This document shows positions 1-64,000 of a DNA stretch of 64,000 nt, in pieces. Position numbers and translations under genes: made by a program. Position 1 is the stretch's first letter; each line of letters starts with the position of its first letter. The notes beneath the pieces are model-generated. The model did not search any database. It saw only the letters and a program-made list of their open reading frames with translations, and had not been told where the DNA came from. Origin of the DNA: Candidatus Magasanikbacteria bacterium UBA922 (lineage in GTDB: Bacteria > Patescibacteriota > Patescibacteriia > Magasanikbacterales > UBA922); assembly GCA_002293825.1 (NCBI GenBank), contig DBDW01000011.1, forward strand, positions 9,436 through 73,435. The letters are read 5' to 3'.

Positions 1-111
1 ACGCTTCAACAAAAGCACACCGCTACCCACAAGAATCATACACACAATCACGATTGCAAGTAGAATCCACGGCCATCGGCGTTTCTTTTTATGAAGCTGA
101 GAAAATGACAT
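1..111 (-). CDS. partial CDS at window edge; N-terminal membrane segment (translation MSFSQLHKKKRRWPWILLAIVIVCMILVGSGVLLLKR...)
   Basis: Manual reverse-complement translation of bases 1-111. An ATG at 109-111 is followed by a hydrophobic helix. The ORF runs off the window. Confidence 0.3.
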   Translation of the reverse strand, partial: MSFSQLHKKKRRWPWILLAIVIVCMILVGSGVLLLKR

Positions 112-129
112 ACAAAATATTCTAAATAT

Positions 130-1614
130 TTATCGCTTCTTCTGTGAAACATTGAACCCAAGATATTTTCCACGCATCAAATGCGTTACCGCATCAATTC
201 CAGGTAACGCAGCCACAAACAACATCGAAATTGGTAACAATATCCATTGCAACAACATGATAATATACAAATGCCGTGGATGAGATTCAGGACGAGGAGG
301 TAGCAAAGGAAAACTCAAAATAGCAGACAAAATCAATCCGAGCATTGCGCTCGTCATAAGAATTTCAAGTAAATGTGGCGCATTGAAATATAATGCACTT
401 TGTCGAATACTCGGACTCGCAATCCACAACGGAAAACGACCAAGTAATGTAATCATAAGTGCAGCAACACACCACGACCACTTTCCCTCCCACTCGATAA
501 ACACCCATTTGAATTTAGTATACCACGGTATCAGGTTACCCTTCTTCCGAAATTCCCACAATAAATACGGCACATGTTCCACTCCCCACGCCCATCGACG
601 CTGTTGTCGATATAAATTTTTAATACTCTGCCACCATGAATCATCTCGAACGGTATCCATAGATACCGGAATATACAGAGGAGTGACTTCGTATTTTCCA
701 TTATATGCAAGAAGACATTGATAAAAAATGCGTGAGTCCTCAGACACGATACGCTTATCATGAAATCCTGCATCCACCAATGCTCTAAAACTCATCGAAT
801 GAGAAGAAAAAGTCACCAGAGAATCTTGACGAGCAAGTGACATCATCATCCAAAAAGTCGTACCAAATGCCATGATACGAAGAACAGACGGTGATTCCCA
901 CATATTGTTGTTATACAATGCAATCGGCTGGTATGAGCTTCGTGTAGGATTGGGATGTGTCGCATACACATAGGTAAGATAACTAAAATAATCCGGATGA
1001 CACACGGTATCAATATCAAACACCGTAACAATCACGTCTTCATACTTCCACCCATTTCGATCCACATATTCTCGTGCTTTTCCTTCTGCATAGTGCAAGT
1101 TGGAACCCTTGCCTGGAATTTCATTCGGCAAATCTTTAGGATGAAGGGTAAACATAATATGATGAAACGAATCAGTAAAACGATGCTTCACCCGATCAAA
1201 AATATCTCGACAATGCGCTTCCTGAACTTCCTCTCCTGCTATCACGATGGTAAATGCACGCGGATCATATACCGATCGAGCCACACTCTGAATCGCATCT
1301 TCTACCACATCCCACGTCTCATTGAACACCGTCAAAAATACCACATGCTGATATCGATCTGCCGAAGCAATATCATGTACTAGTGCATCCTTCCAATCAA
1401 TAGAACGCACTCGACGATAACGTACCCACGAAACGATCAGATAAAACGCAAAATTAAATACCTTGAGCACCCAATAAATATCAAAAATGATGATGAAATA
1501 AATCATCGCTAATGGGTACACAAAAGACAAAAGAACACTTAAAATAAGCGTTCCCCACACCGTAAGTCCAGGGAGTATTTCATATAATCGATATCGCTGA
1601 TAGGGCGAAAGCAT
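130..1614 (-). CDS. membrane-bound processive family-2 glycosyltransferase (cellulose-synthase-like)
   Basis: 494-aa ORF with a GT-A catalytic region and several TM helices. It carries the QxxRW motif (QQRRWAWG) typical of processive GT2 enzymes. Confidence 0.65.
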   Translation of the reverse strand: MLSPYQRYRLYEILPGLTVWGTLILSVLLSFVYPLAMIYFIIIFDIYWVLKVFNFAFYLIVSWVRYRRVRSIDWKDALVHDIASADRYQHVVFLTVFNETWDVVEDAIQSVARSVYDPRAFTIVIAGEEVQEAHCRDIFDRVKHRFTDSFHHIMFTLHPKDLPNEIPGKGSNLHYAEGKAREYVDRNGWKYEDVIVTVFDIDTVCHPDYFSYLTYVYATHPNPTRSSYQPIALYNNNMWESPSVLRIMAFGTTFWMMMSLARQDSLVTFSSHSMSFRALVDAGFHDKRIVSEDSRIFYQCLLAYNGKYEVTPLYIPVSMDTVRDDSWWQSIKNLYRQQRRWAWGVEHVPYLLWEFRKKGNLIPWYTKFKWVFIEWEGKWSWCVAALMITLLGRFPLWIASPSIRQSALYFNAPHLLEILMTSAMLGLILSAILSFPLLPPRPESHPRHLYIIMLLQWILLPISMLFVAALPGIDAVTHLMRGKYLGFNVSQKKR

Positions 1615-1616
1615 AG

Positions 1617-2006
1617 TTACGTAGAAGTAGTAATGCCAATATGTGGCTCTCCACTATATGTAGGGCTCAAATATACACCCACAGGTACACGAGAAATATG
1701 TGCTTCGACTGATTGAAAGGTTACATTCGCATTCGAGAGAATCCCCACAACAGGGATATGTAATGCATACGCACATGCATTACCGATAACACTCGCAATA
1801 CGAGTACTCGAAAAAGAACCTTCACCCACTAAAATTACAATACCCGAGATATCCTGCGGACTCATACCTTCGGTCTCCAAAACAGTGGCAATAACACGTA
1901 ATAATTCCCTATTTTTTTCAGTCACCACCACCCGTTTTTCACGATCAGGAAAAAGTAGTGTTATACTAATTTCAGCATATACTGAAGGGTCAATAAACAA
2001 ATACAT
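1617..2006 (-). CDS. tsaB: tRNA threonylcarbamoyladenosine biosynthesis protein TsaB (YeaZ-like, inactive Kae1 paralog)
   Basis: 129 aa with the GSFSSTRIA motif matching the TsaB/YeaZ GSFTGLRIG signature. It is small and lacks metal-binding His residues. Confidence 0.6.
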   Translation of the reverse strand: MYLFIDPSVYAEISITLLFPDREKRVVVTEKNRELLRVIATVLETEGMSPQDISGIVILVGEGSFSSTRIASVIGNACAYALHIPVVGILSNANVTFQSVEAHISRVPVGVYLSPTYSGEPHIGITTST

Positions 2007-2054
2007 ACAGTAACAAAATGAAACCTATCTTAAAATTAGTACGTGTACACTGCA

Positions 2055-2663
2055 TTACCTCCCTTTCGTCACCCCAATCGTATCAACGACAGTAATATGT
2101 TCGGCCTCAAAAATCGAATATAAAAATTTATCCATCACATATCGTCGATCTGCAAATTCATCCTCACCCATAATCGTATACCGTATCTCAAATCCAAGCT
2201 CTTTTTGATAATGCTCGACCATTTTTGCCAACGCACGAAGCTTTACCGAACCCACAACCAATAAATCTGTCGGAACCTTGTGATCATTCGTGAACGATCC
2301 GGTCAAAACCAATAATTTGATTTCCCCAATCTTGGTTGATAAATCTTCGATAAACTGTTTTTGTTCGATAACAGTCTCCTTGATAAGAAGTGCTTGTAAT
2401 TCAGAGTACAAAAGTGACGCAGGATTAAGCTGATAATATTTTCGAAGTGAAGCACCTGCTTTTTCCATATCTTTTGGTTGCTCATCCATTTTTTCAAGGA
2501 TGATATCCAATCCTAATAACAATTCCAATTCACGACGTACTGCATTGATCTGGACACCGACCTCTCGAGAAAGTTCACGGACAAAAAAAGCTCGCTCTGG
2601 TTGACGGTAGAGGAGCTTGAGTATCTTGACTCGAGTCTTTGAGCCAAATAAGTGTTCGAGCAT
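2055..2663 (-). CDS. winged-helix (ArsR/MarR-like) transcriptional regulator with uncharacterised C-terminal domain
   Basis: N-terminal region (KTRVKILKLLYRQPERAFFVRELSREVGVQINAVRRELELL) has a typical wHTH pattern. It is divergent from the 2736..5036 gene. Confidence 0.45.
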   Translation of the reverse strand: MLEHLFGSKTRVKILKLLYRQPERAFFVRELSREVGVQINAVRRELELLLGLDIILEKMDEQPKDMEKAGASLRKYYQLNPASLLYSELQALLIKETVIEQKQFIEDLSTKIGEIKLLVLTGSFTNDHKVPTDLLVVGSVKLRALAKMVEHYQKELGFEIRYTIMGEDEFADRRYVMDKFLYSIFEAEHITVVDTIGVTKGR

Positions 2664-2735
2664 ACGAGAAAAAAAGACGTAACTGAGCGGAATTTCAAAA
2701 TATCATTGCCGACGTATAACGGGGTATAGTATACT

Positions 2736-5036
2736 ATGCTTATAAGCAACGTGTCAAAAGATATGCGAATCAAAAGTGACGTATACGAATTTTTTGTAGA
2801 AGGAAAAAATCATCACCTATCCCACGTGTTGCTCCATATCGCATCCCCTGGAAAACCAGATGGAGAAAATCAGGGATATTTTTTTGTACTCGCCGAAATG
2901 GATAACCCCGAAGCTGCAATCCTTCACACCCTTGAAGACCTTATTCGAGATGGAGAAAATTTATACTATGGAGGATATGACGGTGAAACCATGCAGGCAC
3001 CCGATCCTGAAACACGACACTTTGAATCAGTCATTGAAAAACTCAATCGCAAAGCAAAAACATTACTATCAAATGAGCGAGCCTACAAAATTCACATGGC
3101 TGTCGGGGTGATACGAAACAATCGACTCTCATTTGCATATCGAGGAGAACTGTGCGCATTACTCGCATATATGAGTGCAGAAGGCCCTTCATATACCTCA
3201 ATCACAGACGAAGCATCGTATCCAGAGCACATGTTTTTTTCGTCAGTTATCGAAGGAAATTTTACTACAGACGAAGCGGTATACCTCTCTACCCCGCACA
3301 TCACCAAATATCTCTCTTCTGATCGTATCGCAAAAATGATTGTGGGAAAACCTGCAAAACAATCAATACAACAAATCCAAAAGACACTCGAAGGAATCTC
3401 ATCTGAATATTCATTCGGTGGTATTGTAATCACTGGTTCTGAAATACACACCGAGATACCCAAAGCCCCAAAACCAAACTACCGCACCAATATCGGATCA
3501 GAAGAATCAATGGATCGACTACTAGACACCACCCGCTCGACTGAAGACACTTTGTCACCAAAAGTCTTTTCTCATATTGCAAAAACATTTGCAGGAGGAT
3601 TCAAAAAAAACGAAGAATCAGAAGAAGATGTTCCTGTACTACATGCAACAAAAGAAACCAATCCAGGCAAATACCGCCGAAAACGACGCGCCGAACAAAT
3701 ACCTACATACGATACAGGGGGCTCATTATTAATTATACTCGGGAAAATAATCGTATGGACAACAAAAGCATTGTTCTACGTAATAAAAACACTAAGTATC
3801 GCACTTGGTAAATTCCTCGCAATCTTCTGGACACTTGCCACCAATTACAATGGGGGTAGAAAAATCCTACTTGAACAATACGCTGATGCACGACAGCGAA
3901 TGGTAGATAAATTCACCGCACTGGGAATCTTCGGAAAAATTCTTCTTCTCATTCTCATTATCGGAATTGGCATTCTCACTGGAAGTATTATATATACCAA
4001 AGAAAAAGAAAAAGTAATGGCTCGTGAAGAAGCATATGCATCTGAAATGGCTCTCCTTATCGATACAAAAAAAGAAATTGACGCATATGTGCTGTATGGC
4101 GATCATGCGAAAGCGCTTGAATCACTTCGTACAATAGACGCAAAACTTGCAACACTCACACATGACACACCAGAAAAACAAAAACGTGCAGATGATCTAA
4201 AAAGTGAATTACACACACTCCTCTTGAAAGTACAAAAAATCACCGCTATCATCCCTGAGAAAATAGTCGACATTCGAGAAGCGCACGAAAATGCACGCAC
4301 TGACGCACTCGTATTCATGGGTGATCGCTTGGTGGCAAGCGGCACAAACGATACAGGCCTATACTTCATCTCCACTCTTACCGGTCTCATCGAAAAGAAA
4401 AATGTAGAAACTGCACACCGTCTCGCATATGGTTACGTAGCAAAAGATGCCTCACAACTCGTATTCACCTCTGGAGATAATACAATCGTGGCATACTCCA
4501 CAGACACCGATAGTATTGCTTCAAAAACAATCACCTATCCCAATCAAAATGTCGTACTCTCGGATATTGCGCTCTACAATGGACGTCTCTATACACTCGA
4601 CCGAGCAAATGGAGCACTCTATCGCCACAATCCCACACAAATAGGTTTCGATAATGGTACCTCATGGGTAACCTCACAAACCGACCCGACACAATTAAAA
4701 AACGCAATCTCATTTGCACTCGATGGAGACCTCTACGCACTTACCGAAAACGGAAAAGTACTCAAATATTCAGCCGGGGTAGAGCAACTATTTACCATAC
4801 AAGGCCTTGACCCAGTCCTCGAATCCCCTACTCAAATCGAGACCAAAAGTGAATTTGCAAATATCTACATTCTCGAACCATCAAAAAAACGTATTATTGT
4901 GCTCGATAAAAATGGAAATTTCAAAAAACAATTCCAATCAGACACATGGATCAATCCTACCGGATTTGCAATTACAGACACCGAAAAAGAAGCATACGTA
5001 CTCGATGCTACGACCGTGTATAAATTTAAATTGTAG
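2736..5036 (+). CDS. hypothetical membrane protein with C-terminal beta-propeller-like repeats
   Basis: 766 aa. Two or three central TM helices (LLIILGKIIVWTTKALFYVIKTLSIALGKFLAIFW; ILLLILIIGIGILTGSIIY). The C-terminus has repeated YxLD / DGxLYxL blades. Confidence 0.5.
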   Translation: MLISNVSKDMRIKSDVYEFFVEGKNHHLSHVLLHIASPGKPDGENQGYFFVLAEMDNPEAAILHTLEDLIRDGENLYYGGYDGETMQAPDPETRHFESVIEKLNRKAKTLLSNERAYKIHMAVGVIRNNRLSFAYRGELCALLAYMSAEGPSYTSITDEASYPEHMFFSSVIEGNFTTDEAVYLSTPHITKYLSSDRIAKMIVGKPAKQSIQQIQKTLEGISSEYSFGGIVITGSEIHTEIPKAPKPNYRTNIGSEESMDRLLDTTRSTEDTLSPKVFSHIAKTFAGGFKKNEESEEDVPVLHATKETNPGKYRRKRRAEQIPTYDTGGSLLIILGKIIVWTTKALFYVIKTLSIALGKFLAIFWTLATNYNGGRKILLEQYADARQRMVDKFTALGIFGKILLLILIIGIGILTGSIIYTKEKEKVMAREEAYASEMALLIDTKKEIDAYVLYGDHAKALESLRTIDAKLATLTHDTPEKQKRADDLKSELHTLLLKVQKITAIIPEKIVDIREAHENARTDALVFMGDRLVASGTNDTGLYFISTLTGLIEKKNVETAHRLAYGYVAKDASQLVFTSGDNTIVAYSTDTDSIASKTITYPNQNVVLSDIALYNGRLYTLDRANGALYRHNPTQIGFDNGTSWVTSQTDPTQLKNAISFALDGDLYALTENGKVLKYSAGVEQLFTIQGLDPVLESPTQIETKSEFANIYILEPSKKRIIVLDKNGNFKKQFQSDTWINPTGFAITDTEKEAYVLDATTVYKFKL

Positions 5037-5110
5037 TTGAGAGTCAGAAACCAAAAGTATCGTTAGTTTTTTATTTTACCTATTGACTCCTGACTTTGAA
5101 CTTCCCACTA

Positions 5111-5149
5111 AAAAAAACAAAAACTCCTCGATTTTCACGAGGAGTTTTT
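5111..5149. terminator. bidirectional rho-independent terminator between the 2736..5036 gene and rplL
   Basis: Perfect hairpin CTCCTCG-attttca-CGAGGAG flanked by A-run and T-run on both strands. Confidence 0.6.
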
Positions 5150-5165
5150 ATGAGTTGAGGTAAAA

Positions 5166-5570
5166 TTACTTCAAGGTAACTTTTCCACCAGCTTCTTCAA
5201 TTTTCTTTTTCATTTCTTCAGCTTCAGCTTTAGCTACTTTTTCCTTGACTGCTTTTGGAGCTCCGTCAACAAGTGCTTTTGCTTCAGCAAGTCCGAGACC
5301 AGTGATTTCCTTCACCACCTTGATCACCGCGATTTTGTTTGCACCTGCATCAGTAAGTTCTACGGTAAAATCACTCTTCTCTTCAGCCGCTGCTGCTCCT
5401 GCTGCTGCTGGAGCTGCCATCATCATTGCTGGCGCTGCTGCTGATACACCGAATTTTTCTTCAAGAACCTTTACAAGTTCTGAGAGATCGAGCACAGACA
5501 TCTTTTCAATCTCACTTACGAGAGACTGAAATTTTGCTGGTACTTCTACTACTTTCTTTTCGTCTGACAT
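5166..5570 (-). CDS. rplL: 50S ribosomal protein L7/L12
   Basis: 134 aa. It has an Ala-rich hinge and the canonical C-terminal domain ([32 protein letters not shown]). Confidence 0.95.
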
Positions 5571-5591
5571 AATAGAATAATTTAATATATA

Positions 5592-6116
5592 TTAAGCTGT
5601 TTTAGTATCTTTGATTGCATTAAGTGCGGTCACAAGTCCGCGGATATTTCCAGCAAGTACATTCACAAATCCAGATACTGGAGCATTGAGTGTACCGACC
5701 AATTGTCCGAGAAGTTGTTGCTTGTTTGGCAATTGTGACAATGCAGTTACTTTAGCACCATCGATAAATGCACCTTCGAGAATACCACCGAAGAGTTTTA
5801 CCGCTTCGTGAGTTTTCGCAAAATTTGCAAGAATCTGTGCAGGAGCAACCTCATCATTCAATCCAAATACGACAGACACAGCACCATCGAAACTTTTCGG
5901 ATCAGCTTCGATTCCAGCATCTTTGAGCGCACGCGCGACCAAGGTTTTCTTGGCAGCAACATACGAGACACCTTCTTTTCGGCACAATCGTCGAAGTTCT
6001 TCTGATTCTTTCACTTTGAGGCCCTGGAAGTTGGCAAATACGACCGACTTCGATTGCTTCATGGAGTCAACCAGGATACTAAACGCCTGTTCTTTTTGTT
6101 CTCTGGTTTTTGGCAT
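5592..6116 (-). CDS. rplJ: 50S ribosomal protein L10
   Basis: 174 aa L10 fold immediately upstream of rplL. Classical rplJ-rplL arrangement. Confidence 0.93.
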   Translation of the reverse strand: MPKTREQKEQAFSILVDSMKQSKSVVFANFQGLKVKESEELRRLCRKEGVSYVAAKKTLVARALKDAGIEADPKSFDGAVSVVFGLNDEVAPAQILANFAKTHEAVKLFGGILEGAFIDGAKVTALSQLPNKQQLLGQLVGTLNAPVSGFVNVLAGNIRGLVTALNAIKDTKTA

Positions 6117-6250
6117 ACAGAGTAATAAAAAATGTGGTTTTTTGAACCACAGACTTTTTCGGTATAACTCGACCTTTACCCGGTCGAATGACCGGATACG
6201 TGTTACCTCGGTAGCATATTTAATCCTCCAAATCAGAGGAAGCTACTGTC
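6117..6250 (-). promoter_or_regulatory. putative L10 (rplJ) leader, structured 5' UTR
   Basis: About 135-nt untranslated leader between the predicted promoter and the rplJ ATG. It contains hairpins (ccggtcattcgaccgg; tgtggttcaaaaaaccaca). The position matches the autoregulatory L10 leader. Assigned by position and structure only. Confidence 0.3.
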
Positions 6251-6253
6251 TAT

Positions 6254-6282
6254 GGTGAGAAGATAATACCAAGAAAAAAGAC
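6254..6282 (-). promoter_or_regulatory. consensus sigma70-type promoter for rplJ-rplL (TTGACA-17-TATTAT)
   Basis: Minus strand reads TTGACAgacgtcttttttcttggTATTAT. The -35 is perfect and the spacer is 17 bp. Confidence 0.5.
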
Positions 6283-6349
6283 GTCTGTCAAGTAATAAAA
6301 CCAATTGCTTAAAATAAGCTCCGCATAGCAAAAAAACAACGTCCTACAC

Positions 6350-6378
6350 TTGACAAAAAGGCTTAAATATGCTATTAT
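6350..6378 (+). promoter_or_regulatory. consensus sigma70-type promoter (TTGACA-17-TATTAT) driving the high-GC glycosyltransferase
   Basis: Plus strand reads TTGACAaaaaggcttaaatatgcTATTAT. It is divergent from the rplJ promoter and 67 bp from it. Confidence 0.5.
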
Positions 6379-6493
6379 ATACGGTTCACCATAGCGTGGT
6401 GGGCCGTCCCAAAATGCCTCAAATGGGTACCAAAGGATAAAGTGTCTAAGAACTTCCAAAAGCCCTTAAGAGGGGTCAAAAGGAGCACGCATC

Positions 6494-7267
6494 ATGCGTG
6501 ACAAGCTCGCCGCTACGGCGGCCATCGTTCGTTCGTTCAACAACAAACACGTCGAGAAGCAGGTCCGGAACCTCCGCAACGCCGGCATCAGCCGGGTGAT
6601 CGTCGTGTCCGACGCCACCCGTGACAAGGGTGCGACCCGTGGGTTCCTCGCGGGCCTCCTCGAGAGCGGCAACGTGCAGCTCATCGAGATGCACGAAGGG
6701 TACTCGTGGTCGAACGCCCTCAACATCGCCTTGAAGGCGGTGCTGATGGCGAACATCAGGACGCGGAACCAGTTCCGCTTCATCCTGAACGTTTCTGTGG
6801 AAGCGCAGTTCACGAGCACCCACCTCGAGACCATGCTCGATGCGGCGACCAACGACCTGTCGATCGGGGTCGTCGGAACCTCCTTCCAAGGGAAGCAGGA
6901 CGGCAACGTCATCTCCCTGGGCAGATCCTACCGCCACCCCCGAAATACGGGGATGCTGATCCGGATCGAAGCGTTCGGTCCGATGATGGGCGGCTTCGAC
7001 GCGCGCTGTGACTCGATCGGTGGGATGGAGGACATCGACTACATTCTCGGCATGTTGTCGGTGAGTAACTTCACCTACAAGATGCTGGACCTCCAGGTCC
7101 CACTCGTGGTCGGTGCAAACTACCACCAGCCGACCAAGGAGAAGAACGAGCAGGCGGCGATGGACAAGATCATCGCCCACTGGCTCGGGCTCTTCCCCGT
7201 CGGCACCAACGAGCGCCAGCGGATCGAGGACGCCATCTCGAAGATGGCTCTCGACCACCGCGACTAG
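6494..7267 (+). CDS. family-2 (GT-A fold) glycosyltransferase encoded by a ~65% GC, GC3-rich gene; compositionally foreign
   Basis: Strong SD (AAGGAG, 9 nt before the ATG). GT2 motifs are present: AAIVRSFNN resembles SIVIPTYN; RVIVVSDATRDKG resembles VVDDGSTDGT; SWSNALNIALKAV resembles GKGAALNAG; GGFDAR...GMEDIDYILGM resembles GGFDE...EDxDLxxR. Two terminators follow. Codon usage is of high-GC actinobacterial style. Confidence 0.75.
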   Translation: MRDKLAATAAIVRSFNNKHVEKQVRNLRNAGISRVIVVSDATRDKGATRGFLAGLLESGNVQLIEMHEGYSWSNALNIALKAVLMANIRTRNQFRFILNVSVEAQFTSTHLETMLDAATNDLSIGVVGTSFQGKQDGNVISLGRSYRHPRNTGMLIRIEAFGPMMGGFDARCDSIGGMEDIDYILGMLSVSNFTYKMLDLQVPLVVGANYHQPTKEKNEQAAMDKIIAHWLGLFPVGTNERQRIEDAISKMALDHRD

Positions 7268-7283
7268 CCGAATAAAACGGCAC

Positions 7284-7321
7284 GCCCTGTACTCACACGA
7301 GTACAGGGCTTCTTCATTTTT
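7284..7321 (+). terminator. rho-independent terminator (GCCCTGTACTC-acac-GAGTACAGGGC + TTCTTCATTTTT)
   Basis: 11-bp perfect GC-rich stem and a T-tract, 17 nt after the stop codon. Confidence 0.7.
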
Positions 7322-7329
7322 AGAAAACA

Positions 7330-7356
7330 AAAAATCGCCTTCTGGCGATTTTTATT
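7330..7356. terminator. second, bidirectional terminator (AAAATCGCC-ttct-GGCGATTTT)
   Basis: Stem flanked by A/T runs on both strands. It also serves the convergent minus-strand lipoprotein gene. Confidence 0.6.
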
Positions 7357-7369
7357 GTAGCGCTACGGG
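7357..7369 (-). repeat. 13-bp direct repeat identical to the 3' end of tRNA-Glu (putative attachment-site remnant)
   Basis: gtagcgctacggg at 7357-7369 equals 8455-8467 (last 12 nt of tRNA-Glu plus 1 nt). A chance 13-mer match in this window is expected about 0.002 times. Confidence 0.5.
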
Positions 7370-7507
7370 AACAAGATCTTGAAACCCTGGTGTAAGTGCC
7401 AACACAAATATGGATATCACCTGGTGCACAAAAATTAATTCAGCCAGCTAAAGATGATGCAAAGTCGTTCCAATTCGCTTGAGTCTTCGAAAAATCGAAG
7501 ACCTACG

Positions 7508-8077
7508 TTACTGTGCATTCCATGCATTCAATACTTCCTCATCAATAGGTCGTCGCATCTTTCGAATAGAACCATTTTCAACCCATGTAAGGACTGGTGC
7601 AGTGCGTGGAGTAAAAGTGTTTTCAATGAGATACGTGTATACCGGAACAAGTGCTTTTCCATCAGCCATCTGATACAGACTTGTAAGAGCGCTGAAAGTT
7701 TTGTCTGTGCTCCAAGCATTATATGAGAGACCAATGAATGGCACTCCTTCTGAATTAGTAAATACTCGATACGATTCTGGAGTTGGAGCATACGCATACC
7801 CAAGTGACTTGTAATGCTCAAGGAGTATAGAAAAATCATTGTTCGCAGCAATCGACGTCTCTATAAGTTTAATTGTCGATGTTGCTGCGATAGTTGCACC
7901 ACCACGAATATCATCATAATTTGCATATGATGGAACCTCGTCTGCACGCCAAGTTTCAATTTCTAGATCACTATTCGATGTATTGAGGGATGCAGCCTCA
8001 GGTGTTTTCGGTTCTAAACCACAACCAGTTAGTAACACGAGTAAGACAAGTAGTGAAACAGTGGAGATGAAACGCAT
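7508..8077 (-). CDS. hypothetical lipoprotein
   Basis: Signal peptide with lipobox LLTGC (MRFISTVSLLVLLVLLTGCG). 189 aa. Confidence 0.55.
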   Translation of the reverse strand: MRFISTVSLLVLLVLLTGCGLEPKTPEAASLNTSNSDLEIETWRADEVPSYANYDDIRGGATIAATSTIKLIETSIAANNDFSILLEHYKSLGYAYAPTPESYRVFTNSEGVPFIGLSYNAWSTDKTFSALTSLYQMADGKALVPVYTYLIENTFTPRTAPVLTWVENGSIRKMRRPIDEEVLNAWNAQ

Positions 8078-8083
8078 AATAGT

Positions 8084-8452
8084 CTAGTTAGATATGGAAG
8101 TGATTTGATCAGGTATCCCTGAGTCAACAATGTTGGGATGGGGACGTGTTGTCTCAGCGTCAACCATTCCAACGAACGCACGAACGAAACCTGAAAGTTC
8201 GACCAAGATCTTCATTCGTTCCTCATGCAATAAATTCGGATAAGCTTTCGTGAGTTTCTCTTGAATCTCTAGATTGTCAAAATCAAGATGCGGCATACTG
8301 AGTTGAGTGTAATACTCGAAAACCATGCAGTCAAGGGTCCACGGGGAATCGGACAACTCATAGTTCAATCTAGCGGAGGTCAATTTGAAAAAGTCCGAGC
8401 GAAAACGAAAACATCGCTCGGTTGAGCGATGTTTTCGAGGGAATTTCCCCAT
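8084..8452 (-). CDS. hypothetical protein (true start probably internal, near MVFEYYTQ)
   Basis: ORF present. However its first ~28 codons cover a perfect 13-bp terminator hairpin (8402-8431) that follows tRNA-Glu. The N-terminus is therefore likely over-called. Confidence 0.35.
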   Translation of the reverse strand: MGKFPRKHRSTERCFRFRSDFFKLTSARLNYELSDSPWTLDCMVFEYYTQLSMPHLDFDNLEIQEKLTKAYPNLLHEERMKILVELSGFVRAFVGMVDAETTRPHPNIVDSGIPDQITSISN

Positions 8453-8455
8453 GAG

Positions 8456-8527
8456 TAGCGCTACGGGGAATCGAACCCCGGTTACCAGGATGAAAACCTG
8501 ATGTCCTAACCACTAGACGATAGCGCC
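8456..8527 (-). tRNA. tRNA-Glu (anticodon UUC)
   Basis: Cloverleaf read manually: GGCGCTA acceptor stem, anticodon loop TTTTCAT, T-loop GGTTCGATTCC. The CCA end is not encoded. 72 nt. Confidence 0.88.
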
Positions 8528-8528
8528 A

Positions 8529-8822
8529 TTAAAAAATTCTATTGTATAACTCTTCTTTCTTTTTACTATTTTTCTTCAACTCAATTTCTCGTTTCCGAGC
8601 TTGAGTCTTTGAAAGATACGCCTCATAATAAACCAATCTAAACGGAACTTTGTGCTTGATTGATTTTGTCTTCCCTTGATTATGCTCTACCAATCTTCTT
8701 CTCAAATCTTCAGTAGAACCGATATACACAGTCCGATCTTGAAGACTTTCGATAACATATGTATAAAACATAGCTCCCTCTATAGTAACAGGTACACAGG
8801 ATGTCAGCCAGAGGCTGATCAC
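8529..8822 (-). CDS. GIY-YIG nuclease family protein (UPF0213-like small endonuclease)
   Basis: ...MFYTYVIESLQDRTVYIGSTEDLRRRLVEHNQG...FRLVYYEAY...REIELKK are classical GIY-YIG motifs. The probable start is the internal Met at 8771. Confidence 0.8.
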   Translation of the reverse strand: MISLWLTSCVPVTIEGAMFYTYVIESLQDRTVYIGSTEDLRRRLVEHNQGKTKSIKHKVPFRLVYYEAYLSKTQARKREIELKKNSKKKEELYNRIF

Positions 8823-8833
8823 CCTTCGGGTGA

Positions 8834-8870
8834 AAAACCTGATGTCCTAACCACTAGACGATAGCACCAT
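8834..8870 (-). repeat. 37-bp partial duplicate of the 5' part of tRNA-Glu (1 mismatch), upstream of the GIY-YIG gene
   Basis: 8834-8870 matches 8493-8529 (aaaacctgatgtcctaaccactagacgatagc[g/a]ccat). It covers the 5' acceptor strand, D-arm and anticodon-stem 5' side. Confidence 0.7.
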
Positions 8871-8977
8871 AACTTGGTAGCAAAAAGTATAGTAAAAAAG
8901 ATAAATCTTGTCAACATACACCTCATAAAAAGCAAAACGGGTACGGTGCAGATGCAACACATACCCGAACGAAGTCA

Positions 8978-9247
8978 TCAAATACCCTCTATATCGTCCC
9001 CCATTTCTCTGGGAGGCAGATAGGGTCCCCGATCGAAGGCAGTCCTCAGCTCACGACGCCCGACATACAGGCCGATCCCACTCAGAAGAAGAATCGCGAC
9101 ACACACCACCTTCGCATACGCACTGTCGACAACGATAATGCCGATCAGAGCAAAGATGATGAAGAGAACAAAAACCCAAGACAACTTGTAATATTTCACT
9201 GACGAAACCCTCCAGTCCTCGATAGTGAGGACAGACGAATATAGCAC
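8978..9247 (-). CDS. small 2-TM membrane protein (hypothetical), locally elevated GC (~50%)
   Basis: 89 aa with two hydrophobic helices. GC content is noticeably higher than in flanking DNA. Confidence 0.35.
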   Translation of the reverse strand: MLYSSVLTIEDWRVSSVKYYKLSWVFVLFIIFALIGIIVVDSAYAKVVCVAILLLSGIGLYVGRRELRTAFDRGPYLPPREMGDDIEGI

Positions 9248-9393
9248 ACAAATACTAGTATGTCAACATAGACACACAATATTGATTTAACCTTAGTCAC
9301 CTGCTACACTACGCACGCACTATATAAGGGAAAACAATAAACACACCTTCTGCAAACTCAGTATCACACTCCTCTCATACTAAAACGATATCT

Positions 9394-10449
9394 ATGAAAA
9401 TCCTCGGCATCGAATCATCCTGCGACGATACGTCTGTCGCATTGATAGAAATAAATGAAAAACATATTACAATCCTTGCAGAAAAAACCGCAAGCCAGAT
9501 TGAGGTACATGCAAAATACGGTGGAGTAATTCCAGAAATCGCCGGTCGAAAACACGCCGAACACATCATACCAGTCATCGAAGCAGTCATGGAAACACAC
9601 ACTCGACCAGATGCAATTGCAGTAACCTATGGACCAGGTCTTATTGCTGGTTTACTTGTGGGAGTAGAAGCAGCAAAAACACTGTCATATATCTGGAACG
9701 TACCCATAATCCCCGTCAATCATATTGAAGGACATTTCTATTCACCTGAAATTAATACAAAAACTCAAGAAAAAAATAGCATTCAATATCCTGCACTCGC
9801 ACTTATTGTAAGCGGTGGACATACTGAACTTGCATATTCACCCGTACCAGGAACATATGAAAAAGTCGGAGGGACACGAGATGATGCGGTCGGAGAATGT
9901 TTTGACAAAGTTGCAAAACTACTCGGAATACCCTATCCTGGTGGACCAAAAATCTCAAAACTAGCTGAACATGGTGATGGAAACAAAATCAATTTTCCTA
10001 GACCTATGGAACAATCTCCTGATTTCGACATGAGTTTTTCTGGTCTCAAAACCGCAGTACTCTATTGGCTACATGATCACCCGATTACAGTTGAAAATCC
10101 GAAATTTGAAAATGAAGAAGGCTCATTTACCATCGAAGATGTGTGTGCAAGTGTCCAATCAGCAATTACCGATGTGCTCATTTCAAAAACAACAGCAGCA
10201 ATCAAAAAATATTCCCCCCGCACACTTATTCTCGCCGGAGGAGTATCTGCAAACAAAAAACTCAGAGAAGAGCTCGAAGTGCTTACTACTAAACTTGGAA
10301 TTAATTTCAGACTTCCCGAACTTGCGTACACGACTGACAATGCTGCGATGATTGCAACTGCAGGATTTCATCGCTTCAATGAAAAGAAAACAGTATTATG
10401 GAAAAATGTAATCGCTGACCCTCAATCTTCATGGTACAAAGAAAACTAG
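9394..10449 (+). CDS. tsaD: tRNA N6-adenosine threonylcarbamoyltransferase TsaD (Kae1/Gcp)
   Basis: MKILGIESSCDDTSVALIE N-terminus. HxEGH metal site (VNHIEGHFYSP). 351 aa. Confidence 0.9.
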   Translation: MKILGIESSCDDTSVALIEINEKHITILAEKTASQIEVHAKYGGVIPEIAGRKHAEHIIPVIEAVMETHTRPDAIAVTYGPGLIAGLLVGVEAAKTLSYIWNVPIIPVNHIEGHFYSPEINTKTQEKNSIQYPALALIVSGGHTELAYSPVPGTYEKVGGTRDDAVGECFDKVAKLLGIPYPGGPKISKLAEHGDGNKINFPRPMEQSPDFDMSFSGLKTAVLYWLHDHPITVENPKFENEEGSFTIEDVCASVQSAITDVLISKTTAAIKKYSPRTLILAGGVSANKKLREELEVLTTKLGINFRLPELAYTTDNAAMIATAGFHRFNEKKTVLWKNVIADPQSSWYKEN

Positions 10450-10530
10450 TTCAATGCATTTCCAACACCACCATACTTAATCGCGCTCACCATTTTTACC
10501 ATTGCTATTTTTACAAAAATGATAAAAGTC

Positions 10531-13500
10531 TTATCCGCCACTAACTTCTATCGCCCCTTCCCCAAAAATTTCAGCAAGCTGTGCCACTACGGTATCAATC
10601 GGATCCACTAAAAATGGCATTTTGATATTTCCTCCTTCAACATGAATCAAAACCTCGTGAGATCCTGGATATTCACTGAGAATTTTTTTAACAGTCTCAG
10701 CATGTATTTTCAATAATTCCTTATTGGTCACAATAATAATCTGAGGTACAGTATATTCTTCAGGTTCTGGTACATACGAAACCGAACCACCAGACGCAAG
10801 TGATAAATACTGCGAAACCTCACGCACATTCTGTCGAGTAAGGGTATAAGCCTTTTCAACAAAAATTTTATTTTCCCCATCCTCTTTGGGTGTTTTACCT
10901 ACCACACATACCACATTCCCCACGACCCAGACATTCTTAGTCTGCTCATACGCTTTTGGAAATACGAGTAATTCCATCATACCTGTCATATCTTCAATCG
11001 TAACAAACATCATGATCGAACCTTTTTTGGTAATTTTCTTTTTGAGTGCAGCTACCACCCCTCCAGACACTACCCACATATCGCGTGCCGCATGTTCCAC
11101 GTCAGCAAGCATGGTTAATTTACCCTTCATCTGTGACTCGTAAAAAGCAAACGGATGACTCGAAAGATAAATACCCAGTAAATCTTTCTCCCATTTCAAT
11201 TTCTGATCAAGCGTTGCCTCTGGAGCAGGCTTGAGGGTTACTTTTGCATCAAGCGCAATTGAAGTGCCTGAAAACAAAGAATTCTGATTCGTAATCTTAC
11301 GTTCTCTATGCTGTCTCAAAAATCCCAAAATATTTTCACTATTAGAAAGTAACAATCCACGATCAAACCCAAAAGTATCTAATGCGCCGGCCTGAGCAAG
11401 ACTCTCAAGTGATTTTTTATTCAAATCTTTATCATCAATCCGTTCAAGTAAATTCTCCAGACTTGTATACCTTCCATGTGTTTTTCGCTCTTGATAAATC
11501 ACCTCACAGATATGTTCACCTACATTCTTAATTGCGGTCAAACCGAATCGAATACGACCTTTCTCACCAGGCTTCGATACCATTGCAAACGATCTAAAAC
11601 TTTCATTCACATCTGGAGGCAATACTTCGATCCCGATTCGACGACACTCTCCGACAATCTGTGCAATCTTGTCATTATCTCCAGATTCAGCCTGAAGCAC
11701 TGCCGTCATATACTGGACAGGATAATGCGCTTTCATATACGCAGTCTGATACGCCACAATTCCATAACTCGCCGCATGTGCTTTATTGAATCCATATGCA
11801 GCAAAAGGTTCAATTGCCCTCCACAATTCATCAATTTTTTCCTGCTTCAATTTTCCATATTCTTTACAGCCTTTGTAAAACTTTTCTTTTTGCAATGCCA
11901 TTTCCTCAGGAATCTTCTTACCCATGGCTTTGCGAAATTTATCTGCCTCCATCCAATCATATCCTGCAAGCTCAATTGCAGTAAGCATCACATCGTCTTG
12001 ATACACCAAAAGACCATATGACGCACCAAGAATTTTCTCAAGACGAGGATCAGGATATGTAACAGTCTCTGGATTATATTTTCGTTTAATATATTCAGGA
12101 ATTGATTCCATGGGACCTGGTCGATACAATGCGACCATCGCCATAATATCTTCAATTCGGTTCGGCTTCAATTCTTTGACCCAGCGTGTCATCCCAGACC
12201 CACCAAGCTGAAACGTGCCCATAGTTTCTCCACGAGCAAGCATGTCGAACGTGGTTTTATCGTCAAGTGGTAAATTATAAATATCAATTTTTTCACCTGT
12301 AGTTTTTTCTACAATCACAACCGCATTTCCAAGAATTGCCAAATTTCTAATTCCAAGAAAATCATTTTTCAAAACCCCCGCAGTCTCAACAGCCTTCATT
12401 TCGTATTGTGTCGTAATTTTTTCTCCTCCGGTTTCACGCTGGATTGGGGTGAAATCCGTAAGCGGAGTCGGCGAGATCACGACACCTGCCGCATGGATCG
12501 ACGTATGACGCGCACATCCTTCTACTTTTTGCGCCAAATCAAGCAAACGCTTAACCTCAGCATTTGTATCATAAATTTTTTTCAAATCAGGCTCTTCCTT
12601 GAGCGCACGCTCAATCGTCATCGGAAAACCTTGCGCACCCTGTGGAATCAATTTAGCCACCTGATCACAAAAACTATACGAAAGTCCCAATGCTCGCCCC
12701 ACATCACGCACACTTGCTCGAGCTGCCATGGTTCCAAACGTAATAATCTGCGCCACCCGATCAGCGCCATATTTCTTCGTAACATACTCGATCATCTCCT
12801 CACGACGATCGTCGGCAAAATCAGTATCAATATCAGGTGCAGATGGACGAAACGGATTGAGAAAACGCTCAAACGGAAGATTGAATCGCATCGGATCAAC
12901 AGTCGTAATTCCAAGAACATACGACACAAGCGAGCCTGCTGCTGAACCTCGAGTAGATTCCACAATTCCTACTTTTTTTGCATATCCTACATAATCTGCC
13001 ACACACAAAAAATACGGCGAATATCCTTTGGTCTTGATAATGTCAAGCTCATATTCAATACGTTGCTTGATTTCATCAGTAACAGGATTATAAAAATTAC
13101 CCACACATCGATACGCCTCATCACGCAAATGTTCATCATGTGTTTTTCCTGGAGGAACCTCAATTGGTGCAAAATGCCACACATTGAGTGGAATCTGAAT
13201 ATCCACCCGCGCAGCAATTTTCAATGTATTCTCAATCGCTTCTGGTACATGACGAAAACGAGAAATAATATCATCGCCCAGATTAAGAGAACGATCTACC
13301 TGACGATAGTCTTCACGATTAGTATATTCCACTTTCCAACCTTCAGATATACAGCGCAAAATATCCTGCGCCTCAGCATCATCAGGGTTGAGATAGTGTA
13401 CATCACGAGTTACGACCAACCCAACCCCACACTCTTTTGAAAGCTCAATTAAGGCAGTGTTAACCTGTAATTGCCCTTGAATTCCAGGATGATCTTGAAG

Positions 13501-14025
13501 TTCGAGAAAAAAATTATGTGGACCAAATATTGAGACATATTCAGCAATAACACGCTTTGCTTCATCACGATTGTGTTTCAAAATAAGTTGCGGAATCTCT
13601 CCCTCAATCGGACCAGACAATGCAATAATTCCTTTCCCCATGTTCCTGAGTATTTCCTTATCGATACGAGGTTTACCATTAAAAAATCCATCCAAATGCC
13701 CAATCGACGACAGACGCATGAGATTCTGATATCCTTCAAAATTTTCCGCGAGTAAAATCAGACGATGCATATCCTTATCGTACTCAGGATCTTTATCTGT
13801 CAATCTCCGCGGAGCAATAAAAGCCTCAAAACCAATAATTGGTTTAATCTCATGCTCAAGACACGCTTGATAGAATTCAATCGCCCCATACAACGATCCA
13901 TAATCAGTCAAAGCAAGCGCACTAAATCCTCGTTTTTTCGCAACCTTAACCAGAGCCTTTGGTTTTGCAAGCCCATTCAATAATGAATAATGCGAGTGTA
14001 CATGTAAATGCACGAAATCAGACAT
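10531..14025 (-). CDS. dnaE: DNA polymerase III alpha subunit
   Basis: 1164 aa. PHP domain N-terminus (HLHVHSHYSLLNG). Polymerase core and OB-fold. Confidence 0.95.
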   Translation of the reverse strand: MSDFVHLHVHSHYSLLNGLAKPKALVKVAKKRGFSALALTDYGSLYGAIEFYQACLEHEIKPIIGFEAFIAPRRLTDKDPEYDKDMHRLILLAENFEGYQNLMRLSSIGHLDGFFNGKPRIDKEILRNMGKGIIALSGPIEGEIPQLILKHNRDEAKRVIAEYVSIFGPHNFFLELQDHPGIQGQLQVNTALIELSKECGVGLVVTRDVHYLNPDDAEAQDILRCISEGWKVEYTNREDYRQVDRSLNLGDDIISRFRHVPEAIENTLKIAARVDIQIPLNVWHFAPIEVPPGKTHDEHLRDEAYRCVGNFYNPVTDEIKQRIEYELDIIKTKGYSPYFLCVADYVGYAKKVGIVESTRGSAAGSLVSYVLGITTVDPMRFNLPFERFLNPFRPSAPDIDTDFADDRREEMIEYVTKKYGADRVAQIITFGTMAARASVRDVGRALGLSYSFCDQVAKLIPQGAQGFPMTIERALKEEPDLKKIYDTNAEVKRLLDLAQKVEGCARHTSIHAAGVVISPTPLTDFTPIQRETGGEKITTQYEMKAVETAGVLKNDFLGIRNLAILGNAVVIVEKTTGEKIDIYNLPLDDKTTFDMLARGETMGTFQLGGSGMTRWVKELKPNRIEDIMAMVALYRPGPMESIPEYIKRKYNPETVTYPDPRLEKILGASYGLLVYQDDVMLTAIELAGYDWMEADKFRKAMGKKIPEEMALQKEKFYKGCKEYGKLKQEKIDELWRAIEPFAAYGFNKAHAASYGIVAYQTAYMKAHYPVQYMTAVLQAESGDNDKIAQIVGECRRIGIEVLPPDVNESFRSFAMVSKPGEKGRIRFGLTAIKNVGEHICEVIYQERKTHGRYTSLENLLERIDDKDLNKKSLESLAQAGALDTFGFDRGLLLSNSENILGFLRQHRERKITNQNSLFSGTSIALDAKVTLKPAPEATLDQKLKWEKDLLGIYLSSHPFAFYESQMKGKLTMLADVEHAARDMWVVSGGVVAALKKKITKKGSIMMFVTIEDMTGMMELLVFPKAYEQTKNVWVVGNVVCVVGKTPKEDGENKIFVEKAYTLTRQNVREVSQYLSLASGGSVSYVPEPEEYTVPQIIIVTNKELLKIHAETVKKILSEYPGSHEVLIHVEGGNIKMPFLVDPIDTVVAQLAEIFGEGAIEVSGG

Positions 14026-14114
14026 ACAAACAGTAATCTATTAGCACATGCTATAGTACAAGGTACAAGGATTACTGTCTAGATAGAGCACACCAAGAAA
14101 TACACAGGCGCCCC

Positions 14115-14150
14115 AATAAAAAACAGGTAGTGTATATTCTACCTGTTTTT
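14115..14150 (-). terminator. rho-independent terminator downstream of htrA
   Basis: Hairpin AACAGGTAG-tgtatattc-CTACCTGTT followed by a T-tract on the minus strand. Confidence 0.5.
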
Positions 14151-14154
14151 ACCA

Positions 14155-15387
14155 CTATTTTGTAAGTTCTTCAGGCATTTCTTCAAGCCTCACCTCGACT
14201 TCCCTCTCCTCACCTTTGTGCAACACATTCACGACAATAGTATCCCCGATACTATACTTCATAACCAATTTTGACAAAGAATCAATGTCTTCTATTCTCT
14301 CACCATTTATTGAAAGCAATATGTCATTCTCGACAATACCAGCCTTATCCGCAGGAGACCCGGGAATAACCGCCAAATCTTCTTCATTCACCCCGCGCTG
14401 AACGAGCACACCATATGTCACAGGCAAGTTATTCGCCTGAGCGAGTCGTGGAGTAATGGGAATATATCTCACCCCAAGCCACGGACGAACCAAGCGCCCT
14501 TCTTGCTCGACTGTTTCTATTGTTTTACGGACACTATTAATTGGTATAGCAAATCCTACGAGCTGACCTTTTTCAGAGACAGCAGTATTAATACCAATAA
14601 CCTTACCTGATAAATCGAGCAATGGACCACCAGAATTACCCGGATTAATAGCTGCGTCAGTCTGAATCGCACTCTCAAGAATTTCTACAGCGCCCATACG
14701 ATCCCCCGCCTCCACACGTCTCCCAATTCCACTAATAACACCTTTGGTAAGAGTATTGCCATATTCCGCAAGTGCATTACCAATCGCGAGCACGGTCTGA
14801 CCAATACGCAATTCATCAGAATTACCCAATTCAAGAACAGGAAGATTATCAGCCTCAATACGAATAAGCGCAACATCGATAGAAGGATCTTTTGCAATCA
14901 CTGTTGCTGGATGTCGAGTACCATCACTCAATACAACAGTGTATACGGCCTCCTCATCAGATACCACATGACGATTCGTCACAATCAAACCGTCAGAAGT
15001 AACCACAAACCCACTCCCACCACCAATCTGCTCAAGCCCAGATTGATCACGAGTGGATGATACACTCTCTTCGGGAATCATAAGCCATGGAGGAAGGAAT
15101 CCTAAAAAATCATCAAACATTCGACGAGAACTAAAAGTCCCCACTTCTTTCTCAATAATAATATTTACAACCGCTGGATTTACCTTCTCCACCAGTTCGA
15201 CCACACCACGCTCCTCAGAATCAATAACTATTGGTTCAGAATTACGAACCGTAGGTGTAATAAAATTTGAAAATTGTGGCACATGTGAAAGTACAAAAAA
15301 AGAAAAAACACCGCCCACAATGCCTGCTAAAAAACCAAATAAGCCACTTGTACGAAGTACAATACCTGATGATTGCTGTTGTGACAT
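14155..15387 (-). CDS. htrA: HtrA/DegP-family serine protease with PDZ domain
   Basis: N-terminal TM. Trypsin-like catalytic region (GNSGGPL). C-terminal PDZ. Confidence 0.85.
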   Translation of the reverse strand: MSQQQSSGIVLRTSGLFGFLAGIVGGVFSFFVLSHVPQFSNFITPTVRNSEPIVIDSEERGVVELVEKVNPAVVNIIIEKEVGTFSSRRMFDDFLGFLPPWLMIPEESVSSTRDQSGLEQIGGGSGFVVTSDGLIVTNRHVVSDEEAVYTVVLSDGTRHPATVIAKDPSIDVALIRIEADNLPVLELGNSDELRIGQTVLAIGNALAEYGNTLTKGVISGIGRRVEAGDRMGAVEILESAIQTDAAINPGNSGGPLLDLSGKVIGINTAVSEKGQLVGFAIPINSVRKTIETVEQEGRLVRPWLGVRYIPITPRLAQANNLPVTYGVLVQRGVNEEDLAVIPGSPADKAGIVENDILLSINGERIEDIDSLSKLVMKYSIGDTIVVNVLHKGEEREVEVRLEEMPEELTK

Positions 15388-15424
15388 AAAAAAATACTAA
15401 TTTAAAAAAATTAATATACAAAAA

Positions 15425-15739
15425 TTAGTCAGTAAACATATACCCAAAAATTTTTAAATCAACTTTACCATTGCACACTATCACACCCTCAGAAGAAAGT
15501 AGGTGTATTTTTTTCTCAAGCCCAAATGCATACCCTACAAGCATTCCCGTGCTTCCGACCACACGATGGCACGGCACATGCGGTGCATACGGATTGCAAT
15601 TAAGGGCACGGCCTACCGCTCTCGCACCATAAGGCACTCCCACGTAGCGAGCAAGCGCTCCATAGGTCGTTACTTTTCCCTCAGGAATACGCTTCAGTGC
15701 AGCGTATACCCGCCCCTCAAAAGGAGTTGGACTACGCAT
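15425..15739 (-). CDS. methylated-DNA-protein-cysteine methyltransferase (MGMT/Ogt) DNA-binding domain protein
   Basis: 104 aa with the PCHRVV active-site motif and a helix-turn-helix (TTYGALARYVG). Confidence 0.7.
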   Translation of the reverse strand: MRSPTPFEGRVYAALKRIPEGKVTTYGALARYVGVPYGARAVGRALNCNPYAPHVPCHRVVGSTGMLVGYAFGLEKKIHLLSSEGVIVCNGKVDLKIFGYMFTD

Positions 15740-15750
15740 ATATAGTACTA

Positions 15751-16146
15751 CTATGGTGATTGAAATATTTCAAGATATTCTTGCCAGTGTTTGAGAGCAC
15801 CGCTCACAAACTCGCCATTCTGTGACAAAAAATCAGATATGAAGAATACGCCCAAAATAAGTGGCAACAAAATCAAAAACAGACGAATATAATTCCCAAC
15901 AGTCATCCATGTGAGTCTTCGTTGAATTTTCCTATTCTGATGATAAATAACCTGCGACCATTTGATATTCTTTTCAAGAAGTTCTTGAAAATTAGGAGTT
16001 GCCTTTTCAGAAGAAGCAGGTACGATAGGAACATCGTGTACCGGCACAGGTGAGACATCCGTGTGTGTGTCTGATGAACCGTGCTTTTTTTTAGATGCAT
16101 CCTCAATTTGGTGAGGGGTATGCGAGGAAACTGGTGATTGTGTCAT
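15751..16146 (-). CDS. hypothetical membrane protein
   Basis: 131 aa with a C-terminal TM helix. No recognisable domain. Confidence 0.35.
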   Translation of the reverse strand: MTQSPVSSHTPHQIEDASKKKHGSSDTHTDVSPVPVHDVPIVPASSEKATPNFQELLEKNIKWSQVIYHQNRKIQRRLTWMTVGNYIRLFLILLPLILGVFFISDFLSQNGEFVSGALKHWQEYLEIFQSP

Positions 16147-16198
16147 ACAACAAATTTACTTACATGCAAATTAGACTTTGTTTTTTCAAAAATCGTTA

Positions 16199-16654
16199 TC
16201 ACACCCTACCTTCCAAATCACGAACTTCTTTTTGAAACTTCTTCACATCCTCAAATGCCCGATAAATAGAGGCAAATCGTATATATGCTACTTTATCAAA
16301 TCTACGCAAATGTGTCATTACAATATCTCCAATCTCAGCACTCGGTATTTCTTTACGATTTTTCTTTTGAATTTTACGCTCAATTGAATGAATCATTTTG
16401 TCAAAATTTTCTTGCGTATACGGACGCTTAGTCAGCGAATGTAAAATACCAGACTCAAGCTTCTTACGCGAATACACTTCACGCCGACCATCATTTTTAA
16501 CCACCGTAATATCAAGCAATTCTATTTCTTCCATGGTTGAAAAACGATACTGACACTTCACACATTCGCGTCTACGACGAATTGCATATCCTTCATGAGT
16601 AAGACGAGAATCGATAACTTTACTATCCTGTGAAGGACATATGGGACAATGCAT
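16199..16654 (-). CDS. nrdR: transcriptional repressor NrdR
   Basis: MHCPICPS...CVKC zinc ribbon plus ATP-cone. The start is taken at the internal Met and not the ORF-track start. Confidence 0.9.
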   Translation of the reverse strand: MHCPICPSQDSKVIDSRLTHEGYAIRRRRECVKCQYRFSTMEEIELLDITVVKNDGRREVYSRKKLESGILHSLTKRPYTQENFDKMIHSIERKIQKKNRKEIPSAEIGDIVMTHLRRFDKVAYIRFASIYRAFEDVKKFQKEVRDLEGRV

Positions 16655-16757
16655 ACATACGAGAATTATGAATTGGGCATGAGGTGTACAACGCCAAAAA
16701 AATACTGAAATCAACACTCAAAAGAATATACCGTTCCCAAACATTCTACTTCCAATC

Positions 16758-18044
16758 TCACATGCCCATCTTTTTTCTCAAAAATGTTGGAATTTCCAAA
16801 TCCTCTTCAGAAGAATCATCAGTAACCTTCCGTTGCGGCACGGTTGTTGATGGAGCAGTTGCACGAGTTGGAATATCTTCAGCAACTGTTTTTTTGATAA
16901 ATGGACGACGAGGTTGTTCGGACTGCACCGACAAAACTTCTTCTTCTGTTTGTACAGTGTCCTGATTTTTTTTGGCAAACAATCCTGATTTGATACCAAG
17001 CGGACGAGCGGTAAATACATCAAGACCCGGATCAGAACTTTGCTCAAGCACCACTGCGTGTTCACGCTCAGCTGGTGAAAAATCTAATTGATCAAATCCA
17101 GTCGCAACCACGGTAACACGAACATCCTCTCCCATACGTTCATCAACCACCGCACCAAAAATAACTTTTACATTTTCATCAGCAGAACTCGTAATTACTT
17201 TTGCTGCATCAGCAACTTCCTGCATACCCAATCCAGCGCCTCCGGTAATCGTAAAGAGAATACCTCGCGCACCATCAATCGAAATTTCAAGTAACGGACT
17301 TGAAATTGCAGATTTTGCAGCCTCTACCGCACGATTCTCTCCAGTACCGATACCAATACCCATAAGTGCTGAACCAGTATTACTCATAATCGTCTTTACA
17401 TCAGCAAAGTCAACATTGATCAATCCGGGCACAGTAATGAGTTCTGAAATTCCTTGTACACCCTGTCGCAACACGTCATCAACAATTTTAAACGCATCGA
17501 GCAAAGAAGTTTTCTTATCAATAATCTGAAGAATACGATCATTTGGAATCGTAATAATCGTGTCGACATATTTTGATAACTGTGCGTGCGCTTGTTCAGC
17601 AATCGCTTTTCGTTGTGGTCCCTCAAATGAAAATGGTTTAGTAACGACTGCAACCGTAAGTATTCCCATATCCTGAGCAATCGAGGCAACAATCGGCGCA
17701 GCACCTGATCCAGTACCACCACCAAGTCCGCAGGTGATAAAAATCATGTCAGTATCCTTGAGCGCTTCTCTAATCTCATTTTGAGATTCTTCAGCACTTC
17801 GTTTTCCCAGTTCTGGATTCATTCCCGCACCCAATCCACGTGTAATTGTTCTCCCAATATGTATTTTTTTTGCAGCAGGATTATGATGAAGTGCCTGTAC
17901 ATCCGTATTAAAGGCCAAAAATTCAACACCACGAATATTGCTCTCGACCATTCGAGCAACCGCACTCCCTCCGGATCCACCGACACCTACTACTTTTATT
18001 TTTGCAAATGTTTCAATATCTGGTTTTACTTGAGGCATACACAT
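16758..18044 (-). CDS. ftsZ: cell division protein FtsZ
   Basis: GGGTGSGAAP tubulin signature and the GLGAGMNPELG motif. Confidence 0.95.
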   Translation of the reverse strand: MCMPQVKPDIETFAKIKVVGVGGSGGSAVARMVESNIRGVEFLAFNTDVQALHHNPAAKKIHIGRTITRGLGAGMNPELGKRSAEESQNEIREALKDTDMIFITCGLGGGTGSGAAPIVASIAQDMGILTVAVVTKPFSFEGPQRKAIAEQAHAQLSKYVDTIITIPNDRILQIIDKKTSLLDAFKIVDDVLRQGVQGISELITVPGLINVDFADVKTIMSNTGSALMGIGIGTGENRAVEAAKSAISSPLLEISIDGARGILFTITGGAGLGMQEVADAAKVITSSADENVKVIFGAVVDERMGEDVRVTVVATGFDQLDFSPAEREHAVVLEQSSDPGLDVFTARPLGIKSGLFAKKNQDTVQTEEEVLSVQSEQPRRPFIKKTVAEDIPTRATAPSTTVPQRKVTDDSSEEDLEIPTFLRKKMGM

Positions 18045-18194
18045 CTGTTAGTGAGTACTTTTTGTATTCAAATTTACCATATCTAAACAAGTATACTATG
18101 GAAACACCATCGCTGTAAAGCAATGATGGTATACAGAATAAAAAATACACGAAATTATGCGTGTATTATATGTTCTTCGCTAAAACAGACTCTG

Positions 18195-19454
18195 CTAGGG
18201 TACTAAATTTTTAAATATCATTTTTATTTTATCAGCCACCTTTCCACCAATATGAGCCGTAGGAGCGTGTCTTCCAGGAGAATATGTAAACGCACTCCCC
18301 CATTTCACCAGCCCAATCGCAGGAACAAATGCAATATCGTTTACTTTATCAGTAATACTCTCAATTCCAAGTGGATACCCAATTTGTGAAGGAAGCGCCA
18401 ACACCTCTTTAGCGCAGTCGGTAAGTCCTTGAATTTTTGAGCCACCCCCCACAAACAATGCCCCAGCTGGAAGCATCTGACTTCGACCAATTAAAGAAAG
18501 TTCATCATCAACTTTTTCAAGTATTTCAGAAACACGAGCCTCAATAATCTGTGCGATATAATAACGAGAAACAATTTCAGACTGATCAGCACCTGATTCA
18601 AATAAATCAATAGTATCTTTTTTATTTAATTTTTTACTCACACACTCACCATGCTGACATTTTACCTTCTCTGCAATATCAATCGACGTACGAAGACCTA
18701 GTGCCAAATCATTGGTAATATGGGAAGACCCAATCGGAATAACCGCACTATGAATCACATCCCCATCTTCATACACCACCATACTTGTGGTCGGTCCACC
18801 AATATTGATCACCACGCAACCCAATTCTTTTTGACGAGACGTCGCGACCACATCTCCTGATGCGAGAATAGATAATACAAAATCATCAATATCTACTCCT
18901 GCTCGATATACCACCTTACTCAAATTCTTCACATGTGAAGAAACACTGTGAATAATTTTAGTATCCACTTCGAGTCGCATACCAGTCATACCGATCGGGT
19001 CTTTGATACCTGACTGAGTGTCTACTGAATATGTCCGAGGAAGTACATGGAGAATCTCATAATTCAAAGGTGTCGCAATATTTTTTGCAGCTTCAACTGC
19101 CCGCTCAATATCATCTTCAGTAATCTCACTATTTGCTCGAGATACTGCAATCACACCCTTACTTTCTTGTGAAATTATTTGGGTACCCGAGACACCTACC
19201 CACACATGCTCAATCGGAAGTCCCACAATTTTTTCAGCATGCTCAAGAGCACCAGATACCGATGACACCGCATCTTCAATGCTTGCTATTTGTCCTTTTT
19301 GAATTCCTTCTGAAACCACCTCTGCTGCACCAATTAATTGCAATTCAGAACTCATTTCTCTAGAAGAAGTCAATTGCCCTACCACAACACGAACAGCAGT
19401 AGATCCGATATCAAGTCCTACAATAAGTTCAGTATGTACTTTAGTTCGTGCCAT
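18195..19454 (-). CDS. ftsA: cell division protein FtsA
   Basis: Actin-like ATPase (GLDIGSTAVRVVVGQ) immediately upstream of ftsZ. Confidence 0.9.
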   Translation of the reverse strand: MARTKVHTELIVGLDIGSTAVRVVVGQLTSSREMSSELQLIGAAEVVSEGIQKGQIASIEDAVSSVSGALEHAEKIVGLPIEHVWVGVSGTQIISQESKGVIAVSRANSEITEDDIERAVEAAKNIATPLNYEILHVLPRTYSVDTQSGIKDPIGMTGMRLEVDTKIIHSVSSHVKNLSKVVYRAGVDIDDFVLSILASGDVVATSRQKELGCVVINIGGPTTSMVVYEDGDVIHSAVIPIGSSHITNDLALGLRTSIDIAEKVKCQHGECVSKKLNKKDTIDLFESGADQSEIVSRYYIAQIIEARVSEILEKVDDELSLIGRSQMLPAGALFVGGGSKIQGLTDCAKEVLALPSQIGYPLGIESITDKVNDIAFVPAIGLVKWGSAFTYSPGRHAPTAHIGGKVADKIKMIFKNLVP

Positions 19455-19493
19455 AGATACTTCTAAAAGTAATGTTACAATAGTATATCATTT

Positions 19494-19850
19494 TTATGAT
19501 AAGAGCTCAACAATATACGGAAAAAAGATAATACATCCGACAATAATCGATCCTAATGCTGCAATAAAAACCGCTCCAGCCATAATATCTTTCACTAACT
19601 CCACCTGATAATTTAATCGAGGTTTAAGTAAATCAAGAAACATTTCAATCGTAGTGTTCATAAGTTCAAGCACCAGCACAAACGCAACCATCATCGCCAA
19701 AATAATTTTTTCATACGTGCGCATATCAAGAACAAAAGAACTCACAATAACCAACAGACCCACAAAACATTGAATACGAAAATTGCGCTCATGACGAAAC
19801 GCATACGCAATTCCTTTAGAAGCAAATCCCACGCTTTTATCAAATCGCAT
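19494..19850 (-). CDS. dgkA: diacylglycerol kinase / undecaprenol kinase family (DgkA)
   Basis: 118 aa and 3 TM helices. The pattern SFxYAxxGI...ERNFRIQ matches prokaryotic DAGK. It sits next to ybeY as in the Firmicutes phoH-ybeY-dgkA locus. Confidence 0.65.
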   Translation of the reverse strand: MRFDKSVGFASKGIAYAFRHERNFRIQCFVGLLVIVSSFVLDMRTYEKIILAMMVAFVLVLELMNTTIEMFLDLLKPRLNYQVELVKDIMAGAVFIAALGSIIVGCIIFFPYIVELLS

Positions 19851-19853
19851 AAC

Positions 19854-20294
19854 TCAATTCAATTGAATAAGTAATTTTTCTTGAAGTTCAAACATGCGCG
19901 TAGCGTCACTAGACGTCTCATGATCGTACCCAAGAAGATGCAAGATACCATGAACAAGCATTCGAATAAACTCTTCTTTTGTTGAAACTGAAAATCTACG
20001 TGCCTGCCGAATAATTTGTGGAACACAAATAAAGATATCACCTAATTCATTTCCCTGCGCCCGCGAAGATTCACCTTCATACAAACCAAAAGAAAGCACG
20101 TCTGTCGTACGATCTTTTCCTCGATACTGAAAATTCATCCGTCTCATCCGTCGATCTCCAATACAATGCACACTAAGCGACCCGCTAATCTTCAATACAC
20201 GAAGAGTCGAACACGCAATCTGTTCAATACGGACCAAAGAAAGTGGTACTTTTTTTACCGTTCGAAACACAAGACATTCAGACCGATGATTCAT
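19854..20294 (-). CDS. ybeY: rRNA maturation endoribonuclease YbeY
   Basis: HGILHLLGYDHE metal-binding motif. Confidence 0.85.
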   Translation of the reverse strand: MNHRSECLVFRTVKKVPLSLVRIEQIACSTLRVLKISGSLSVHCIGDRRMRRMNFQYRGKDRTTDVLSFGLYEGESSRAQGNELGDIFICVPQIIRQARRFSVSTKEEFIRMLVHGILHLLGYDHETSSDATRMFELQEKLLIQLN

Positions 20295-20305
20295 AAAAAA
20301 AATAA

Positions 20306-21481
20306 TTATGGAGAAGTGGTCACCATGCTTGACGAAACCATCGTATCGACCACAGTCTCACCCACACTCTCAATAACAGACTGTTCTGGTAGCTGAGCGC
20401 TCGTACCAGAAGGCCTGAAACTCTGATACATCATTTCAAAAGTAGTACGAAATGGAATTGGCGCACGAGAGTCAGGTTGTTGATACAACAATACAAACAC
20501 ATACGCATCTGTAGAAAAATAAGCGACCAGATTATCACTCCGACGAAAACCTTGTATACCAAAACGATTCGTAAAAGATGAAAGTGAGGAAAACTGCTCA
20601 GTCGAAGCATTCACTTGAAACCACTCAGCAAACGATACTGTCTGATTTTTAGAAAACACTCGCACTTCCACGTACTCACCAGTGAGAGTACTAAATAATA
20701 CATGACGAGCTTCTGAATCCACCACACCCTCACGCCATTGAATCGGATAATAGATACGATATCCAGCAAAAGAATTAGTATATTCACGAACCAATCCAGA
20801 ATCCACAATTCGTACTGGTGCAAAACCACGCGGATTGTATAAATTCACAATTTCAAGACCATCGTAATACCCATCCTCATCAGTATCCCACCCACCACTA
20901 TCTGTACTATACAAAACCTCTTCAATATCAGTCACCTGATCCAAATCTACATCAGCTGTAGTTCCCAAATTAACAGGCGGGAATTCAAGAAAATTTGATG
21001 TAAGAGAAATGGTGGTAGAAACAGTGTCGATCATGGTGGAGGTTGTAACAAGATCTATTGAATTTGAGGTAGAGGATGGTAATACCACACCAGATGGTAC
21101 AGTTGTAGAAGATAACGCCGTAGATGAAGTAGAAATCGGTACCACACTGACAGTATTTTTTGCAGACAAATACTGAATCACAAAATATGCAGAAGCGCCC
21201 CCAACAACAAGAATCCCCACACTCACGACTAATACAATTAACTTTGAAATAGGTACCTGTTTTGAAGGTTCAGAAAATTGAGTAGCGCGAGGAGGTGTAG
21301 GGGTACCAGCAGACTTCACAACAAAATCTTTGGAAGGTGCAAGAGTATCATAAATAACAGGATTATTTCCGCCATAAAAAAGATCGGGAATCTTCTGAAT
21401 ATCAAGTGACTCATGTTCATTCACACTTTCAGAAGAAGTCGCTGATTTTGACTTAAATAATCCCATACGTAGCATCTTCAA
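20306..21481 (-). CDS. hypothetical single-pass membrane protein with Ser/Thr-rich stalk and a thrombospondin-type-3-like Ca-binding motif
   Basis: N-in TM (LIVLVVSVGILVVGG), S/T-rich region and a DTDEDGYYDGLE motif. Confidence 0.5.
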   Translation of the reverse strand: MKMLRMGLFKSKSATSSESVNEHESLDIQKIPDLFYGGNNPVIYDTLAPSKDFVVKSAGTPTPPRATQFSEPSKQVPISKLIVLVVSVGILVVGGASAYFVIQYLSAKNTVSVVPISTSSTALSSTTVPSGVVLPSSTSNSIDLVTTSTMIDTVSTTISLTSNFLEFPPVNLGTTADVDLDQVTDIEEVLYSTDSGGWDTDEDGYYDGLEIVNLYNPRGFAPVRIVDSGLVREYTNSFAGYRIYYPIQWREGVVDSEARHVLFSTLTGEYVEVRVFSKNQTVSFAEWFQVNASTEQFSSLSSFTNRFGIQGFRRSDNLVAYFSTDAYVFVLLYQQPDSRAPIPFRTTFEMMYQSFRPSGTSAQLPEQSVIESVGETVVDTMVSSSMVTTSP

Positions 21482-22339
21482 TTACAACGTCGTTGTCGAA
21501 CTTTCTGTTGTAGTAGGTGGCTCAAAAAGTTTTCCCGTACCAAGCGGACTATACCCATTACGAATCTCTTCAGAATCGGTATATCCATCAGTATCAGTAT
21601 CCGAGTTAAGTGGATTTGTTTTCCAAATCAACACCTCATCACCATCAGATAATCCATCACCATCAGTATCCCAATTCAACGTATCAGTTCCATACTGAGA
21701 CTCATCAACATCAATAATTCCATCACTATCAGTATCAGTAGGTTCTCCAAAGAGAATACTATTTTCAGAATTACTCGAAGTAGTCTGCTCTACTGCGGTC
21801 GGAACATTAGAAAGTGGTTCAGTCGTAATCGACGGAGTATCAACAGTGGTATTATTAGTAGTATTTCCGTTCGAAAAACCACTTTCTCCCACCGTATTTT
21901 TAATATATCGTGTATAAATAGAAAAACTACCAAAACCAAGAAGGGCAATAATTAAAATAATTCCAATAAGAACTAAAATCTTACGCGCACTAAAAGGTGT
22001 CTCTTCTGTGGCCTGCTCCATGATATGTTGGTCAGCGTTTTGTTGCTGCTGTAAAAACGGTGCAGATGGTGTCTGAATAGAATACGTAGAATTACTAGAA
22101 GATGCTACTGGAGCAGAATTCGTCTCAGTACTAGCTTGATACGTCACTGGTGCTTTTGGGCGTAAAACTCCTGCATCAAGTGCAGTATTTGGAATCGAAT
22201 TAATCGGCTCTTCGACTGGCTCGTTGTTTTGAGAAATCTGAGATACAGGTTCTGCCTGTTCAAAAATATCCTCAGGCTCTCCAAGGGGAAGATTATTAGG
22301 GGTATTTCCTGTTTTAGGTGGCTGTATATCATCAAACAT
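21482..22339 (-). CDS. hypothetical membrane-anchored protein with tandem TSP3-like (DxDxDGxxDxxE) repeats
   Basis: DTDSDGIIDVDE...DTDGDGLSDGDE...DTDTDGYTDSEE repeats and a single TM. Confidence 0.5.
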   Translation of the reverse strand: MFDDIQPPKTGNTPNNLPLGEPEDIFEQAEPVSQISQNNEPVEEPINSIPNTALDAGVLRPKAPVTYQASTETNSAPVASSSNSTYSIQTPSAPFLQQQQNADQHIMEQATEETPFSARKILVLIGIILIIALLGFGSFSIYTRYIKNTVGESGFSNGNTTNNTTVDTPSITTEPLSNVPTAVEQTTSSNSENSILFGEPTDTDSDGIIDVDESQYGTDTLNWDTDGDGLSDGDEVLIWKTNPLNSDTDTDGYTDSEEIRNGYSPLGTGKLFEPPTTTESSTTTL

Positions 22340-22370
22340 AAAGCAAAAAGTGAGTATTAAAAAATGAAAA

Positions 22371-22727
22371 TTATTTAATCAAAGGATCATATCCTTGAAT
22401 TATCTCTAGACCATCTGGGAATCCATCACCATCAGTGTCAGGATTAGCAGGGTCAGTCTTATAAACCTCAATCTCCAACTTATCAGAAATACCATCGCCA
22501 TCAGTGTCAGATTCCACAGTACTTGTACCATGCACATCTTCATCACTATCAGAAATACCATCGCCATCTCGATCAGAATACCACCAATCAGGAATCTCAA
22601 GCTGTTCCTCGACACCCAAACCCTTATCAGCGCTCTTTGATTGTGTCGTGTACCACCATACCCCCACACCTAAAAATCCAACACCTACGACTAAAGAAAT
22701 TAAAGATATAAAAACTTTTTTTGACAT
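22371..22727 (-). CDS. hypothetical secreted/anchored protein with TSP3-like repeats (paralog of 21482..22339)
   Basis: Signal-anchor plus DRDGDGISDSDE, DTDGDGISDKLE and DTDGDGFPDGLE. Confidence 0.5.
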   Translation of the reverse strand: MSKKVFISLISLVVGVGFLGVGVWWYTTQSKSADKGLGVEEQLEIPDWWYSDRDGDGISDSDEDVHGTSTVESDTDGDGISDKLEIEVYKTDPANPDTDGDGFPDGLEIIQGYDPLIK

Positions 22728-22758
22728 AAAATATATCTAAACGTAGTATATCACACTA

Positions 22759-25700
22759 TCACTGACCCGACAGTGTACATGGCGTGGTATTTGGCATACC
22801 AGCACGAACCTCACATTCACTCGTTACAATCTTACCATGCGGAGCTCCAACAATTGGCACTACTTCATATCCAATTCCAAGGGCAGCACCACTAGAGGCT
22901 GTCCGTACATTTAAATTAAACGCATGCCAATACCGCGCAAGAGGATTTGCACTTGGTATTGCATTTTTAAACACAAACGAATGAGTTGGTTTATAAATTG
23001 AATGTTCAGGAACTTGTCCAAGACGATACTCATACACATCAACCCAAAGCTCATAGTCTTTTAATTGATTAAGTGGACCATTTGGAGACGACACATAAAA
23101 TCCAATCGTATTAAGCGACATCACCTGAGAAGTGCGAAATGTAAACGCCTGAAGACCTTGTGTGGTCGAGGTGGGATTAAGAATTTTATGAATCCAAACA
23201 TTTCCAACTTGCACACAATTACTCGGCACATAATAACCCTGTGAATCTTTCACGGCTTCACCACACCAAGTATTACCTCCTGAAGTAGAAGTGGAAATAT
23301 AGTTAATTGTATTATACGGTCTACCATTATCCTGATACACATTGCCTGTAAATAACACGGTACCGTTCTGCTTCCAGCGCACCACCACACGAATCTGATT
23401 TTCTGGAACTGCAGGAGACATGACTACTTCATTTGTCACCATTCCTGCCTCGCCTCGAACTGAATACTCGAACAAGTCTCCAAGACCTCGCTCTACTACC
23501 TGTACCGGGGTTGTGTTCGATATACTTCCTGAAACCGCCTGACTAATATGATTTTTATTAAATAAAAGAGCATACTCACCATCGCACAAAGAGTTAGTCT
23601 CAAGACCGCGATCAGTAATTGGTTGAAAATTTGAATTAATAAGCAATGTGTAAGGTTCAAACGGATCAATATATGTGTTATCAGAAGCTGTCCGATAATT
23701 GATCTTTCGATACCCAAGCCAATCAAGCGTAAAAGAAGAGTTTGTGTTTTTCTTTCGATATAAATCCACATACCCGACCGTCGGAGTAAATGGCGACTTA
23801 CCCTCTTGAGTCATGGGATTTAATATTGAAATACGTGGAGTGGGTAATGCTAGACCAAGTCCACATGTCGCACACTGCATGCTCAAATTCTGACAAGAAT
23901 TCAAACACGCAACAGTGCCTTTGTCACTACAACGTATAGGTTCTGTGGAAGTGGGCCCATACACAGCAGTTCCCACATAATCACATCTCTCAGTTAATGA
24001 AGAGTTCATTGAATCAATTCTCCCATTACCACAATACGCCACCGCTTCAACAGTCACCGTTTTACACGTATTACTGCAATACGTACAAGAGGTATTATAT
24101 CCTGGAACACACGCACTTCCATTCTGACTTCCCAGATCACACTCTTCCCCAGGATCCAGACGTGACAAACCACTCGCAGGATCATTACTTTGAGGACCAT
24201 TTCCACACAACGCCCCCACAGATTCACGTCGACACTGAGATGAGCACCCATCGCCATTTGACACATTTCCATCATCACACTCTTCCCCACCTTCTATAAT
24301 CCTGTTTCCACAGACCATATTAGTCGCAGTGTTCACAGGAAGTTTACAATACGCGGTACATCCAGACCCGCCACCATTCTGACTTCCCAGATCGCACTCT
24401 TCTCCGTATTGAACCTGTACAATACGATCTCCACAATACGCTCCATAATCCTGACAATTCCATGAACACGAGTTTTGCTTATACTGACTATACTCAAAAC
24501 AACCAAGTATCCCATCAAATGCAGTTACAAATTCATGTGCTCGATCTGCTCTAAAAAACAAATCACCTGTAGTAGACAATGGATTAGAAGTGCCTCCCGC
24601 AGACGCAAATAAATTCAACGTTGACGTGGGAACACCACTAAAACCAATCACGTATGTAGTAATACTATTTTCATTAAGTAATCTAATCACTTCAGCAACC
24701 TGTTCGTCATTCGCGTCGGTAGGCGTACCATCAGTGATAAAAACTAGTTTTTTAGGCACCGCATCATTGGTACCAAAAATAGCATTTCTTTGATCAAGTA
24801 CTGTTTGAAGTGCACAACGTGAAGGTGTTTTTCCATTAGGACTCACACTATCAAGAATGAATCTTGAGTTAGCATCAGTAACAGTACCCAGACCCTGATA
24901 ACACACATCAGTAGAGCTCGAAAAAACACTCAATGAAAAATCAACCTGTGAAAGTAAGTCACTAAAGATGGTGGTCAATCCTGTCTTTGCACTTGCCCAT
25001 CTATTACCCGCACTCATAGAGCTCGAGCGATCGAGCAAAATATGGACCCGAGACTTAATTATCTGTCCATTATCATTTAAGTGTAAACACGCACCCTCAA
25101 CCTCTTCACAAAATTCAAGAGGAGAACCATTGCTATTTCGATCAAGCTCACCATTCCCACAAAACTGTCCAGTAGGAGGATTTCTCCCAATTCGAGGACT
25201 GTCACTCGTACACTGGGTAGTACATCTACTTCCATATTGTCCATTACGCGTGCCTGCATCACACTCTTCCCCATCCTCAACAATGCCATTACCACACATC
25301 TGTGGTGCACCGACACAAGCATTGACATATGAATACTGACACGACGCATTACACGTCACGGTAGCATAAGATCCTACCGGACACACCTGTCCATCAGGTC
25401 CAATTGAAACCACTCTATTTCTCCCTGGAGGATCACATTCCTCCCCCACATTCACAGTACCGTCCCCACACCTACCTCCAATAGGGGTAATGACAGTTTC
25501 AGGAACACAAAATCGATTAAAACTCAGATTATTTAGTCGAGCGTATTGTGAAACAAACGCACCATCAGTGGGTCGTATAAACTCAAATGGAACATGGTAT
25601 TGATATGATTGAGTCGAGGTTACGTATGAATACTCATACATCTGCGCAAATACCGGACATTTGAATGTCGTCGAAGCTACACTCCAACATGTCGCATCAT

Positions 25701-26022
25701 CATACCCTTCACATCCAGCCCAGCGATTCACCGGATCAATTGGCGCTCCACCGATCACACTTCCCAATTTACCCCACGAGGGCCATTTTGAATTAGTATA
25801 TCCAGGAATATAGCTTCCACTTGAAAAGTTCAGATCTGGATTAATATTCTGCGCAGTAACTCGCACTGTCGCGAGACCAAAAAAAATAACAAAAACTATA
25901 CAGAAAAAATAAAACCCAAAACGATAATTCATACAAAACAATAATCGAGCTATATAACTAGTATAACACATTTCAATTGAACTGTTGATCTGTCCGATCT
26001 TGAGCAGATTGCAATTGCTCAA
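22759..26022 (-). CDS. large secreted protein with vWA domain and Cys-rich CGNGxxExGEECD repeats
   Basis: 1087 aa. MIDAS-type motif (LLDRSSSMS...ITDGTPTD). Repeats CGDGTVNVGEECD, CGNGIVEDGEECD, CGNRIIEGGEECD and CGNGRID. The 5' end overlaps the upstream gene, so the true start is probably a later Met. Confidence 0.6.
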   Translation of the reverse strand: MSNCNLLKIGQINSSIEMCYTSYIARLLFCMNYRFGFYFFCIVFVIFFGLATVRVTAQNINPDLNFSSGSYIPGYTNSKWPSWGKLGSVIGGAPIDPVNRWAGCEGYDDATCWSVASTTFKCPVFAQMYEYSYVTSTQSYQYHVPFEFIRPTDGAFVSQYARLNNLSFNRFCVPETVITPIGGRCGDGTVNVGEECDPPGRNRVVSIGPDGQVCPVGSYATVTCNASCQYSYVNACVGAPQMCGNGIVEDGEECDAGTRNGQYGSRCTTQCTSDSPRIGRNPPTGQFCGNGELDRNSNGSPLEFCEEVEGACLHLNDNGQIIKSRVHILLDRSSSMSAGNRWASAKTGLTTIFSDLLSQVDFSLSVFSSSTDVCYQGLGTVTDANSRFILDSVSPNGKTPSRCALQTVLDQRNAIFGTNDAVPKKLVFITDGTPTDANDEQVAEVIRLLNENSITTYVIGFSGVPTSTLNLFASAGGTSNPLSTTGDLFFRADRAHEFVTAFDGILGCFEYSQYKQNSCSWNCQDYGAYCGDRIVQVQYGEECDLGSQNGGGSGCTAYCKLPVNTATNMVCGNRIIEGGEECDDGNVSNGDGCSSQCRRESVGALCGNGPQSNDPASGLSRLDPGEECDLGSQNGSACVPGYNTSCTYCSNTCKTVTVEAVAYCGNGRIDSMNSSLTERCDYVGTAVYGPTSTEPIRCSDKGTVACLNSCQNLSMQCATCGLGLALPTPRISILNPMTQEGKSPFTPTVGYVDLYRKKNTNSSFTLDWLGYRKINYRTASDNTYIDPFEPYTLLINSNFQPITDRGLETNSLCDGEYALLFNKNHISQAVSGSISNTTPVQVVERGLGDLFEYSVRGEAGMVTNEVVMSPAVPENQIRVVVRWKQNGTVLFTGNVYQDNGRPYNTINYISTSTSGGNTWCGEAVKDSQGYYVPSNCVQVGNVWIHKILNPTSTTQGLQAFTFRTSQVMSLNTIGFYVSSPNGPLNQLKDYELWVDVYEYRLGQVPEHSIYKPTHSFVFKNAIPSANPLARYWHAFNLNVRTASSGAALGIGYEVVPIVGAPHGKIVTSECEVRAGMPNTTPCTLSGQ

Positions 26023-29000
26023 GCCGCTGTATATCTCTCATAAACTTAGTTGCAGCATTAGAACAAATACCATTCGTTCCTGTTTTTGGGAACCCATCAT
26101 TATTTCTACAATCGAAGTCCGTGACACATGCCAGATTGGTAATTGCCTCAGGAGTGTCGCGAACCGTATATTGATTACCCTCCTGCAAACAACGACCAAA
26201 ATTAGTAAGATTGGTATTAAACACAAGAGAGCCGAGGAGCTGTTCAAAAACCGCACGAGTATCACCACCAGCATTCGCATCAATAGTGAATAAATAAATA
26301 TTATTGTAGATAGAATCGTCTTCAATATTATATGCATTAACATACACACTCGTCTGACTAATCAATGCCGGGTAACCACCTACCGTGGTCTTTGTCATAC
26401 CTACGGTACTTCCAAATCGATCCGTATACCATTCTTCAATAGTTTTGCGTGATCCATCACGCGCGACAGGATTTGCAAAAATCTGAATACCTACCACATC
26501 ATTAGTGGTCTGAGAGAAAAATAAATATCGTCGAAGTGCATCAGGCATATCCATGTCAGAGATTGCACCTAATTCAGCAGGGTCTGTAACCACCTCAATT
26601 GAATTAAAGAATGGTAAATCATCAGTAACGGTAAGTGGATTTCCCTTATCCGCACAATAGGAAAAAGAAAAATTATATTTCGTATCTCTAAAGAGAGTAT
26701 CAACAAACGCCACATCTTCAGAGAGCGTTACATTTCCTGCAGGCCATGGTCGTTGACAAAATAGTGCATCGAGACTAATTATTGATGAATGTGTACGACC
26801 TTGTTGATTATTCTCCGTAGAGGTATCTACGGTAACACGCGCAGTAACCACACCATCAGTATGCCCCTTGAACCCTTTTGACGTGATACGATTATACGCA
26901 GTACTTGTAGCTGGTATATCAAATAATTGATCGTTATTTGGACCCCATGCCCATTCCCACTGATATGTACCAGTTACCGAGACAATTTTCTGTTCTGCAA
27001 AATTGGAAATTGCATACGCAATAAAGTCTTTTGAACTATTAGGTATCGTATACAAACTTTCTTCTGGGTCTACGGTTATGTGAGAAATCTTACAAACCTG
27101 CTCACTCGTTTTGAACATCCACTGATCAGATAAACTCGATGTAAACGGAGATTTTATACTTACCCCCAACGAGTTTCTAATTCCTTCAGTACCACCATTC
27201 AAAAGAACAGAGACATACCGATCACCATCCAATAGTTTTGTAGGATACACAGACACACGAGTAGAACCATCATCTGAATATGAAGCTTTCAATTCAAAAG
27301 GAATATTGGCAGTACACCACACCAAATCAGCAGGAACCTCTTGATTCGGCTCTGACGCAAAAACCGTAACTCGAATTAATCGGGCAAAAAAATTCTTTAT
27401 ATGACTCCACGCACGTACCCAAATACTCTCAGATACCTCTGTGGTCCTATCAAGTAATTCGTTCATAGCAAGTGTCACATTCGTACCACCATGAGAAGAA
27501 CATTCATAGCCCTGCGGATAACCCTGCACCAATTCAATATTATCTTGTGCATATTCAATTGGAATATTTTGATTAAACTCAACTTCAACGTATGTATTTC
27601 GACACACAGGAGCAGTACCAGGCGCAATTCCAGCATTTGCAGCAGGATATTCAGACACACGAATCGGACGCTCTACACAACATGAATTCCGTCCGACACC
27701 AAGCACATTACCCGGATTAGAAGGGCAATCATTGTATATACCACCACGATTCTCGGTATACTCTGTGTATCCACATCTGAGATAATAATCAGCATTTCCA
27801 GAAACAGGAGTAATATCAGTCGCAGCAAGACCAGATTCCAAAAATCTCGAAGTCTGAGCCACAACTTCTGTTTGCAGAAGTCCCACAACCTCTGTACCCG
27901 TATCACTCACCCCACCAACCGACGTAACCACTTGCACAGGATTATCTCCCAATGTTATACGTCTATCATCAGGTTCAGATTCACACGAAAGTACCTCATC
28001 ATCAAAATTACGATATTCGCCAATTCCAGTAATTCCATCTGCACACACGGATGGATTGATATATGTAATTGACGATCCTGCAAAAGTACAATCAGAAAGA
28101 CAGCCTGGCGCACCAGCTTGACACTGGGCAGCTGCTGTATCACATGCGTTTTGCACCAAACATCGATCAGAACATGTGTCTTTTCCATCGACATCCTGCT
28201 CACACTCTTCACCTTGTTCAATAATTCCATTACCACACACACTCAAAGCAGTACCACATACCTGCTGGACTTGTATTCGATTTACATTCTGATATCGTGG
28301 ATCATTAGGATTTCTGAGATATCCATCACACCACTGCTGTGAAAGCTGTGTGCCCCTATTAAGACACTGTACTGAACAATAGTTCGTACCATTAGAGTTA
28401 TCGATTTCACAGTCTTCTCCATACCCTACCTGACCACTCATACATACAGGAATAATGGTATTTTCGGTCAACTCTTGAGAAGATCCAGTATACAGACACG
28501 TGTTGGAACAAAAACCACTCAAGCCTTCAGGGGCACTTGCAGGATCGCATTCTTCACCCACACTCACATCAACCACACCATTACCACACTGCAAAAGTCC
28601 TGTACCAGTATTTGGCACACGCATACCATCGGCACCCATACTGGTATTACCAGGTCTAAGACAACTAAAGTTACAACTACTACCAGGAATTTCTCCTGCA
28701 CGTGCAATATCACAATCTTCACCGAGTTCCACAATACCATTTCCACAAATTGGGTATGGTGCAATAGCGCGCGCAATGTCACTTCCTGCTGGAGTACATC
28801 CAATGGTACAGGTATTTTTTGGACTTCCAGAAAAACTAAATTCACTCACTTTTGCAACACTTTGATTTGCTACCGACCAATCCCAACCAAACTGCCACGG
28901 ATTGAGAAGTTGTCCTTGTGGACTACACGAATCAGGAGAACCAATCGGTTGTGCTCGATATATTTTTGCTTGACCAATAAAAGTCGCAGTAAACGGATCA

Positions 29001-32000
29001 GGTTCCACTCGCACACTATCAGCCAAACAGAGCTGAGCCGAATCTTTAGTTTTAAATTTCCACTGTTTTGATTCAGCACTATTACCAAAACGTACCTCAG
29101 TAACACCTTCAGGATTATTACTCACGACCCCACCAATCGAACGGATACCAGAGCCCATCTGGACTAGATACCAACTATTTTTTTCAAGCGGTACATCTGG
29201 ATATGCACGAAAATATGACGCACTTTGTGAACCTACATTAATATCAAGTTTAAGTTGTGGACCAAGCGTTGCGGGATTGCAACTCTCATCTGCACATTTA
29301 CGCAGAGTAATATTTACTGGCGTAAAATCACCAATATTCATATATTGGCTAAATTCGATACCAATTTCAGCATTAACACATGCTTCGAGACACAATGGCC
29401 ACACACTCTTAGCATACGGATTACCCAAATCAATCACAAGAGTACTCGTAGCTACAATAGTTTCATCATTTTCAATAATTTGGGCTTCAATATCACTCCC
29501 CGTGGGACTATATTGCCAGGCAGTAGCATACCCATGTGAATTAGGTGCTCCTGATTTCTGTGCAGCAGTAGCTGGAGCATTTGTAGTAGGTCCCCACACC
29601 CACGGCTTATCATCTACATTAATAACCGTACACAACAAATTACTCGTACCCACCACCGTGTATGTTAATGGAACAACCGCATCGATATTGAATACCGCAT
29701 TCAAATCTTGATTTAATCCATAACGAGGATCTTGTACAATTCCAAGAAATTTAGTGGTACGTAAACTAGGATTGAGTAGCGCATCAGTGAGCGTACACAT
29801 AAAATCAGCAGGGCCTGTCCTAAAGTCGAAACAATATGCCCATTCACGACCACCCAACTCACAAGATTTTGTTTTTGCAAGAGGATCTCGATTCGAAACA
29901 AGTTGTCCAAACTCAGTACCACCTCGAAGAGATGTAACATCTGAGGAAAGCGCGACACGGTACCATGTATTTGGAAGCAAACGTTGTTCACTATCACGTA
30001 AATCAAAGAAAATGGTGTCATCAGAACTAAACGTTGGAACAAACTGTGTAGTAACATCAGACGAACCATTCGCACAGTTAATCACATTCTCATCTCCTCC
30101 ACAGGTAGCGATCGATACATTACGAATAGCATTTTCAAAAAATACAGAAGAAGGATCAATGGGAAGATTAAATGTAATTGCCAATCGTGAATTGACACAC
30201 TGATTTTTCCCTTCATTTATAGTGGTAGCAGGATCGTCCCACATCACCGAAGGACTGGGTGTAGGAACACTTCCCACCTTACACGACTCAACCACCTCAA
30301 ACGTTCGTGGCATTTTACCAGTCGTAAATCTCCACACATACCCTGCTTCACGTGGAATTCCTTGACATGCAAAATTTCCATGTTTCCACCGACCTTGATC
30401 TGGACCTTCAGTACAGCAGTGAAAGCCAGGTTTTGGTCCAGTATCTTCACGACAATCTAATACCGTATAATCAAGACCATTGCTCACCACCCCGGCTTCA
30501 TTCTCGACTTTGATAGGGCCTGTTGTCATTGAATATCCCGTTACCGGATCATATGGAATTGTAGTACGTATTTCCTGTCCATTAGCAGACGCACTCACAA
30601 TTGACGCACCCCCATATGCCTCGCCATATGCAAGAGAAAGCCAGGTAGTAGGATTAGCTGCCTGCGCAAGCGGATACCAAAATCGTACGACCGGATCAAT
30701 CGTTGTGCCTGCCACAAAATTTTCACCAATAATCTTGAGCGGTTTTGAAACATCAGAAAAAGGAGCAAAGCCACGAGTCGGTTCAATACGGCAAATACTT
30801 GGAGCAGGTGCACCATCGACAATAACTACAGACTCCTTTCCAGAACTTGCAAGCGCATTAACTCCGTCCCCACGTCTCACAATCACAAAATATGAACCAA
30901 GAGTAAATTCAGAAATATTAGGTACTCGTGCAACAATACTTGTATCACTCCACACATCTCCACACACAAGCGGCAATTCACCTGCAGTAAAACAACCACT
31001 TCCTGGACATGTGGTATTTGCATTTTGTGTAAAATACACCGTACCGTCATTCCCAAAACGATTTCCGGTAATTGTGATAAAACTACCTTTTGTAGTAGTA
31101 GACGGTTCAATTTTTGAAATCACCGGAGGAAACAAATCATCAATAGATGTAATCATGAAGGGCACCGGATTACTACGTTCACCACCCTGAGCAGTGACGT
31201 AGACTGGAACCCGATCCTCAATACCAAACGGAACATCTGCTGAAACCAACTCTGTACTCCAAGAAGAAACAGGTGCATTTTGTTGCCCAAACAAAGCGTC
31301 GCCCTGACCAGTTCCAAATCCCGCACCCTCAAGTGATAAGGTAGTACCTTGTGGCGCAGCAGTAGAACCTTTGGTAGAAGTTACCGTCCTACCATCATCA
31401 AGCGTAACCACTCGATCATTTGCAACAGTAACAGAACAAAGATTCGGACGTTGAGTAGTATTATAGGTAAACAACCCGAGCAAAGGCCCAAACAGATCAT
31501 TAGTAGAATCACTCAATCCATTCGCATCAGAAACAGAGATGGCAGGATTATTTGCAAACTGTGTCCCAATACCACCTGCATCAATAATTCGAAAACTTCT
31601 GTCAGAAAAATTGGTAACATAGACATATTTACCCACTGAAGCAACGCCAAATGGTTGCGATAAATCCACATTATTCTGAACGCTTCCTACAATACGCGGA
31701 GCCTGTGGATTGGTAAAATCGACAACGGCAAGACTATTCCCTCTACGATTAATAACAAATCCTTGTGTACCAAAAGTAGAAATTGCAAATGGGCCTGAAA
31801 AATACGTGTTATCCTGCAAAGAGCCAACAATAACTGGAGACACTGGATTACCCACATCGATTACGGCGACACTATTTCGATCAAATACAGTTACATAGGC
31901 ATACCGTCCAGCAACTGCGATTCCCGAAATATGGAACAAGGTATTATCATCCTTAACACTACCGACAATGACTGGATTTTGTTTATCAGAAATACGAATA

Positions 32001-34153
32001 ACATGCAAACTATTAGTGTAATAACTCGTAACATACGCATATTCACCTGAAACTGCAACATTTCGTATCGCCCCTAATCGATCATCAGTAATACTACCCA
32101 CTACCGAAGGAGTAGTTTTATTAGACACATCAATAATAAAAAAACTGTTTGTGCCTTCACTTGCGACATACGCATAATTACCAGAAACCGCTACGCCACG
32201 TGCAATCGAAAACAACTGAGGATTAACAAGATTTCCAACTACTACTGGTCTTGTCTTATCAGTAACATCAACAACACCAAAGCCATTTCCAAAAACCACA
32301 TATGCGTAATTACCAACCGTATGAACAAAATATGCACCAGGAATAGAGATTTTACTAACAACTTGCGGATTAGCAGGATTGGATATGTTAACTATATGCA
32401 AAAATCCAGACTGTTGCGCAGTGACATATGCATAATTTCCAGAAACAGAGACCGAACTCGCCCCATTCAATTCAAGATTATTTTTAATCCCACCTAAAAT
32501 TTCAAGTTGAGACACCCCACCTTCCTGCGTACTAATCTCAACAGGTAGTGGAACCTCAGCAATAATCCACGAGTCATTCCAGCTCCCACCCTCACGACAC
32601 TGAGCAAGACCAGCACCGACCGATGAATCAATGGTGCCGTTTTGATTATGATCATAATCAAAACGAATCGTACCAGGAGTAGTGCCAAAATTTCGCCCTG
32701 TAATCGTAATAAAATTCCCAGGAGCACCATTCATGTACTCAACTTTTGAAATATAAGGAGTCGCTGTACAGGTACAAGAAGTAGAACCATTACACACATT
32801 ATTAGAAGCATCAAGACATTTGAGCCAGTGAGAGCAGTCAGCGTGTGTTTCACAACTACCCCCCTCTCCTCCACCACACATTCCACCCTGATCAATCTCA
32901 TCCTCATCAGGATCCAAGACACCATTAAGACACGTGGGAGGAGTGACTCTAAAGCGCACAGTGTCTGAGATGGTATTAGTATCAATATCATGTGCAACCA
33001 CTTCTACCACATACACAGGACCAACCTCAAATCGATTTTCGAGAATAGTAATTCCACGCACAACCTCAAACGGCGCAGATGAACCCAAACTCAATCGAGG
33101 ACCATCAAGATAAAATTCAGTCACTGCACTCGTATCACCTTCTTTATACACACGAATACGTGCGTACGAATTACCATGGTCATCCCGAAGCGCAGTACGA
33201 ATAGAGTACGTTCTTCCAAGAATTACTGCATGAACACCATCCCCACTATACCCATTGATAGATACGGGGTCGAGTCCAGTAAAAGAAGTGTCCGAGACTG
33301 GTTCATTTCCAGTCCTAAACTGTGCAGTTGTAGCAAAAATTCCACAGGCTGTCTCAGTCGTAAGCTCACGACCGGTACGATCTCGTAACCCTTCTCTAAT
33401 ATTAACCGTATACGTTCCCACAGGAATAGTACCTGCCACAGGTATAGCCTCGACCAAACTTCCATCCTCATCAAAAGAAAATGTAAATTCACCACTTACG
33501 TCAGTTGAACCTAATTCAGTTGTTCGTGAGATAGAAAAAATTTCACCAGGCTGTCCTGCCACTGGATTACTAAAGAGTGCACGTACCACCACATTATTCA
33601 TGCCTGTAACGTCGTTCTCAGTCGGTGCATGCGGAGTAATACTTTTTACCACAAAATTAGCATCCACACACACCTGATCAGGTGGAAAACATCCGAGAGG
33701 ATCTTGACATCCATTTCCCGATCCACCAGCACCTCCACCACTAGTACTATCAGATCCATCAATTGCTCCTTGCAATCGATTCAACACAAATGAGGTAATA
33801 GCAAACGATGACATGATGATAGCCAACCCAATACCCGCATTGATCAATAATTTTTTTGCAGTAGTAATCTTTTCCTCATTTCCACCTGCAGTCATCCAGA
33901 CAAAACCAGCATAAAGCACAATACTCACACCAATAACACCAAGGAAACCCAAAAATATATTAATAATACGAACTACCGTGATTCGCAAATCAGAAGTATC
34001 TGAGGCAGAAATTGCAATAGAATCTCCGACAGGTTGTAATCCAAAATCATCTCCAGCTTGCGCATACACCACAAAAGAACCAGAAAAAATAGTACCTGCA
34101 ATTATCAGAAAAAAGAAAAAGGCAAGAGAGAAAATTATGGAAAAACGTTTCAT
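25973..34153 (-). CDS. giant (2726 aa) cell-surface protein: pilin-like double-TM N-terminal module, LVIVD-type beta-propeller repeats, IPT/TIG-like and Cys-rich repeats
   Basis: Continuous ORF. It has a signal peptide, then two TM helices separated by MTAGGNEEK, then repeated ~40-aa GNYAYV...VIDVSN units and CGNGIVELGEDCD repeats. Confidence 0.7.
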   Translation of the reverse strand: MKRFSIIFSLAFFFFLIIAGTIFSGSFVVYAQAGDDFGLQPVGDSIAISASDTSDLRITVVRIINIFLGFLGVIGVSIVLYAGFVWMTAGGNEEKITTAKKLLINAGIGLAIIMSSFAITSFVLNRLQGAIDGSDSTSGGGAGGSGNGCQDPLGCFPPDQVCVDANFVVKSITPHAPTENDVTGMNNVVVRALFSNPVAGQPGEIFSISRTTELGSTDVSGEFTFSFDEDGSLVEAIPVAGTIPVGTYTVNIREGLRDRTGRELTTETACGIFATTAQFRTGNEPVSDTSFTGLDPVSINGYSGDGVHAVILGRTYSIRTALRDDHGNSYARIRVYKEGDTSAVTEFYLDGPRLSLGSSAPFEVVRGITILENRFEVGPVYVVEVVAHDIDTNTISDTVRFRVTPPTCLNGVLDPDEDEIDQGGMCGGGEGGSCETHADCSHWLKCLDASNNVCNGSTSCTCTATPYISKVEYMNGAPGNFITITGRNFGTTPGTIRFDYDHNQNGTIDSSVGAGLAQCREGGSWNDSWIIAEVPLPVEISTQEGGVSQLEILGGIKNNLELNGASSVSVSGNYAYVTAQQSGFLHIVNISNPANPQVVSKISIPGAYFVHTVGNYAYVVFGNGFGVVDVTDKTRPVVVGNLVNPQLFSIARGVAVSGNYAYVASEGTNSFFIIDVSNKTTPSVVGSITDDRLGAIRNVAVSGEYAYVTSYYTNSLHVIRISDKQNPVIVGSVKDDNTLFHISGIAVAGRYAYVTVFDRNSVAVIDVGNPVSPVIVGSLQDNTYFSGPFAISTFGTQGFVINRRGNSLAVVDFTNPQAPRIVGSVQNNVDLSQPFGVASVGKYVYVTNFSDRSFRIIDAGGIGTQFANNPAISVSDANGLSDSTNDLFGPLLGLFTYNTTQRPNLCSVTVANDRVVTLDDGRTVTSTKGSTAAPQGTTLSLEGAGFGTGQGDALFGQQNAPVSSWSTELVSADVPFGIEDRVPVYVTAQGGERSNPVPFMITSIDDLFPPVISKIEPSTTTKGSFITITGNRFGNDGTVYFTQNANTTCPGSGCFTAGELPLVCGDVWSDTSIVARVPNISEFTLGSYFVIVRRGDGVNALASSGKESVVIVDGAPAPSICRIEPTRGFAPFSDVSKPLKIIGENFVAGTTIDPVVRFWYPLAQAANPTTWLSLAYGEAYGGASIVSASANGQEIRTTIPYDPVTGYSMTTGPIKVENEAGVVSNGLDYTVLDCREDTGPKPGFHCCTEGPDQGRWKHGNFACQGIPREAGYVWRFTTGKMPRTFEVVESCKVGSVPTPSPSVMWDDPATTINEGKNQCVNSRLAITFNLPIDPSSVFFENAIRNVSIATCGGDENVINCANGSSDVTTQFVPTFSSDDTIFFDLRDSEQRLLPNTWYRVALSSDVTSLRGGTEFGQLVSNRDPLAKTKSCELGGREWAYCFDFRTGPADFMCTLTDALLNPSLRTTKFLGIVQDPRYGLNQDLNAVFNIDAVVPLTYTVVGTSNLLCTVINVDDKPWVWGPTTNAPATAAQKSGAPNSHGYATAWQYSPTGSDIEAQIIENDETIVATSTLVIDLGNPYAKSVWPLCLEACVNAEIGIEFSQYMNIGDFTPVNITLRKCADESCNPATLGPQLKLDINVGSQSASYFRAYPDVPLEKNSWYLVQMGSGIRSIGGVVSNNPEGVTEVRFGNSAESKQWKFKTKDSAQLCLADSVRVEPDPFTATFIGQAKIYRAQPIGSPDSCSPQGQLLNPWQFGWDWSVANQSVAKVSEFSFSGSPKNTCTIGCTPAGSDIARAIAPYPICGNGIVELGEDCDIARAGEIPGSSCNFSCLRPGNTSMGADGMRVPNTGTGLLQCGNGVVDVSVGEECDPASAPEGLSGFCSNTCLYTGSSQELTENTIIPVCMSGQVGYGEDCEIDNSNGTNYCSVQCLNRGTQLSQQWCDGYLRNPNDPRYQNVNRIQVQQVCGTALSVCGNGIIEQGEECEQDVDGKDTCSDRCLVQNACDTAAAQCQAGAPGCLSDCTFAGSSITYINPSVCADGITGIGEYRNFDDEVLSCESEPDDRRITLGDNPVQVVTSVGGVSDTGTEVVGLLQTEVVAQTSRFLESGLAATDITPVSGNADYYLRCGYTEYTENRGGIYNDCPSNPGNVLGVGRNSCCVERPIRVSEYPAANAGIAPGTAPVCRNTYVEVEFNQNIPIEYAQDNIELVQGYPQGYECSSHGGTNVTLAMNELLDRTTEVSESIWVRAWSHIKNFFARLIRVTVFASEPNQEVPADLVWCTANIPFELKASYSDDGSTRVSVYPTKLLDGDRYVSVLLNGGTEGIRNSLGVSIKSPFTSSLSDQWMFKTSEQVCKISHITVDPEESLYTIPNSSKDFIAYAISNFAEQKIVSVTGTYQWEWAWGPNNDQLFDIPATSTAYNRITSKGFKGHTDGVVTARVTVDTSTENNQQGRTHSSIISLDALFCQRPWPAGNVTLSEDVAFVDTLFRDTKYNFSFSYCADKGNPLTVTDDLPFFNSIEVVTDPAELGAISDMDMPDALRRYLFFSQTTNDVVGIQIFANPVARDGSRKTIEEWYTDRFGSTVGMTKTTVGGYPALISQTSVYVNAYNIEDDSIYNNIYLFTIDANAGGDTRAVFEQLLGSLVFNTNLTNFGRCLQEGNQYTVRDTPEAITNLACVTDFDCRNNDGFPKTGTNGICSNAATKFMRDIQRLEQLQSAQDRTDQQFN

Positions 34154-34165
34154 AGTAAAATAATA

Positions 34166-36406
34166 TCAATAAGAAGAGGGGCTTCGATCTCTAGTACGAA
34201 GCATGTTCAAACATTCAGCAATATTAGAAGACGACTGTTCAGACGCACCCGGATCATACACACATGCCGTATCCATCTCAGGATCATCAGAGCTCACCTC
34301 AGCACACCCCACACCCTCGACATAATTACCCTCAGCATCAAAAACAGCAGTACAAGTAGAAGGGGTCTCGGGCGTAGTAAGAATATTTGCAGAAGGCCCT
34401 CGTCCAGGATAGAGACAATTTTGATTAACACTCTTTACAGTACTTGGAATAGAAGGTAAATAGTACAGATCAAGATTGTTCGGACCAAAATCACGATGGC
34501 TAATACGTGTCAATGTAGTATCGCCCCCAAACTCAGAATTAATCCAATATGCAATTGGAGGTAATTTTTTTTCATCCGCACACACGTTTGTGCCATCTCC
34601 ATCACTATCGATCGCAGCATCAGCACACACACCCGCAGGATATTCTTCAAGTGCAATTCCTGATGACGAACCATACCCTGACACACTATGGGCAATCATG
34701 CGTTTACTAAATTTGATATACATAGGAGCATCAGAAGAAATATCTTCAGCAGCTGCACCAGGAGTAATTTCTTGGACATAAGGCACACTTCGATCAATCG
34801 TATTTTCGACCAAAAAACCCCATGAATAATTATCAGGTGCTTTTTCAGTATTTCTAATAATCACAGAAGTTTGTGGATCGGGACGAACCAATCGATTAGT
34901 CGCAGCATTATTAGAAACATTATCAAGACCGTTAAAAGCAAGATCATAGATACCAGAAAATGGAACTGCTTCAAACGGAGCATCACTATTATTCGTAGAA
35001 ACCCCTGTTCTCAACAATACTTCATACGGATTCGTACATGCAGGACCCTGACACGAAACCGGCAGACAAAACATTTGCTCGCCACAACTATTCACTCCAC
35101 AAGCTTCTCCAGACACAAACTCAAGTGTTCTGTAACCATTTGATAATCTCCATGATCCTGGAGGAGAAACTCTATTTTCTGCAAAAACCTGATTTACTGG
35201 AGTAAAGGTGGAAAGTGTAGTTGCAGTTATCACAGACTCAGCAACCGTAGGGTCTATAGGCTCACTAAAAGTAATTTGAAGAATAGTATTTCGAGAAGTA
35301 GTCGCGCTTGCTCGAGGATAGACATCGACAACAGTAGGAGGATCAACATCGATAAAATTACCGGTGGTAAAATTCCATGTATACGGAACTCCATTACTAA
35401 AAATACTCTGATTCTGATCTGAGCGCACGATTGAAGTATTAAGACGCACTCGATACTGCACATCTTCAGTAGAAGATCCCAAATATTGATGAGGCTTAAA
35501 CACAAATGAAAACACGTTCCGCTCACTCGTGTATGTAGCAAGCGCAGCACTCGATACCCCAAGTGTATCAACAGTACTTGAGGTAAAATTTGATTCTGTA
35601 TCAATAGTAACCGCACTAGTTTTCAATTGATCACATTCAGCAGTTTTCGTATCTAGAATCCCATCACGATTGAGGTCTGCACAATCACCGAGATATGGAC
35701 GTGCTATCTCTTCAACAGGGGTCGCACTAGTCACTGGTACATCAGTAAGATCAACACATGTGGTAGTAGGTCCCATAAAATTAGCATCCCAGCATGTTCG
35801 ATTGGAATTTTCAATAATACTCAATGGATTGATTGGTAGACCAAACGTAACCACAATACTCGTATTACGAGCAACATTGAGCTGATTGCGAAGCGGATAA
35901 TGATCTTTTACCGATCGACCAAGTGCACCACTAAATGCATATGTTTGTACAGGAGGTGGAGATGAAGCAGATGGCGGAGTATATGTTTCTTGACCAGTAA
36001 GTGATCGCAAAATAAAACTAGTAATAACAAAAGCAGACATGATAATCGCAAGACCAATCACCCCATTGATCAACATTTTTTTTGCACTACTAATCTGCTC
36101 TTCATTTCCACGAGAAGTCATCCATAAATATCCCGCATATAACACAATAGACACTGCAACCAACCCTAAAAATCCTAAAAAGAAATTTATAATTCTCACC
36201 ACTAGAACACGCAAGTCCGCATTTGGATTAGCAGGAATATTGATATTCTCACCAACCCCAACAACCCCAAAATCATCCTGCTGTGCATGTGCCAACAGTG
36301 CGCTCCCAAAAAATAAAAAGCAGGCTAAAAACACAAAAGCGACCATACGACGAAATCGCATAGTAGCTTGCGTGTGTGTAGCTTGTGATCGAGTCTTCGG
36401 GAGCAT
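34166..36406 (-). CDS. large (746 aa) surface protein with the same pilin-like N-terminal module
   Basis: The N-terminal 140 aa are about 65% identical to the N-terminus of 25973..34153 (DDFGV...DLRVLVVRIINFFLGFLGLVAVSIVLYAGYLWMTSRGNEEQISSAKKMLINGVIGLAIIMSAFVITSF). Confidence 0.65.
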   Translation of the reverse strand: MLPKTRSQATHTQATMRFRRMVAFVFLACFLFFGSALLAHAQQDDFGVVGVGENINIPANPNADLRVLVVRIINFFLGFLGLVAVSIVLYAGYLWMTSRGNEEQISSAKKMLINGVIGLAIIMSAFVITSFILRSLTGQETYTPPSASSPPPVQTYAFSGALGRSVKDHYPLRNQLNVARNTSIVVTFGLPINPLSIIENSNRTCWDANFMGPTTTCVDLTDVPVTSATPVEEIARPYLGDCADLNRDGILDTKTAECDQLKTSAVTIDTESNFTSSTVDTLGVSSAALATYTSERNVFSFVFKPHQYLGSSTEDVQYRVRLNTSIVRSDQNQSIFSNGVPYTWNFTTGNFIDVDPPTVVDVYPRASATTSRNTILQITFSEPIDPTVAESVITATTLSTFTPVNQVFAENRVSPPGSWRLSNGYRTLEFVSGEACGVNSCGEQMFCLPVSCQGPACTNPYEVLLRTGVSTNNSDAPFEAVPFSGIYDLAFNGLDNVSNNAATNRLVRPDPQTSVIIRNTEKAPDNYSWGFLVENTIDRSVPYVQEITPGAAAEDISSDAPMYIKFSKRMIAHSVSGYGSSSGIALEEYPAGVCADAAIDSDGDGTNVCADEKKLPPIAYWINSEFGGDTTLTRISHRDFGPNNLDLYYLPSIPSTVKSVNQNCLYPGRGPSANILTTPETPSTCTAVFDAEGNYVEGVGCAEVSSDDPEMDTACVYDPGASEQSSSNIAECLNMLRTRDRSPSSY

Positions 36407-36432
36407 GGGAAAACCGAATAACTCACACTGAA

Positions 36433-36888
36433 TTAAGCTGATGGCAATAGTTTCTTTACAATTGACTGTATGAGCGTTCCATCTGCACGCCCTGCAACTT
36501 GTTTGACTACCAAGCCCATTACACGTCCAAAATCTTTCTGACTGGTAGCTTGTGTTTGTTCAATTATCTGTTTTACAATTTGTTCAACCTCTGATTCATC
36601 CATCATGCGAGGAAGATACTGAGTCACGAACGTGATCTCAGTCTCTGCTGCTTCAATAAGATCAGTTCTTCCAGCTTTTTCAAAATCAATAATTGCATCT
36701 TTCTGCTGTTTGATAAATCTGCGCATTACTGAAAAAACTTCTTCATCTGTCAAACCGTCTCGCTTCATAAGATTGATTTCCTCATTCTTAATCTGCGATA
36801 ACAACATCTGAATAGTACCAAGCATTACCTGGTTTTTTTCTTTACGCGCACGAAGCTGATCATGTTGCAATGTCTGGATAATTGACAT
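36433..36888 (-). CDS. yqeY: GatB/YqeY domain protein
   Basis: 151 aa with YqeY family pattern. It follows rpsU as in Bacillus (rpsU-yqeY). Confidence 0.7.
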   Translation of the reverse strand: MSIIQTLQHDQLRARKEKNQVMLGTIQMLLSQIKNEEINLMKRDGLTDEEVFSVMRRFIKQQKDAIIDFEKAGRTDLIEAAETEITFVTQYLPRMMDESEVEQIVKQIIEQTQATSQKDFGRVMGLVVKQVAGRADGTLIQSIVKKLLPSA

Positions 36889-36896
36889 ACAAAAAA

Positions 36897-37154
36897 TTAG
36901 CGTTTTTGTGTTCGTTTGTTCAATTTATTTAACTCTTCTTGCGGAAGTTTGCCGGTTTTACGCAAGTATTCTGTTTTTGCTTGCTTTTTGGCATAATTAA
37001 CCGCTTGCGTACGCTTCACGTTATCACTTTTCTTTGGCACAAAATATTGTTTTTTTCGTGCCTCAAGCAATTTTCCTGAGCGCTGCCATTGTTGTTTCAC
37101 ACGGCGCATGAATCCTTCAAAAGATTCATTTTTTTTGCGTTTTAATTCTGACAC
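36897..37154 (-). CDS. rpsU: 30S ribosomal protein S21
   Basis: 85 aa. RKKNESFEGFMRRVKQQWQRSGKLLEARKKQYF aligns to E. coli S21 [33 protein letters not shown]. Confidence 0.7.
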   Translation of the reverse strand: MSELKRKKNESFEGFMRRVKQQWQRSGKLLEARKKQYFVPKKSDNVKRTQAVNYAKKQAKTEYLRKTGKLPQEELNKLNKRTQKR

Positions 37155-37229
37155 AGGTGTTCACCTCCCGAGGTGATTAATAATAAAGTGTTTTAGCTAA
37201 GGATACACAAAAAAAACAAAAAAGTCAAA

Positions 37230-38663
37230 TTATATCCCCAACAACTTCTTCACAACCGTCTCGATCTTCTTTTGGTCGACAATTTCTTGAATACCTGATT
37301 CCATATTACGAGTAATAATCGTACCATCCTGAACCTCTTTTTGCCCCAAAATAAGTGTATAGGTAGCACCTACTTTATGTGCAAGCTCAAGCTGTGCCTT
37401 AATTGAGGACTTTGCAAGATTATGAGAAACTACAATACCAGCACGACGCAAACGTTCGATAAGCAATAACGCGCGTTTACGTGCCTGTTCACCCAATTGA
37501 GCAAAAAATACCTGTTGTTTTTCTGCGGTGTCAACAAACGTTCCGTTTTTTCGAGCCTCTTCCTCTTTTCGCTTAAGTGCGAGAAGTATGCGCTCCACCC
37601 CAAGAGAAAATCCTGCTGCAGGAGTCGATTGTCCTCCTAGCTGCGCAACGAGACCGTTATATCTACCACCTCCACCAAGAGAACCTTGTTGCGTCTCAGG
37701 AACTCCTTCTTCAACAAACTCAAATACGGTGTCAGTATAATAATCAAGTCCTCGTACAAGCGTAGGGGTAAGCACGTACGGAATCTCAACCTCATCAAGA
37801 TACTCAAGTACTGACATAAAAAACTTTTTTGAAGGTTCAGAAAGCCAATCCACAATTTGTGGCGCATCCTCAATCACCGCTCGATCTTGCTCATCTTTTG
37901 AATCAAGAATTCTTAGTGGGTTCTTCTGAAGTCGTTTTTTTGACTCTTCACTGAGATAACTACGCTTACTTTTCAAGTACCCCACAAGTTCTACGAGATA
38001 ATTTTCTCGATCTTCAGGTGTTCCAATACTATTAATACGCACTGACGCTTCAATGCCAAGATCTCGAAGAGTGTTATATGCTACAGAAATCAACTCAGCA
38101 TCTACTACCGGAGAATGCTCACCCAATGTCTCACAACTAAATTGATGAAACATACGATAACGCCCTGCTTGCGGACGATCATGTCTAAACATTGACCCCC
38201 ATGACCACATTTTTACTGGCTGTGGCATGGTATGCATGCCTTGATTGATATACATGCGAGCAATTGGCGCAGTTCCTTCGGGACGAAGACACACTTTTGA
38301 TCCATCTTTATCATCAAACGTATACATCTCTTTATCGACCACATCAGTACCCTTCCCTATTGAACGCACAAAAAGTGAAGTCTGCTCAACAATTGGTGTT
38401 TCGACATATGAAAAACCATAGGCCCGAGCCACAGACTCAGACACGCGGTATACCCGTTGAAACATTCGCCCTTCTTTACCAAACACATCCTTCATTCCTC
38501 GAAGTGTTGCATATGGAGTATTCTTGTGCGACTCTTTATCTTCATCTTTAATTTTTGTAGTTGAAACAACTTTTTTAGAAACAACAGGTCGAGACGTTTT
38601 TAATAACGCTTTCTGTTTTGTTTTCAACGAAGGTGTCTTTTTGGCATTCTTTTTTGGAGGCAT
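37230..38663 (-). CDS. hisS: histidyl-tRNA synthetase (with ~60-aa Lys-rich N-terminal extension)
   Basis: Class II motifs, the HisRS LRPEGTA motif and RGLDYY. Confidence 0.88.
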   Translation of the reverse strand: MPPKKNAKKTPSLKTKQKALLKTSRPVVSKKVVSTTKIKDEDKESHKNTPYATLRGMKDVFGKEGRMFQRVYRVSESVARAYGFSYVETPIVEQTSLFVRSIGKGTDVVDKEMYTFDDKDGSKVCLRPEGTAPIARMYINQGMHTMPQPVKMWSWGSMFRHDRPQAGRYRMFHQFSCETLGEHSPVVDAELISVAYNTLRDLGIEASVRINSIGTPEDRENYLVELVGYLKSKRSYLSEESKKRLQKNPLRILDSKDEQDRAVIEDAPQIVDWLSEPSKKFFMSVLEYLDEVEIPYVLTPTLVRGLDYYTDTVFEFVEEGVPETQQGSLGGGGRYNGLVAQLGGQSTPAAGFSLGVERILLALKRKEEEARKNGTFVDTAEKQQVFFAQLGEQARKRALLLIERLRRAGIVVSHNLAKSSIKAQLELAHKVGATYTLILGQKEVQDGTIITRNMESGIQEIVDQKKIETVVKKLLGI

Positions 38664-38689
38664 ACACTGAAATGGTACAATAATTAAAT

Positions 38690-39325
38690 CTAAGATTGAG
38701 TAGTGGAAACCCCAGTCATATATTCAGGATGTTCAAACGTAGAAATACGACTAAATGGCCACCCACGAAACCATACTCGCCCAACAATATATTCTTCCTT
38801 AATTGCCCCAAAACGTCGAGAGTCGAAACTCGCATCACGATTATCTCCTAGGACAAAATATTCATCAGGACCGAGCGTAGTGGACAAAGAACCTGGTGTT
38901 TCTTCGACAAGATATGATTCAGAAAGAACCCATCCACGAGGATTTTCTTCGTTATAAATAATCACCTTATTATTCTCAACCTTAATCCGCTCTCCAGGTA
39001 ATGCAATAATACGCTTGAGATAATAATCAGTGTTAATCGGTGATTTAAATACTACCACTTCTCCACGTTGTGGAGTGCGCATACGATAACTAATTTCATC
39101 AATAATCAAATAATCTTTTTCATGAAACGTGGGCTCCATCGACTGTCCTTTTACATAAAATGGCTTAAAAAGAAAGTACCGAACCAAACCAATCGTAATT
39201 CCCGCTAAAATCGAAATCTTAATAATTTCAAGAAAAAAAAGCGCGATCTTACTCAGCAACCCCTTCTCATGTACATCATCATTAAAATTCTCAGTAGACT
39301 GAAAATTTTGATTAAACTCGGCCAT
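38690..39325 (-). CDS. lepB: signal peptidase I
   Basis: GQSMEPTF (S26 catalytic Ser box) and VLGDNRDASFDSRRFG. Confidence 0.85.
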   Translation of the reverse strand: MAEFNQNFQSTENFNDDVHEKGLLSKIALFFLEIIKISILAGITIGLVRYFLFKPFYVKGQSMEPTFHEKDYLIIDEISYRMRTPQRGEVVVFKSPINTDYYLKRIIALPGERIKVENNKVIIYNEENPRGWVLSESYLVEETPGSLSTTLGPDEYFVLGDNRDASFDSRRFGAIKEEYIVGRVWFRGWPFSRISTFEHPEYMTGVSTTQS

Positions 39326-39478
39326 AGATGATAAATAATACTACAATATAAAAGCAGAGGTTAGTATACCTATTTTTGAGAAAAAAGCAAATATAATACC
39401 ACACTCATACGCAGATATAAAAAAAGATCACTCACGCGACCATGCCAATTTTCCTATATATTTCTACCAAATCAATTG

Positions 39479-39552
39479 TGGGCATGCCTGGAATCGAACC
39501 GGGGACCTCGTCATTATCAGTGACGCGCTCTAGCCAACTGAGCTACATGCCC
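39479..39552 (-). tRNA. tRNA-Ile (anticodon GAU)
   Basis: Manual fold: GGGCATG acceptor stem, anticodon loop CTGATAA, T-loop GGTTCGATTCC. 74 nt. Confidence 0.85.
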
Positions 39553-39683
39553 TTTATGGTAACACTTTTAACTTCGACAGTATACCAAAAAATATTTTTT
39601 TTGCAAGTCTACGCAGATCCAAGAGGATCCAAAGAGTGAGTTCCCTCTCTCCCTCGATTAAACTGGCAATAAAACATCTTCCG

Positions 39684-39757
39684 TGGTCGTTAGTGGATTC
39701 GAACCACTGACCTTCACAATGTCAATGTGACGCTCTAACCAACTGAGCTAAACGACC
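39684..39757 (-). tRNA. tRNA-Val (anticodon GAC)
   Basis: Manual fold: GGTCGTT acceptor stem, anticodon loop TTGACAT, T-loop GGTTCGAATCC. 74 nt. Confidence 0.8.
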
Positions 39758-39959
39758 GTAATCGTATAATAATATAATAAAATCAAAAACAGCCTACTGA
39801 ATTATGAATTCACACCGTTCTCAATCCACTTTTCTATAACACAGAAAAATTATAAGTGGCAAAAACTATACGATATATACACAAAAAAGTCAACAAGATA
39901 CTAAAACTCCCTACCATAAGCAGGGAGTTTTTATTTCTGGACACTCTTGAAAATAGTAC

Positions 39960-40304
39960 TTAAATACCCAAATCATCAATTGCACTTGTGTCAACATCAT
40001 CAAGTGAAGAAGATGATGTACTATGTGAATCTTCAGAGCGGTGTCGTCGTCCACCTTCTGGTTCATTGATCTTGAGATTAACGAGTGCATTATTCTTCGC
40101 ACCTACTACTTTGAGTAGTGTACGAATCGCTCGAACAGTGTTACCACGTCGACCGATCACATATCCAATATCAGTTGGTTCTACGTCGAGGGTAATGAGG
40201 ACTCCGCGTTCATCTACGGTGCGGGTTACTTTTACTTTATCTGGATGATTGACGATCGCTTTGATTACAAACTCAATAAATACTTGGTCCTGATGTTCTG
40301 CCAT
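39960..40304 (-). CDS. KH-domain RNA-binding protein (KhpA/YlqC-like)
   Basis: GYVIGRRGNTVRAIRTL KH motif. It lies downstream of rpsP as in the rpsP-ylqC operon. Start taken at MAEHQDQ. Confidence 0.7.
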   Translation of the reverse strand: MAEHQDQVFIEFVIKAIVNHPDKVKVTRTVDERGVLITLDVEPTDIGYVIGRRGNTVRAIRTLLKVVGAKNNALVNLKINEPEGGRRHRSEDSHSTSSSSLDDVDTSAIDDLGI

Positions 40305-40495
40305 ATCATGAATAAAATTAACAAAAAATAAATAAAATAAAGAGAACCGTCGACTCCTGAGCAATTCCCAGGCAATTCCCGCATAGAATCCTACCAAAAT
40401 ACAGCACACGCGTCAATAAAAATCACCCTACTATCCACAAAAAAATCCTGTACCAGAGAGTACGGTACAGGATTTTGATATGCACAACATGCGTA

Positions 40496-40819
40496 TTACG
40501 CTGCTGGTGCTTCAGTAGCTTTTGCAGCTTCGATTTTTTCTCGGCGTTTTTTAGTAAGACTTACCGAGAGTTTTTTCTTTTCCTTGATGATTCCATTCTT
40601 CACAAACAAGTTATGTACAGTATCAGACATTTGTGAACCTTTCGAAATCCAGTACAATACTCGTTCCTGATCAACATCAAATTTCTTTTCTCCCAATGGG
40701 TTATATGAACCCAAAATTTCAAGGTTTCGAGCCTGGGTATCTCTTCCTTTTTCAGAAATAATCACGCGATAACTTGGTCGCTTGTTCTTTCCGATTCTCT
40801 GTAGACGAATAGTCAGCAT
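40496..40819 (-). CDS. rpsP: 30S ribosomal protein S16
   Basis: MLTIRLQRIGKNKRPSYRVIISE is the canonical S16 N-terminus. Confidence 0.9.
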   Translation of the reverse strand: MLTIRLQRIGKNKRPSYRVIISEKGRDTQARNLEILGSYNPLGEKKFDVDQERVLYWISKGSQMSDTVHNLFVKNGIIKEKKKLSVSLTKKRREKIEAAKATEAPAA

Positions 40820-40986
40820 AATATAATTTGATTCATTAAACAGTCTAAATAGAGCGTAAAGACGGTTTGTATAGAGCGTAAGATACCAGAATTACCCTAT
40901 ATTGTCAAGCACTCCACACTCTCCCACAATAATGACTTACTAAGAGAGAATAATAATCCCTAAAAACAGGTCAACAGTCTAGACAA

Positions 40987-43900
40987 TTAAGACGTTTGGA
41001 CTTCAGTTTCCTCAAGTGTTACCCCTACAAGCTTACTAATTCCCCCCGCCCCCATCGTAACACCATACATACTATCACCCGCATGCATCGTCACTCGATT
41101 ATGTGTAATGATGATAAATTGAGACTGAAATGCAAGCTCTTGTAAAATGGTAGTAAAACGAAGTGTGTTCGCCTCATCAAGTGCAGCTTCCACCTCGTCT
41201 AGTAACACAAATGGTGAAGGATTGGTATGTAAAATAGCGCACAACAAAGCAATTGAGGTAAGTGTGCGCTCTCCACCAGAAAGTGCTGCTAAATTTTTAA
41301 TCTTTTTTCCCGGAGGAGTTGCTACCACCTCAATACCTGAAAGTACCTCTGACACATTCTTTCGAGAAGATTTCTGCGCAAGTTCATCTCCTGATTCAGT
41401 CACAGAAGCATTCAATAGAGACTCCTCTTCAGATTCAGCGTTCGAGGTGCCATATAGTTCTACCAATTCCGCCTTACCTCCCTCAAACAATATTTCAAAA
41501 TAACGAGAAAATTCTTTTTTAATTTTTTTAAACACTGTTGCATGTTTTTTCTTCATGATTCCATCCAATTCTTCAATAATCGCATACAAATCATGAGAAG
41601 CTTTTTTGAGATCAGCCAATTGAGTGCGCAAATGTTCATAACGAGCACTTGTTTCCTGATACTCTTTCAAAACCTCTTCATCAATTCCACCAATCAAACT
41701 CAACGTATATTTATATTTCTCAATCTCTGCTTTTGCTTCATCGTGAGTAAATTTCAACTCAGGTACACCTTTCTCAATCAGAGAAGTGGCACTTACCTTG
41801 AGCTCAGCATACACCTCTTCTTCAAGATCTTCTCGATGAGTCGTATACTTGGTCATTTCCATCTCGAGTACATGCTTACGATCAGCGACCTGATTCAATG
41901 ACTCTTGTCGTTTTTGCATTTCATCCTGAAGCGCAAATACACGAGCACGCTTTTCTTCTTCTTCATGATTAAACGCTTGAATCTTATGTTGAATTTCCTG
42001 CATCTGTGCCTCACCGACTGCGATATCAGCTTCAAGTACTTCACGTGAATGTAAAAACTCTGTCATCATGAGACTATACTCATCCTTGCTCAGGGTGTGC
42101 ATTTTCTGCTCACCCGATAAGCGAGAAATTTCACGAGCAATCTCACGGATACGTTCATCAATCGCAGATACTGCGTGTTGCGCAATCTGCAACTCAGTAG
42201 AACACTGTGTCTCTTCATTTTTCAATAACTCAATTTCCTGTTCAAGTAGAGATAATTTCTCTCGAAGGCGTGATACCGACTCTGTCACATCATCAATTGA
42301 AAATGTAGGTAATTGATGTGCGGTAGTGGCAAAAGTTATTCCCTGAGCACGTTTATGTCGAAAGCCACCTTTCATAGAACCTGAAGTTTCGACAATGTCG
42401 CCCTCAAGAGTTACCATACGCACTTTACCAATACCAATTTCTCGTGCAACGGCAATATTTTCGACCACCAATGTTGATCCAAACACGTATGAAAAAATAG
42501 TATCAAACAAAGAATCGTGTGATACCAATTGTGCAGCAAGACCATATACACCTGGACGATGTGCAAGTGACTCAATTTCAGAGGACACAAATCGAGCTCG
42601 AATCGTATTGAGTGGTAAAAAAGTGGCAAACCCTAAATGATGTTGTTTCAAAAATTGAATACATGCTTCAGCAACCCGATCATCCTCCACCACCAGTGAA
42701 GTGAGATGAGCAGCAGCAGCCACTTCGAGTGCCACCCGATACGTGTCATCCACCTGTGCAAGCTCAGCTAAAATTCCATATACACGGCCACCAAACGTAT
42801 GTGTTGGCTGTGTCACAATAGCATTCACTGCACGCAATCCTTCGTATGAAAACGTATCTCGCTCTCGCACAATATCTCGCATCGACTGTTCCAATCGTGT
42901 AACTTCTTGCTGTAACTGAATTTTTTCTCGCTGTCGTTCTGCGAGTTGCGCGGTGCGTTCGTGCAGTCTGGTACGAAGTGCCTGCACCTGCGCCTCATGG
43001 AGCCCACGTTCTGATTCAAAATTTTTCTCCGCTGACTGTAGTTCAGCCAATTTACTTTCAATCCAAGCAACATTCTGTTTACCTGCTTTTCCATACTCAG
43101 TTTCAAGTTTTGCCTGTAGAATTGCGCGATCTTTTTCTCTAGTGTGTTGAAGTTGCTGAATCTCATATAATTCTTTTTGAAGAGATTCAAAAATATCTGT
43201 GCGAGATTTTTCTTGAGCACTTCGAGCGAGCTCAGTCTGCACCACCTGAAGTGCTTCGAGCTCACTCGCATACTGAGTGCCAACCTGTGCCAATTCTGTC
43301 TGAAGATTCTGAATTGCTTCGTATAAAGCACGATACAGCGAGCCGTAATACGCTTCCTGTAATTCACGAAGTGAATGTTCCACCTCTTGACGTTGTTCCA
43401 ATTTACTCACTTGTCGTTTCAATGATTTGAGTCGTGGTTCAATTTCTATCACAATTGCATCAGCATGTGCAATATTTTCTTCAGTGCGAGCAAGCTTGAG
43501 CTCTGCATGATGACGTTTAATCTGAAACTCTTTGATACCTACAGCCTCATCAAAAAATTCTTTACGCTCCGCAGGAGATTGAAGCAATAATCGATCAATC
43601 GTACCTTGCCCAATTACTGAATATGAGCCCTGTCCGAATTGTGCACGTGCAAGGAGTAATTGCAAATCGACCAGTCGAACTTTATTTCCATTCAATAGAT
43701 ATTCACTCTCACCTGATCGATACAATCGACGAGAAATCGACAACTCTTCATATGGCACATCTGCACGCTTATCCGTATTATCAAGTACCATAGTCACTGT
43801 AGCCAGACTCATCTTACCCTTTCCTTCGCTTCCAGCAAAAATAATATCTTCGCTTTTTTTGCCACGAAGATTTTTCATACTCTGTTCACCAAGCACCCAA

Positions 43901-44055
43901 CGGATTGCGTCCGCCACATTACTTTTTCCACTTCCATTTGGCCCTACAATCACAGTCACACCTTGCTTACCACCCTTGGCAGGTTTTGGAAATTCAATAA
44001 CCGTATGCTCTGCAAACGACTTGAAACCATTAATTTCGATTCGGGTAACAAACAT
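40987..44055 (-). CDS. smc: chromosome partition protein SMC
   Basis: 1022 aa. N-terminal Walker A (GPNGSGKSN), long coiled coils, hinge, and C-terminal signature (LSGGERTLTSIALL) plus D-loop. Confidence 0.9.
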   Translation of the reverse strand: MFVTRIEINGFKSFAEHTVIEFPKPAKGGKQGVTVIVGPNGSGKSNVADAIRWVLGEQSMKNLRGKKSEDIIFAGSEGKGKMSLATVTMVLDNTDKRADVPYEELSISRRLYRSGESEYLLNGNKVRLVDLQLLLARAQFGQGSYSVIGQGTIDRLLLQSPAERKEFFDEAVGIKEFQIKRHHAELKLARTEENIAHADAIVIEIEPRLKSLKRQVSKLEQRQEVEHSLRELQEAYYGSLYRALYEAIQNLQTELAQVGTQYASELEALQVVQTELARSAQEKSRTDIFESLQKELYEIQQLQHTREKDRAILQAKLETEYGKAGKQNVAWIESKLAELQSAEKNFESERGLHEAQVQALRTRLHERTAQLAERQREKIQLQQEVTRLEQSMRDIVRERDTFSYEGLRAVNAIVTQPTHTFGGRVYGILAELAQVDDTYRVALEVAAAAHLTSLVVEDDRVAEACIQFLKQHHLGFATFLPLNTIRARFVSSEIESLAHRPGVYGLAAQLVSHDSLFDTIFSYVFGSTLVVENIAVAREIGIGKVRMVTLEGDIVETSGSMKGGFRHKRAQGITFATTAHQLPTFSIDDVTESVSRLREKLSLLEQEIELLKNEETQCSTELQIAQHAVSAIDERIREIAREISRLSGEQKMHTLSKDEYSLMMTEFLHSREVLEADIAVGEAQMQEIQHKIQAFNHEEEEKRARVFALQDEMQKRQESLNQVADRKHVLEMEMTKYTTHREDLEEEVYAELKVSATSLIEKGVPELKFTHDEAKAEIEKYKYTLSLIGGIDEEVLKEYQETSARYEHLRTQLADLKKASHDLYAIIEELDGIMKKKHATVFKKIKKEFSRYFEILFEGGKAELVELYGTSNAESEEESLLNASVTESGDELAQKSSRKNVSEVLSGIEVVATPPGKKIKNLAALSGGERTLTSIALLCAILHTNPSPFVLLDEVEAALDEANTLRFTTILQELAFQSQFIIITHNRVTMHAGDSMYGVTMGAGGISKLVGVTLEETEVQTS

Positions 44056-44176
44056 AACAATACATTCAAAACCTCACACTCAAAAACTAAAAAAGTGAGT
44101 TACACTACATACGATATCTAAGTTTGTACTACAGTATATCACCCTTGACAAACATGGGCAACCCATTTATACTCCT

Positions 44177-45175
44177 GTGTTCTATATATCTATGCCACAG
44201 AGAATTGGAAAACAAATACACGAGCTCCTCATGAGGAGTACGACAATCCGTCTTATCCCACACCAAAATCCTGATGGAGATGCAATTGGGGCTGTGTCAG
44301 CACTTGGACAATATCTTAGAGCTGCTGGGAAAAAAGTAGAATTTTTTTGTGCGACTGAAACTCCTCAACAACTCCAATTTATCACCCTTGCACACGAGAT
44401 ATCTCACAATCCGCAGATATGGGATACTCCGTGCGACGTGATCGTAGTATGCGACTCTGGCGACCCGGTGTACGCTGGAATTGATCAATATTTAAAAAAA
44501 AACCCTCATACACCAGTCGTAGTTATTGATCATCATGAGACCAATACATTTTTCGGCACACTCAATCTAGTGTCCACTGCACATTCTTCTACGGGTGAGC
44601 TACTGTACGATTATTTCAAGGCAAATAATATTCAAATAACTCCCGACATCGCCACGGCTCTATTATGTGGCATCATGTACGATACAGGATCATTCTCAAA
44701 CTCAGCAACATCGAACAAAAGTCTTTCTGTTGCAGGCATACTCATAAAATCAGGAGCATCTATAAAAAAAATAGTGCAATATATATACAAAGATAAATAT
44801 ATCAATGTATTAAAATTATGGGGAAAAGCACTCGCCAATCTCTCCTACGACCGCGAACTCGACATTGCATCTATCAGTATCTCACTCGAAGACATGTTTG
44901 TATCTGGAGTCGATGAAGAACGTGCAAATGGTATTGCAAATTTTATGCACACACTCAAAGATGGAAGTGTACATATGGTATTCAGAGAAAAAACCGATCA
45001 TACCGTGAAAGTAAGTATGCGCACCACCAAAGATACAATTGATGTGTCGCTGATCGCACGAGAATTCGGTGGAGGCGGACACAAAAAAGCAGCGGGATGC
45101 ACGATATCAGCCCCCCTATCACACGCATATGAAACCATGCTCCCAATCTTGAAAAAACACCTAAAAAAGATATAA
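44177..45175 (+). CDS. DHH-DHHA1 phosphoesterase (NrnA-like)
   Basis: DGDAIGA and VIDHHETN motifs. C-terminal GGGH motif. Confidence 0.75.
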   Translation: MFYISMPQRIGKQIHELLMRSTTIRLIPHQNPDGDAIGAVSALGQYLRAAGKKVEFFCATETPQQLQFITLAHEISHNPQIWDTPCDVIVVCDSGDPVYAGIDQYLKKNPHTPVVVIDHHETNTFFGTLNLVSTAHSSTGELLYDYFKANNIQITPDIATALLCGIMYDTGSFSNSATSNKSLSVAGILIKSGASIKKIVQYIYKDKYINVLKLWGKALANLSYDRELDIASISISLEDMFVSGVDEERANGIANFMHTLKDGSVHMVFREKTDHTVKVSMRTTKDTIDVSLIAREFGGGGHKKAAGCTISAPLSHAYETMLPILKKHLKKI

Positions 45176-45235
45176 TGAGTACGTGTTATATACAATTTAA
45201 GAAAAGTTAACATTATTTAGGATAATTTCAATTCT

Positions 45236-45826
45236 ATGGATATCACATCTCAGATCCTTATCCCGACCGTGATAGAAAAAACTACGTATGGTGAACGAGC
45301 ATACGATATCTACTCACGCTTACTCAAAGATCGTATTATTTTTCTCGGAACCGCAATTGATGACCATGTCGCAAATATTGTCGTAGCACAACTACTATTC
45401 CTCGCAAACCAAGATCCCGAACAAGATATCAAACTCTATATCAACTCACCTGGTGGCTCAGTCACCGCCGGACTTGCAATCTATGATACGATGCAATTTA
45501 TCGAACCTGCAGTATCTACAATCTGCGTAGGAATGGCAGCAAGTATGGGGTCAGTACTTCTCGCTGCAGGAGAAAAAGGTAAACGATTCTGTCTCCCAAA
45601 CAGTGAAGTCATGATCCATCAAGTCATGGGAGGAGCGCAGGGACAAGCAAGTGATATTCAGATACATGCGGAACGCATTGTAAAAATGAAAAAACATTTA
45701 AACAGTATCCTTGCAAAACACTCAGGTCAAAAAGTAGAAAAAGTAGAAAAAGATGCTGACCGAGATTACTTCATGAGCGCCGAGGAAGCAGTGGCGTATG
45801 GACTCGTAGACAAGGTGATCACGTAA
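45236..45826 (+). CDS. clpP: ATP-dependent Clp protease proteolytic subunit
   Basis: [20 protein letters not shown]...MAASMGS...MIHQ is the canonical catalytic triad context. Confidence 0.95.
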
Positions 45827-45838
45827 AAAAACAAAAAA

Positions 45839-45866
45839 AATCCCCCAATAAAGGGGGATTTTGTTA
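45839..45866 (+). terminator. rho-independent terminator after clpP
   Basis: ATCCCCC-aataaa-GGGGGAT followed by TTTTGTT. Confidence 0.6.
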
Positions 45867-46107
45867 TAGTTAAGGGTTTTGAACCTTACCCGTACCAAGA
45901 AGATGTGTGAAAGGAGAAGACGAGCCGAAGCCTGAACTATCCTTCTACACATCCCCATGCTTGTCGTGGTACAGGTGGTAAAGATTGTATACAGCAATCA
46001 CTACCACCTATACAAGACTCACTGGAATCTGGATACACTCGTATCGTGTAACGACATATAATAGCATACCCAGAGTTTTTTGTCAAGTGTTTGAGGGTAA
46101 ATAATAC

Positions 46108-46135
46108 AAAAAATGGCTTATTTAAGCCATTTTTA
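46108..46135 (-). terminator. terminator after the VanW-family gene
   Basis: ATGGCTTA-tt-TAAGCCAT hairpin with flanking A/T runs. Confidence 0.5.
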
Positions 46136-46156
46136 TATATTTTTAACCCTTCATCT

Positions 46157-48166
46157 TTATGGAACAAGCGGAGAAGTTCCACCTGTAGAAGAAGTCGACG
46201 CACTCTCAATAGGCTGTACAGGAACAATACTCTCAGTAGATGTAGTACTTGAAGATACACCCTCTTCTACCTTTTTTGCAACACCCACGAGACACGTTTC
46301 AGGTAGCGGACGATAATAACTATCATATACCACCTCTTTCTTTTCACCTGTCGGAAGTTCTCGAACGTAGGTAAATGAAGCTACTGCCCCAGGATATGCA
46401 TGCTGACATTCTTTTTTACCAGGAGGAAGTTCTGTAGTTTCAATAATTTTAGTAGGCCCTGCAGGCATACGTCTCGAGACAGTCGGTGGAATAAAATATC
46501 CTTTTCTTCCGTCACTCGTTCCCCATAATGTGAAAAACAAATCACCAGTCTGATCATTGAGTTCTGACGTAATTAAAATATGATGACCAGTATCATTCCG
46601 AAAACGAAAATCTGTACCAGGATCATAAATAGTAGCATCAGTTCCTGGAAGTCCATTAGTAAGATCATTGTAATACGAGATCATCAATGAATGATTCCTT
46701 CGCTCAGTAATCTCAAGCCCTGCATTCATCGCAGCACGAAACATCGTTGTACCGATCTGACACAGTCCTCCACCAATTTCTGGAACCAAGCGATCACCCT
46801 TGATCGTAAGTTCAGGTAGATATCCTCCTTCAAGGGTAAATGGTTTCAATGCGTTGAGTAATGAAAAGTTTTCACCAGGTTTAATAATAAGACCATTCAA
46901 TTTATTAAAAGCTGCATGCCGAATATTTTTATATCGATTTCCAGGACTACCCTTGAAGACCGATTGACCCACACCAAGCACTTCAGTGATTCCAAGATCA
47001 TTCACGTCTGCAGTTTTAATATCAGGCTCAACTTCTTTAACACGCAAGGTAAGACGCTGTGTACTGGTAGGTGCACGCTCTTCATCGAATCGACTAGCAA
47101 ATACTTCACGCAACGCCTCATATGTCGCTTCGACATCTACGGTGAGACCAGGATGAGATCCATGAAATTCCGTCACTCGCCCATCATCACCTACAATAAA
47201 TCGTGCATCCTGCGGAGCAATGTCTATATCAGGAGCTACAGTCTCTCGGAGAAATGCATAGGTAGAAGAAGGAGAAAGCCCAAAAACCAAATCCCCCTCC
47301 TCATCATTCACAACTTCAAGCATACGAGCAAGCATATTCGCATTCAATTTCCATGTATACATGCGCTTGGTAGAAGAATTAAAATACTCTACCGTCAATG
47401 CACCGCGATCGAAAGCTTGGGGTAAAGTTTCAATAATACGCTCAACATCAGATTCGGTAATAAGAGGATCAGTCTCAATCGAAACAATACGAATGTGGGG
47501 CTGCTCTAGACGTGCCCACTGCTCACTAATCTGATCCACAATATGGTTGTAATCAAATGCAGTTCCTCGAGAAGATGAGGTAATCTCATATTCAAGCGGT
47601 GACACCGAAGACACCGACACATTGGCATTGACCATGGGTGTGATGTACGGAGAAACATTTCGATCAATTTCTGCAAATAACTTATCTTTGTGTATTGTGT
47701 GTATCCCAAGATCAATCGAGGGACGTGTACTTAATGTAGTAAATACCCCAACAAAATTTCTAAAAAAATTATTCGTTTGATACTGTGAAATAATTTCACG
47801 AGCAAGTAATGGTGCATCAATCTCAATAAGCTCAGACACCATATCCTCACCAATTGATTGTGGATATAATACAAATTCTTTCACAGACGTTGTCGTATCG
47901 AAAGTAACAGGTATTCCTTGTGCAAGTAATTTTGCTTCCATCTGTTCGATAAATGCAGTAAGTTCCACATCAGTCATTCCTCCAATCGAATATTGGCCAA
48001 TCCGAACCCCTGGAAATACGCGCCCAGAAAACGACTGTGCATACGCAATTCCAATTCCAAAGATGATTACAAGTACAGTAACAACGATAGCGCCTATCGT
48101 TACCATTTTTTTGACGTATTTTTTCTCACCCGGAATCAGATGTGCTGGCGTAATAGTATCAGACAT
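46157..48166 (-). CDS. VanW-family protein with N-terminal TM anchor
   Basis: GGGLCQIGTTMFRAAMNAGLEITERRNHS matches the VanW signature. Confidence 0.7.
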   Translation of the reverse strand: MSDTITPAHLIPGEKKYVKKMVTIGAIVVTVLVIIFGIGIAYAQSFSGRVFPGVRIGQYSIGGMTDVELTAFIEQMEAKLLAQGIPVTFDTTTSVKEFVLYPQSIGEDMVSELIEIDAPLLAREIISQYQTNNFFRNFVGVFTTLSTRPSIDLGIHTIHKDKLFAEIDRNVSPYITPMVNANVSVSSVSPLEYEITSSSRGTAFDYNHIVDQISEQWARLEQPHIRIVSIETDPLITESDVERIIETLPQAFDRGALTVEYFNSSTKRMYTWKLNANMLARMLEVVNDEEGDLVFGLSPSSTYAFLRETVAPDIDIAPQDARFIVGDDGRVTEFHGSHPGLTVDVEATYEALREVFASRFDEERAPTSTQRLTLRVKEVEPDIKTADVNDLGITEVLGVGQSVFKGSPGNRYKNIRHAAFNKLNGLIIKPGENFSLLNALKPFTLEGGYLPELTIKGDRLVPEIGGGLCQIGTTMFRAAMNAGLEITERRNHSLMISYYNDLTNGLPGTDATIYDPGTDFRFRNDTGHHILITSELNDQTGDLFFTLWGTSDGRKGYFIPPTVSRRMPAGPTKIIETTELPPGKKECQHAYPGAVASFTYVRELPTGEKKEVVYDSYYRPLPETCLVGVAKKVEEGVSSSTTSTESIVPVQPIESASTSSTGGTSPLVP

Positions 48167-48177
48167 ATTATAAAAAA

Positions 48178-48654
48178 CTACTCTTCTACAATTTCAATCG
48201 GAATTTTTCGATCCTGAGTGCGTTTCGGCACAATAATTTCCAAAATTCCATTTTTATACTGTGCACGTGCCGCGTCCCCATTGACCTCAACAGGTAATAC
48301 AATCGTGCGTGAAAAATGCCCCCAAAAACATTCACGGTGATAAAACTCGATCGACGATTCCGTCTCGACAGGATTTACACGCTCACCACGAAGTGTCAAA
48401 AGATCATTATGTATATATACCTCAATACGATCAGGAAGCGCACCTGCGACCGTAGACACAATATAAACATTTTTTTCATCATGCGCAACATCCACCGAAA
48501 GTTTACCTTCTTCGAGACGTTCATGCCATTCAGCGGTCGCTGATGCCACAACCGAAGAAGTGGATGCTTCCACAGGGTCAGTGGAGACATGCTCCACAAT
48601 CATAGCATATGAAGGATGTGAGGGTTTGTGCTGCATATAGAGGGAAGTATACAA
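48178..48654 (-). CDS. Hsp20/alpha-crystallin small heat-shock protein
   Basis: Alpha-crystallin domain (LTLRGERV...YKNGILEIIVPK). Confidence 0.85.
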   Translation of the reverse strand: MYTSLYMQHKPSHPSYAMIVEHVSTDPVEASTSSVVASATAEWHERLEEGKLSVDVAHDEKNVYIVSTVAGALPDRIEVYIHNDLLTLRGERVNPVETESSIEFYHRECFWGHFSRTIVLPVEVNGDAARAQYKNGILEIIVPKRTQDRKIPIEIVEE

Positions 48655-48746
48655 AGTATACGCCTAATTTACAATAGTAAATAGAAGGTTGACGAATGGA
48701 AAAATATACGCTACACTACTCCAGTCTTTATAATGCGGAAATAAAT

Positions 48747-48834
48747 GGAGAGGTGGCTGAGCGGTTGAAGGCGGCAGTCTTGAAAACTGTTGTAGGCTTT
48801 TAGTCTACCGTGGGTTCGAATCCCACCCTCTCCG
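48747..48834 (+). tRNA. tRNA-Ser (anticodon UGA)
   Basis: Class II tRNA with long variable arm. Acceptor GGAGAGG/CCTCTCC with G73. Anticodon loop CTTGAAA. Confidence 0.85.
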
Positions 48835-48883
48835 CACAAAAGACAATATTGTGGTACGTTTCAGTATACGCTATTGGCAAAAT

Positions 48884-48972
48884 GGAGAGGTGTCAGAGTG
48901 GTCTATCGTGCAGCTTTGCTAAAGCTGTGTCCGAATAATATCGGACCGAGGGTTCGAATCCCTCCCTCTCCG
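48884..48972 (+). tRNA. tRNA-Ser (anticodon GCU)
   Basis: Same acceptor stem. Anticodon loop TTGCTAA. Long variable arm. Confidence 0.85.
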
Positions 48973-49001
48973 CATGGAGAAAAACGCTACTACACGACAA
49001 T

Positions 49002-49088
49002 GGAGAGGTGGTTGAGTGGTTGAAAACAGCAGTTTACTAAACTGCCGTCCCTTTCGGGGGACCGTGGGTTCGAATCCCACCCTCTCCG
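49002..49088 (+). tRNA. tRNA-Ser-like, unusual anticodon loop TTACTAA (anticodon ACU)
   Basis: Same acceptor stem, G73 and long variable arm. The anticodon stem GCAGT/ACTGC gives a 7-nt loop TTACTAA. It differs from the GCU gene's loop by G34 to A34. Confidence 0.65.
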
Positions 49089-49173
49089 CACAGATAGACA
49101 GTATCCACCATTTGGCATACTGTCTTTTTTTTAGTATAGTAAAAATCCACTTGGATCACATAATACCTCTTAT

Positions 49174-49770
49174 ATGTTTACCGGAATCATCACTGCAACG
49201 GCTCGAGTAGTCAAAAAAAACCTTACAAAAAAAGGAATGATCCTCACGGTTACAAAACCTAAAAAATGGAAGGTGTCTGTCGGCGCAAGTATTACCGTAA
49301 ATGGCGTATGCTCAACACTCAAAAAAACCATTCGAGGACTCACGTTCGAATACATGCCCGAAAGCCTTGAGCGCACCGACATACAATCTCTTGAAATAGA
49401 CTCAATCGTAAATCTCGAACAATCACTCAAAGCACACGATCGACTCGATGGACATATTGTCCAAGGACATGTAGATACCACAGGAAAAATTATATCACTC
49501 ACACCTGAAGGAAACTCATACATGTTCACCATTGAACCACGAGAGAAAAAATATATACCCATGATCGCCGAAAAAGGTTCAATTGCAATCGATGGTATTA
49601 GTCTTACCGTTACTGCAGTAACAAAAAAATCATTTACCTTCAAAATAATTCCCTACACCTGGGAACATACGAACTTGTCAACCAAAAAAAAGGGTGATAC
49701 GGTAAATATTGAAATTGATGTGCTTGCAAAATATCTTAACCAATTAACTCGCTATGCAACTCGAACATAA
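49174..49770 (+). CDS. ribE: riboflavin synthase (alpha subunit)
   Basis: MFTGII start. Two lumazine-binding repeats (VNGVCSTL / IDGISLTV). Confidence 0.85.
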   Translation: MFTGIITATARVVKKNLTKKGMILTVTKPKKWKVSVGASITVNGVCSTLKKTIRGLTFEYMPESLERTDIQSLEIDSIVNLEQSLKAHDRLDGHIVQGHVDTTGKIISLTPEGNSYMFTIEPREKKYIPMIAEKGSIAIDGISLTVTAVTKKSFTFKIIPYTWEHTNLSTKKKGDTVNIEIDVLAKYLNQLTRYATRT

Positions 49771-50197
49771 ACCCTCACTCATCGTAGACGGACACACTCT
49801 CACCGTAGGAATTGTCACCGCACGATTCAATGAAGAAATCACACACGCCCTACACACACATGCCATAGACAGATTACACGAATGCAATGTAGAAGAAAAA
49901 AATATCCGAAGCGTGACAGTGGCAGGAGCAGCAGAAATCCCAATCGCACTCCAAAAACTTGCCCGTACAAAAAAATATGACTGTCTTATCGCACTCGGAT
50001 GCGTGATTCGTGGAGAAACTCCCCATTTTGAATACGTATGCACAATGGTACAGCAAGGAATACTCCGCGTCTCTCTCGACGAAGGAATACCAATAGGTTT
50101 TGGGATTATTACTGTACACACACTCGAACAAGCACTCGCACGAAAAAATCTTGGTGCAGACGCTGCGAGCGCAGCACTTGAATGCGCATTGATCTAA
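49754..50197 (+). CDS. ribH: 6,7-dimethyl-8-ribityllumazine synthase
   Basis: VGIVTARFNEEIT...GAAEIP...ALGCVIRGETPHFEYV. Overlaps the ribE end by 17 nt. Confidence 0.85.
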   Translation: MQLEHKPSLIVDGHTLTVGIVTARFNEEITHALHTHAIDRLHECNVEEKNIRSVTVAGAAEIPIALQKLARTKKYDCLIALGCVIRGETPHFEYVCTMVQQGILRVSLDEGIPIGFGIITVHTLEQALARKNLGADAASAALECALI

Positions 50198-50256
50198 CCT
50201 AGACTATATACAAAAAATACACGATACTCTCGTGTATTTTTTCACACACAATTCAC

Positions 50257-50958
50257 CTACCCTCGAGCAATACTAAACCCAGACACTGCTTCCACCCCCA
50301 CCAAATGCAATGCTCGTGCACATTCGAATACCGTACTTCCTGTGGTAAACACATCATCGACAACTAGCAGTCTCTTCCCACGTATCAAAGGAATATAGGT
50401 GGGTATGACCGAAAACACCCCACTCACATTCATAATTCTACCCTGCCGATCAAGTGTAGCCTGCTGTACCGTGTGTACTACACGCTGAAGCGGATCGAGA
50501 AACGGAACACCGGTAACACGACTCACCGATAAGGCAAAAGATTTACTCTGATTAAATCCACGCTCAACAAATCGTTTTCGATGCAATGGCACCGGCACGA
50601 CAATATCCACGCCAGACAATTGGTGTGTGAAAAAAAATTTCTCAATCAAAAAATTAAATGAAGTTTCAAGAGACTCCAAATATTCATATTTATACAAATG
50701 AATCATCTGGTGAATAGGTGAAGTTTCTGTAAACGGTACGATAGCCACATGACGAACAAGCGGAGAATTTTTTCTACAAGAAAGACAAGACACTCCTTCA
50801 GCACTCGGTGTATGGCACACTGGACAGCAAAAAATACCTGTGCAATCAATCGCAGCAAGGCACGCACTACACACATTCTCACCCTCCCGACCACACGCAA
50901 CACAAAAACGAGGAAAAATATACTCAAAAAAACGACGTACCAGTGCCTGCCCCTCCAT
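50257..50958 (-). CDS. comFC: ComF-family protein (ComFC, phosphoribosyltransferase-type competence protein)
   Basis: N-terminal 4-Cys zinc finger (CVACG...CPVC). C-terminal PRTase motif LLVVDDVFTTGST. Confidence 0.75.
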   Translation of the reverse strand: MEGQALVRRFFEYIFPRFCVACGREGENVCSACLAAIDCTGIFCCPVCHTPSAEGVSCLSCRKNSPLVRHVAIVPFTETSPIHQMIHLYKYEYLESLETSFNFLIEKFFFTHQLSGVDIVVPVPLHRKRFVERGFNQSKSFALSVSRVTGVPFLDPLQRVVHTVQQATLDRQGRIMNVSGVFSVIPTYIPLIRGKRLLVVDDVFTTGSTVFECARALHLVGVEAVSGFSIARG

Positions 50959-50985
50959 AAGCTAGACGTAAAAAACGTTCACGTA

Positions 50986-51582
50986 TTATTGCAACCAGAC
51001 ACCCGCTACGAGCCACTGAGTGCCTGACTTGAGCATATCGACCTGTGCAGTAATCATCACCGTCTCAGAACTAGAATCAATTCCTCGAGTAGTCTGTCGG
51101 GCTCCGACTTCCACCTGCGCTTTTTCTGGTGTGTACGACACAATACGTGTACTCAAAACTTCGGTAGTAACCCCCTGATACGTGAGATGCTGTTCTTGTG
51201 AATGAGATCTAATCCATTCGTGCATTCCCGATGCAGCGAGTGCCAACGCATCTTCAATATGCTGATTATCATTTTGATTCGAGTAACTCCAAAAACGTTC
51301 TACAAATATACGTGCAGACTGTTTTGCATAAATTTCATCTGGACTTTCCTGCACACTCGTCTCTGACTGAGGAAGCGTATCAGGACGCCTAAATTCTACA
51401 TTCTCAATCGGGGGTAGCTCGACCTCTACACGCTCGTCAGCCAGAGGTGGAATTTCGACGGTCTCAGGATCACGAAGGATCAGAAAAAACAATATTCCAA
51501 GAATACTGAGTATGCCCCCACCCCCAATCAGTAAAATACGTGTTCGTAATGTAAGCATATAGTACAAATTAGTAGATAACAA
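50986..51582 (-). CDS. hypothetical bitopic membrane protein, possibly VirB8-like (N-terminal TM + periplasmic domain)
   Basis: Single N-terminal TM (ILLIGGGGILSILGILFFLIL) and a ~150-aa soluble domain. The VirB8 assignment rests on position and topology only. Confidence 0.3.
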   Translation of the reverse strand: MLSTNLYYMLTLRTRILLIGGGGILSILGILFFLILRDPETVEIPPLADERVEVELPPIENVEFRRPDTLPQSETSVQESPDEIYAKQSARIFVERFWSYSNQNDNQHIEDALALAASGMHEWIRSHSQEQHLTYQGVTTEVLSTRIVSYTPEKAQVEVGARQTTRGIDSSSETVMITAQVDMLKSGTQWLVAGVWLQ

Positions 51583-51587
51583 TCACA

Positions 51588-53453
51588 TTATGATCGGCGT
51601 TCTCCCAGTTGACTTGATTTAAATTCTTTTTTCGCCCGCTCAATTTCTAATAATTGTTGTGGATTCGAGGTAACCAACTGATCTTCGGTATACGAAGCTA
51701 CAATCTGTATTGCAGCATGACGATTTCCTGCAAAGAAAATCCCCTGCCCCACTCCACTATCAAGTAACAAGTATTTCTCACCCTCAGTCAACATAAATGT
51801 TTTCTGAATCATATCCACTGCCGAAGGAGATTGTCTCAACAATAATTGCATAGCAGAGTTATTTACAATTGCCTGACCATAGGGTGATCGAAGAAAATCA
51901 TTCACATCCTGTGTAATCGTCGTCACTCCGAGATAATATTTACGACATCGTTTTACCAATGCGTACATAAATTTAGCACTATCTTCATGAAGCATGAGCC
52001 ACCACGCTTCATCAATAATCAACAATCGACGTTTCTTCTCTGAACGCACAATATTCCAAATATAATTAATCAATGTATAAATGGCCATCGGGCGTAATTC
52101 ATCTTCAAGATCACGCACACTAAATATAACCAATTGATTATTCATATTCACATTAGTCGGCGAATTGAACAATCCTGAAAACGTACCTTCAGTGTATTTT
52201 CGCAATTTGAGTGCCAATGTCTCAGCACCATCCATTCCTTCGAGCACATCAAGCAAATCCTGCATAATCGGAACTTCGACGGTCGACAAATCAGACAATG
52301 TAGTAATATCTTTCTTTGCATACGCTTCCAATACTGCTCGATCGAGAATTGAGTCTTCCTGTGCAGTCATCGTACCAAACATGATACGGAGCAATCCTTT
52401 GAGCGTAATAACTGCACTGCGAATAATATCTTCAGTCGAAATTTGCTGACCCACCGGTCGAGGCAAATCAAATGGATTAACTTTACTTTCTGACGCAAGT
52501 GAAATATTGATATACGTACCACCCACTGCTTCAGAAAGATGTACATATTCCATTTCAGGATCAATCACAATGATATCAGTACCCATCATAAGACTACGAA
52601 GAATTTCCAACTTCACTGCATATGATTTTCCTGCACCAGATGTAGCAAATACCACCATATTCGCATTCTGGAGAGAAAACCGATCAAACAAAATCAAACT
52701 ATTATTATGCTTATTGATTCCATACAAAATACCATTATCACTCGTAAGTTCCGTTGAAATAAATGGAAACGATGCAGCAATCGGACTCGAATTCATGTTG
52801 AATGAAATAACCAGCTCATCCATACCAAGCGGAACAGTAGAATTGAATCCTTGCTCTGATTGATACAGCACGTGTTTACTGTGAATCAATTTGGAACCAA
52901 AAATATTATGAATATCCTCAGTCACTCGTTCGAGCTCTTCTTTTGAAGAAGCATACAGAGTAACATAAAAAGCAAACTGAAAAAAATGCTCAATTCCCTG
53001 AGTCAAATCATCTCGAAGCTGTTCAACATCTCTCAAGGCAGTTTCCCGAATCGGATCACGTGGCGCACCCTTCTCAGTATCTGCATTGATCTGTGCTTGT
53101 AGGGCACCTACCTTTTTTTTCAATTGTTTCAAAATAACGGTAGCATTGACTGGATAAAAAAACATCGAGACATCCATGGTAAGATTCAAATTGAGAATCG
53201 GACTCGACCACCCAATAGAAATATATCGAGGATATGATACGACAAAAATCGTACGCAAAAAGATGCTTCCTAATTGTAAAAAATTAGACTCTACATTGAA
53301 GGCAGAAGGTGCAATGAGATCCCGAAGTGCAACCGTACCTTCACGATAGACACGTTCTTCTTCAAGCGTAACCAAAGTCTCATCAGTATGGGGTACTGAA
53401 CGCCCTTTATTTTTGCGACTTCGTGAATCAAGTGATACGGGTTGGAATGGCAT
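51588..53453 (-). CDS. VirB4/TraC/PrgJ-family conjugal-transfer-type ATPase (ATPase portion)
   Basis: Walker A VFATSGAGKSY, Walker B LLIIDEAWW, and VirB4 C-terminal motifs. Confidence 0.85.
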   Translation of the reverse strand: MPFQPVSLDSRSRKNKGRSVPHTDETLVTLEEERVYREGTVALRDLIAPSAFNVESNFLQLGSIFLRTIFVVSYPRYISIGWSSPILNLNLTMDVSMFFYPVNATVILKQLKKKVGALQAQINADTEKGAPRDPIRETALRDVEQLRDDLTQGIEHFFQFAFYVTLYASSKEELERVTEDIHNIFGSKLIHSKHVLYQSEQGFNSTVPLGMDELVISFNMNSSPIAASFPFISTELTSDNGILYGINKHNNSLILFDRFSLQNANMVVFATSGAGKSYAVKLEILRSLMMGTDIIVIDPEMEYVHLSEAVGGTYINISLASESKVNPFDLPRPVGQQISTEDIIRSAVITLKGLLRIMFGTMTAQEDSILDRAVLEAYAKKDITTLSDLSTVEVPIMQDLLDVLEGMDGAETLALKLRKYTEGTFSGLFNSPTNVNMNNQLVIFSVRDLEDELRPMAIYTLINYIWNIVRSEKKRRLLIIDEAWWLMLHEDSAKFMYALVKRCRKYYLGVTTITQDVNDFLRSPYGQAIVNNSAMQLLLRQSPSAVDMIQKTFMLTEGEKYLLLDSGVGQGIFFAGNRHAAIQIVASYTEDQLVTSNPQQLLEIERAKKEFKSSQLGERRS

Positions 53454-53522
53454 ACATAAATCGTAAGTCTATAAAATCTTCAGAGAAAAAGTGGAAAACT
53501 GAAAATACATCACCACCTCTCT

Positions 53523-54218
53523 TTACATAGGCAAATCATCTTCCACCTGCTGACTACGGATGTCACCCAATTGCTCAGCATAGGAAATATCTGGATTATA
53601 GGTACTATAATACAATTCAATCAATGCTTGCGTATCGAGTGCCACCACCTCGAGCCCCATACTAGTAAGACCACTCTCAATCTGCCGCACTCGTAAATCA
53701 AGATTTTCTTTTCGTCGCCTAAACTGTTCTTCTTTCAATTTGAGTGTAAACGTAGGTGTAAGCACTTCTTTAAAACGAGACCAAAAACCTTTTTTCTGAT
53801 CGTCCAATGGAGAATACGGTACGACCACAAAATATCGTTTCGTCATGATTTTACCAATATCGACCAACTCTTCGATAAACAATCGATAATCAGCTATCTG
53901 CACACGAAGCAATTCATTGGGCTGTTCACGTTCCAATTTTGCCAAATTATCCAAATACGGCTTAATCTGCAAACGTCGAGACTGTACCACCACCTGAATC
54001 GGAAAATCTAATGAATTCAAAAAACCAACGTATGCCGAAATAATCGCATTCTGCTCGTCTTCTGATTTCAAAGCAAAATTAATACTCGACGTGAGAAGCA
54101 CCCGTCGCATCGTACCATCCTTCAGAACCACGACCCCATCTTTTATTTCAGCAATCGGTAAATGAGCCTGACTACTCGGCTGTGAAATTCTTTTTTGTAC
54201 TGCTTTCTTATCTTTCAT
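53523..54218 (-). CDS. VirB4-family N-terminal domain encoded as a separate ORF
   Basis: LPIAEIKDGVVVLKDGTMRRVLLTSSINFALKSEDEQNAIISAYVGFLNSLDFPIQVVV matches the conserved N-terminal region of Gram-positive VirB4 homologs. It lies 70 bp upstream of the ATPase ORF. Confidence 0.5.
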   Translation of the reverse strand: MKDKKAVQKRISQPSSQAHLPIAEIKDGVVVLKDGTMRRVLLTSSINFALKSEDEQNAIISAYVGFLNSLDFPIQVVVQSRRLQIKPYLDNLAKLEREQPNELLRVQIADYRLFIEELVDIGKIMTKRYFVVVPYSPLDDQKKGFWSRFKEVLTPTFTLKLKEEQFRRRKENLDLRVRQIESGLTSMGLEVVALDTQALIELYYSTYNPDISYAEQLGDIRSQQVEDDLPM

Positions 54219-54300
54219 AACATGTTAGTAGTATACCACGATGACCCCATTCTTGACACATCATTCCTGGACACACATGAATGATGAAAAAATATATACA

Positions 54301-54735
54301 TTATGAATCCGTATCCTCTTCTCGATAATACCCTCCCGTGTTCACAAGTAAAGACAAATCTTGAATACGCTCACGTTTTACCGGTTTTACCTCAGGCCGT
54401 GCTTCAGGCTCTTCAGGAACATACTTTCTCAATACATGTAATTCTTTGCTACTCAAAGTTTTATGCCAGACTCGTCGACTTGGACGTCTCAGTGTCTGAA
54501 TCATATTCAACAAAAAATAATGAAACGCCTGACCATTAACTTTGACAAATGCAATTACCAATCCTCCACCTCCAAAAAAAATAAGAGAAAAAAGAAATAA
54601 CGAAAAATCACCAAATCGAAATGACAAAAAAACCACGAGCCCCACTACCAACAAAATTAAAAACTGCCGAGTCGTAATCGGACCCAAAATTCGATCTTCT
54701 ACATCAATAAATTGTGGAACGACAAATTGTTGCAT
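54301..54735 (-). CDS. PrgI/VirB3-like small membrane protein
   Basis: FIDVEDRILGPITTRQFLILLVVGLVVF pattern plus a second TM. It lies upstream of VirB4, as for prgI-prgJ. Confidence 0.5.
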   Translation of the reverse strand: MQQFVVPQFIDVEDRILGPITTRQFLILLVVGLVVFLSFRFGDFSLFLFSLIFFGGGGLVIAFVKVNGQAFHYFLLNMIQTLRRPSRRVWHKTLSSKELHVLRKYVPEEPEARPEVKPVKRERIQDLSLLVNTGGYYREEDTDS

Positions 54736-54835
54736 GAAACAATACTTAACACAAGATATTACAAAATTTACACAGAATATTCGATACGTACCGACAAAAC
54801 TATACAGGTAATGAATACCACCAATCTATTCATGA

Positions 54836-56059
54836 TCAATCCATCATTTCGAATTTTCGATTCACCTCGATAAGTGCTTGGTATTCAGTATATGACAACT
54901 GACCTTCTCGCAATACAGTAGCTACCGTCTGCCGTGTCTCGAGTGCCCTGACCGTGCATTCAATGTACATACGATATAATGGACTCTGTCTCCAACTATC
55001 TCGCACCTGCAAGTATAACAAGTATGATTCATCTTTCCAACCACTAAATTTTGACAACACCATGTCTCCTGCAGTTTTCGGATCACGTGACAGACGTCTA
55101 AAATCATCAATCGAAAATGAAAGTATTTCTTCTCGTGGCCCCATAACCGCAGGAACAGTATCACCTGAACGCACCTCCTGAATAACACGAGCAGGTGCAT
55201 GTACTGGAGGAATACTCGGTTTCGGCGGAAGCGGAGGAGCCGATGATGCACGTGGTGGTACAGGTTTCGGTGCAGACGCACTCACCAACGTAGCATTGCC
55301 GGATATTTCAAAAAATAATTTCTGTGTATCATCAAGAGACAATCCCAATCCACCATCAGCAGGAGATTTCATCGCATACTCACGAAACTGATGCTCATCT
55401 CGAATACCTTTTTTCCACGACAAAACCAATGCGTTCAGACGAGCTTCCAAATCTTTGGGAAAAGTTACTGAACTAGAAAAATTCACCTGTGTAGTAGGTA
55501 GGTGATACACACTCTCTCGCTCACGCAAAGAATTGATTTCAGACACATCTTCATCGAGCAATGAGCGAAGATCTTCTTTTTTTGTACTCACCACAGGCAC
55601 TGCGACCGATGATTGCGGATGCTGAAATATCCGAGCTACCGGAGTAGTAGTCGCGAGATGTTGTTCGGGCACTACCTGAGGAACGGCAGACGAAGGAATA
55701 GACACATTCGTCTCAGAGGTAGAAGCGGATACAGTAGTAGGGATAATCGGGATCACACGTCGAGGGGTAGGAGACGAAGGTTTTGAAGTGGCGACAGTAG
55801 GGATAATCGGAATTGGACGACGTACCTCACCCTTGTGAGCCACCAGTGGTTTTACATGCGGCACATCTTTATGAGGAATAGAAGAAACTGTACTCGTCTC
55901 ACGAGCAGAATTACTACGATCTTTTGTGTCAGATACCCCGCTTTCCGTACGTTTCATCTGTTTACGCTTCTTGAATTCCTCGAGCGTGATACGCTCGGTC
56001 GTACCATCTGATTTCTTGATAAGGATGGTGGGTTGTTGCTTGATAATTGAATCTGTCAT
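54836..56059 (-). CDS. hypothetical Pro/Ser-rich protein in T4SS-like cluster
   Basis: 407 aa. Low-complexity P/S/T-rich central region. No recognised domain. Confidence 0.4.
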   Translation of the reverse strand: MTDSIIKQQPTILIKKSDGTTERITLEEFKKRKQMKRTESGVSDTKDRSNSARETSTVSSIPHKDVPHVKPLVAHKGEVRRPIPIIPTVATSKPSSPTPRRVIPIIPTTVSASTSETNVSIPSSAVPQVVPEQHLATTTPVARIFQHPQSSVAVPVVSTKKEDLRSLLDEDVSEINSLRERESVYHLPTTQVNFSSSVTFPKDLEARLNALVLSWKKGIRDEHQFREYAMKSPADGGLGLSLDDTQKLFFEISGNATLVSASAPKPVPPRASSAPPLPPKPSIPPVHAPARVIQEVRSGDTVPAVMGPREEILSFSIDDFRRLSRDPKTAGDMVLSKFSGWKDESYLLYLQVRDSWRQSPLYRMYIECTVRALETRQTVATVLREGQLSYTEYQALIEVNRKFEMMD

Positions 56060-56088
56060 ATAAATTCGATCTTAGAATAATTGGAGTC

Positions 56089-57114
56089 CTACTGGTTTTC
56101 CAATTCATCTTGTCTCAAAAATTCTTCATTCCATGTAAATACATCCATCTCATCATCGTAATAATACAAATCTCGAATTTTTTCATCCTGATATTCTTCT
56201 GATAATTCCATTAGTCGAGTAATAATATACTCATCTTTCTCATCTTCAGAAAGAGATGAAAGTTGTCGCAATAACCCAAGATACACCTCATAATATAACG
56301 ATCTTTTCTTTTTTTTACCCCCCAGAAAAATAGTATTATCTTCGACAAAATCAGAATTTTTCTGTCTCTCTTCATTAGAGCGCAAAAAATTAAAACCAAG
56401 ACTGCCCAAAATAACACTCTCAACACTAGTAGAAAGATAAGTAGCTGTATTTAAATATTGAATACGAAGATCTGCTACAGACCTTGTGTCAGTAATAATA
56501 CCAATAAACTGAAAAAAAACTCTTATTCTCTCCACTTTCTTATCTGAAGAATAAAGCTCAAATTCAGGTTCTTGAAATAAAAATTTTTCAATATCAGCAT
56601 ATAGGGCGGATCGTTCAAAAATATCTAACGAAGTTGCATCTTGTATATCCTTAACCAAAGAAAGCATATTCTTTCCACCATGATAATCATACGGATAATT
56701 AAAATCTTTAATAGAATTAACTATCGCAGCATGAAAACTATTTTGAACACTTTCATCCGGAATAGACCCGATAAGAAAATTTCTATACAAATTTGAAACA
56801 TCAAAACCAAGCCTAAATGCCATCGCAAACTGCGTAGAAACAATTTCTGAAATTTGATCTGGGGTTCGAGAAAAAAAATGTTGCCAAGAAACTATCGTAT
56901 ACCACTTCCAATAACTATCGTAAGTATCACGTATCAAATCGAGACTAAAATTTTGTTTTTTAAAGAAATCATGCCATGCATTAAAAAAATTCTCAGAAAC
57001 TTTAGGGTCATAGAGAATACCATAAATCACAGACTCAATTTCTTGTTTCTTCTCAGTATCAAGAGGTGGTAATGTACGTAAAAATTGTAAATCAATCATA
57101 GAGTTTATAATCAA
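56089..57114 (-). CDS. hypothetical cytoplasmic protein in T4SS-like cluster
   Basis: 341 aa with no TM. Overlaps the VirB6-like gene stop by 4 nt, consistent with translational coupling. Confidence 0.4.
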   Translation of the reverse strand: MIINSMIDLQFLRTLPPLDTEKKQEIESVIYGILYDPKVSENFFNAWHDFFKKQNFSLDLIRDTYDSYWKWYTIVSWQHFFSRTPDQISEIVSTQFAMAFRLGFDVSNLYRNFLIGSIPDESVQNSFHAAIVNSIKDFNYPYDYHGGKNMLSLVKDIQDATSLDIFERSALYADIEKFLFQEPEFELYSSDKKVERIRVFFQFIGIITDTRSVADLRIQYLNTATYLSTSVESVILGSLGFNFLRSNEERQKNSDFVEDNTIFLGGKKKKRSLYYEVYLGLLRQLSSLSEDEKDEYIITRLMELSEEYQDEKIRDLYYYDDEMDVFTWNEEFLRQDELENQ

Positions 57115-60100
57115 AGCATTCCACTTTTTCTTGCAATGTCGACCAATTCTCTATGCGACAAAGCACCGATTTTTTCAGGAGGAAAGCCAAACTGGGTATA
57201 CAATTCTTTCCACGCACTTAAAACATTAGCTTTCACCGCAGGAGATTCATCTTGATTTTGAGGATCAGATATTTTTTTCCACTCAGAAAAAACAGGTTTC
57301 CATTCTTCTTTAAAGTCAGGTGGTACCTTGTGAAAGGAATTCGAGGTTTCATCATACAAACCACTTTCTCCATATTCTCGAGCACCTAAAAGATATCTCA
57401 ATTTAGGCGTACCCATCTTCTTTATCCCATCAGCACTTCGAATACGAGCAATGGTTGCGATCTGTCCTTTTGCACGCTGCTTAATCGTTACACCGGAAGC
57501 AGTAATATTCGTATATTCTCTTCCATCTGCAGCTGATAAAATATCAAAATTAGGTTCCATATAATCTTTAACATCTGACTTTATCATTTGAACCCCATCT
57601 TCCTTTTTGCCAGTTCCCAAAACACCTTTAGTTCCAACCCCATTTTTCATAGCAACCGCAGCACCTACAACTTTTGCACCAAATTCATTGCGCCCTTCAG
57701 CAAACTGATGAAACAAATGAATATTACCTTTTTGCTCAGCAGAATCTTGTACCCCTTTTTGTATAGTACGAAAAAGAATACCAGCTTTTTCCTTGAGATT
57801 TTTTCGATATTCTTCCTGAACCCGAGACGCATCCTCAGGGGTTTTTAGTTCTGTTGCACTTCGTGCAGTAAGTGCTCCCAATAAGAGTTTACCTGCACCA
57901 TCTTCATCATCAATAATCTCATCATAAGAAGTGTCACCAATAGATTGGTTAAAAGATCTCAAAGCACCTACCATCGAATGGTGGTAACCTCTCTGCTGTA
58001 TACTTGCAACAACTCGTGCCTGACTCTGGCTTCGATTCTTTAGAAAATCTTTCTCCTGATCACTGAGAGTTTCCCCGTTTTTTTGCTTATCAGTCAATTC
58101 TCTAATATCTTTCAAATTTCGTTGAAATAATTCAAATATTTCTTCATAAGAAATTCCCTCAAGTTCTTTTAACTCTTCAGATATTTTTGCTCGTTCCATA
58201 TTTCTAATCTCATCCATTTCTTTCCCTTGTAAACCTCTCAAAATATCTGAAATCTTAAGACCAATATTTTTTTCTTCTGACTCAGCTTTCTTAGTTTTTT
58301 GTTCAGCACTTTTAATACTAGTCTGGGCTTGAATTTTAAGCCATTGTGGATTGTTAGCAATTACATCAGCCATCACATTAACACGTTGTTTCTCATCAAT
58401 ATTCTTAATCGCTTCTTCACGATTATCATTGATGAATTTTTCAAAATTTTTCTGTGCATATTTGGTTTTAAATTCTTTCTTCTCATAATCATAACCGTAA
58501 TCCATCTCTTTAATCTCTTTCTTTTTTGCCTGTATTTGATCTTGATAATTTCCTTTACGTATCTCATTTTCAGTTTTACCTAATTGTTGTGAAAGCTTTT
58601 GTATAGCCACCAATTCAAGAACGGTATTCTGTACCAATTCCTCATTTGCCTTTTCCAAAGCTTCCTCAAATTCACGAGTTTCTTTCATTACATATCCAAG
58701 ATTCATGATACCAAAAAATTTATCTTCATCGCCTTTAAGTTTATTTTCAATTTCTTTAAAAGACATCTGATCTAAATGAGTGGCCACAAACGGAGTAGAT
58801 TCTGCTGCCTGCTCTTGAAACTCTCTTAATTTATCTACGTTAAATTTTTTACTCAATTCTTCAAGTCTTAACTCTGGATCTGAAATATTCTTAATTTTTT
58901 CAGCTTCTTTAGGATCAATATTTTTTATTAAAATATTCTCAAGATTTTTATCAAATTTTTGCCTCTGCTCACCCGAAATCTGAACTCGTGCATCAATTCT
59001 TTGCCTATTAAATGCAGTTTCTTTCTGTTTTTCTATCATTTCAGTTTTTTCAGTTGCCATCGCACGGGTTTTTGCATCTGGCGCAAACAAACCTGCAAAC
59101 CCACCACCCTTAGCTGTTACAGCACGAGCCTTCATGTCACGTAAATAATCCACTTTTTTCAACGCAGCATCCCTTCTCAATTTTTCTCTTCCAAAATAAT
59201 CCTTAACAGCCAATAGACCAGTTTTAGATGCTGCAAGTTTTCCATATGCACCACCCACTTCTACCCCCTTACCCACCAACCATCTACCCGCAGCATACCC
59301 AGTAGCAATCGTTGCCACTTTCTTCGTAAAATCTACTGCTCCACCAATAAGCCCAGAACCTGTGGCACCAGTATCCTGCGTCTTCTTGATACCTACCCAG
59401 AGAAACGCAATTCCGAGAAGAAAACTCGCCATATTCTCCCACGTAGTAATCTCGAGAATAGAGACAGACTGCTGAAATTGTGCATTCTCTCCAGTAGCAT
59501 CGATCTTGATCACATTCGGACCACTCTGAATCTCAGAAATAATCTGCCCAGTACCAAAGGTGGCAAACGCAAGCCACAAGAAAAATACCATTATCGGAGC
59601 CACAATCACATGCTTGGTAAATTCACTCCACCACTCACGAGCATAATCCTCACCTTTCGGAAGCGCATAAAGCATGAATGCGAGAGGAGAAAGAATAATC
59701 AGTGCCCACAAGACCACAATACGAGCAATCATGGTAACGAGATACGCTCCAATCGTAACCGCTGCAAGAAGTGCAAACAGAAACGACATCACACTTGCGG
59801 CAAAAAGTGCAAGCGAAGCATTTTCAGGAGTCGTACCAAGGGCATCTCCCGAAACCAAGCCTAAAATTTTATCAAATTGAAACAAATTAATAAGATTCCC
59901 ACCTGCAGTAGCAGAGACAGGATTCAAAAAAGTGATGGTAAAAATATGTGCCACATCGATCACGAGCTGTGCGATCAAATTACTAAAATTGATTAATATT
60001 GCCATCAACACAATCTTCACCAATCCTCGCTTCCACTCATACCCCTCGAGACCGAGAATCGTGGCAAAGGCAATCACCAACAGCCCCACAATAAAGAACA

Positions 60101-60494
60101 TATTTGCCACATCACGAACCATGACCCACCCCAATCGCACCACACTCACGTCAATATAATTATTGTACGATGCCAAGGTGATAAAAAATCGCAAGAAAAA
60201 AATCGCAAGAAAAATACACAATTTTGCCAATTCCAAAAGAATACTCGCCAAAATACGCCCGACCCATCCAAACACAGTCGTAAAATCAATCGCCGCAAAC
60301 ACCAAAGTTACCGACACAATACTAATCAAAAAAATACCTACCAGAAAAACCGGCCACCACGTCCGTTTTTTGAGTACATTCGGAAATAATTTGTCGTACG
60401 CTTGACGCACACCGCTCACAAACGATGCAAAAAAGCGTTGCATGTGATGATAATTAGAATACTTGAGACCTAGTATACCACAAAACAAAAACAC
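57111..60494 (-). CDS. VirB6/TrbL-like polytopic membrane protein with ~700-aa coiled-coil-rich C-terminal extension
   Basis: The N-terminal ~430 aa has at least 8 TM helices in TrbL/VirB6-like arrangement. The C-terminal part is K/E-rich with predicted coiled coils. Confidence 0.55.
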   Translation of the reverse strand: MFLFCGILGLKYSNYHHMQRFFASFVSGVRQAYDKLFPNVLKKRTWWPVFLVGIFLISIVSVTLVFAAIDFTTVFGWVGRILASILLELAKLCIFLAIFFLRFFITLASYNNYIDVSVVRLGWVMVRDVANMFFIVGLLVIAFATILGLEGYEWKRGLVKIVLMAILINFSNLIAQLVIDVAHIFTITFLNPVSATAGGNLINLFQFDKILGLVSGDALGTTPENASLALFAASVMSFLFALLAAVTIGAYLVTMIARIVVLWALIILSPLAFMLYALPKGEDYAREWWSEFTKHVIVAPIMVFFLWLAFATFGTGQIISEIQSGPNVIKIDATGENAQFQQSVSILEITTWENMASFLLGIAFLWVGIKKTQDTGATGSGLIGGAVDFTKKVATIATGYAAGRWLVGKGVEVGGAYGKLAASKTGLLAVKDYFGREKLRRDAALKKVDYLRDMKARAVTAKGGGFAGLFAPDAKTRAMATEKTEMIEKQKETAFNRQRIDARVQISGEQRQKFDKNLENILIKNIDPKEAEKIKNISDPELRLEELSKKFNVDKLREFQEQAAESTPFVATHLDQMSFKEIENKLKGDEDKFFGIMNLGYVMKETREFEEALEKANEELVQNTVLELVAIQKLSQQLGKTENEIRKGNYQDQIQAKKKEIKEMDYGYDYEKKEFKTKYAQKNFEKFINDNREEAIKNIDEKQRVNVMADVIANNPQWLKIQAQTSIKSAEQKTKKAESEEKNIGLKISDILRGLQGKEMDEIRNMERAKISEELKELEGISYEEIFELFQRNLKDIRELTDKQKNGETLSDQEKDFLKNRSQSQARVVASIQQRGYHHSMVGALRSFNQSIGDTSYDEIIDDEDGAGKLLLGALTARSATELKTPEDASRVQEEYRKNLKEKAGILFRTIQKGVQDSAEQKGNIHLFHQFAEGRNEFGAKVVGAAVAMKNGVGTKGVLGTGKKEDGVQMIKSDVKDYMEPNFDILSAADGREYTNITASGVTIKQRAKGQIATIARIRSADGIKKMGTPKLRYLLGAREYGESGLYDETSNSFHKVPPDFKEEWKPVFSEWKKISDPQNQDESPAVKANVLSAWKELYTQFGFPPEKIGALSHRELVDIARKSGML

Positions 60495-60512
60495 ACGCTA
60501 TCAAAGGTGTGA

Positions 60513-60536
60513 GTCATTCCCGCGAAAGCGGGAATC
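60513..60536. repeat. 24-bp terminal inverted repeat, left copy (GTCATTCCCGCGAAAGCGGGAATC; itself a hairpin)
   Basis: Exact reverse-complement copy at 60752-60775. Confidence 0.7.
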
Positions 60537-60541
60537 CTCAT

Positions 60542-60737
60542 TTAAGAAGCACGGTCCAGCCAATTTGGATTTTCCTTTTCAATAAGCGAAATTTTCCACG
60601 TTCGATTCCATTTCTTCAGCTGTTTCTCTCGAAAAATACTTATGTTCAGTAACTCGCCGCTGTAAATCATTAGTCATACCAATATACAAAACACCATTTT
60701 TTCTACTTGCCAATATATAAACATAAAAATATCTCAT
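60542..60737 (-). pseudogene. degenerate GIY-YIG nuclease gene (frameshifted, internally deleted)
   Basis: Manual translation gives MRYFYVYILASRKNGVLYIGMTNDLQRRVTEHKYFSRETAEEMESNVENFAY*. After a -1 shift it reads LIEKENPNWLDRAS*. This is a GIY-YIG core plus the family C-terminal tail, but it lacks the central ~20 aa. Confidence 0.6.
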
Positions 60738-60751
60738 ACCCCTCCAAATTA

Positions 60752-60775
60752 GATTCCCGCTTTCGCGGGAATGAC
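60752..60775. repeat. 24-bp terminal inverted repeat, right copy (GATTCCCGCTTTCGCGGGAATGAC)
   Basis: Reverse complement of 60513-60536. Confidence 0.7.
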
Positions 60776-60778
60776 ATA

Positions 60779-61768
60779 TTAAGATAGTTTTTTGATTTTC
60801 ACGACAAAAAATCCTTCAATCTGTGGTGTAGGAAGAATTCGCAAAGCGTGCGTCCGCACATCATCACGAAATGTAAGCGCTTTAAAAGCATGTACGATGG
60901 GTGCGCGTGGAATGTCTAACACAATCGGCTCGACCGACGCATCGGGAGTACGATCGAGAAATTTTTGTACCTGTACTTCATTTTCTTCAGGAGCAAATGT
61001 ACAGGTAGAATACACGAGCACTCCACCTGGACGGAGCATGTGCCATGCAGCTCGAAGCAAAATTCGCTGTGTATAGGCCATTTCCTTGATTTTTCGCTCG
61101 CTCCAATACCCGAAACTCTTGGGATCAGTGGTGTCAAACCGAGCTTCAGCACTACACGGAGCATCGAGCAAGATTTTATCAAAATAATCAGTATATTCAC
61201 GAGACAATTGGGCTCCATGCTCCATCCGAAGTGTGAACTGCCATTCGGGAGACTCATCAGTTACTCCCAAAAGCTCCATATTATGCTTGAGTTTGAAAAA
61301 ACGTATCTTGTTCTTATCATTGGCCACAAGTTCACCGTGTCTACCCATCAACGCAGTAATCTGACTCGTCTTACTACCTGGCGCCGCAGTAAGATCCAAT
61401 ACCCGATCTCCTGATTTCGGCTCAAGCACAAGCGGAGGTACCATACTCGCAAGACTCTGGATATATATCTTCCCCTCTGCATAGATGTGACACTCAGTAA
61501 GTTCACGCTTGCTTTTGTTCAACAAAACATACGCATCGGGATACCATGCGATTTTTTGCACTTTGAATCCATGTGAGGATAAAAATGGAATAACCTCAGT
61601 AGACGAAGCCTTTAATCGATTTATCCGAAAAGTGGTAGGGCGACCCACAAATGTCTTCTCAATCTCACGAAACCGAGATAGACCAAACAATGCAGTCATT
61701 CGTTCGACAAACTTCTCAGGCAATTCTTTCCTCACTCCATGACTATGTTTCTTCTTTTTCTTCGCCAT
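60779..61768 (-). CDS. rRNA m5C methyltransferase, RsmB/RsmF (NOL1/NOP2/Sun) family
   Basis: SAM-binding motif VLDLTAAPGSKTSQI. Catalytic region CTFAPEENE. Basic N-terminus. Confidence 0.8.
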   Translation of the reverse strand: MAKKKKKHSHGVRKELPEKFVERMTALFGLSRFREIEKTFVGRPTTFRINRLKASSTEVIPFLSSHGFKVQKIAWYPDAYVLLNKSKRELTECHIYAEGKIYIQSLASMVPPLVLEPKSGDRVLDLTAAPGSKTSQITALMGRHGELVANDKNKIRFFKLKHNMELLGVTDESPEWQFTLRMEHGAQLSREYTDYFDKILLDAPCSAEARFDTTDPKSFGYWSERKIKEMAYTQRILLRAAWHMLRPGGVLVYSTCTFAPEENEVQVQKFLDRTPDASVEPIVLDIPRAPIVHAFKALTFRDDVRTHALRILPTPQIEGFFVVKIKKLS

Positions 61769-61769
61769 A

Positions 61770-63062
61770 TTATGGTCGTACTCTATTCACCAATCGAGGA
61801 AATGGAATACACTCACGAATATGCTCAACCCCGGTCATCCACCGTACCATACGCTCGACTCCAATCCCAAATCCTGAATGTGGTACACTGCCATATTTCC
61901 GAAGATCCATGTACCATGAATACTCTTCAGGTGAAAGTCCTTCTTCACGAATACGCTCGAGCAGTAGGTCAAAATTATCTTCACGCTGTGACCCACCAAT
62001 AATTTCTCCCGACCCTTCGATTCCAATCAAATCATTATTCAGGACACGTGTGGGATCGGTGGGATCCAATTTCATATAAAACGGCTTAATGGTTTTCGGC
62101 CATTTATGGATAAACACGGGTACTGGACTGTCTTTGGTCAGAAGCGCCTCATCATCATTTCCCAAATCTTCACCCAGCTCAATATCACTTCCCCGTTCAC
62201 GAAGCCATGGAATCGCCTCTTCATAGGTAAGTTTCACAAATGGAAGTTCCACCATTTTTTTCAAAGGTTCACTATCACGCTCGAGAATTGCAAATTCTTC
62301 AGTACATTTTTCAATACATGCAGACGCAATATATTTCACCAATCCTTCCTGGATCCGCATATTCTCTTCATGTTCTACAAACGCAGCTTCGGCATCCATC
62401 ATCCAGAATTCAGTCAAATGTCGCTTAGTCACTGATTTTTCTGCACGAAATACGGGTCCAAAATCATAACATCTACCCACACTTGCAATTGCAGCCTCGA
62501 TATAGAGTTGTCCTGATTGTGACAAATACGCTTCACCAAGATCAAAGTATGGAACAGGAAACAAAGTGGTTGTCCCTTCGACAGAATTAGGTGTAAATAC
62601 TGGAGAATCGGTACGAATAAATTTTTGTTGATGTAAATATTCATTGATAGCAGTCTCGACCACATCACGAACACGCAAAATAGCCCATTGACGCTTACTT
62701 CGAAGCCACAAATGTCGATTCTCAAGGAGAAATTCAGGGCCATGCTCCTTGTGTGCAATCGGATATTCGACCGCCTGATGAATCAAGACCACATGAGTTA
62801 CTGAAATTTCAAAGACACCAGCCTTCTTAGGATGTTCTTTAGGAATTCCAGTAATCGCAACAGATGATTCCTGTCCTGCCCGAGTAATGGCATTCCACGC
62901 ATCATCGCTCAACTCTTGTTTTGAGGCAACACATTGGATAAAACCACTACCATCACGGATCTCTACAAATGCCAAAGAACCGCTCGATCGAGTATTGTAT
63001 ACCCACCCTTTAATTTCAACAGTCTGCCCAATATGCTGTCTAATATCTGAAATAAAAACCAT
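61770..63062 (-). CDS. asnS: asparaginyl-tRNA synthetase (class IIb)
   Basis: FRAEKSVTKRHLTEFWMMDAEAAF contains the AsnRS-specific EFWM signature. N-terminal OB fold. 430 aa. Confidence 0.75.
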   Translation of the reverse strand: MVFISDIRQHIGQTVEIKGWVYNTRSSGSLAFVEIRDGSGFIQCVASKQELSDDAWNAITRAGQESSVAITGIPKEHPKKAGVFEISVTHVVLIHQAVEYPIAHKEHGPEFLLENRHLWLRSKRQWAILRVRDVVETAINEYLHQQKFIRTDSPVFTPNSVEGTTTLFPVPYFDLGEAYLSQSGQLYIEAAIASVGRCYDFGPVFRAEKSVTKRHLTEFWMMDAEAAFVEHEENMRIQEGLVKYIASACIEKCTEEFAILERDSEPLKKMVELPFVKLTYEEAIPWLRERGSDIELGEDLGNDDEALLTKDSPVPVFIHKWPKTIKPFYMKLDPTDPTRVLNNDLIGIEGSGEIIGGSQREDNFDLLLERIREEGLSPEEYSWYMDLRKYGSVPHSGFGIGVERMVRWMTGVEHIRECIPFPRLVNRVRP

Positions 63063-63214
63063 ACAAAATAAGTTTCTAATTATTCCAATTGAACTAAGAA
63101 AATTCTAAAATGTTAGAATCATGTAGTCAAATTAGAATACACAGAAACCATGTGTACACACACCTAGACACACTACCCTATTTCACCCATCTCCGCAAGT
63201 TCCAAACAGGGCAA

Positions 63215-63949
63215 TTATGCAGGAACACACGTATGTGTCCAATTACCAATATCCACAGGGGCGTGATACTGTATATGCCCCCAGATGAGCTGATGAACCG
63301 CTGGACTCAGCGCATCTATCCGAGCAAGTTCGTGAGGCAATGCATATTCCAAGCGATACATATCATCAAGCACGTGTGACGAAATTCGATACACACTTCC
63401 CCGCTCACAATACTGAGACTCCACACATCCTCGACATACCACACCTCCCTGCGCAAATGACCAGAAACCGAGACCTTCTGATCGAGCACACCCTACACAT
63501 ACCCGATATCGTGGAGGAAAACCCAATTCACGTACGAGACTTAGCATCAGCCAATCCAAAAATCGTGTATCACAAGGCACACATTCTCGATCGAGAATAT
63601 CTAACCATGAAGCGAGCACATCGAATATTCCATGTTCTACAGTACCTGGTAATGTAAGCGCGTGTACTGCATGCGCTGCAAAACCTGCATGCAAACTCTT
63701 CGCATAATCATGCCGAAGCGAAGAAAATGACGTAATCAATCGAGCAGTACGGAGAAGCATCATCTCTTTTCCATGCGCAATTTCAAACCATACCAACGAA
63801 CATGGTTCGAGATGAGCAGACAATTTACTGGTGATTTTTTTTACCCCACGCGCACGCACATCTATACGTCCATACTCACGCGTAATGATAGAGATGAGCT
63901 CATCATGTTCCCGAAAATCACGACGTGCAAGAATAATACCTTCGGGCAT
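63215..63949 (-). CDS. recO: DNA repair protein RecO
   Basis: N-terminal OB fold (REYGRIDVRARG) and C-terminal CxxC...CxxC zinc finger (CVGCARSEG...CRGC). Confidence 0.85.
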   Translation of the reverse strand: MPEGIILARRDFREHDELISIITREYGRIDVRARGVKKITSKLSAHLEPCSLVWFEIAHGKEMMLLRTARLITSFSSLRHDYAKSLHAGFAAHAVHALTLPGTVEHGIFDVLASWLDILDRECVPCDTRFLDWLMLSLVRELGFPPRYRVCVGCARSEGLGFWSFAQGGVVCRGCVESQYCERGSVYRISSHVLDDMYRLEYALPHELARIDALSPAVHQLIWGHIQYHAPVDIGNWTHTCVPA

Positions 63950-64000
63950 ACACGGTAATGTAGAAAATAAAAAAACTAGTCTGTTGCACTCAGATACTGC

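What the first reader, a model, noticed from the sequence alone, without database searches (positions are those of the whole stretch)
25973..36406. Two adjacent giant surface proteins begin with the same pilin-like (VirB2/TrbC-type) double-TM module
The 746-aa and 2726-aa proteins share about 65% identity over their first 140 aa. The shared region is a signal peptide followed by two hydrophobic helices separated by a short Gly-rich loop (YAGYLWMTSRGNEEQISSAKKMLINGVIGLAIIMSAFVITSF). It is followed by enormous extracellular regions with LVIVD-type propeller repeats, IPT-like domains and Cys-rich repeats. The N-terminal architecture resembles T4SS pilins of Gram-positive-type systems. A T4SS-like cluster lies about 14 kb away. 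Fusion of a pilin-like anchor to a multi-kilodalton adhesin could be the attachment or host-contact device of an episymbiotic cell.
Basis: partly seen in the sequence, partly recalled or inferred. Interest (0 to 1): 0.7.

Follow-up and report, generated by a model that had tools for sequence, protein, structure and literature searches.

The report
Giant adhesins built on T4SS pilins
Two neighbouring genes of an uncultivated ultra-small bacterium (Patescibacteria/CPR) each fuse a small secretion-system "pilin" hairpin to a very large, adhesin-like surface protein; the pair is conserved in hundreds of related species and is a plausible but unproven host-contact device.

Summary
ORF A (34166-36406, 746 aa) and ORF B (25973-34153, 2726 aa) share only their N-terminus (BLASTP E=3e-37). 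The mature module is 64% identical between them. It consists of a Sec signal peptide and two hydrophobic helices joined by a short loop.

The module passes Pfam's threshold for PF18895 (T4SS_pilin). It links to classical VirB2/TrbC through family-wide PF04956 hits and hhalign (71.5%, E=3.6e-5).

The fusion is not an artefact. At least 524 GTDB species genomes, mainly Magasanikbacteria-type, encode an A-type protein. About 75 of 80 inspected loci show A followed directly by a second pilin-headed giant. The pair is nearly always downstream of lepB-hisS-rpsU and never within 10 kb of T4SS genes.

The module is the most conserved part of A. A and B modules co-evolve within genomes (62% versus 51% identity; 0/10000 permutations). 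This argues against a passive anchor.

Protein C (VWA, Cys-rich) is the split-off C-terminus of B.

Best reading: modular VirB2-type pilins that display adhesin-like domains, probably as part of the T4SS-related surface assembly. Pilus incorporation is inferred.

I found no published description. Novelty: new variant of a known kind. Interest: about 0.6.

The parts
34166..36406 (-). Gene A: 746-aa modular VirB2-type pilin (signal peptide, pilin hairpin, linker, Ig-like ectodomain)
   Evidence: ORF. Pfam PF18895 27.5 bits and Big_5 46.7 bits. More than 160 full-length homologues share the PF18895+PF13205 architecture. An identical gene is present in 4 independent assemblies. AlphaFold2 mean pLDDT 85.8.
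36284..36406 (-). A signal peptide, aa 1-41, with a long basic n-region; predicted SPase I site AHA|QQ
   Evidence: Hydrophobic segment at residues 18-42. M1 and the A-Q junction are conserved in the family alignment. The cleavage site is inferred from the -3/-1 rule and was not tested.
35993..36283 (-). A pilin module, aa 42-138: short N-extension, helix 1 (64-97), loop TSRGNEEQISSAKK, helix 2 (102-136)
   Evidence: PF18895 32.1 bits and PF04956 E=4.5e-4. AlphaFold2 helices at pLDDT >90. It is the most conserved 75-aa window of the A family, 59.6% mean pairwise identity against 41.6% for the ectodomain. hhalign against VirB2/TrbC gives 71.5% probability.
35918..35992 (-). A flexible Pro/Ser-rich linker, aa 139-163
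   Evidence: pLDDT <50 over residues 140-163 in the AlphaFold2 model.
34169..35917 (-). A ectodomain, aa 164-746: chain of beta-sandwich (Big_5/CopC-like Ig) domains with 16 Cys
25973..34153 (-). Gene B: 2726-aa modular VirB2-type pilin with a giant adhesin-like ectodomain
   Evidence: ORF. Pfam LVIVD, Big_5, TIG and PF18895. TIGR04312 choice-of-anchor B, 55.8 bits, below its cutoff. B-like giants follow A in about 75 of 80 loci. B residues 1-500 and 900-2726 are conserved in about 90% of 70 B-like proteins.
34061..34153 (-). B signal peptide, aa 1-31 (predicted cleavage VYA|QA, or two residues later at AQA|G)
   Evidence: Hydrophobic segment at residues 1-33. Aligns with the A cleavage site. 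Inferred.
33767..34060 (-). B pilin module, aa 32-129
   Evidence: PF18895 27.3 bits on the first 150 aa. NF045849 25.7 bits. 64% identical to the A module.
33704..33766 (-). B Gly/Ser-rich linker, aa 130-150
   Evidence: Sequence AIDGSDSTSGGGAGGSGNGCQ. Linker role is inferred by analogy with the disordered linker of A.
31454..32506 (-). LVIVD beta-propeller block in B (about aa 550-900), a lineage-variable insert
   Evidence: LVIVD 136.6 bits in 5 stretches. Only 9-48% of B-like proteins align across this region.
22759..26022 (-). Gene C: about 1,070-aa secreted VWA and Cys-rich-repeat protein. The likely start is the ATG at 25971, 1 nt after B's stop codon. It corresponds to the split-off C-terminal third of the ancestral B giant.
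   Evidence: VWA 47 bits and DUF4215. TIGR02232 48.6 bits. N-terminal hydrophobic segment. Mature C is collinear with the C-terminal ~1,000 aa of fused B-like ORFs, for example L001 at 55% identity over residues 2387-3324. It is a separate ORF only in L006-L009 and the window.
38690..39325 (-). lepB (signal peptidase I), the candidate enzyme for removing the pilin leader; conserved neighbour of the pair
   Evidence: Peptidase_S26 142.8 bits. Found upstream of A in 74 of 83 loci. Its role in processing A and B is inferred.
50986..60494 (-). T4SS-like cluster (context; link to A and B inferred). Genes: VirB6-like polytopic protein 57111-60494; unknowns 56089-57114 and 54836-56059; PrgI/VirB3-like 54301-54735; TrsD/VirB4-N-like 53523-54218; VirB4 ATPase 51588-53453; bitopic 198-aa protein 50986-51582.
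   Evidence: PF19044 103 bits and PrgI 36.4 bits. NF045971 CD1110-type VirB4 at 360 bits against a cutoff of 325, and a weak TrsD hit. About 7-8 hydrophobic segments in the VirB6-like N-terminus. comF is adjacent, as reported for class ABY1 (PMC12102498). No coupling protein or relaxase is present in the window.

Best explanation
A and B are modular VirB2/TrbC-type pilins. Each carries a complete T4SS-pilin module: a long Sec leader, a short N-extension, and two hydrophobic helices joined by a short loop. A flexible linker connects this module to a large, disulfide-rich, adhesin-like extracellular region. C is the detached C-terminal third of the same ancestral giant.

Proposed mechanism. Sec exports the preprotein and signal peptidase I (lepB, encoded 2.3 kb upstream) removes the leader. 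The hairpin then sits in the cytoplasmic membrane with both ends outside and the basic loop inside, so the whole C-terminal region is extracellular. The module is a working pilin module rather than a passive anchor. It interacts specifically with the partner's module and/or with the stand-alone pilins and the VirB4/VirB6 machinery. A and B are therefore plugged in low copy number into the pilin-based surface structure of the Patescibacteria T4SS. A tip position is most plausible, because T4SS pili grow from the base, and there the proteins would take the adhesin role that VirB5 or PrgB has elsewhere. The Ig-like, propeller, TIG, VWA and Cys-rich domains would contact the host cell. The variable inserts in B (LVIVD, Laminin_G, VWA) would tune specificity.

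Shown: the architecture, family membership, deep conservation of the pair, constraint on the module, and within-genome co-evolution of the two modules.

Inferred: leader cleavage, topology, co-assembly with pilins and the T4SS, tip location, and adhesion to a host.
For: Membership and homology: PF18895 hits above threshold. All 107 aligned family members hit PF18895, and 55 of 107 also hit PF04956 TrbC/VirB2, best E=8e-10. hhalign against nine authentic MPF_T VirB2/TrbC proteins gives 71.5% probability, E=3.6e-5, in register over both helices. NF045849 (Mycoplasma ICE pilin-like) E~1e-6.

Topology: the only hydrophobic segments are the signal peptide and two helices. The hairpin is confidently predicted and is followed by a disordered linker.

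Real and conserved: more than 160 full-length A homologues have the same architecture. At least 524 GTDB species genomes encode one. The A-then-B tandem, each gene headed by a pilin module, occurs in about 75 of 80 loci. The identical gene was assembled four times independently.

The module is functional and not a generic anchor: it is the most conserved stretch of A, 59.6% against 41.6%. Own-genome A-B core identity is 62.1%, against 51.3% for A-A, 54.1% for B-B and 50.9% for cross-genome A-B. Permutation gives 51.1+/-0.6 and 0/10000 reach the observed value. Own B is the best-matching B for 27 of 74 A modules. There is episodic gene conversion: same-codon use is 47.3% observed against 38.2% expected, and L068 shows 50 of 61. 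The window shows none (24 against 23.7 expected), although protein identity there is 71%.

Major-pilin candidates exist in the lineage: arrays of 11-12 stand-alone PF18895 genes in related genomes. Their extensions occur at either terminus, as expected if both ends are external.

Literature: the VirB2-like pilin array is essential and lies inside the T4SS cluster in Southlakia (PMC10633639). No PrgB-type adhesin was detected in Patescibacteria (PMC12102498). The same grafting logic is established for type IV pili (PilB, PMC8179133).
Against: No T4SS gene lies within 10 kb of the A-B pair in any of 83 loci. In the window the cluster is about 15 kb and 16 genes away, and the pair sits among housekeeping genes.

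No pilus has been demonstrated for any Patescibacteria T4SS, according to the literature read.

A 600-2,600-aa ectodomain cannot decorate every subunit of a VirB2-type filament, so at best these are minor or tip subunits. That is an added assumption.

Fold and PDB sequence searches give no specific match to solved T4SS pilins.

B's full-length PF18895 score (21.0) and A's PF04956 score (20.8) are below the curated thresholds.

Co-evolution of the two modules could reflect a purely membrane-embedded A-B complex without any filament.

No stand-alone pilin gene lies in the 64-kb window, so a major pilin in this particular genome is unverified.
Confidence: 0.5

Rival explanations
1. Anchor only. 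The pilin-derived hairpin has been co-opted as a membrane anchor, possibly forming an A-B hetero-oligomer in the bilayer. It tethers an envelope coat or adhesins (S-layer-like Ig chains) to the cell membrane. There is no filament and no dependence on the T4SS.
Against: A plain anchor needs only hydrophobicity. Here the module is the most conserved segment. It keeps every residue that is invariant in stand-alone pilins: G81, G92, T97, G100, A108, G118, L119. It also retains the polar loop motif WMT..GNEE. The closest relatives of the module are bona fide stand-alone pilins at 45-68% identity. A two-helix hairpin with a leader is an unusually elaborate anchor for a Sec-exported protein.
Confidence: 0.3
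2. T4SS-handled cargo. The pilin module is a recognition and extraction handle. The VirB4 ATPase dislocates the hairpin from the membrane, as proposed for VirB2, so that the giant proteins are released or handed over to the host-cell surface instead of being polymerised.
For: The module is conserved and pilin-like. The Patescibacteria T4SS lacks a coupling protein and relaxase, both in the window and generally (PMC12102498; PMC10633639), so its substrate is unknown. VirB4-mediated pilin dislocation is established knowledge for Agrobacterium (recalled from memory, not tested here).
Against: There is no direct evidence. No cleavage or release motif was identified. The ectodomains are already external after Sec export, so extraction is not needed for exposure.
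Confidence: 0.1
3. Not a pilin at all. The hairpin is a convergent or misnamed 2-TM motif, since PF18895 is named by inference, and has no relation to T4SS biology.
For: Fold searches return only generic helical hairpins. The profile search against PDB sequences finds no T4SS pilin. The hhalign probability is only 71.5%. In ABY1-type genomes neither the arrays nor the pair are next to virB4.
Against: 55 of 107 family members hit classical TrbC/VirB2 at E<=1e-3, best 8e-10. The hhalign match is in register and includes the G-x-W-M motif. There is an independent NF045849 hit to a conjugative-element pilin-like family. In Saccharibacteria the family is encoded inside the essential T4SS cluster, and the pilin gene is near virB4 in 1,135 assemblies.
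Confidence: 0.08
4. Artefact: a mis-assembly or gene-calling fusion of a small pilin gene with a downstream adhesin gene.
For: Metagenome-derived sequence with very long ORFs.
Against: There is an uninterrupted reading frame. The identical gene occurs in four independent assemblies. The same architecture occurs in hundreds of species at 27-77% identity.
Confidence: 0.01

Closest known systems
Patescibacteria VirB2-like T4SS pilins (Pfam PF18895 T4SS_pilin), e.g. the essential pilin array of Southlakia epibionticum (Wang et al. 2023, PMC10633639; Quinonero-Coronel et al. 2025, PMC12102498)
   Same: Same sequence family. The hits are above threshold, with 45-68% identity to stand-alone members. 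The leader, N-extension, two helices and conserved loop are all shared. The phylum and the type of T4SS (VirB4/VirB3/VirB6, no relaxase) are also the same.
   Different: Known members are 110-270 aa and are described as small proteins. A and B carry 600- and 2,600-aa extracellular regions. They form a fixed two-gene pair in a housekeeping locus rather than an array or part of a T4SS cluster. Their modules co-evolve within genomes, whereas array paralogues are reported to be highly divergent (average 25% identity).
Classical conjugative pilins VirB2 / TrbC / TraA (Pfam PF04956)
   Same: A long Sec leader, a two-helix hydrophobic hairpin with both termini extracytoplasmic, and a shared G-x-W-M motif at the end of helix 1. 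Remote profile similarity is detectable.
   Different: A and B score below the PF04956 threshold. Their loop is about 8 residues longer. There is no evidence of cyclisation or acetylation. The cell is monoderm. The ectodomains are enormous, whereas no classical VirB2 homologue I know of carries one (from memory).
Modular type IV pilins, e.g. PilB and PilC of Streptococcus sanguinis, and CofB (Raynaud et al. 2021, PMC8179133)
   Same: Same design logic: an N-terminal pilin module acts as carrier, a short or flexible linker follows, and a bulky adhesive module (vWA, lectin, beta-repeat) is proposed to sit at the filament tip. vWA is also present here, in C and in fused B-like proteins.
   Different: The pilin scaffold is not homologous. 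Type IV pilins have a class III signal peptide, prepilin peptidase processing and a single N-terminal helix; none of these is seen here. The assembly machinery differs (T4P versus T4SS). The ectodomains here are up to an order of magnitude larger.
T4SS contact proteins: the VirB5 tip adhesin (Gram-negative) and the PrgB-type surface adhesins of Gram-positive conjugation systems
   Same: The proposed role is the same: mediating target-cell contact for a T4SS.
   Different: There is no sequence or fold relation. VirB5 and PrgB are not pilin fusions, and PrgB is sortase-anchored. The 2025 survey detected no PrgB homologue in Patescibacteria.
Mbov_0395 / MMCAP2_0565 pilin-like conjugal transfer proteins of Mycoplasma ICEs (NCBIfam NF045849)
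   Same: An 80-aa hairpin module from a monoderm (MPF_FATA-type) T4SS. Both A and B hit it at E~1e-6 over the whole model.
   Different: The hits are below the curated cutoff (27.5 and 25.7 bits against 40). The Mycoplasma proteins are small and stand-alone and lie next to VirB4.

Membership tests
Pfam PF18895 T4SS_pilin (Patescibacteria VirB2-like pilins) | Profile score at or above the curated gathering threshold (26.6 bits) | tested here: met
   A scores 27.5 bits full length and 32.1 bits for the first 150 aa. B scores 27.3 bits for the first 150 aa but only 21.0 bits when scored as the full 2726-aa protein. Database orthologues are precomputed as PF18895.
Pfam PF18895 T4SS_pilin (Patescibacteria VirB2-like pilins) | Leader peptide followed by two hydrophobic helices joined by a short polar loop | tested here: met
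   Hydropathy shows three segments only. AlphaFold2 predicts the hairpin at residues 64-97 and 102-136 with pLDDT >90. All invariant family residues are retained.
Pfam PF18895 T4SS_pilin (Patescibacteria VirB2-like pilins) | Small stand-alone protein (about 110-270 aa) | tested here: not met
   A is 746 aa and B is 2726 aa. The best 120 module homologues are all 114-267 aa.
Pfam PF18895 T4SS_pilin (Patescibacteria VirB2-like pilins) | Gene located in or next to the virB4 cluster | tested here: not met
   The distance in the window is about 15 kb and 16 genes. No T4SS gene lies within 10 kb in any of 83 related loci. The literature reports proximity in only 1,135 of 1,948 assemblies, so this is typical rather than obligatory.
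Classical VirB2/TrbC pilins (PF04956) | Profile score at or above the gathering threshold (27.9 bits) | tested here: not met
   A's first 150 aa score 20.8 bits, E=4.5e-4. B gives no hit. However, 55 of 107 family members hit at E<=1e-3, best 8e-10.
Classical VirB2/TrbC pilins (PF04956) | Profile-profile homology to authentic VirB2/TrbC | tested here: inconclusive
   hhalign of A2 against nine MPF_T plasmid VirB2/TrbC proteins gives 71.5% probability, E=3.6e-5, over 58 columns in register.
Classical VirB2/TrbC pilins (PF04956) | Fold match to solved T4SS pilins | tested here: inconclusive
Classical VirB2/TrbC pilins (PF04956) | Polymerises into an extracellular pilus assembled by VirB4 and VirB6 | not testable with these tools
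   This needs microscopy or biochemistry. No multimer prediction tool was available.
Modular pilins (architectural class defined for type IV pilins) | N-terminal pilin module, then a linker, then a non-pilin functional module | tested here: met
   The module is N-terminal in A, in B and in all 16 long (>=698-aa) single-module database proteins. The linker is disordered. The ectodomains are Ig, propeller, TIG and Cys-rich domains.
Modular pilins (architectural class defined for type IV pilins) | Class III signal peptide and type IV pilin fold (IPR012902 N-methylation motif) | tested here: not met
   The N-termini are classical long Sec leaders with AxA-type sites. There is no G|F-x-x-x-E motif (sequences) and no N_methyl Pfam hit. 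A and B are therefore analogues, not members.
Monoderm (MPF_FATA-like) Patescibacteria T4SS - neighbouring cluster 50986-60494 | VirB4 ATPase | tested here: met
   NF045971 scores 360 bits against a cutoff of 325. PF19044 scores 103 bits.
Monoderm (MPF_FATA-like) Patescibacteria T4SS - neighbouring cluster 50986-60494 | PrgI/VirB3-like and VirB6-like membrane components | tested here: met
   PrgI scores 36.4 bits against a threshold of 27. The 1127-aa protein has 7-8 N-terminal hydrophobic segments but no profile hit, so its VirB6 identity is inferred.
Monoderm (MPF_FATA-like) Patescibacteria T4SS - neighbouring cluster 50986-60494 | Coupling protein (VirD4) and relaxase | tested here: not met
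   Neither was found among the ORFs of 85 aa or more scanned across the 64-kb window, plus one 52-aa ORF. This is typical for Patescibacteria.

The most novel reading that the evidence does not exclude
In ABY1-type Patescibacteria the VirB2 hairpin has become a general carrier for surface display. The conserved A/B(/C) set would form the priming or tip complex of a T4SS pilus in a monoderm cell. This would be a covalent pilin-adhesin replacing VirB5 or PrgB, with the A and B modules co-assembling and therefore co-evolving. The system would be the first T4SS filament known to carry multi-hundred-kDa adhesins. The same logic would explain the pilins with N- or C-terminal extensions in the arrays and the poly-pilin proteins with 2-17 tandem hairpins. 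Together these would reveal a previously unrecognised, T4SS-dependent surface-organelle system that mediates host attachment in uncultivated episymbionts.
Probability: 0.3. Interest if true: 0.85.

Novelty: new variant of a known kind. Interest (0 to 1): 0.62.

Why it matters
The T4SS of Patescibacteria is nearly universal in the phylum. It is essential for epibiotic growth in the one species tested, and it has no known substrate, adhesin or demonstrated pilus. A deeply conserved pair of VirB2-type pilins covalently joined to giant adhesin-like proteins offers a concrete candidate for the missing host-contact component. It extends the 'modular pilin' principle from type IV pili to the unrelated T4SS pilin scaffold. 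It also shows that VirB2-family proteins are not necessarily small, so surveys that count PF18895 hits as 'pilins' are lumping in proteins of up to about 4,200 aa.

The within-genome co-evolution of the two modules gives a testable prediction of physical co-assembly. The variable inserts in B are candidates for host-specificity determinants.

There are limits. The lineage is uncultivated, the link to the T4SS is by homology, and the domains themselves are ordinary adhesin modules.

Tried and rejected

(2) Profile search of the module family against all PDB chain sequences. There was no T4SS pilin hit; the only match was noise at E=0.46.

(4) Search for stand-alone pilins or extra module copies in the window, using a narrow and a broad HMM with --max on the six-frame translation. 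None was found.

(5) Search for T4SS genes flanking the pair in 83 loci. None was found, so a 'T4SS operon member' reading was dropped.

(6) Recent gene conversion as the cause of A/B similarity in the window. It was rejected for this genome, where same-codon counts equal expectation (24 against 23.7). It is evident in some other genomes, such as L068.

(7) Promoter and terminator consensus scan of 20000-39500. Counts were at or below the shuffled expectation, so no operon boundaries could be called.

(8) Assembly or gene-calling artefact. Rejected.

(9) B and C as a frameshifted single gene. Rejected as an error, because C has its own hydrophobic leader and the split is shared by the closest relatives L006-L009. 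It is a genuine gene fission of an ancestrally fused protein.

(10) Literature searches for T4SS_pilin, PF18895, Magasanikbacteria with pilin, and VirB2 with CPR and giant. No description of VirB2-type pilin fusions was found. The library is incomplete, so absence is not proof.

(11) Source-organism name from the identical database protein. No name is attached. Lineage is inferred from homologue titles: Magasanik-, Uhr-, Falkow- and Komeilibacteria.

(12) Whole-genome co-occurrence with VirB4.

Full report
**1. Observation**

A is 34166-36406 (-), 746 aa. B is 25973-34153 (-), 2726 aa. They are 12 nt apart on the same strand.

Their only significant mutual similarity is N-terminal: BLASTP E=3e-37, A residues 24-138 against B residues 15-129. 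Identity is 64% (63/98) over the mature module, 71% over the 75-aa two-helix core, and about 50% over the first 140 residues including the leaders.

Each protein has exactly three hydrophobic segments, all at the N-terminus: a leader and two helices. AlphaFold2 predicts a hairpin at A 64-97 and 102-136 with pLDDT >90. It is followed by a disordered linker (140-163, pLDDT <50) and a confidently folded beta-rich ectodomain (pLDDT about 95).

The leaders end in AxA-type signal-peptidase-I sites, AHA|QQ in A and VYA|QA in B. The loop carries R/K residues, and the flanks are acidic. The predicted topology is therefore N-out, loop-in, C-out, which places everything after the hairpin outside the cell. 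This topology is an inference.

B contains LVIVD (136.6 bits), Big_5, TIG and Cys-rich CGNGxxExGEECD repeats. A contains Big_5.

No other copy of the module exists in the 64-kb window, even with a broad family HMM run without filters.

**2. Identity of the module**

The isolated N-termini pass Pfam's curated threshold for PF18895 T4SS_pilin: A 32.1 bits and B 27.3 bits, against 26.6.

The link to classical conjugative pilins is remote but consistent, with four lines of evidence:
- A hits PF04956 TrbC/VirB2 at E=4.5e-4, which is sub-threshold.
- 55 of 107 aligned family members hit PF04956 at E<=1e-3, best 8e-10.
- I built a profile of nine authentic VirB2/TrbC proteins from annotated MPF_T plasmids. 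It aligns in register over both helices with hhalign probability 71.5%, E=3.6e-5, and shares the G-x-W-M motif.
- Both modules hit NCBIfam NF045849, the pilin-like conjugal transfer protein of Mycoplasma ICEs, at E~1e-6, below its cutoff.

Fold searches are uninformative because the fold is a plain helical hairpin. A profile search of PDB sequences finds nothing.

**3. Context in the window**

All neighbours are housekeeping genes of a small-genome bacterium. They include polIII-alpha, ftsA/Z, SMC, hisS, lepB and ribosomal proteins.

A T4SS-like cluster occupies 50986-60494, 14.6 kb from A's start codon. It contains:
- a CD1110-type VirB4 (NF045971, 360 bits against a cutoff of 325);
- a TrsD/VirB4-N-like ORF;
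- PrgI/VirB3 (36.4 bits);
- a 1127-aa polytopic, VirB6-like protein with a long coiled-coil tail;
- a bitopic 198-aa protein;
- comF next door.

This composition, including comF and the absence of a coupling protein or relaxase, matches what Quinonero-Coronel et al. (PMC12102498) describe for Patescibacteria class ABY1.

**4. The fusion is real, ancient and paired**

Searching with the module alone returns about 2,000 hits. The best 120 are all short stand-alone 'pilins' of 114-267 aa.

A whole-library profile search finds 72,328 representative clusters. Among the best 150 are 16 long single-module proteins of 698-4,219 aa (twelve of them over 1,800 aa), all with the module at residues ~5-145. 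All of these belong to either the A or the B family.

Searching with full-length A returns 166 proteins. The 120 listed are 591-1,109 aa, at 30-100% identity, and nearly all carry PF18895+PF13205.

Record titles name Magasanik-, Uhr-, Falkow- and Komeilibacteria.

In about 75 of 80 loci the A-type gene (roughly 540-830 aa) is immediately followed on the same strand by a second gene. This second gene begins with another pilin module and runs 927 to more than 3,500 aa.

Upstream one almost always finds lepB (74 of 83 loci), hisS (77) and rpsU (78). No T4SS gene lies within 10 kb in any locus.

The identical A gene occurs in four independent assemblies.

B is itself a conserved family. Residues 1-500 and 900-2726 align in about 90% of 70 B-like proteins. 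The LVIVD propeller (about 550-900) is a variable insert. Other genomes carry Laminin_G or VWA modules instead.

Protein C (22759-26022; VWA plus Cys-rich repeats, with its own leader) is collinear with the C-terminal ~1,000 residues of the longer B-like ORFs. In L001 the match is 55% identity over residues 2387-3324. C is a separate gene only in the window and its closest relatives. A, B and C are therefore one functional unit.

**5. Is the module just an anchor?**

Two results argue that it is not.

First, within the A family the two-helix core is the most conserved 75-aa window. Mean pairwise identity is 59.6%, against 41.6% for the ectodomain. The core also keeps every residue that is invariant in stand-alone pilins.

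Second, the A and B modules of one genome resemble each other more than orthologues do across genomes. Own-genome A-B identity is 62.1%. The comparisons are A-A 51.3%, B-B 54.1% and cross-genome A-B 50.9%. Permuting partners gives 51.1+/-0.6, and 0 of 10,000 permutations reach the observed value. Own B is the best-matching B for 27 of 74 A modules, and own B beats at least 90% of orthologous A modules in 41 of 74 genomes.

The duplication predates all these genomes, so independent divergence cannot produce this pattern.

Codon analysis shows episodic gene conversion. Same-codon use at identical residues is 47.3% against 38.2% expected, and L068 shows 50 of 61. The window shows none (24 against 23.7 expected), although its protein identity is 71%. 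Similarity is therefore also maintained at the protein level.

Evolution keeps the two modules matched. The simplest reading is that they contact each other or a common partner.

**6. Stand-alone partners**

In related genomes the closest stand-alone pilins lie in arrays of 11-12 PF18895 genes. These arrays have an embedded solute-binding-protein gene and are again not next to virB4.

Array members carry extensions at either end of the module: 60-110 aa C-terminal, or 190-300 aa N-terminal. This fits a topology with both termini external and a general modular theme.

This lineage therefore has three separate loci: the pilin array, the T4SS core, and the A-B(-C) set. Whether the genome of the window also has an array cannot be told from 64 kb.

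**7. Mechanism: best estimate**

A and B are modular VirB2-type pilins. The proposed sequence is Sec export, leader removal by LepB, and a hairpin parked in the membrane with the giant C-terminal region outside.

The module then takes part in a specific assembly with the partner module, the stand-alone pilins and the VirB4/VirB6 machinery. This places a few copies of the adhesin-like ectodomains on the T4SS-related surface structure. A tip position is plausible, because T4SS pili grow from the base. This would fill the role of VirB5 or PrgB, which are missing in Patescibacteria.

Only the architecture, conservation and co-evolution are shown. Assembly, location and adhesion are inferred. I put 0.5 on this explanation.

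The rivals are:
- an anchor-only or in-membrane A-B complex (0.3);
- T4SS-mediated extraction or release (0.1);
- a hairpin that is not a true pilin (0.08);
- an artefact (0.01).

**8. Comparison with what is known**

VirB2-like pilins, pilin arrays and their essentiality in Southlakia are published. Those papers treat the pilins as small proteins, and the 2025 survey reports no adhesins. Its supplementary table lists PF18895 hits without lengths, so the giants would have been counted as ordinary VirB2.

The closest concept is the 'modular pilin' of type IV pili, such as PilB with a vWA module (PMC8179133). That class rests on a non-homologous pilin scaffold and a different machinery.

I found no description of VirB2-type pilins fused to large ectodomains in the searchable library. 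That library is incomplete. Public annotation already labels some members 'pilin' or 'Ig-like domain-containing protein'.

**9. Verdict**

I rate novelty as a new variant of a known kind and interest at about 0.6. A T4SS specialist would be surprised by VirB2-family proteins of 750-4,200 aa that are conserved as a co-evolving pair in hundreds of species. They give a concrete candidate for the unknown contact function of the CPR T4SS. However, the functional link is by homology, and the organisms are uncultivated.

Noticed in passing
database proteins P0241, P0246, P0267, P0242 and others (sequence of P0241): Many proteins carry 2-17 tandem T4SS_pilin hairpins in one ORF behind a single signal peptide. 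P0241, for example, is 552 aa with 6 modules joined by short Gly/Ser/Thr linkers. These 'poly-pilins' resemble the concatenated c-ring subunits of some ATP synthases. I found no description of them.
   Followed up: partly
L086 3776-14089 and L087 5708-13895: In Magasanikbacteria-type genomes the closest stand-alone pilins sit in arrays of 11-12 PF18895 genes. One SBP_bac_1 solute-binding-protein gene is embedded in each array, and an NTP_transferase gene and N_methyl (type IV pilin-like) genes lie upstream. The module is at the N-terminus in some members and at the C-terminus in others, the latter with 190-300-aa N-terminal extensions.
   Followed up: partly
window 25969-26022 (B/C junction); L001 12234-22223: B and C are separate genes here: B's stop codon is at 25973-25975 and C's likely ATG is at 25971. 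They form one 3,300-3,500-aa ORF in most other genomes. This is a gene fission in which the detached part acquired its own leader peptide.
   Followed up: yes
window 48747-49089 (+): Three tandem tRNA-Ser genes have anticodons TGA, GCT and ACT. An A34 (ACT) serine anticodon is unusual for bacteria. The Rfam score is 60.3 bits, so it looks like a genuine tRNA.
   Followed up: no
window 53523-54218 and 51588-53453 (-): The VirB4 function appears split. A 231-aa ORF resembles the VirB4 N-terminal region and TrsD (weak hits). It precedes the 621-aa ATPase, which aligns only to the C-terminal three quarters of the VirB4 models.
   Followed up: partly
window 56001-60000: G+C drops to 0.35-0.37 from a window average of about 0.41. 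This segment covers the VirB6-like gene and the 341-aa unknown gene of the T4SS cluster. Possible causes are a Lys/Glu-rich coiled-coil region or a different evolutionary origin.
   Followed up: no
window 8529-8822 (-) and 60579-60737 (-): There are two small GIY-YIG nuclease ORFs, one of 97 aa and one truncated at 52 aa. The second lies at the edge of the T4SS cluster. They may be remnants of mobile endonucleases.
   Followed up: no
window 20306-22727 (-): Directly downstream of C lie two small proteins with bacterial thrombospondin type-3 (Ca-binding) repeats and a 391-aa unknown protein, each with a hydrophobic segment. Homologues occur downstream in the 8-14 loci whose flanks reach that far. 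They may belong to the same surface operon.
   Followed up: partly
window 38690-39325 (-); 74 of 83 related loci: Signal peptidase I (lepB) is an almost invariant upstream neighbour of the pilin-fusion pair, in the order lepB-hisS-rpsU(-yqeY)-A-B. This may simply be conserved housekeeping gene order. However, LepB is the enzyme expected to process these leaders.
   Followed up: partly
window 2736-5036 (+): This is a further 766-aa ORF on the opposite strand, with only weak beta-propeller-like hits (DUF6923, DUF6242). It may be another surface protein.
   Followed up: no
record titles of L006-L009, L017, L025, L053 and others: Many of the GTDB genome records that carry this Patescibacteria locus are titled 'uncultured Gammaproteobacteria bacterium'. 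This is evidently a placeholder or an erroneous organism name in a bulk MAG submission.
   Followed up: no

Follow-up and report, generated by a model that had tools for sequence, protein, structure and literature searches.

A chromosomal type IV secretion gene block that ends in comF in Candidatus Magasanikbacteria (class ABY1)

Patescibacteria account for a large part of bacterial diversity and are dependent on host cells. Their T4SS are MPF-FATA-derived, with TrsD, PrgI, VirB6, and VirB2-like pilins; VirB8 matches come nearly all from class ABY1, relaxases are mostly missing, many distant VirD4 homologues have been reported, and comF, recG, and radA are common in the T4SS loci of ABY1 (Quinonero-Coronel et al. 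2025, PMC12102498). The supplementary files of that paper give no counts for comF, recG, or radA. In Saccharibacteria, S. epibionticum cannot grow as an epibiont without its T4SS but can do without comEC, and no significant contribution to fitness was seen for ComEC, ComF, or DprA (Wang et al. 2023, PMC10633639). Transformation in this organism requires ComEC (PMC10633639; review PMC12857230), and for no T4SS other than that of Patescibacteria has a need in the survival of its bearer been shown (PMC12857230).

In this report, we examine a T4SS locus in a Candidatus Magasanikbacteria window (the whole stretch of DNA analysed, 64 kb). Inspection of the ORFs bears out the eight-gene, co-directional block that a sequence-only reading of this DNA had described at 50257-60494. 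Along the minus strand, the order is VirB6/TrbL-like protein, 341-aa protein, 407-aa protein, PrgI/VirB3, TrsD, VirB4, VirB8-like protein, and ComF (Table 1). This block is a chromosomal T4SS cluster typical of the ultrasmall Patescibacteria. It resembles the published systems of that clade (PMC12102498; S. epibionticum SEML1_0006-0019, PMC10633639) in its chromosomal location, its probable MPF-FATA derivation, its complement of TrsD, PrgI/VirB3, VirB4, and VirB6, the VirB2-like pilin genes nearby (within ~20 CDS), the lack of a relaxase or T4CP beside virB4, and the VirB8-like protein and comF that mark the locus in class ABY1.

Table 1. Features of the T4SS block and of the distant pilin-domain genes (positions within the window)
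Product	Positions	Strand	Match or remark
2726-aa giant paralogue of the 746-aa protein: N-terminal VirB2-like pilin hairpin, LVIVD repeats, TIG and Big_5 domains	25973-34153	-	
746-aa protein: signal peptide, VirB2-like T4SS pilin hairpin, Big_5 ectodomain	34166-36406	-	PF18895
ComF-family protein, 233 aa, terminal gene of the conserved block	50257-50958	-	PF00156 and DZR_2
Bitopic VirB8-like protein (predicted)	50986-51582	-	
VirB4 ATPase, MPF-FATA-like, 621 aa	51588-53453	-	NF045971 and PF19044
TrsD/TraC-like protein, 231 aa, separate N-terminal VirB4-like domain	53523-54218	-	NF041427, PF26593
PrgI/VirB3-like small membrane protein, 144 aa	54301-54735	-	PF12666
407-aa protein, widespread undescribed family	54836-56059	-	no TM segment
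341-aa soluble protein, no family match	56089-57114	-	overlaps VirB6-like gene by 4 nt
Extended VirB6/TrbL-like polytopic membrane protein (predicted)	57111-60494	-	homologue Pfam matches and Foldseek

The setting of the block is that of a core chromosome. The window carries the genes of DnaE, FtsZ/FtsA, L10/L12, SMC, ClpP, aminoacyl-tRNA synthetases, and RecO, and mobility genes are absent. A Pfam scan of all ORFs in the window with 120 aa or more, minus those nested in or antisense to longer ORFs, matched no relaxase, coupling protein (VirD4/T4CP), or integrase, as the earlier reading had held. The same is true of the 2.6 kb past the window end, where the encoded products are RuvX, Map, and a CAP-domain protein instead. 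Weak T4SS-DNA_transf and VirD4-like matches in the window fall on the P-loop of VirB4 itself. No flanking repeats were found around the block, and a search of the window for tandem repeats and Rfam families returned six tRNAs and nothing else. A fragment of a GIY-YIG nuclease lies directly upstream of the block. A scan for consensus promoters and terminators (49900-61000) gave a number of sites not above that in shuffled sequence and is thus uninformative on whether the block forms a single transcript. We also considered, and rejected, a recoding of AGA via an unusual tRNA-Ser(ACU): at both AGA codons of virB4, the homologues have R, K, or Q.

The VirB4 protein scored above the curated cutoff of NF045971 (conju_CD1110, the CD1110-family VirB4; 2.4e-107, 360 bits against 325, profile positions 172-730 of 752) and also matched PF19044 (1.7e-29). 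It reached only 35 and 11 bits on the MPF-T VirB4 equivalog models (cutoffs 1050 and 957) and 43.4 bits on NF041017 CedB (cutoff 700). Its 120 best homologues are 79-95% identical to it, and the organism names given among them are Magasanikbacteria, Patescibacteria group, and uncultured bacterium, with no others. Profile score and names together suggest that this VirB4 is of the MPF-FATA type.

The neighbouring gene resolves one of the three proteins that had been listed as unknowns. Its product matches NF041427 TrsD (4.1e-6), carries a precomputed assignment to PF26593 TraC-like, and aligns to two VirB4 profiles, CD1110 (positions 11-77) and Mbov_0397 (positions 92-284); a PDB sequence search with it gave nothing useful. 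A frameshift or pseudogene was rejected as the cause of this split VirB4, because the TrsD-like gene is separate from virB4 in 77/77 ABY1 loci and all VirB4 homologues have a length of ~584-642 aa. The PrgI/VirB3-like protein matches PF12666 at 7.6e-9 (36.4 bits, cutoff 27).

The first gene of the block encodes 1127 aa from a GTG, or 1110 aa in other gene calls that start 17 codons later. A TM scan places at least six TM segments in residues 49-314, followed by a K/E-rich hydrophilic tail of ~800 aa. The protein itself has no direct Pfam match, and a PDB sequence search with its profile gave nothing useful. Among 33 homologues of its N-terminal 440 aa, however, 11 match PF04610 TrbL/VirB6 (best 5.4e-9), and homologues carry the precomputed assignment PF19590 TrbL_3. 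Structure prediction was run on this and the VirB8-like protein. The AF2 model of the former (mean pLDDT 76) had R388 TrwI/VirB6 chains as its top five Foldseek hits in the PDB (prob 0.98-1.0, E 0.02-0.08). The homologue matches and this predicted model thus point to a VirB6/TrbL-like protein. The gene before comF encodes 198 aa from a TTG, or 190 aa from the ATG chosen by other gene calls; PDB sequence search with its profile gave nothing useful. Modelling suggests that its product is a bitopic VirB8-fold protein, which would be a near-universal VirB8-like subunit in the sampled ABY1.

The other two listed unknowns remain without a family match. The 341-aa protein has no TM segments in the TM scan and no match in Pfam or NCBIfam; its slot is the fast-evolving position of the operon, where three ORF clusters that look unrelated take turns (12, 18, and 24 loci). 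In the 407-aa protein, an N-terminal motif and a C-terminal domain of ~100 aa are conserved, and the middle is Pro-rich. Its family comprises 1509 representative clusters at E<=1e-3 (445 at E<=1e-10), and neither Pfam and NCBIfam (40 members included in the scan) nor the PDB (40 members or the profile) returned a match.

The block had been called minimal. Its eight genes stand as described, but two VirB2-pilin-domain proteins encoded 15-25 kb away, at 25973-36406, had been overlooked. The 746-aa protein scores above the cutoff of PF18895 T4SS_pilin (3.2e-6, 27.5 bits, cutoff 26.6) and matches the pilin-like model NF045849 (1.8e-6). The giant protein falls below that PF18895 cutoff (3.5e-4, 21 bits) and has LVIVD repeats at 1.7e-40; the N-termini of the two can be aligned by eye. 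The 746-aa protein likely serves this T4SS as a component of the surface or pilus.

The last gene encodes a protein with a Cys-rich double zinc ribbon at the N-terminus and a phosphoribosyltransferase-like domain, the latter C-terminal and showing the PRPP-loop motif LLVVDDVFTTGST. It scores 28.8 bits on PF00156 (cutoff 26.3) and 23.9 bits on the DZR_2 zinc ribbon (cutoff 27). It aligns over its full length to TIGR00201 comF (6.6e-24, 85 bits) and to the GntX equivalog (3.4e-27, 95 bits), in both cases below the curated cutoffs (233 and 304, respectively). A phmmer search of the PDB returned adenine phosphoribosyltransferase-type chains only, with no ComF-named chain among them.

Across 80 species-representative ABY1 genomes, the block is syntenic. 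PrgI was found in 76/76 loci, the 407-aa gene upstream of PrgI in 67/71, the VirB6-like gene upstream in 50/53, and the VirB8-fold gene in 68 of the 80 sampled. In relatives, comF adjoins the block in 62/66 loci with enough sequence, where it follows VirB4 and the VirB8-like gene on the same strand and at most 2.5 kb from the VirB4 end; a median of 3 nt (60 loci) separates the VirB8-like gene from comF. The gene directly after comF belongs to 43 distinct families in 58 loci, and the gene before the VirB6-like gene to 38 different families in 51. The borders of the block are therefore sharp, with comF as its last gene. VirB4 identity is 69-95% across the 80 species and exceeds that of AsnRS in 6/6 paired loci, and the divergence of comF follows that of VirB4 (rho 0.68); in its evolution, the block behaves as a set of essential core genes would.

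These facts effectively refute a classical integrative conjugative element (ICE) or its remnant. Such an origin would suit the closeness of VirB4 to the conjugative VirB4 of Firmicutes ICEs (CD1110 family) and the nuclease fragment just upstream. However, relaxase, T4CP, integrase, and flanking repeats were all sought and none was found, and the GC content of the block is like that of its surroundings, except in the K/E-rich tail of the VirB6-like protein. Further, the block is conserved while the genes outside it vary, and the conservation of VirB4 exceeds that of AsnRS; we therefore reject an ICE. The genome, of which 64 kb plus 2.6 kb were inspected, could encode a coupling protein or a relaxase of unrecognised type elsewhere. 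The earlier proposal of a chromosomal, non-conjugative T4SS with VirB3, VirB4, VirB6, and VirB8 equivalents is thus supported. The two observations that it had named as refuting it, a relaxase or VirD4 just past the window and a comF adjacency not shared by relatives, both turned out in its favour.

An important question is what the presence of comF in this operon means. It may have no mechanistic meaning at all: comF could have entered the operon a single time, in the ancestor of ABY1, and been kept since, tight spacing or shared transcription making separation costly. Reduced genomes often pack unrelated genes into operons, the link appears confined to one class, and comF evolves like an ordinary accessory gene, far faster than VirB4 (median identity 34% against 76%). 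We nonetheless regard this account as rather improbable, for the link has been lost in only 4/66 loci and persists though both flanks were reshuffled often.

At the other extreme, the T4SS itself could be a DNA-import channel, like H. pylori ComB or archaeal Ced, with ComF as a cytoplasmic ssDNA acceptor in place of the coupling protein. The terminal position of comF and its short gap to the VirB8-like gene, the lack of a nearby relaxase or T4CP, the RecG gene downstream of the block in 7 loci, and RecO and RuvX upstream in this genome are consistent with such a channel, and functional coordination is also suggested in PMC12102498. However, in two sampled non-ABY1 Patescibacteria the same T4SS core adjoins dnaA and comF is absent; ComF is therefore not a general component. 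Further, a Rosetta-stone search of the 80 loci found no fusion of comF or of the VirB8-like gene with other T4SS genes, VirB4 among them, and the CedB match is weak. In a monoderm organism, ComEC alone is enough to cross the single membrane, as in Gram-positive competence, and this too counts against the T4SS as an import channel. So does S. epibionticum, in which transformation needs ComEC, and in which the T4SS is essential and comEC dispensable (PMC10633639; PMC12857230). We consider an import channel unlikely. Its most specific form, in which ComF became the dedicated partner, in the cytoplasm, of the relaxase-less T4SS of ABY1 and host DNA enters directly via the VirB6/VirB4 channel, is slightly more doubtful still.

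The function of the ABY1 T4SS we infer entirely, and the best explanation in our view (probability about 0.55) is a non-conjugative T4SS for host contact, with ComF co-expressed for the handling of host-derived DNA. The translocon of the cytoplasmic membrane would consist of an extended VirB6-like channel, PrgI/VirB3, a two-piece VirB4 motor (TrsD plus the ATPase), and the bitopic VirB8-fold protein; two lineage-specific soluble proteins (341 and 407 aa) and ComF would complete the tightly spaced block. By analogy with the T4SS of Saccharibacteria, this presumably non-conjugative machine would most likely be a contact structure or a conduit to the host cell. If comF is co-transcribed with the T4SS genes, ComF-type ssDNA handling, which normally acts downstream of ComEC, would therefore be expressed together with host contact, and this would suit the scavenging or recombining of host-derived DNA. 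Passage of DNA through the T4SS channel itself is less likely, though the conserved place of comF in the operon could just as well reflect a direct physical coupling.

Of the proposal that the system serves DNA uptake or host contact and not conjugation, the non-conjugative part stands, but nothing shows devotion to DNA uptake; that reading of the ABY1 T4SS is possible. A comF gene locked into the operon in one large class is among the few genomic clues to nucleic acid as a cargo or as a co-ordinated process. If ComF-partnered direct import were true, the system would stand as the counterpart of ComB or Ced in a monoderm bacterium, and the enigmatic, essential T4SS of Patescibacteria would gain a function.

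How, then, does the locus compare with other known systems? The conjugative MPF-FATA T4SS of Gram-positive bacteria (pCF10 prgH-prgI-prgJ-prgK-prgL; pGO1/pSK41 trsC-trsD-trsE; C. difficile CTn2 CD1110) share with it the order VirB6...VirB3-(TrsD)-VirB4-VirB8-like, a VirB4 above the CD1110-family cutoff, and the lack of an outer-membrane core; pGO1 also has a separate TrsD-like gene. In contrast to them, the block here is without relaxase, coupling protein, oriT-associated genes, and VirB1-type hydrolase, and it has a core chromosomal location, VirB2-like pilin domains, and ComF in the operon.

H. pylori ComB is likewise a T4SS without a relaxase; the genome that encodes it uses proteins of the ComF family as well, and the ComFC of that organism ties membrane DNA transport to ssDNA handling in the cytoplasm. 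There, comF is not known to be linked to the comB genes. ComB belongs to the VirB-type systems of diderms, has VirB7, VirB9, and VirB10, and carries dsDNA as far as the periplasm, after which ComEC takes it across the inner membrane, whereas the present locus has one membrane to serve and a VirB4 of another lineage. The analogy to ComB drawn in the sequence-only reading is accordingly loose: the clade is monoderm and MPF-FATA-derived, the MPF-T scores of VirB4 are low, and no protein of the block had a family match to a VirB7/9/10-like outer-membrane core. Archaeal Ced (CedA/CedB) offers a VirB4/HerA-like ATPase for DNA import, no relaxase, and a monoderm envelope, but the similarity to CedB is generic only, and the family search gave no match to CedA-like proteins.

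The locus thus shows no difference in kind from the published Patescibacteria T4SS. Its novelty had been overrated, because the arrangement, including the comF link in ABY1, was already published (PMC12102498). Beyond that paper, whose HMM searches found a few dozen VirB8 homologues in the whole dataset, we find a VirB8-fold gene far more often (68 of the 80 loci sampled), a block of eight genes with sharp bounds in which comF comes last, and pilin domains fused to the ectodomains of 746- and 2726-aa proteins. The quantified synteny (62/66 species, sharp borders) and the structural support for the VirB8-like protein sharpen a testable hypothesis within a known kind of system.

We found that the eight minus-strand ORFs between 50257 and 60494, which a sequence-only reading had correctly described as co-directional, constitute the Patescibacteria T4SS in its ABY1 form; this identification is secure. 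The ABY1 system is a cytoplasmic-membrane translocon that comprises VirB6, VirB3, a two-piece VirB4 and VirB8, plus lineage-specific additions. Reading from the VirB6-like gene to comF, a 4-nt overlap is followed by gaps of 29, 100, 82, 69, 5 and 27 nt. Upstream, 284 nt separate the block from rsmB; downstream, there are 59 nt between comF and the convergent ribH.

Genes of the T4SS block and the nearby tRNA genes
Feature	Position	Strand	Basis
VirB6/TrbL-like protein, 1127 aa	57111-60494	-	TM segments, homologue matches, predicted structure
341-aa protein, no family match	56089-57114	-	ORF
407-aa protein, no family match	54836-56059	-	ORF
PrgI/VirB3	54301-54735	-	PF12666, 7.6e-9
TrsD/TraC-like protein	53523-54218	-	VirB4-profile N-terminal matches
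VirB4 ATPase	51588-53453	-	CD1110-family profile above cutoff
VirB8-like protein	50986-51582	-	bitopic
ComF-family protein	50257-50958	-	TIGR00201
Three tandem tRNA-Ser genes (anticodons UGA, GCU, ACU)	48747-49089	+	Rfam

The earlier component assignments were essentially right, except that one of three supposed unknowns is TrsD. This protein aligns to the N-terminal part of VirB4 profiles (CD1110 positions 11-77; Mbov_0397 positions 92-284), and the adjacent ATPase covers CD1110 positions 172-730 of 752 with 360 bits against a cutoff of 325. The latter is thus the remainder of a VirB4 that is split over two genes. A Pfam scan of the VirB6-like protein itself gave no direct match. A TM scan finds six or more TM segments between residues 49 and 314, ahead of a long K/E-rich tail; 11 of 33 homologues of residues 1-440 match PF04610 (TrbL/VirB6; best 5.4e-9), and PF19590 (TrbL_3) is present on others. 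Further, the five best Foldseek matches in the PDB to its AlphaFold2 model (mean pLDDT 76) are TrwI/VirB6 chains of the R388 T4SS (probability 0.98-1.0, E 0.02-0.08). The ComF-family protein combines a Cys-rich double zinc ribbon with a PRT-like domain and aligns to TIGR00201 over its full length (6.6e-24), at a score under the curated cutoff. Searches of Pfam, NCBIfam and the PDB returned no match for the 341- and 407-aa proteins. The family of the latter, which has 1509 representative clusters (50% identity) at E<=1e-3, a conserved C-terminal domain of ~100 aa and an invariant N-terminal K-x2-D-G motif, appears to be a T4SS-associated family undescribed so far.

The surroundings are those of a chromosomal core. 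The scan covered every ORF in the window of 120 aa or longer, except those nested in or antisense to longer ones, and these represent core housekeeping genes: DnaE, FtsZ, FtsA, NrdR, L10, L7/L12, TsaD, SMC, ClpP, HisRS, an AsnRS/AspRS-type synthetase, RsmB, RecO, LepB, YbeY and riboflavin genes. As had been claimed, no relaxase, coupling protein (VirD4) or integrase is among the scanned ORFs of the 64-kb window. Contigs with an identical RecO extend the view 2.6 kb past its end, where RuvX, methionine aminopeptidase and a CAP-domain protein are encoded and relaxase and VirD4 are absent. We reject an integrative conjugative element; the block is inherited vertically as part of the core genome.

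Nuclease genes that are small and possibly selfish seem to insert in or beside this operon. The rsmB gap holds a 52-aa GIY-YIG nuclease fragment (60579-60737, minus strand; PF01541, 7e-9), and in L087, a 94%-identical relative, a 132-aa PDDEXK_3 gene (8775-9173) is inserted between prgI and trsD. Elsewhere, GC rises locally to 0.49 at 6001-8000, against ~0.41 in the rest, and coincides with a 257-aa ORF (6494-7267, plus strand) that may be a recently acquired gene; the antisense ORFs overlapping it have no Pfam match.

The best 120 VirB4 homologues are 79-95% identical, nearly all of 618-642 aa (three are shorter, at 584-600 aa), and bear solely the names Candidatus Magasanikbacteria, Patescibacteria group and uncultured bacterium. 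A scan of GTDB species representatives yielded 80 loci (VirB4 identity 69-95%, median 76%). Judged by record title, Magasanikbacteria predominate and some loci are from Uhrbacteria and Falkowbacteria; many MAGs have no title or evidently a wrong one. We take all of them to belong to class ABY1. By tblastn and ORF clustering, the loci share a single conserved block with TrsD (77/77 loci), PrgI (76/76), the 407-aa gene (67/71) and the VirB6-like gene (50/53); the VirB8-like family immediately follows VirB4 in 68. The borders are sharp: 43 families stand directly after comF in 58 loci, the commonest eight times, and 38 directly before the VirB6-like gene in 51. In each of the six loci that allow a comparison with AsnRS, VirB4 is the better conserved of the two.

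The adjacency of comF, on which the sequence-only reading had relied, holds in relatives: among loci with enough sequence, 62 of 66 carry it in the same orientation and no more than 2.5 kb from the end of VirB4, at a median of 3 nt from the VirB8-like gene. With no relaxase or VirD4 just past the window either, both conditions named as refuting the sequence-only reading turn out in its favor. The exceptions are L037, L069, L078 and L081; its place is taken by a pilin-domain protein in L081 and by RelA/SpoT and topoisomerase I in L037. Divergence of comF follows that of VirB4 (rho 0.68). That the association is a neutral, historical operon linkage seems to us quite unlikely. VirB6-like homologues led to two more distant Patescibacteria loci, one annotated Azambacteria, in which VirB6-like, TrsD-like and VirB4 genes lie beside rnpA, yidC and dnaA (with PrgI in the Azambacteria locus); neither has comF.

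The block genes of the purportedly minimal cluster were rightly listed, but two pilin-domain genes in the window had been overlooked. At 25973-36406 (minus strand), ~15-25 kb from virB4, two paralogous proteins of 2726 and 746 aa each have at their N-terminus a signal peptide plus a VirB2-like T4SS-pilin hairpin (PF18895), behind which very large ectodomains with LVIVD repeats, TIG and Big_5 (Ig-like) are fused. The two may be giant adhesins, anchored through the pilin, that form the contact end of the T4SS. A VWA protein (1087 aa, 22759-26022) and a TSP3-repeat protein (21482-22339) follow the pair. A few kb downstream of the block lies an Hsp20 and VanW/PG_binding_4 gene pair (46157-48654, minus strand), which recurs at a similar place in 16-17 of the 80 loci. 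Because the block contains no VirB1-type hydrolase, this cell-wall-binding VanW protein might be relevant.

The tRNA-Ser trio is kept in loci L001, L087, L008 and L010 and absent in L086 and L024. Its tRNA-Ser(ACU) (49002-49089; Rfam 60.3 bits) has a canonical loop, TTACTAA, with A34, which to our knowledge is unusual in bacterial tRNAs other than tRNA-Arg(ACG). The preference for AGU over AGC (167 versus 14 uses in ten large genes) fits its presence. There is no sign of AGA recoding, as the two AGA codons of virB4 align with R, K or Q in homologues.

A survey of T4SS throughout Patescibacteria (PMC12102498, 2025) places their VirB4 in one monophyletic clade, akin to the monoderm MPF-FATA class. 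In that survey TrsD is the commonest companion, and the neighborhood of virB4 also includes PrgI/VirB3, VirB6 and VirB2-like pilins. VirB8 homologues are almost confined to ABY1, relaxases are mostly absent and T4CP genes are seldom adjacent; comF, recG and radA are common in ABY1 loci, “suggesting functional coordination” (PMC12102498). Novelty is thus low, since the T4SS and its link to comF have both been described before. In the literature searched, no further paper connects ABY1, T4SS and comF. The remaining interest, a moderate one, lies in the function of the T4SS.

In a stronger form of the DNA-uptake proposal, the T4SS itself would import DNA and ComF would accept it. This model stays in contention because the comF linkage is so remarkably stable, but that linkage is seemingly confined to one class, gene fusions were sought and none was found, and a second DNA channel is unnecessary in a monoderm. 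Saccharibacteria genetics also point the opposite way: transformation requires ComEC, yet ComEC, ComF and DprA make no significant contribution to fitness, whereas the T4SS is essential for epibiotic growth (PMC10633639, 2023), an essentiality that cannot stem from functional interaction with ComEC (review PMC12857230). We thus regard DNA import by the T4SS itself as unlikely. We favor, with a probability of roughly 0.55, a role in host-cell contact or exchange, in which comF would be co-expressed so that ssDNA handling goes along with contact; the ABY1 T4SS would then serve its host association much as its counterpart does in Saccharibacteria.

Follow-up and report, generated by a model that had tools for sequence, protein, structure and literature searches.

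Pathogenic Neisseria carry hundreds of copies of a directional hairpin motif, the Neisseria Transformation Sequence (NTS, consensus CGTCATTCCCGCGMAVGCGGGAATCYRG), in which the dRS3 palindrome ATTCCC-N8-GGGAAT, known for longer, is embedded (Chenal et al., Nat Commun 2025, PMC11893778). The NTS and its kin, together called Ssn-related motifs (SRM), are spatially linked to one gene, ssnA, whose product, 94 aa long, is a single-domain GIY-YIG protein (CDD family cd10448). NTS-ssnA-NTS is the usual arrangement: an SRM flanks 71% of ssnA homologues on at least one side and 42% on both (PMC11893778). The SsnA enzyme of N. meningitidis binds its motif solely as single-stranded DNA (ssDNA) and in a single orientation, with cleavage a few nucleotides to the 5' side of the motif, and leaves double-stranded DNA (dsDNA) and RNA untouched. 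Its mutants Y6A, Y17A and E64A keep binding and lose cutting, and three more homologues, one of them from Wolbachia, act alike on their own motifs, giving four characterized enzymes in total (PMC11893778). In Neisseria the enzyme reduces transformation by DNA that bears the motif. The authors liken NTS-ssnA-NTS to an insertion sequence, to REP/RAYT and to IS200/IS605, with mobility put forward as a hypothesis; CPR bacteria and Magasanikbacteria are not mentioned in that paper (PMC11893778).

We analyzed 64 kb of DNA (the window, meaning the whole stretch at its full length) from Candidatus Magasanikbacteria, a CPR/Patescibacteria group to which its RsmB protein assigns it, and found in it a 263-bp unit that, judging from its sequence and that of its relatives, is very probably a dead Ssn cassette with the arrangement NTS-ssn-NTS. 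On one side, upstream with respect to the cassette gene, lies an RsmB/F methyltransferase gene (rsmB, 60779-61768, Pfam E = 1e-42). On the other lies the gene for a 1110-1127-aa membrane protein, the first of a type IV secretion (T4SS) cluster with PrgI, TraC-like and VirB4-like genes; its ATG is at 60443, after a CACAC...GTGTG hairpin and the promoter region. The closest related genome, L121, whose RsmB protein is 80% identical to that of the window, has an intact copy of the cassette at the same site and was used for alignment. The features of the locus, in the direction of the cassette gene, are as follows.

60752..60775, minus strand: upstream NTS/SRM hairpin, an exact GTCATTCCCGCGAAAGCGGGAATC on the gene strand (-9 kcal/mol, z = -4.6).
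60738..60751, minus strand: spacer TAATTTGGAGGGGT, with the ribosome binding site (RBS) GGAGGGG at 60745-60739, before the ATG at 60737.
60639..60737, minus strand: 5' part of ssn, codons 1-33 (MRYFYVYILASRKNGVLYIGMTNDLQRRVTEHK), with the GIY and YIG motifs (aligned with homologues of 93-103 aa and with L121).
60638..60639, minus strand: junction of an 83-bp deletion (alignment with the intact L121 copy).
60542..60638, minus strand: 3' part of ssn (IFREKQLKKWNRTWKISLIEKENPNWLDRAS), out of frame with the start, ending in TAA at 60542-60544 (tblastn and frame translation).
60513..60536, plus strand: downstream NTS/SRM hairpin, an exact GTCATTCCCGCGAAAGCGGGAATC (-11.3 to -11.6 kcal/mol).
60480..60511, minus strand: CACAC...GTGTG hairpin followed by a T-run, host context outside the element (seen in the fold and kept in three related genomes, L123, L125 and L126).

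There are two exact copies of the 24-mer GTCATTCCCGCGAAAGCGGGAATC in the 64-kb window and no more, one at 60513-60536 (+) and one at 60752-60775 (-), and together they form a perfect inverted repeat whose arms are 215 nt apart. None is expected by chance, as estimated from 100 dinucleotide shuffles with up to 3 mismatches tolerated, and a search with the looser pattern ATTCCCGC-N4-GCGGGAAT returned the same two positions and nothing else in the window. As ssDNA each copy folds into an 8-bp stem (ATTCCCGC/GCGGGAAT) closed by a 4-nt loop, GAAA or TTTC, with fold energies of -9 to -11.6 kcal/mol (z = -4.6 to -6.7; 0 shuffles equally stable). The upstream hairpin begins 3 nt past the rsmB stop codon, and there the coding strand bears the motif in its directional, cleavable orientation. 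The downstream hairpin is inverted relative to the upstream copy and starts 5 nt beyond the ssn stop codon.

All positions of the window 24-mer (24/24) are identical to the core of the published NTS consensus, and the hairpin core ATTCCCGCGAAAGCGGGAAT conforms exactly to the dRS3 definition. The published SRM pattern, for which simulated windows gave a mean of 0.2 matches, matches the window at 60512-60539, which is the downstream copy, and the upstream hairpin misses the pattern at its final degenerate position only. An Rfam scan of the whole window at gathering thresholds returned tRNAs only, with no match at the 263-bp unit.

The gene between the hairpins is broken. A 52-aa ORF is called at 60579-60737 (-) with a Pfam GIY-YIG match (E = 7e-9), and it continues out of frame past the deletion junction to 60579. 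In L121 the same two 24-mers enclose an intact 92-aa ssn gene in a unit of 346 bp, and the alignment shows that the window unit is the L121 unit minus 83 bp. The lost segment corresponds to TCCCGAATGG...AATGAAGC in L121, and its loss removed about 28 codons and shifted the frame, so that one event, the 83-bp deletion, is enough to account for the missing interior as well as the frameshift. Because these ~28 codons belong to the catalytic core and the frame is shifted, the window copy makes no active nuclease; moreover the conserved glutamate of the REKQ motif, the metal-binding residue, sits in the out-of-frame 3' part, and the product would therefore be inactive. The deletion junction and the sequence of the unit are identical in four assemblies (L008, L009, L010 and L134), and the truncated 52-aa ORF is present with the same neighbors on 10/10 contigs read. 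The order of hairpin, spacer, RBS and ATG is found also in L121 and at the homologous locus L001.

An earlier sequence-only reading of this DNA had described perfect 24-bp hairpin inverted repeats bounding 263 bp, a frameshifted and internally deleted GIY-YIG gene between them, and a location between the rsmB stop and the start of the T4SS membrane gene. The exact matches and the ssDNA folding bear out the first of these, the Pfam match and the alignment with the intact L121 orthologue bear out the second and trace it to one deletion, and the location is as described. That reading also reported a second GIY-YIG gene in the window, which is indeed present at 8529-8771 (-); it is without the C-terminal motif of the Ssn proteins described below and without such hairpins.

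With the two fragments of the window protein joined into one query, we identified 869 homologues, with lengths of 92-115 aa among the 120 listed. The aligned homologues have in common the C-terminal motif REKQLKKWxRxWKxxLIExxNPxWxDL. The L121 protein consists of a lone GIY-YIG domain (residues 4-76, Pfam E = 1.5e-15) and ends right after the catalytic domain, and its residues Y7, Y18 and E65 are spaced just like the catalytic Y6, Y17 and E64 of N. meningitidis SsnA. An NTS-type hairpin is found on both sides of the gene in 6/8 homologue loci inspected. Four of these have the order hairpin, gene, inverted hairpin (L001, L004, L035 and L121), and in two more NTS-type hairpins flank the gene on both sides (L006 and L152); the remaining two of the eight, L142 and L084, have no clean inverted hairpin pair. 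The stem at L001 is a compensatory variant, ATCCCC/GGGGAT (GTCATCCCCGCGAAAGCGGGGATC). The homologue at L035, 57% identical and from an organism of 69% GC, has the full NTS consensus (28/28) on both sides. The sequence-only reading had named, as what would speak against its mobile family, a 24-mer confined to this one place together with relatives whose full-length gene has bare flanks; the full-length-gene relatives carry the flanking repeats. Among motif-bearing loci, those from viral contigs comprise 2 Ssn genes, both of high-GC organisms, and the Neisseria ssnA is not among them.

Searches of general collections gave the fold class and little else. The NCBIfam search returned no specific model, with generic GIY-YIG matches below cut-off only, and PADLOC and PHROGs likewise gave generic or sub-threshold GIY-YIG matches with no assignment to a specific family or defense system. 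The match of the GIY-YIG homing endonuclease profile TIGR01453 to the protein reached 24.2 bits (cut-off 56.05) and covered the N-terminal motif only. A sequence search of the PDB found no Ssn structure, only distant UPF0213 proteins, of which 1ZG2 (E = 3.5e-5, 27.5 bits) has the fold class in common; the Ssn-type C-terminal motif W-R-WK-LIE-NP-W-DL is absent from the solved UPF0213 proteins (1ZG2 and 1YWL).

The anatomy of the unit, its deletion, its homology and the flanking motifs of its relatives are read directly from the sequences. For the activity of the enzyme and the position of its cut we draw on the literature. By analogy with the Neisseria and Wolbachia enzymes, the intact 346-bp cassette would yield a 92-aa single-domain GIY-YIG Ssn nuclease that binds the flanking hairpins solely as ssDNA and in one orientation, and that would cut a few nucleotides 5' of the motif without acting on dsDNA or RNA. 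The motif could become exposed as ssDNA in, for example, transformation, conjugation, replication or repair. Given the inverted placement of the motifs, the enzyme would find the cleavable orientation on the coding strand upstream of the gene and on the other strand downstream of it, and both predicted cuts would fall just outside the cassette, one per strand; the cut position at this locus is an extrapolation, since specificity varies among Ssn homologues. The ORF, which the sequence-only reading took for a decayed passenger, would in this analogy be the nuclease that recognizes the hairpins on either side of it. No cognate Ssn enzyme for the remaining hairpins is encoded within the 64-kb window and, the nuclease gene being dead, the hairpins would be relics unless there is an ssn gene elsewhere in the genome. 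After its arrival the cassette probably decayed and became fixed.

How the cassette arrived we infer from comparison with related genomes, in which its presence or absence is directly seen. The spacer between rsmB and the T4SS gene is empty in L123, L125 and L126, where it consists of the rsmB stop, ~28 nt and the CACAC...GTGTG hairpin with its T-run, followed by the T4SS gene, and the boundaries of the empty site coincide with or adjoin the outer ends of the repeats. The conserved CACAC...GTGTG hairpin with its T-run looks like a terminator, a function suggested by its form; simple scans for terminators and promoters gave no call at 60480..60511. The same spacer is occupied in L124 by a different, likewise decayed Ssn cassette of the L001 type and in L122 by a DUF559 endonuclease gene. 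On this comparison, small nuclease genes seem to have landed repeatedly in the rsmB-T4SS spacer of the lineage.

The cassettes of the window and of L121 are identical at 258/263 positions (98.1%), as against 72.3% for rsmB and 77.7% for the downstream gene. For comparison, L001 and L160, which have intact cassettes at a shared site and a similar host divergence, are 87.4% identical in the cassette and 71-77% in the flanks. Since the likeness between the window and L121 exceeds what plain conservation gives in this pair, and since one of the two partners is a pseudogene, a recent lateral exchange is indicated: the cassette probably reached its site, between the rsmB stop and the terminator-like hairpin, by recent exchange with a related species, as judged from one metagenome-assembled L121 contig of 8.5 kb that has a run of 100 N just downstream and may be a chimeric assembly. 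The near-identity of the window and L121 extends past the cassette into short flanks, ~28 nt on the left and 40 nt on the right, so that homologous replacement of a short segment would explain the pattern as well as transposition would. The exchange may therefore have been a replacement of this kind instead of a transposition.

Several observations speak against active transposition. We found no target-site duplication, that is, no direct repeat at the ends of the element, in the window, L121, L124 or L001 (the window flanks read TAATAT before the element and TCACAC after it), and no conserved target motif outside the hairpins in the loci compared. In ~215 kb from 13 related genomes such hairpins are found beside ssn genes only. 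By exact-sequence look-up, the Ssn proteins P0086 and P0103 each have one fixed context, on 17-24 contigs. Pointing the other way, as for an insertion sequence, are the presence or absence of the cassette at one site and a related cassette lineage that lies at a different site, between PALP and NUDIX genes, in L001 and L160; this PALP-NUDIX site was not found in the sequences of the window and of the 13 related loci. The one contig matched in a metagenome scan for the pattern of hairpin, spacer, RBS and ATG holds this very locus from the same organism, and the scan thus added no new insertion site. The lack of a target-site duplication, the lack of a second copy in the window and the constant context indicate a fixed, dead, single-copy cassette.

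What the sequence-only reading had suggested to be a previously unrecognized family of small mobile elements has to be restated in the light of these results. Its unit is discrete and insertion-like, with empty sites in relatives and 98% identity against 72-78% for the flanks, and this part of the proposal stands. The expected miniature, multicopy behavior was not found, as the window has two hairpins and ~215 kb of 13 relatives have them beside ssn alone, and the target-site duplications that were to be looked for are not present. The family, finally, had been recognized: the 24-mer is the exact NTS core, and because NTS-ssnA-NTS was published in 2025 (PMC11893778), the unit is a fresh example of a known arrangement and not a new mobile family.

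Whether the NTS-ssn-NTS cassette truly moves between species, the window holding a freshly dead copy, is a separate question, and to us this stronger proposal is possible, if somewhat doubtful. It draws on the identity mismatch between two Magasanikbacteria species, on the empty sites of sister genomes, and on a slot that is shared with another Ssn lineage and with DUF559. If the cassette is mobile, the mobility hypothesized by the discoverers of Ssn would here have its first comparative evidence, and it would have to be asked how a cassette can be copied when its enzyme is a 92-aa hydrolase without a known joining activity. One conceivable route is that ssDNA nicks just outside the ends, made in transformation, conjugation or replication, lead to biased recombination.

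Three other explanations of the unit were weighed against a dead Ssn cassette. Of these the one that survives best, improbable as we hold it to be, is a non-autonomous, multicopy miniature inverted-repeat element (MITE) of a new family, mobilized in trans by a GIY-YIG transposase. Such an element would have terminal inverted repeats, a small size and a decayed inner ORF, would be present or absent among relatives at an orthologous site, and would differ much less between species than its flanking genes do, all of which is seen here. It would not be expected to have a single copy with only two hairpins in 64 kb, nor to leave ~215 kb of 13 related genomes with such hairpins beside ssn genes only. 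The constant context of the pseudogene, repeated in the one context each of P0086 and P0103, and the lack of a target-site duplication also count against it. No GIY-YIG enzyme is known to join DNA ends, as a transposase must. The prior description of the family (PMC11893778) removes its claim to be new.

A dead Ssn cassette also accounts for the locus better than a free-standing GIY-YIG homing endonuclease gene of the I-TevI/Seg type, with the hairpins incidental, in which double-strand cleavage of the empty allele by the enzyme would lead to copying of the gene by repair; this we regard as very unlikely. The intergenic slot between conserved genes would suit it, as would homologues that lie in the gap between rpsG and the gene after it or in that between hsdM and hsdS, the weak matches to profiles of group I intron endonucleases and phage GIY-YIG homing endonucleases, and the occupation of the L122 slot by another small nuclease gene (DUF559). 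The near-identical short flanks of the window and L121 would likewise suit co-conversion. The 92-aa protein, however, is a catalytic domain only, without the DNA-binding domain that homing endonucleases need, and its profile matches lie well under cut-off (24 bits against 56). The characterized family members neither bind nor cut dsDNA (PMC11893778). Nor are the hairpins incidental, because their sequence is kept across organisms of 40% to 69% GC.

REP elements are known to stabilize the mRNA upstream of them, and the hairpins might on this model be host structures that regulate or stabilize RNA (terminators, attenuators or REP-like protectors of the rsmB/T4SS operon), their association with a GIY-YIG remnant being secondary. 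We give this reading hardly any weight: the upstream hairpin does lie 3 nt from the rsmB stop codon and both hairpins are stable, one with a GAAA loop, but the relatives with an empty site do without them and they accompany ssn genes in unrelated genomic contexts. As terminators in particular the two hairpins were rejected, since neither is followed by a T-run, the terminator scan is negative there, and the relatives without the element keep a separate terminator-like hairpin with its own T-run.

With the unit taken as a dead Ssn cassette, the locus is best annotated as a pseudogenized ssn gene (Ssn-family ssDNA nuclease) with two NTS/SRM sites, and not as a new transposon family. The Ssn family and its near-invariant recognition hairpin thereby reach into the CPR/Patescibacteria. 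The form found there is minimal, one gene and two sites, with no genome-wide spread of the motif seen in the 64-kb window and ~215 kb of relatives. The mismatch of 98% against 72%, together with the empty sites, lends comparative support to the published hypothesis of lateral mobility of the cassette, now or in the recent past.

Among known systems, free-standing GIY-YIG homing endonucleases (I-TevI, SegA-G) resemble the cassette in the GIY-YIG fold, the intergenic location and the signs of lateral spread. They differ from it in that Ssn has no DNA-binding domain, its characterized members are inactive on dsDNA, and the profile matches are sub-cut-off. IS200/IS605 elements likewise have subterminal hairpins that are recognized in ssDNA and make no target-site duplication, but their two ends do not form an inverted repeat, both cleavages are on one strand and are made by an HUH transposase, and they are usually multicopy, whereas the window cassette is single-copy with its motifs on opposite strands. 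In REP/RAYT, too, a small nuclease gene lies between inverted hairpins recognized as ssDNA and is single-copy and stably placed. The RAYT (REP-associated tyrosine transposase) is an HUH/Y1 enzyme that cleaves and rejoins, whereas Ssn is a GIY-YIG hydrolase with no known strand transfer, and the two have no homology. The dRS3 repeats, with the neisserial intergenic mosaic elements, occur in large numbers and in clusters across the Neisseria genome; here there are 2 copies bound to one gene. The published NTS-ssnA-NTS of Neisseria differs in that the window copy is a pseudogene with an 83-bp deletion in a CPR host, and in that the motif is here confined to the two ends of the cassette. The two agree in several features: the 24-nt core is identical, the protein is a single-domain GIY-YIG enzyme of ~92-94 aa with an inverted motif on each side, the catalytic Tyr/Tyr/Glu spacing is equal, and the layout is common to homologues of many phyla.

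The intergenic slot between the rsmB stop and the membrane gene of the T4SS cluster, where the dead Ssn cassette of the window lies (a GIY-YIG ssDNA nuclease gene, ssn, between inverted NTS/SRM hairpins), seems to be a repeated collector of small nuclease genes. Two related genomes, L122 and L124, have the following at this site:

L122, 11081-11488: DUF559 (Vsr-like) endonuclease gene, 135 aa (Pfam E = 1.5e-32)
L124, 11015-11313: decayed Ssn cassette

The L122 interval, from a related Magasanikbacteria genome, is orthologous to 60444-60778 of the window, and here the DUF559 gene occupies the spacer in place of the Ssn cassette. It is preceded by a GC-rich hairpin, TCCTCCCCTCTTAGGGGAGGA, that differs from the hairpins of the Ssn cassettes. 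The L124 cassette is a second one at the same rsmB site, decayed independently of the window copy: its gene has lost ~16 codons internally, close to the 3' end, and its ends are mismatched, with an ATCCCC/GGGGAT stem upstream vs an ATTCCC/GGGAAT stem downstream.

Several GTDB representative MAGs (L121, L122, L125, L126 and L127) bear the title 'uncultured Gammaproteobacteria bacterium'. In gene order and in their RsmB genes they agree with Candidatus Magasanikbacteria, and the titles therefore look like mislabels.

The window contains a second GIY-YIG gene, in a region (8455-8868) shared with a tRNA gene and a tRNA-like copy:

8455-8527, minus strand: tRNA-Glu(TTC), 1 nt beyond the end of the GIY-YIG gene
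8529-8771, minus strand: second GIY-YIG gene, 80 aa
8799-8868, minus strand: degenerate tRNA-like copy preceding the GIY-YIG gene (Rfam tRNA 21.5 bits, E = 0.09)

This gene has neither the Ssn C-terminal motif nor NTS hairpins, and a single exact-protein look-up returned matches from the same organism only. The initial ~36 nt of the tRNA-like copy are near-identical to the 5' half of the genuine tRNA-Glu, and the arrangement looks like the insertion of a small nuclease gene into or beside a tRNA gene, with duplication of the tRNA 5' half. Elsewhere in the window, three consecutive tRNA-Ser genes lie on the plus strand (48747-49089), one with the anticodon ACT, which is unusual in a bacterial tRNA-Ser set.

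Ssn-family genes also occur in other genomic settings:

L006, 3001-3312 and 3717-4028 (region 3001-4028): two tandem Ssn-family genes
L152, 2501-2785: Ssn cassette within an operon
L004, 3001-3288: Ssn cassette within an operon

The tandem genes come from a metagenome contig with a length of 114 kb and a GC content of 52%, and each has a separate GTCATTCCCGAAC... hairpin ahead of it. Of the intra-operon cassettes, one separates hsdM from hsdS in a type I restriction-modification system and another lies immediately 3' of rpsL-rpsG.
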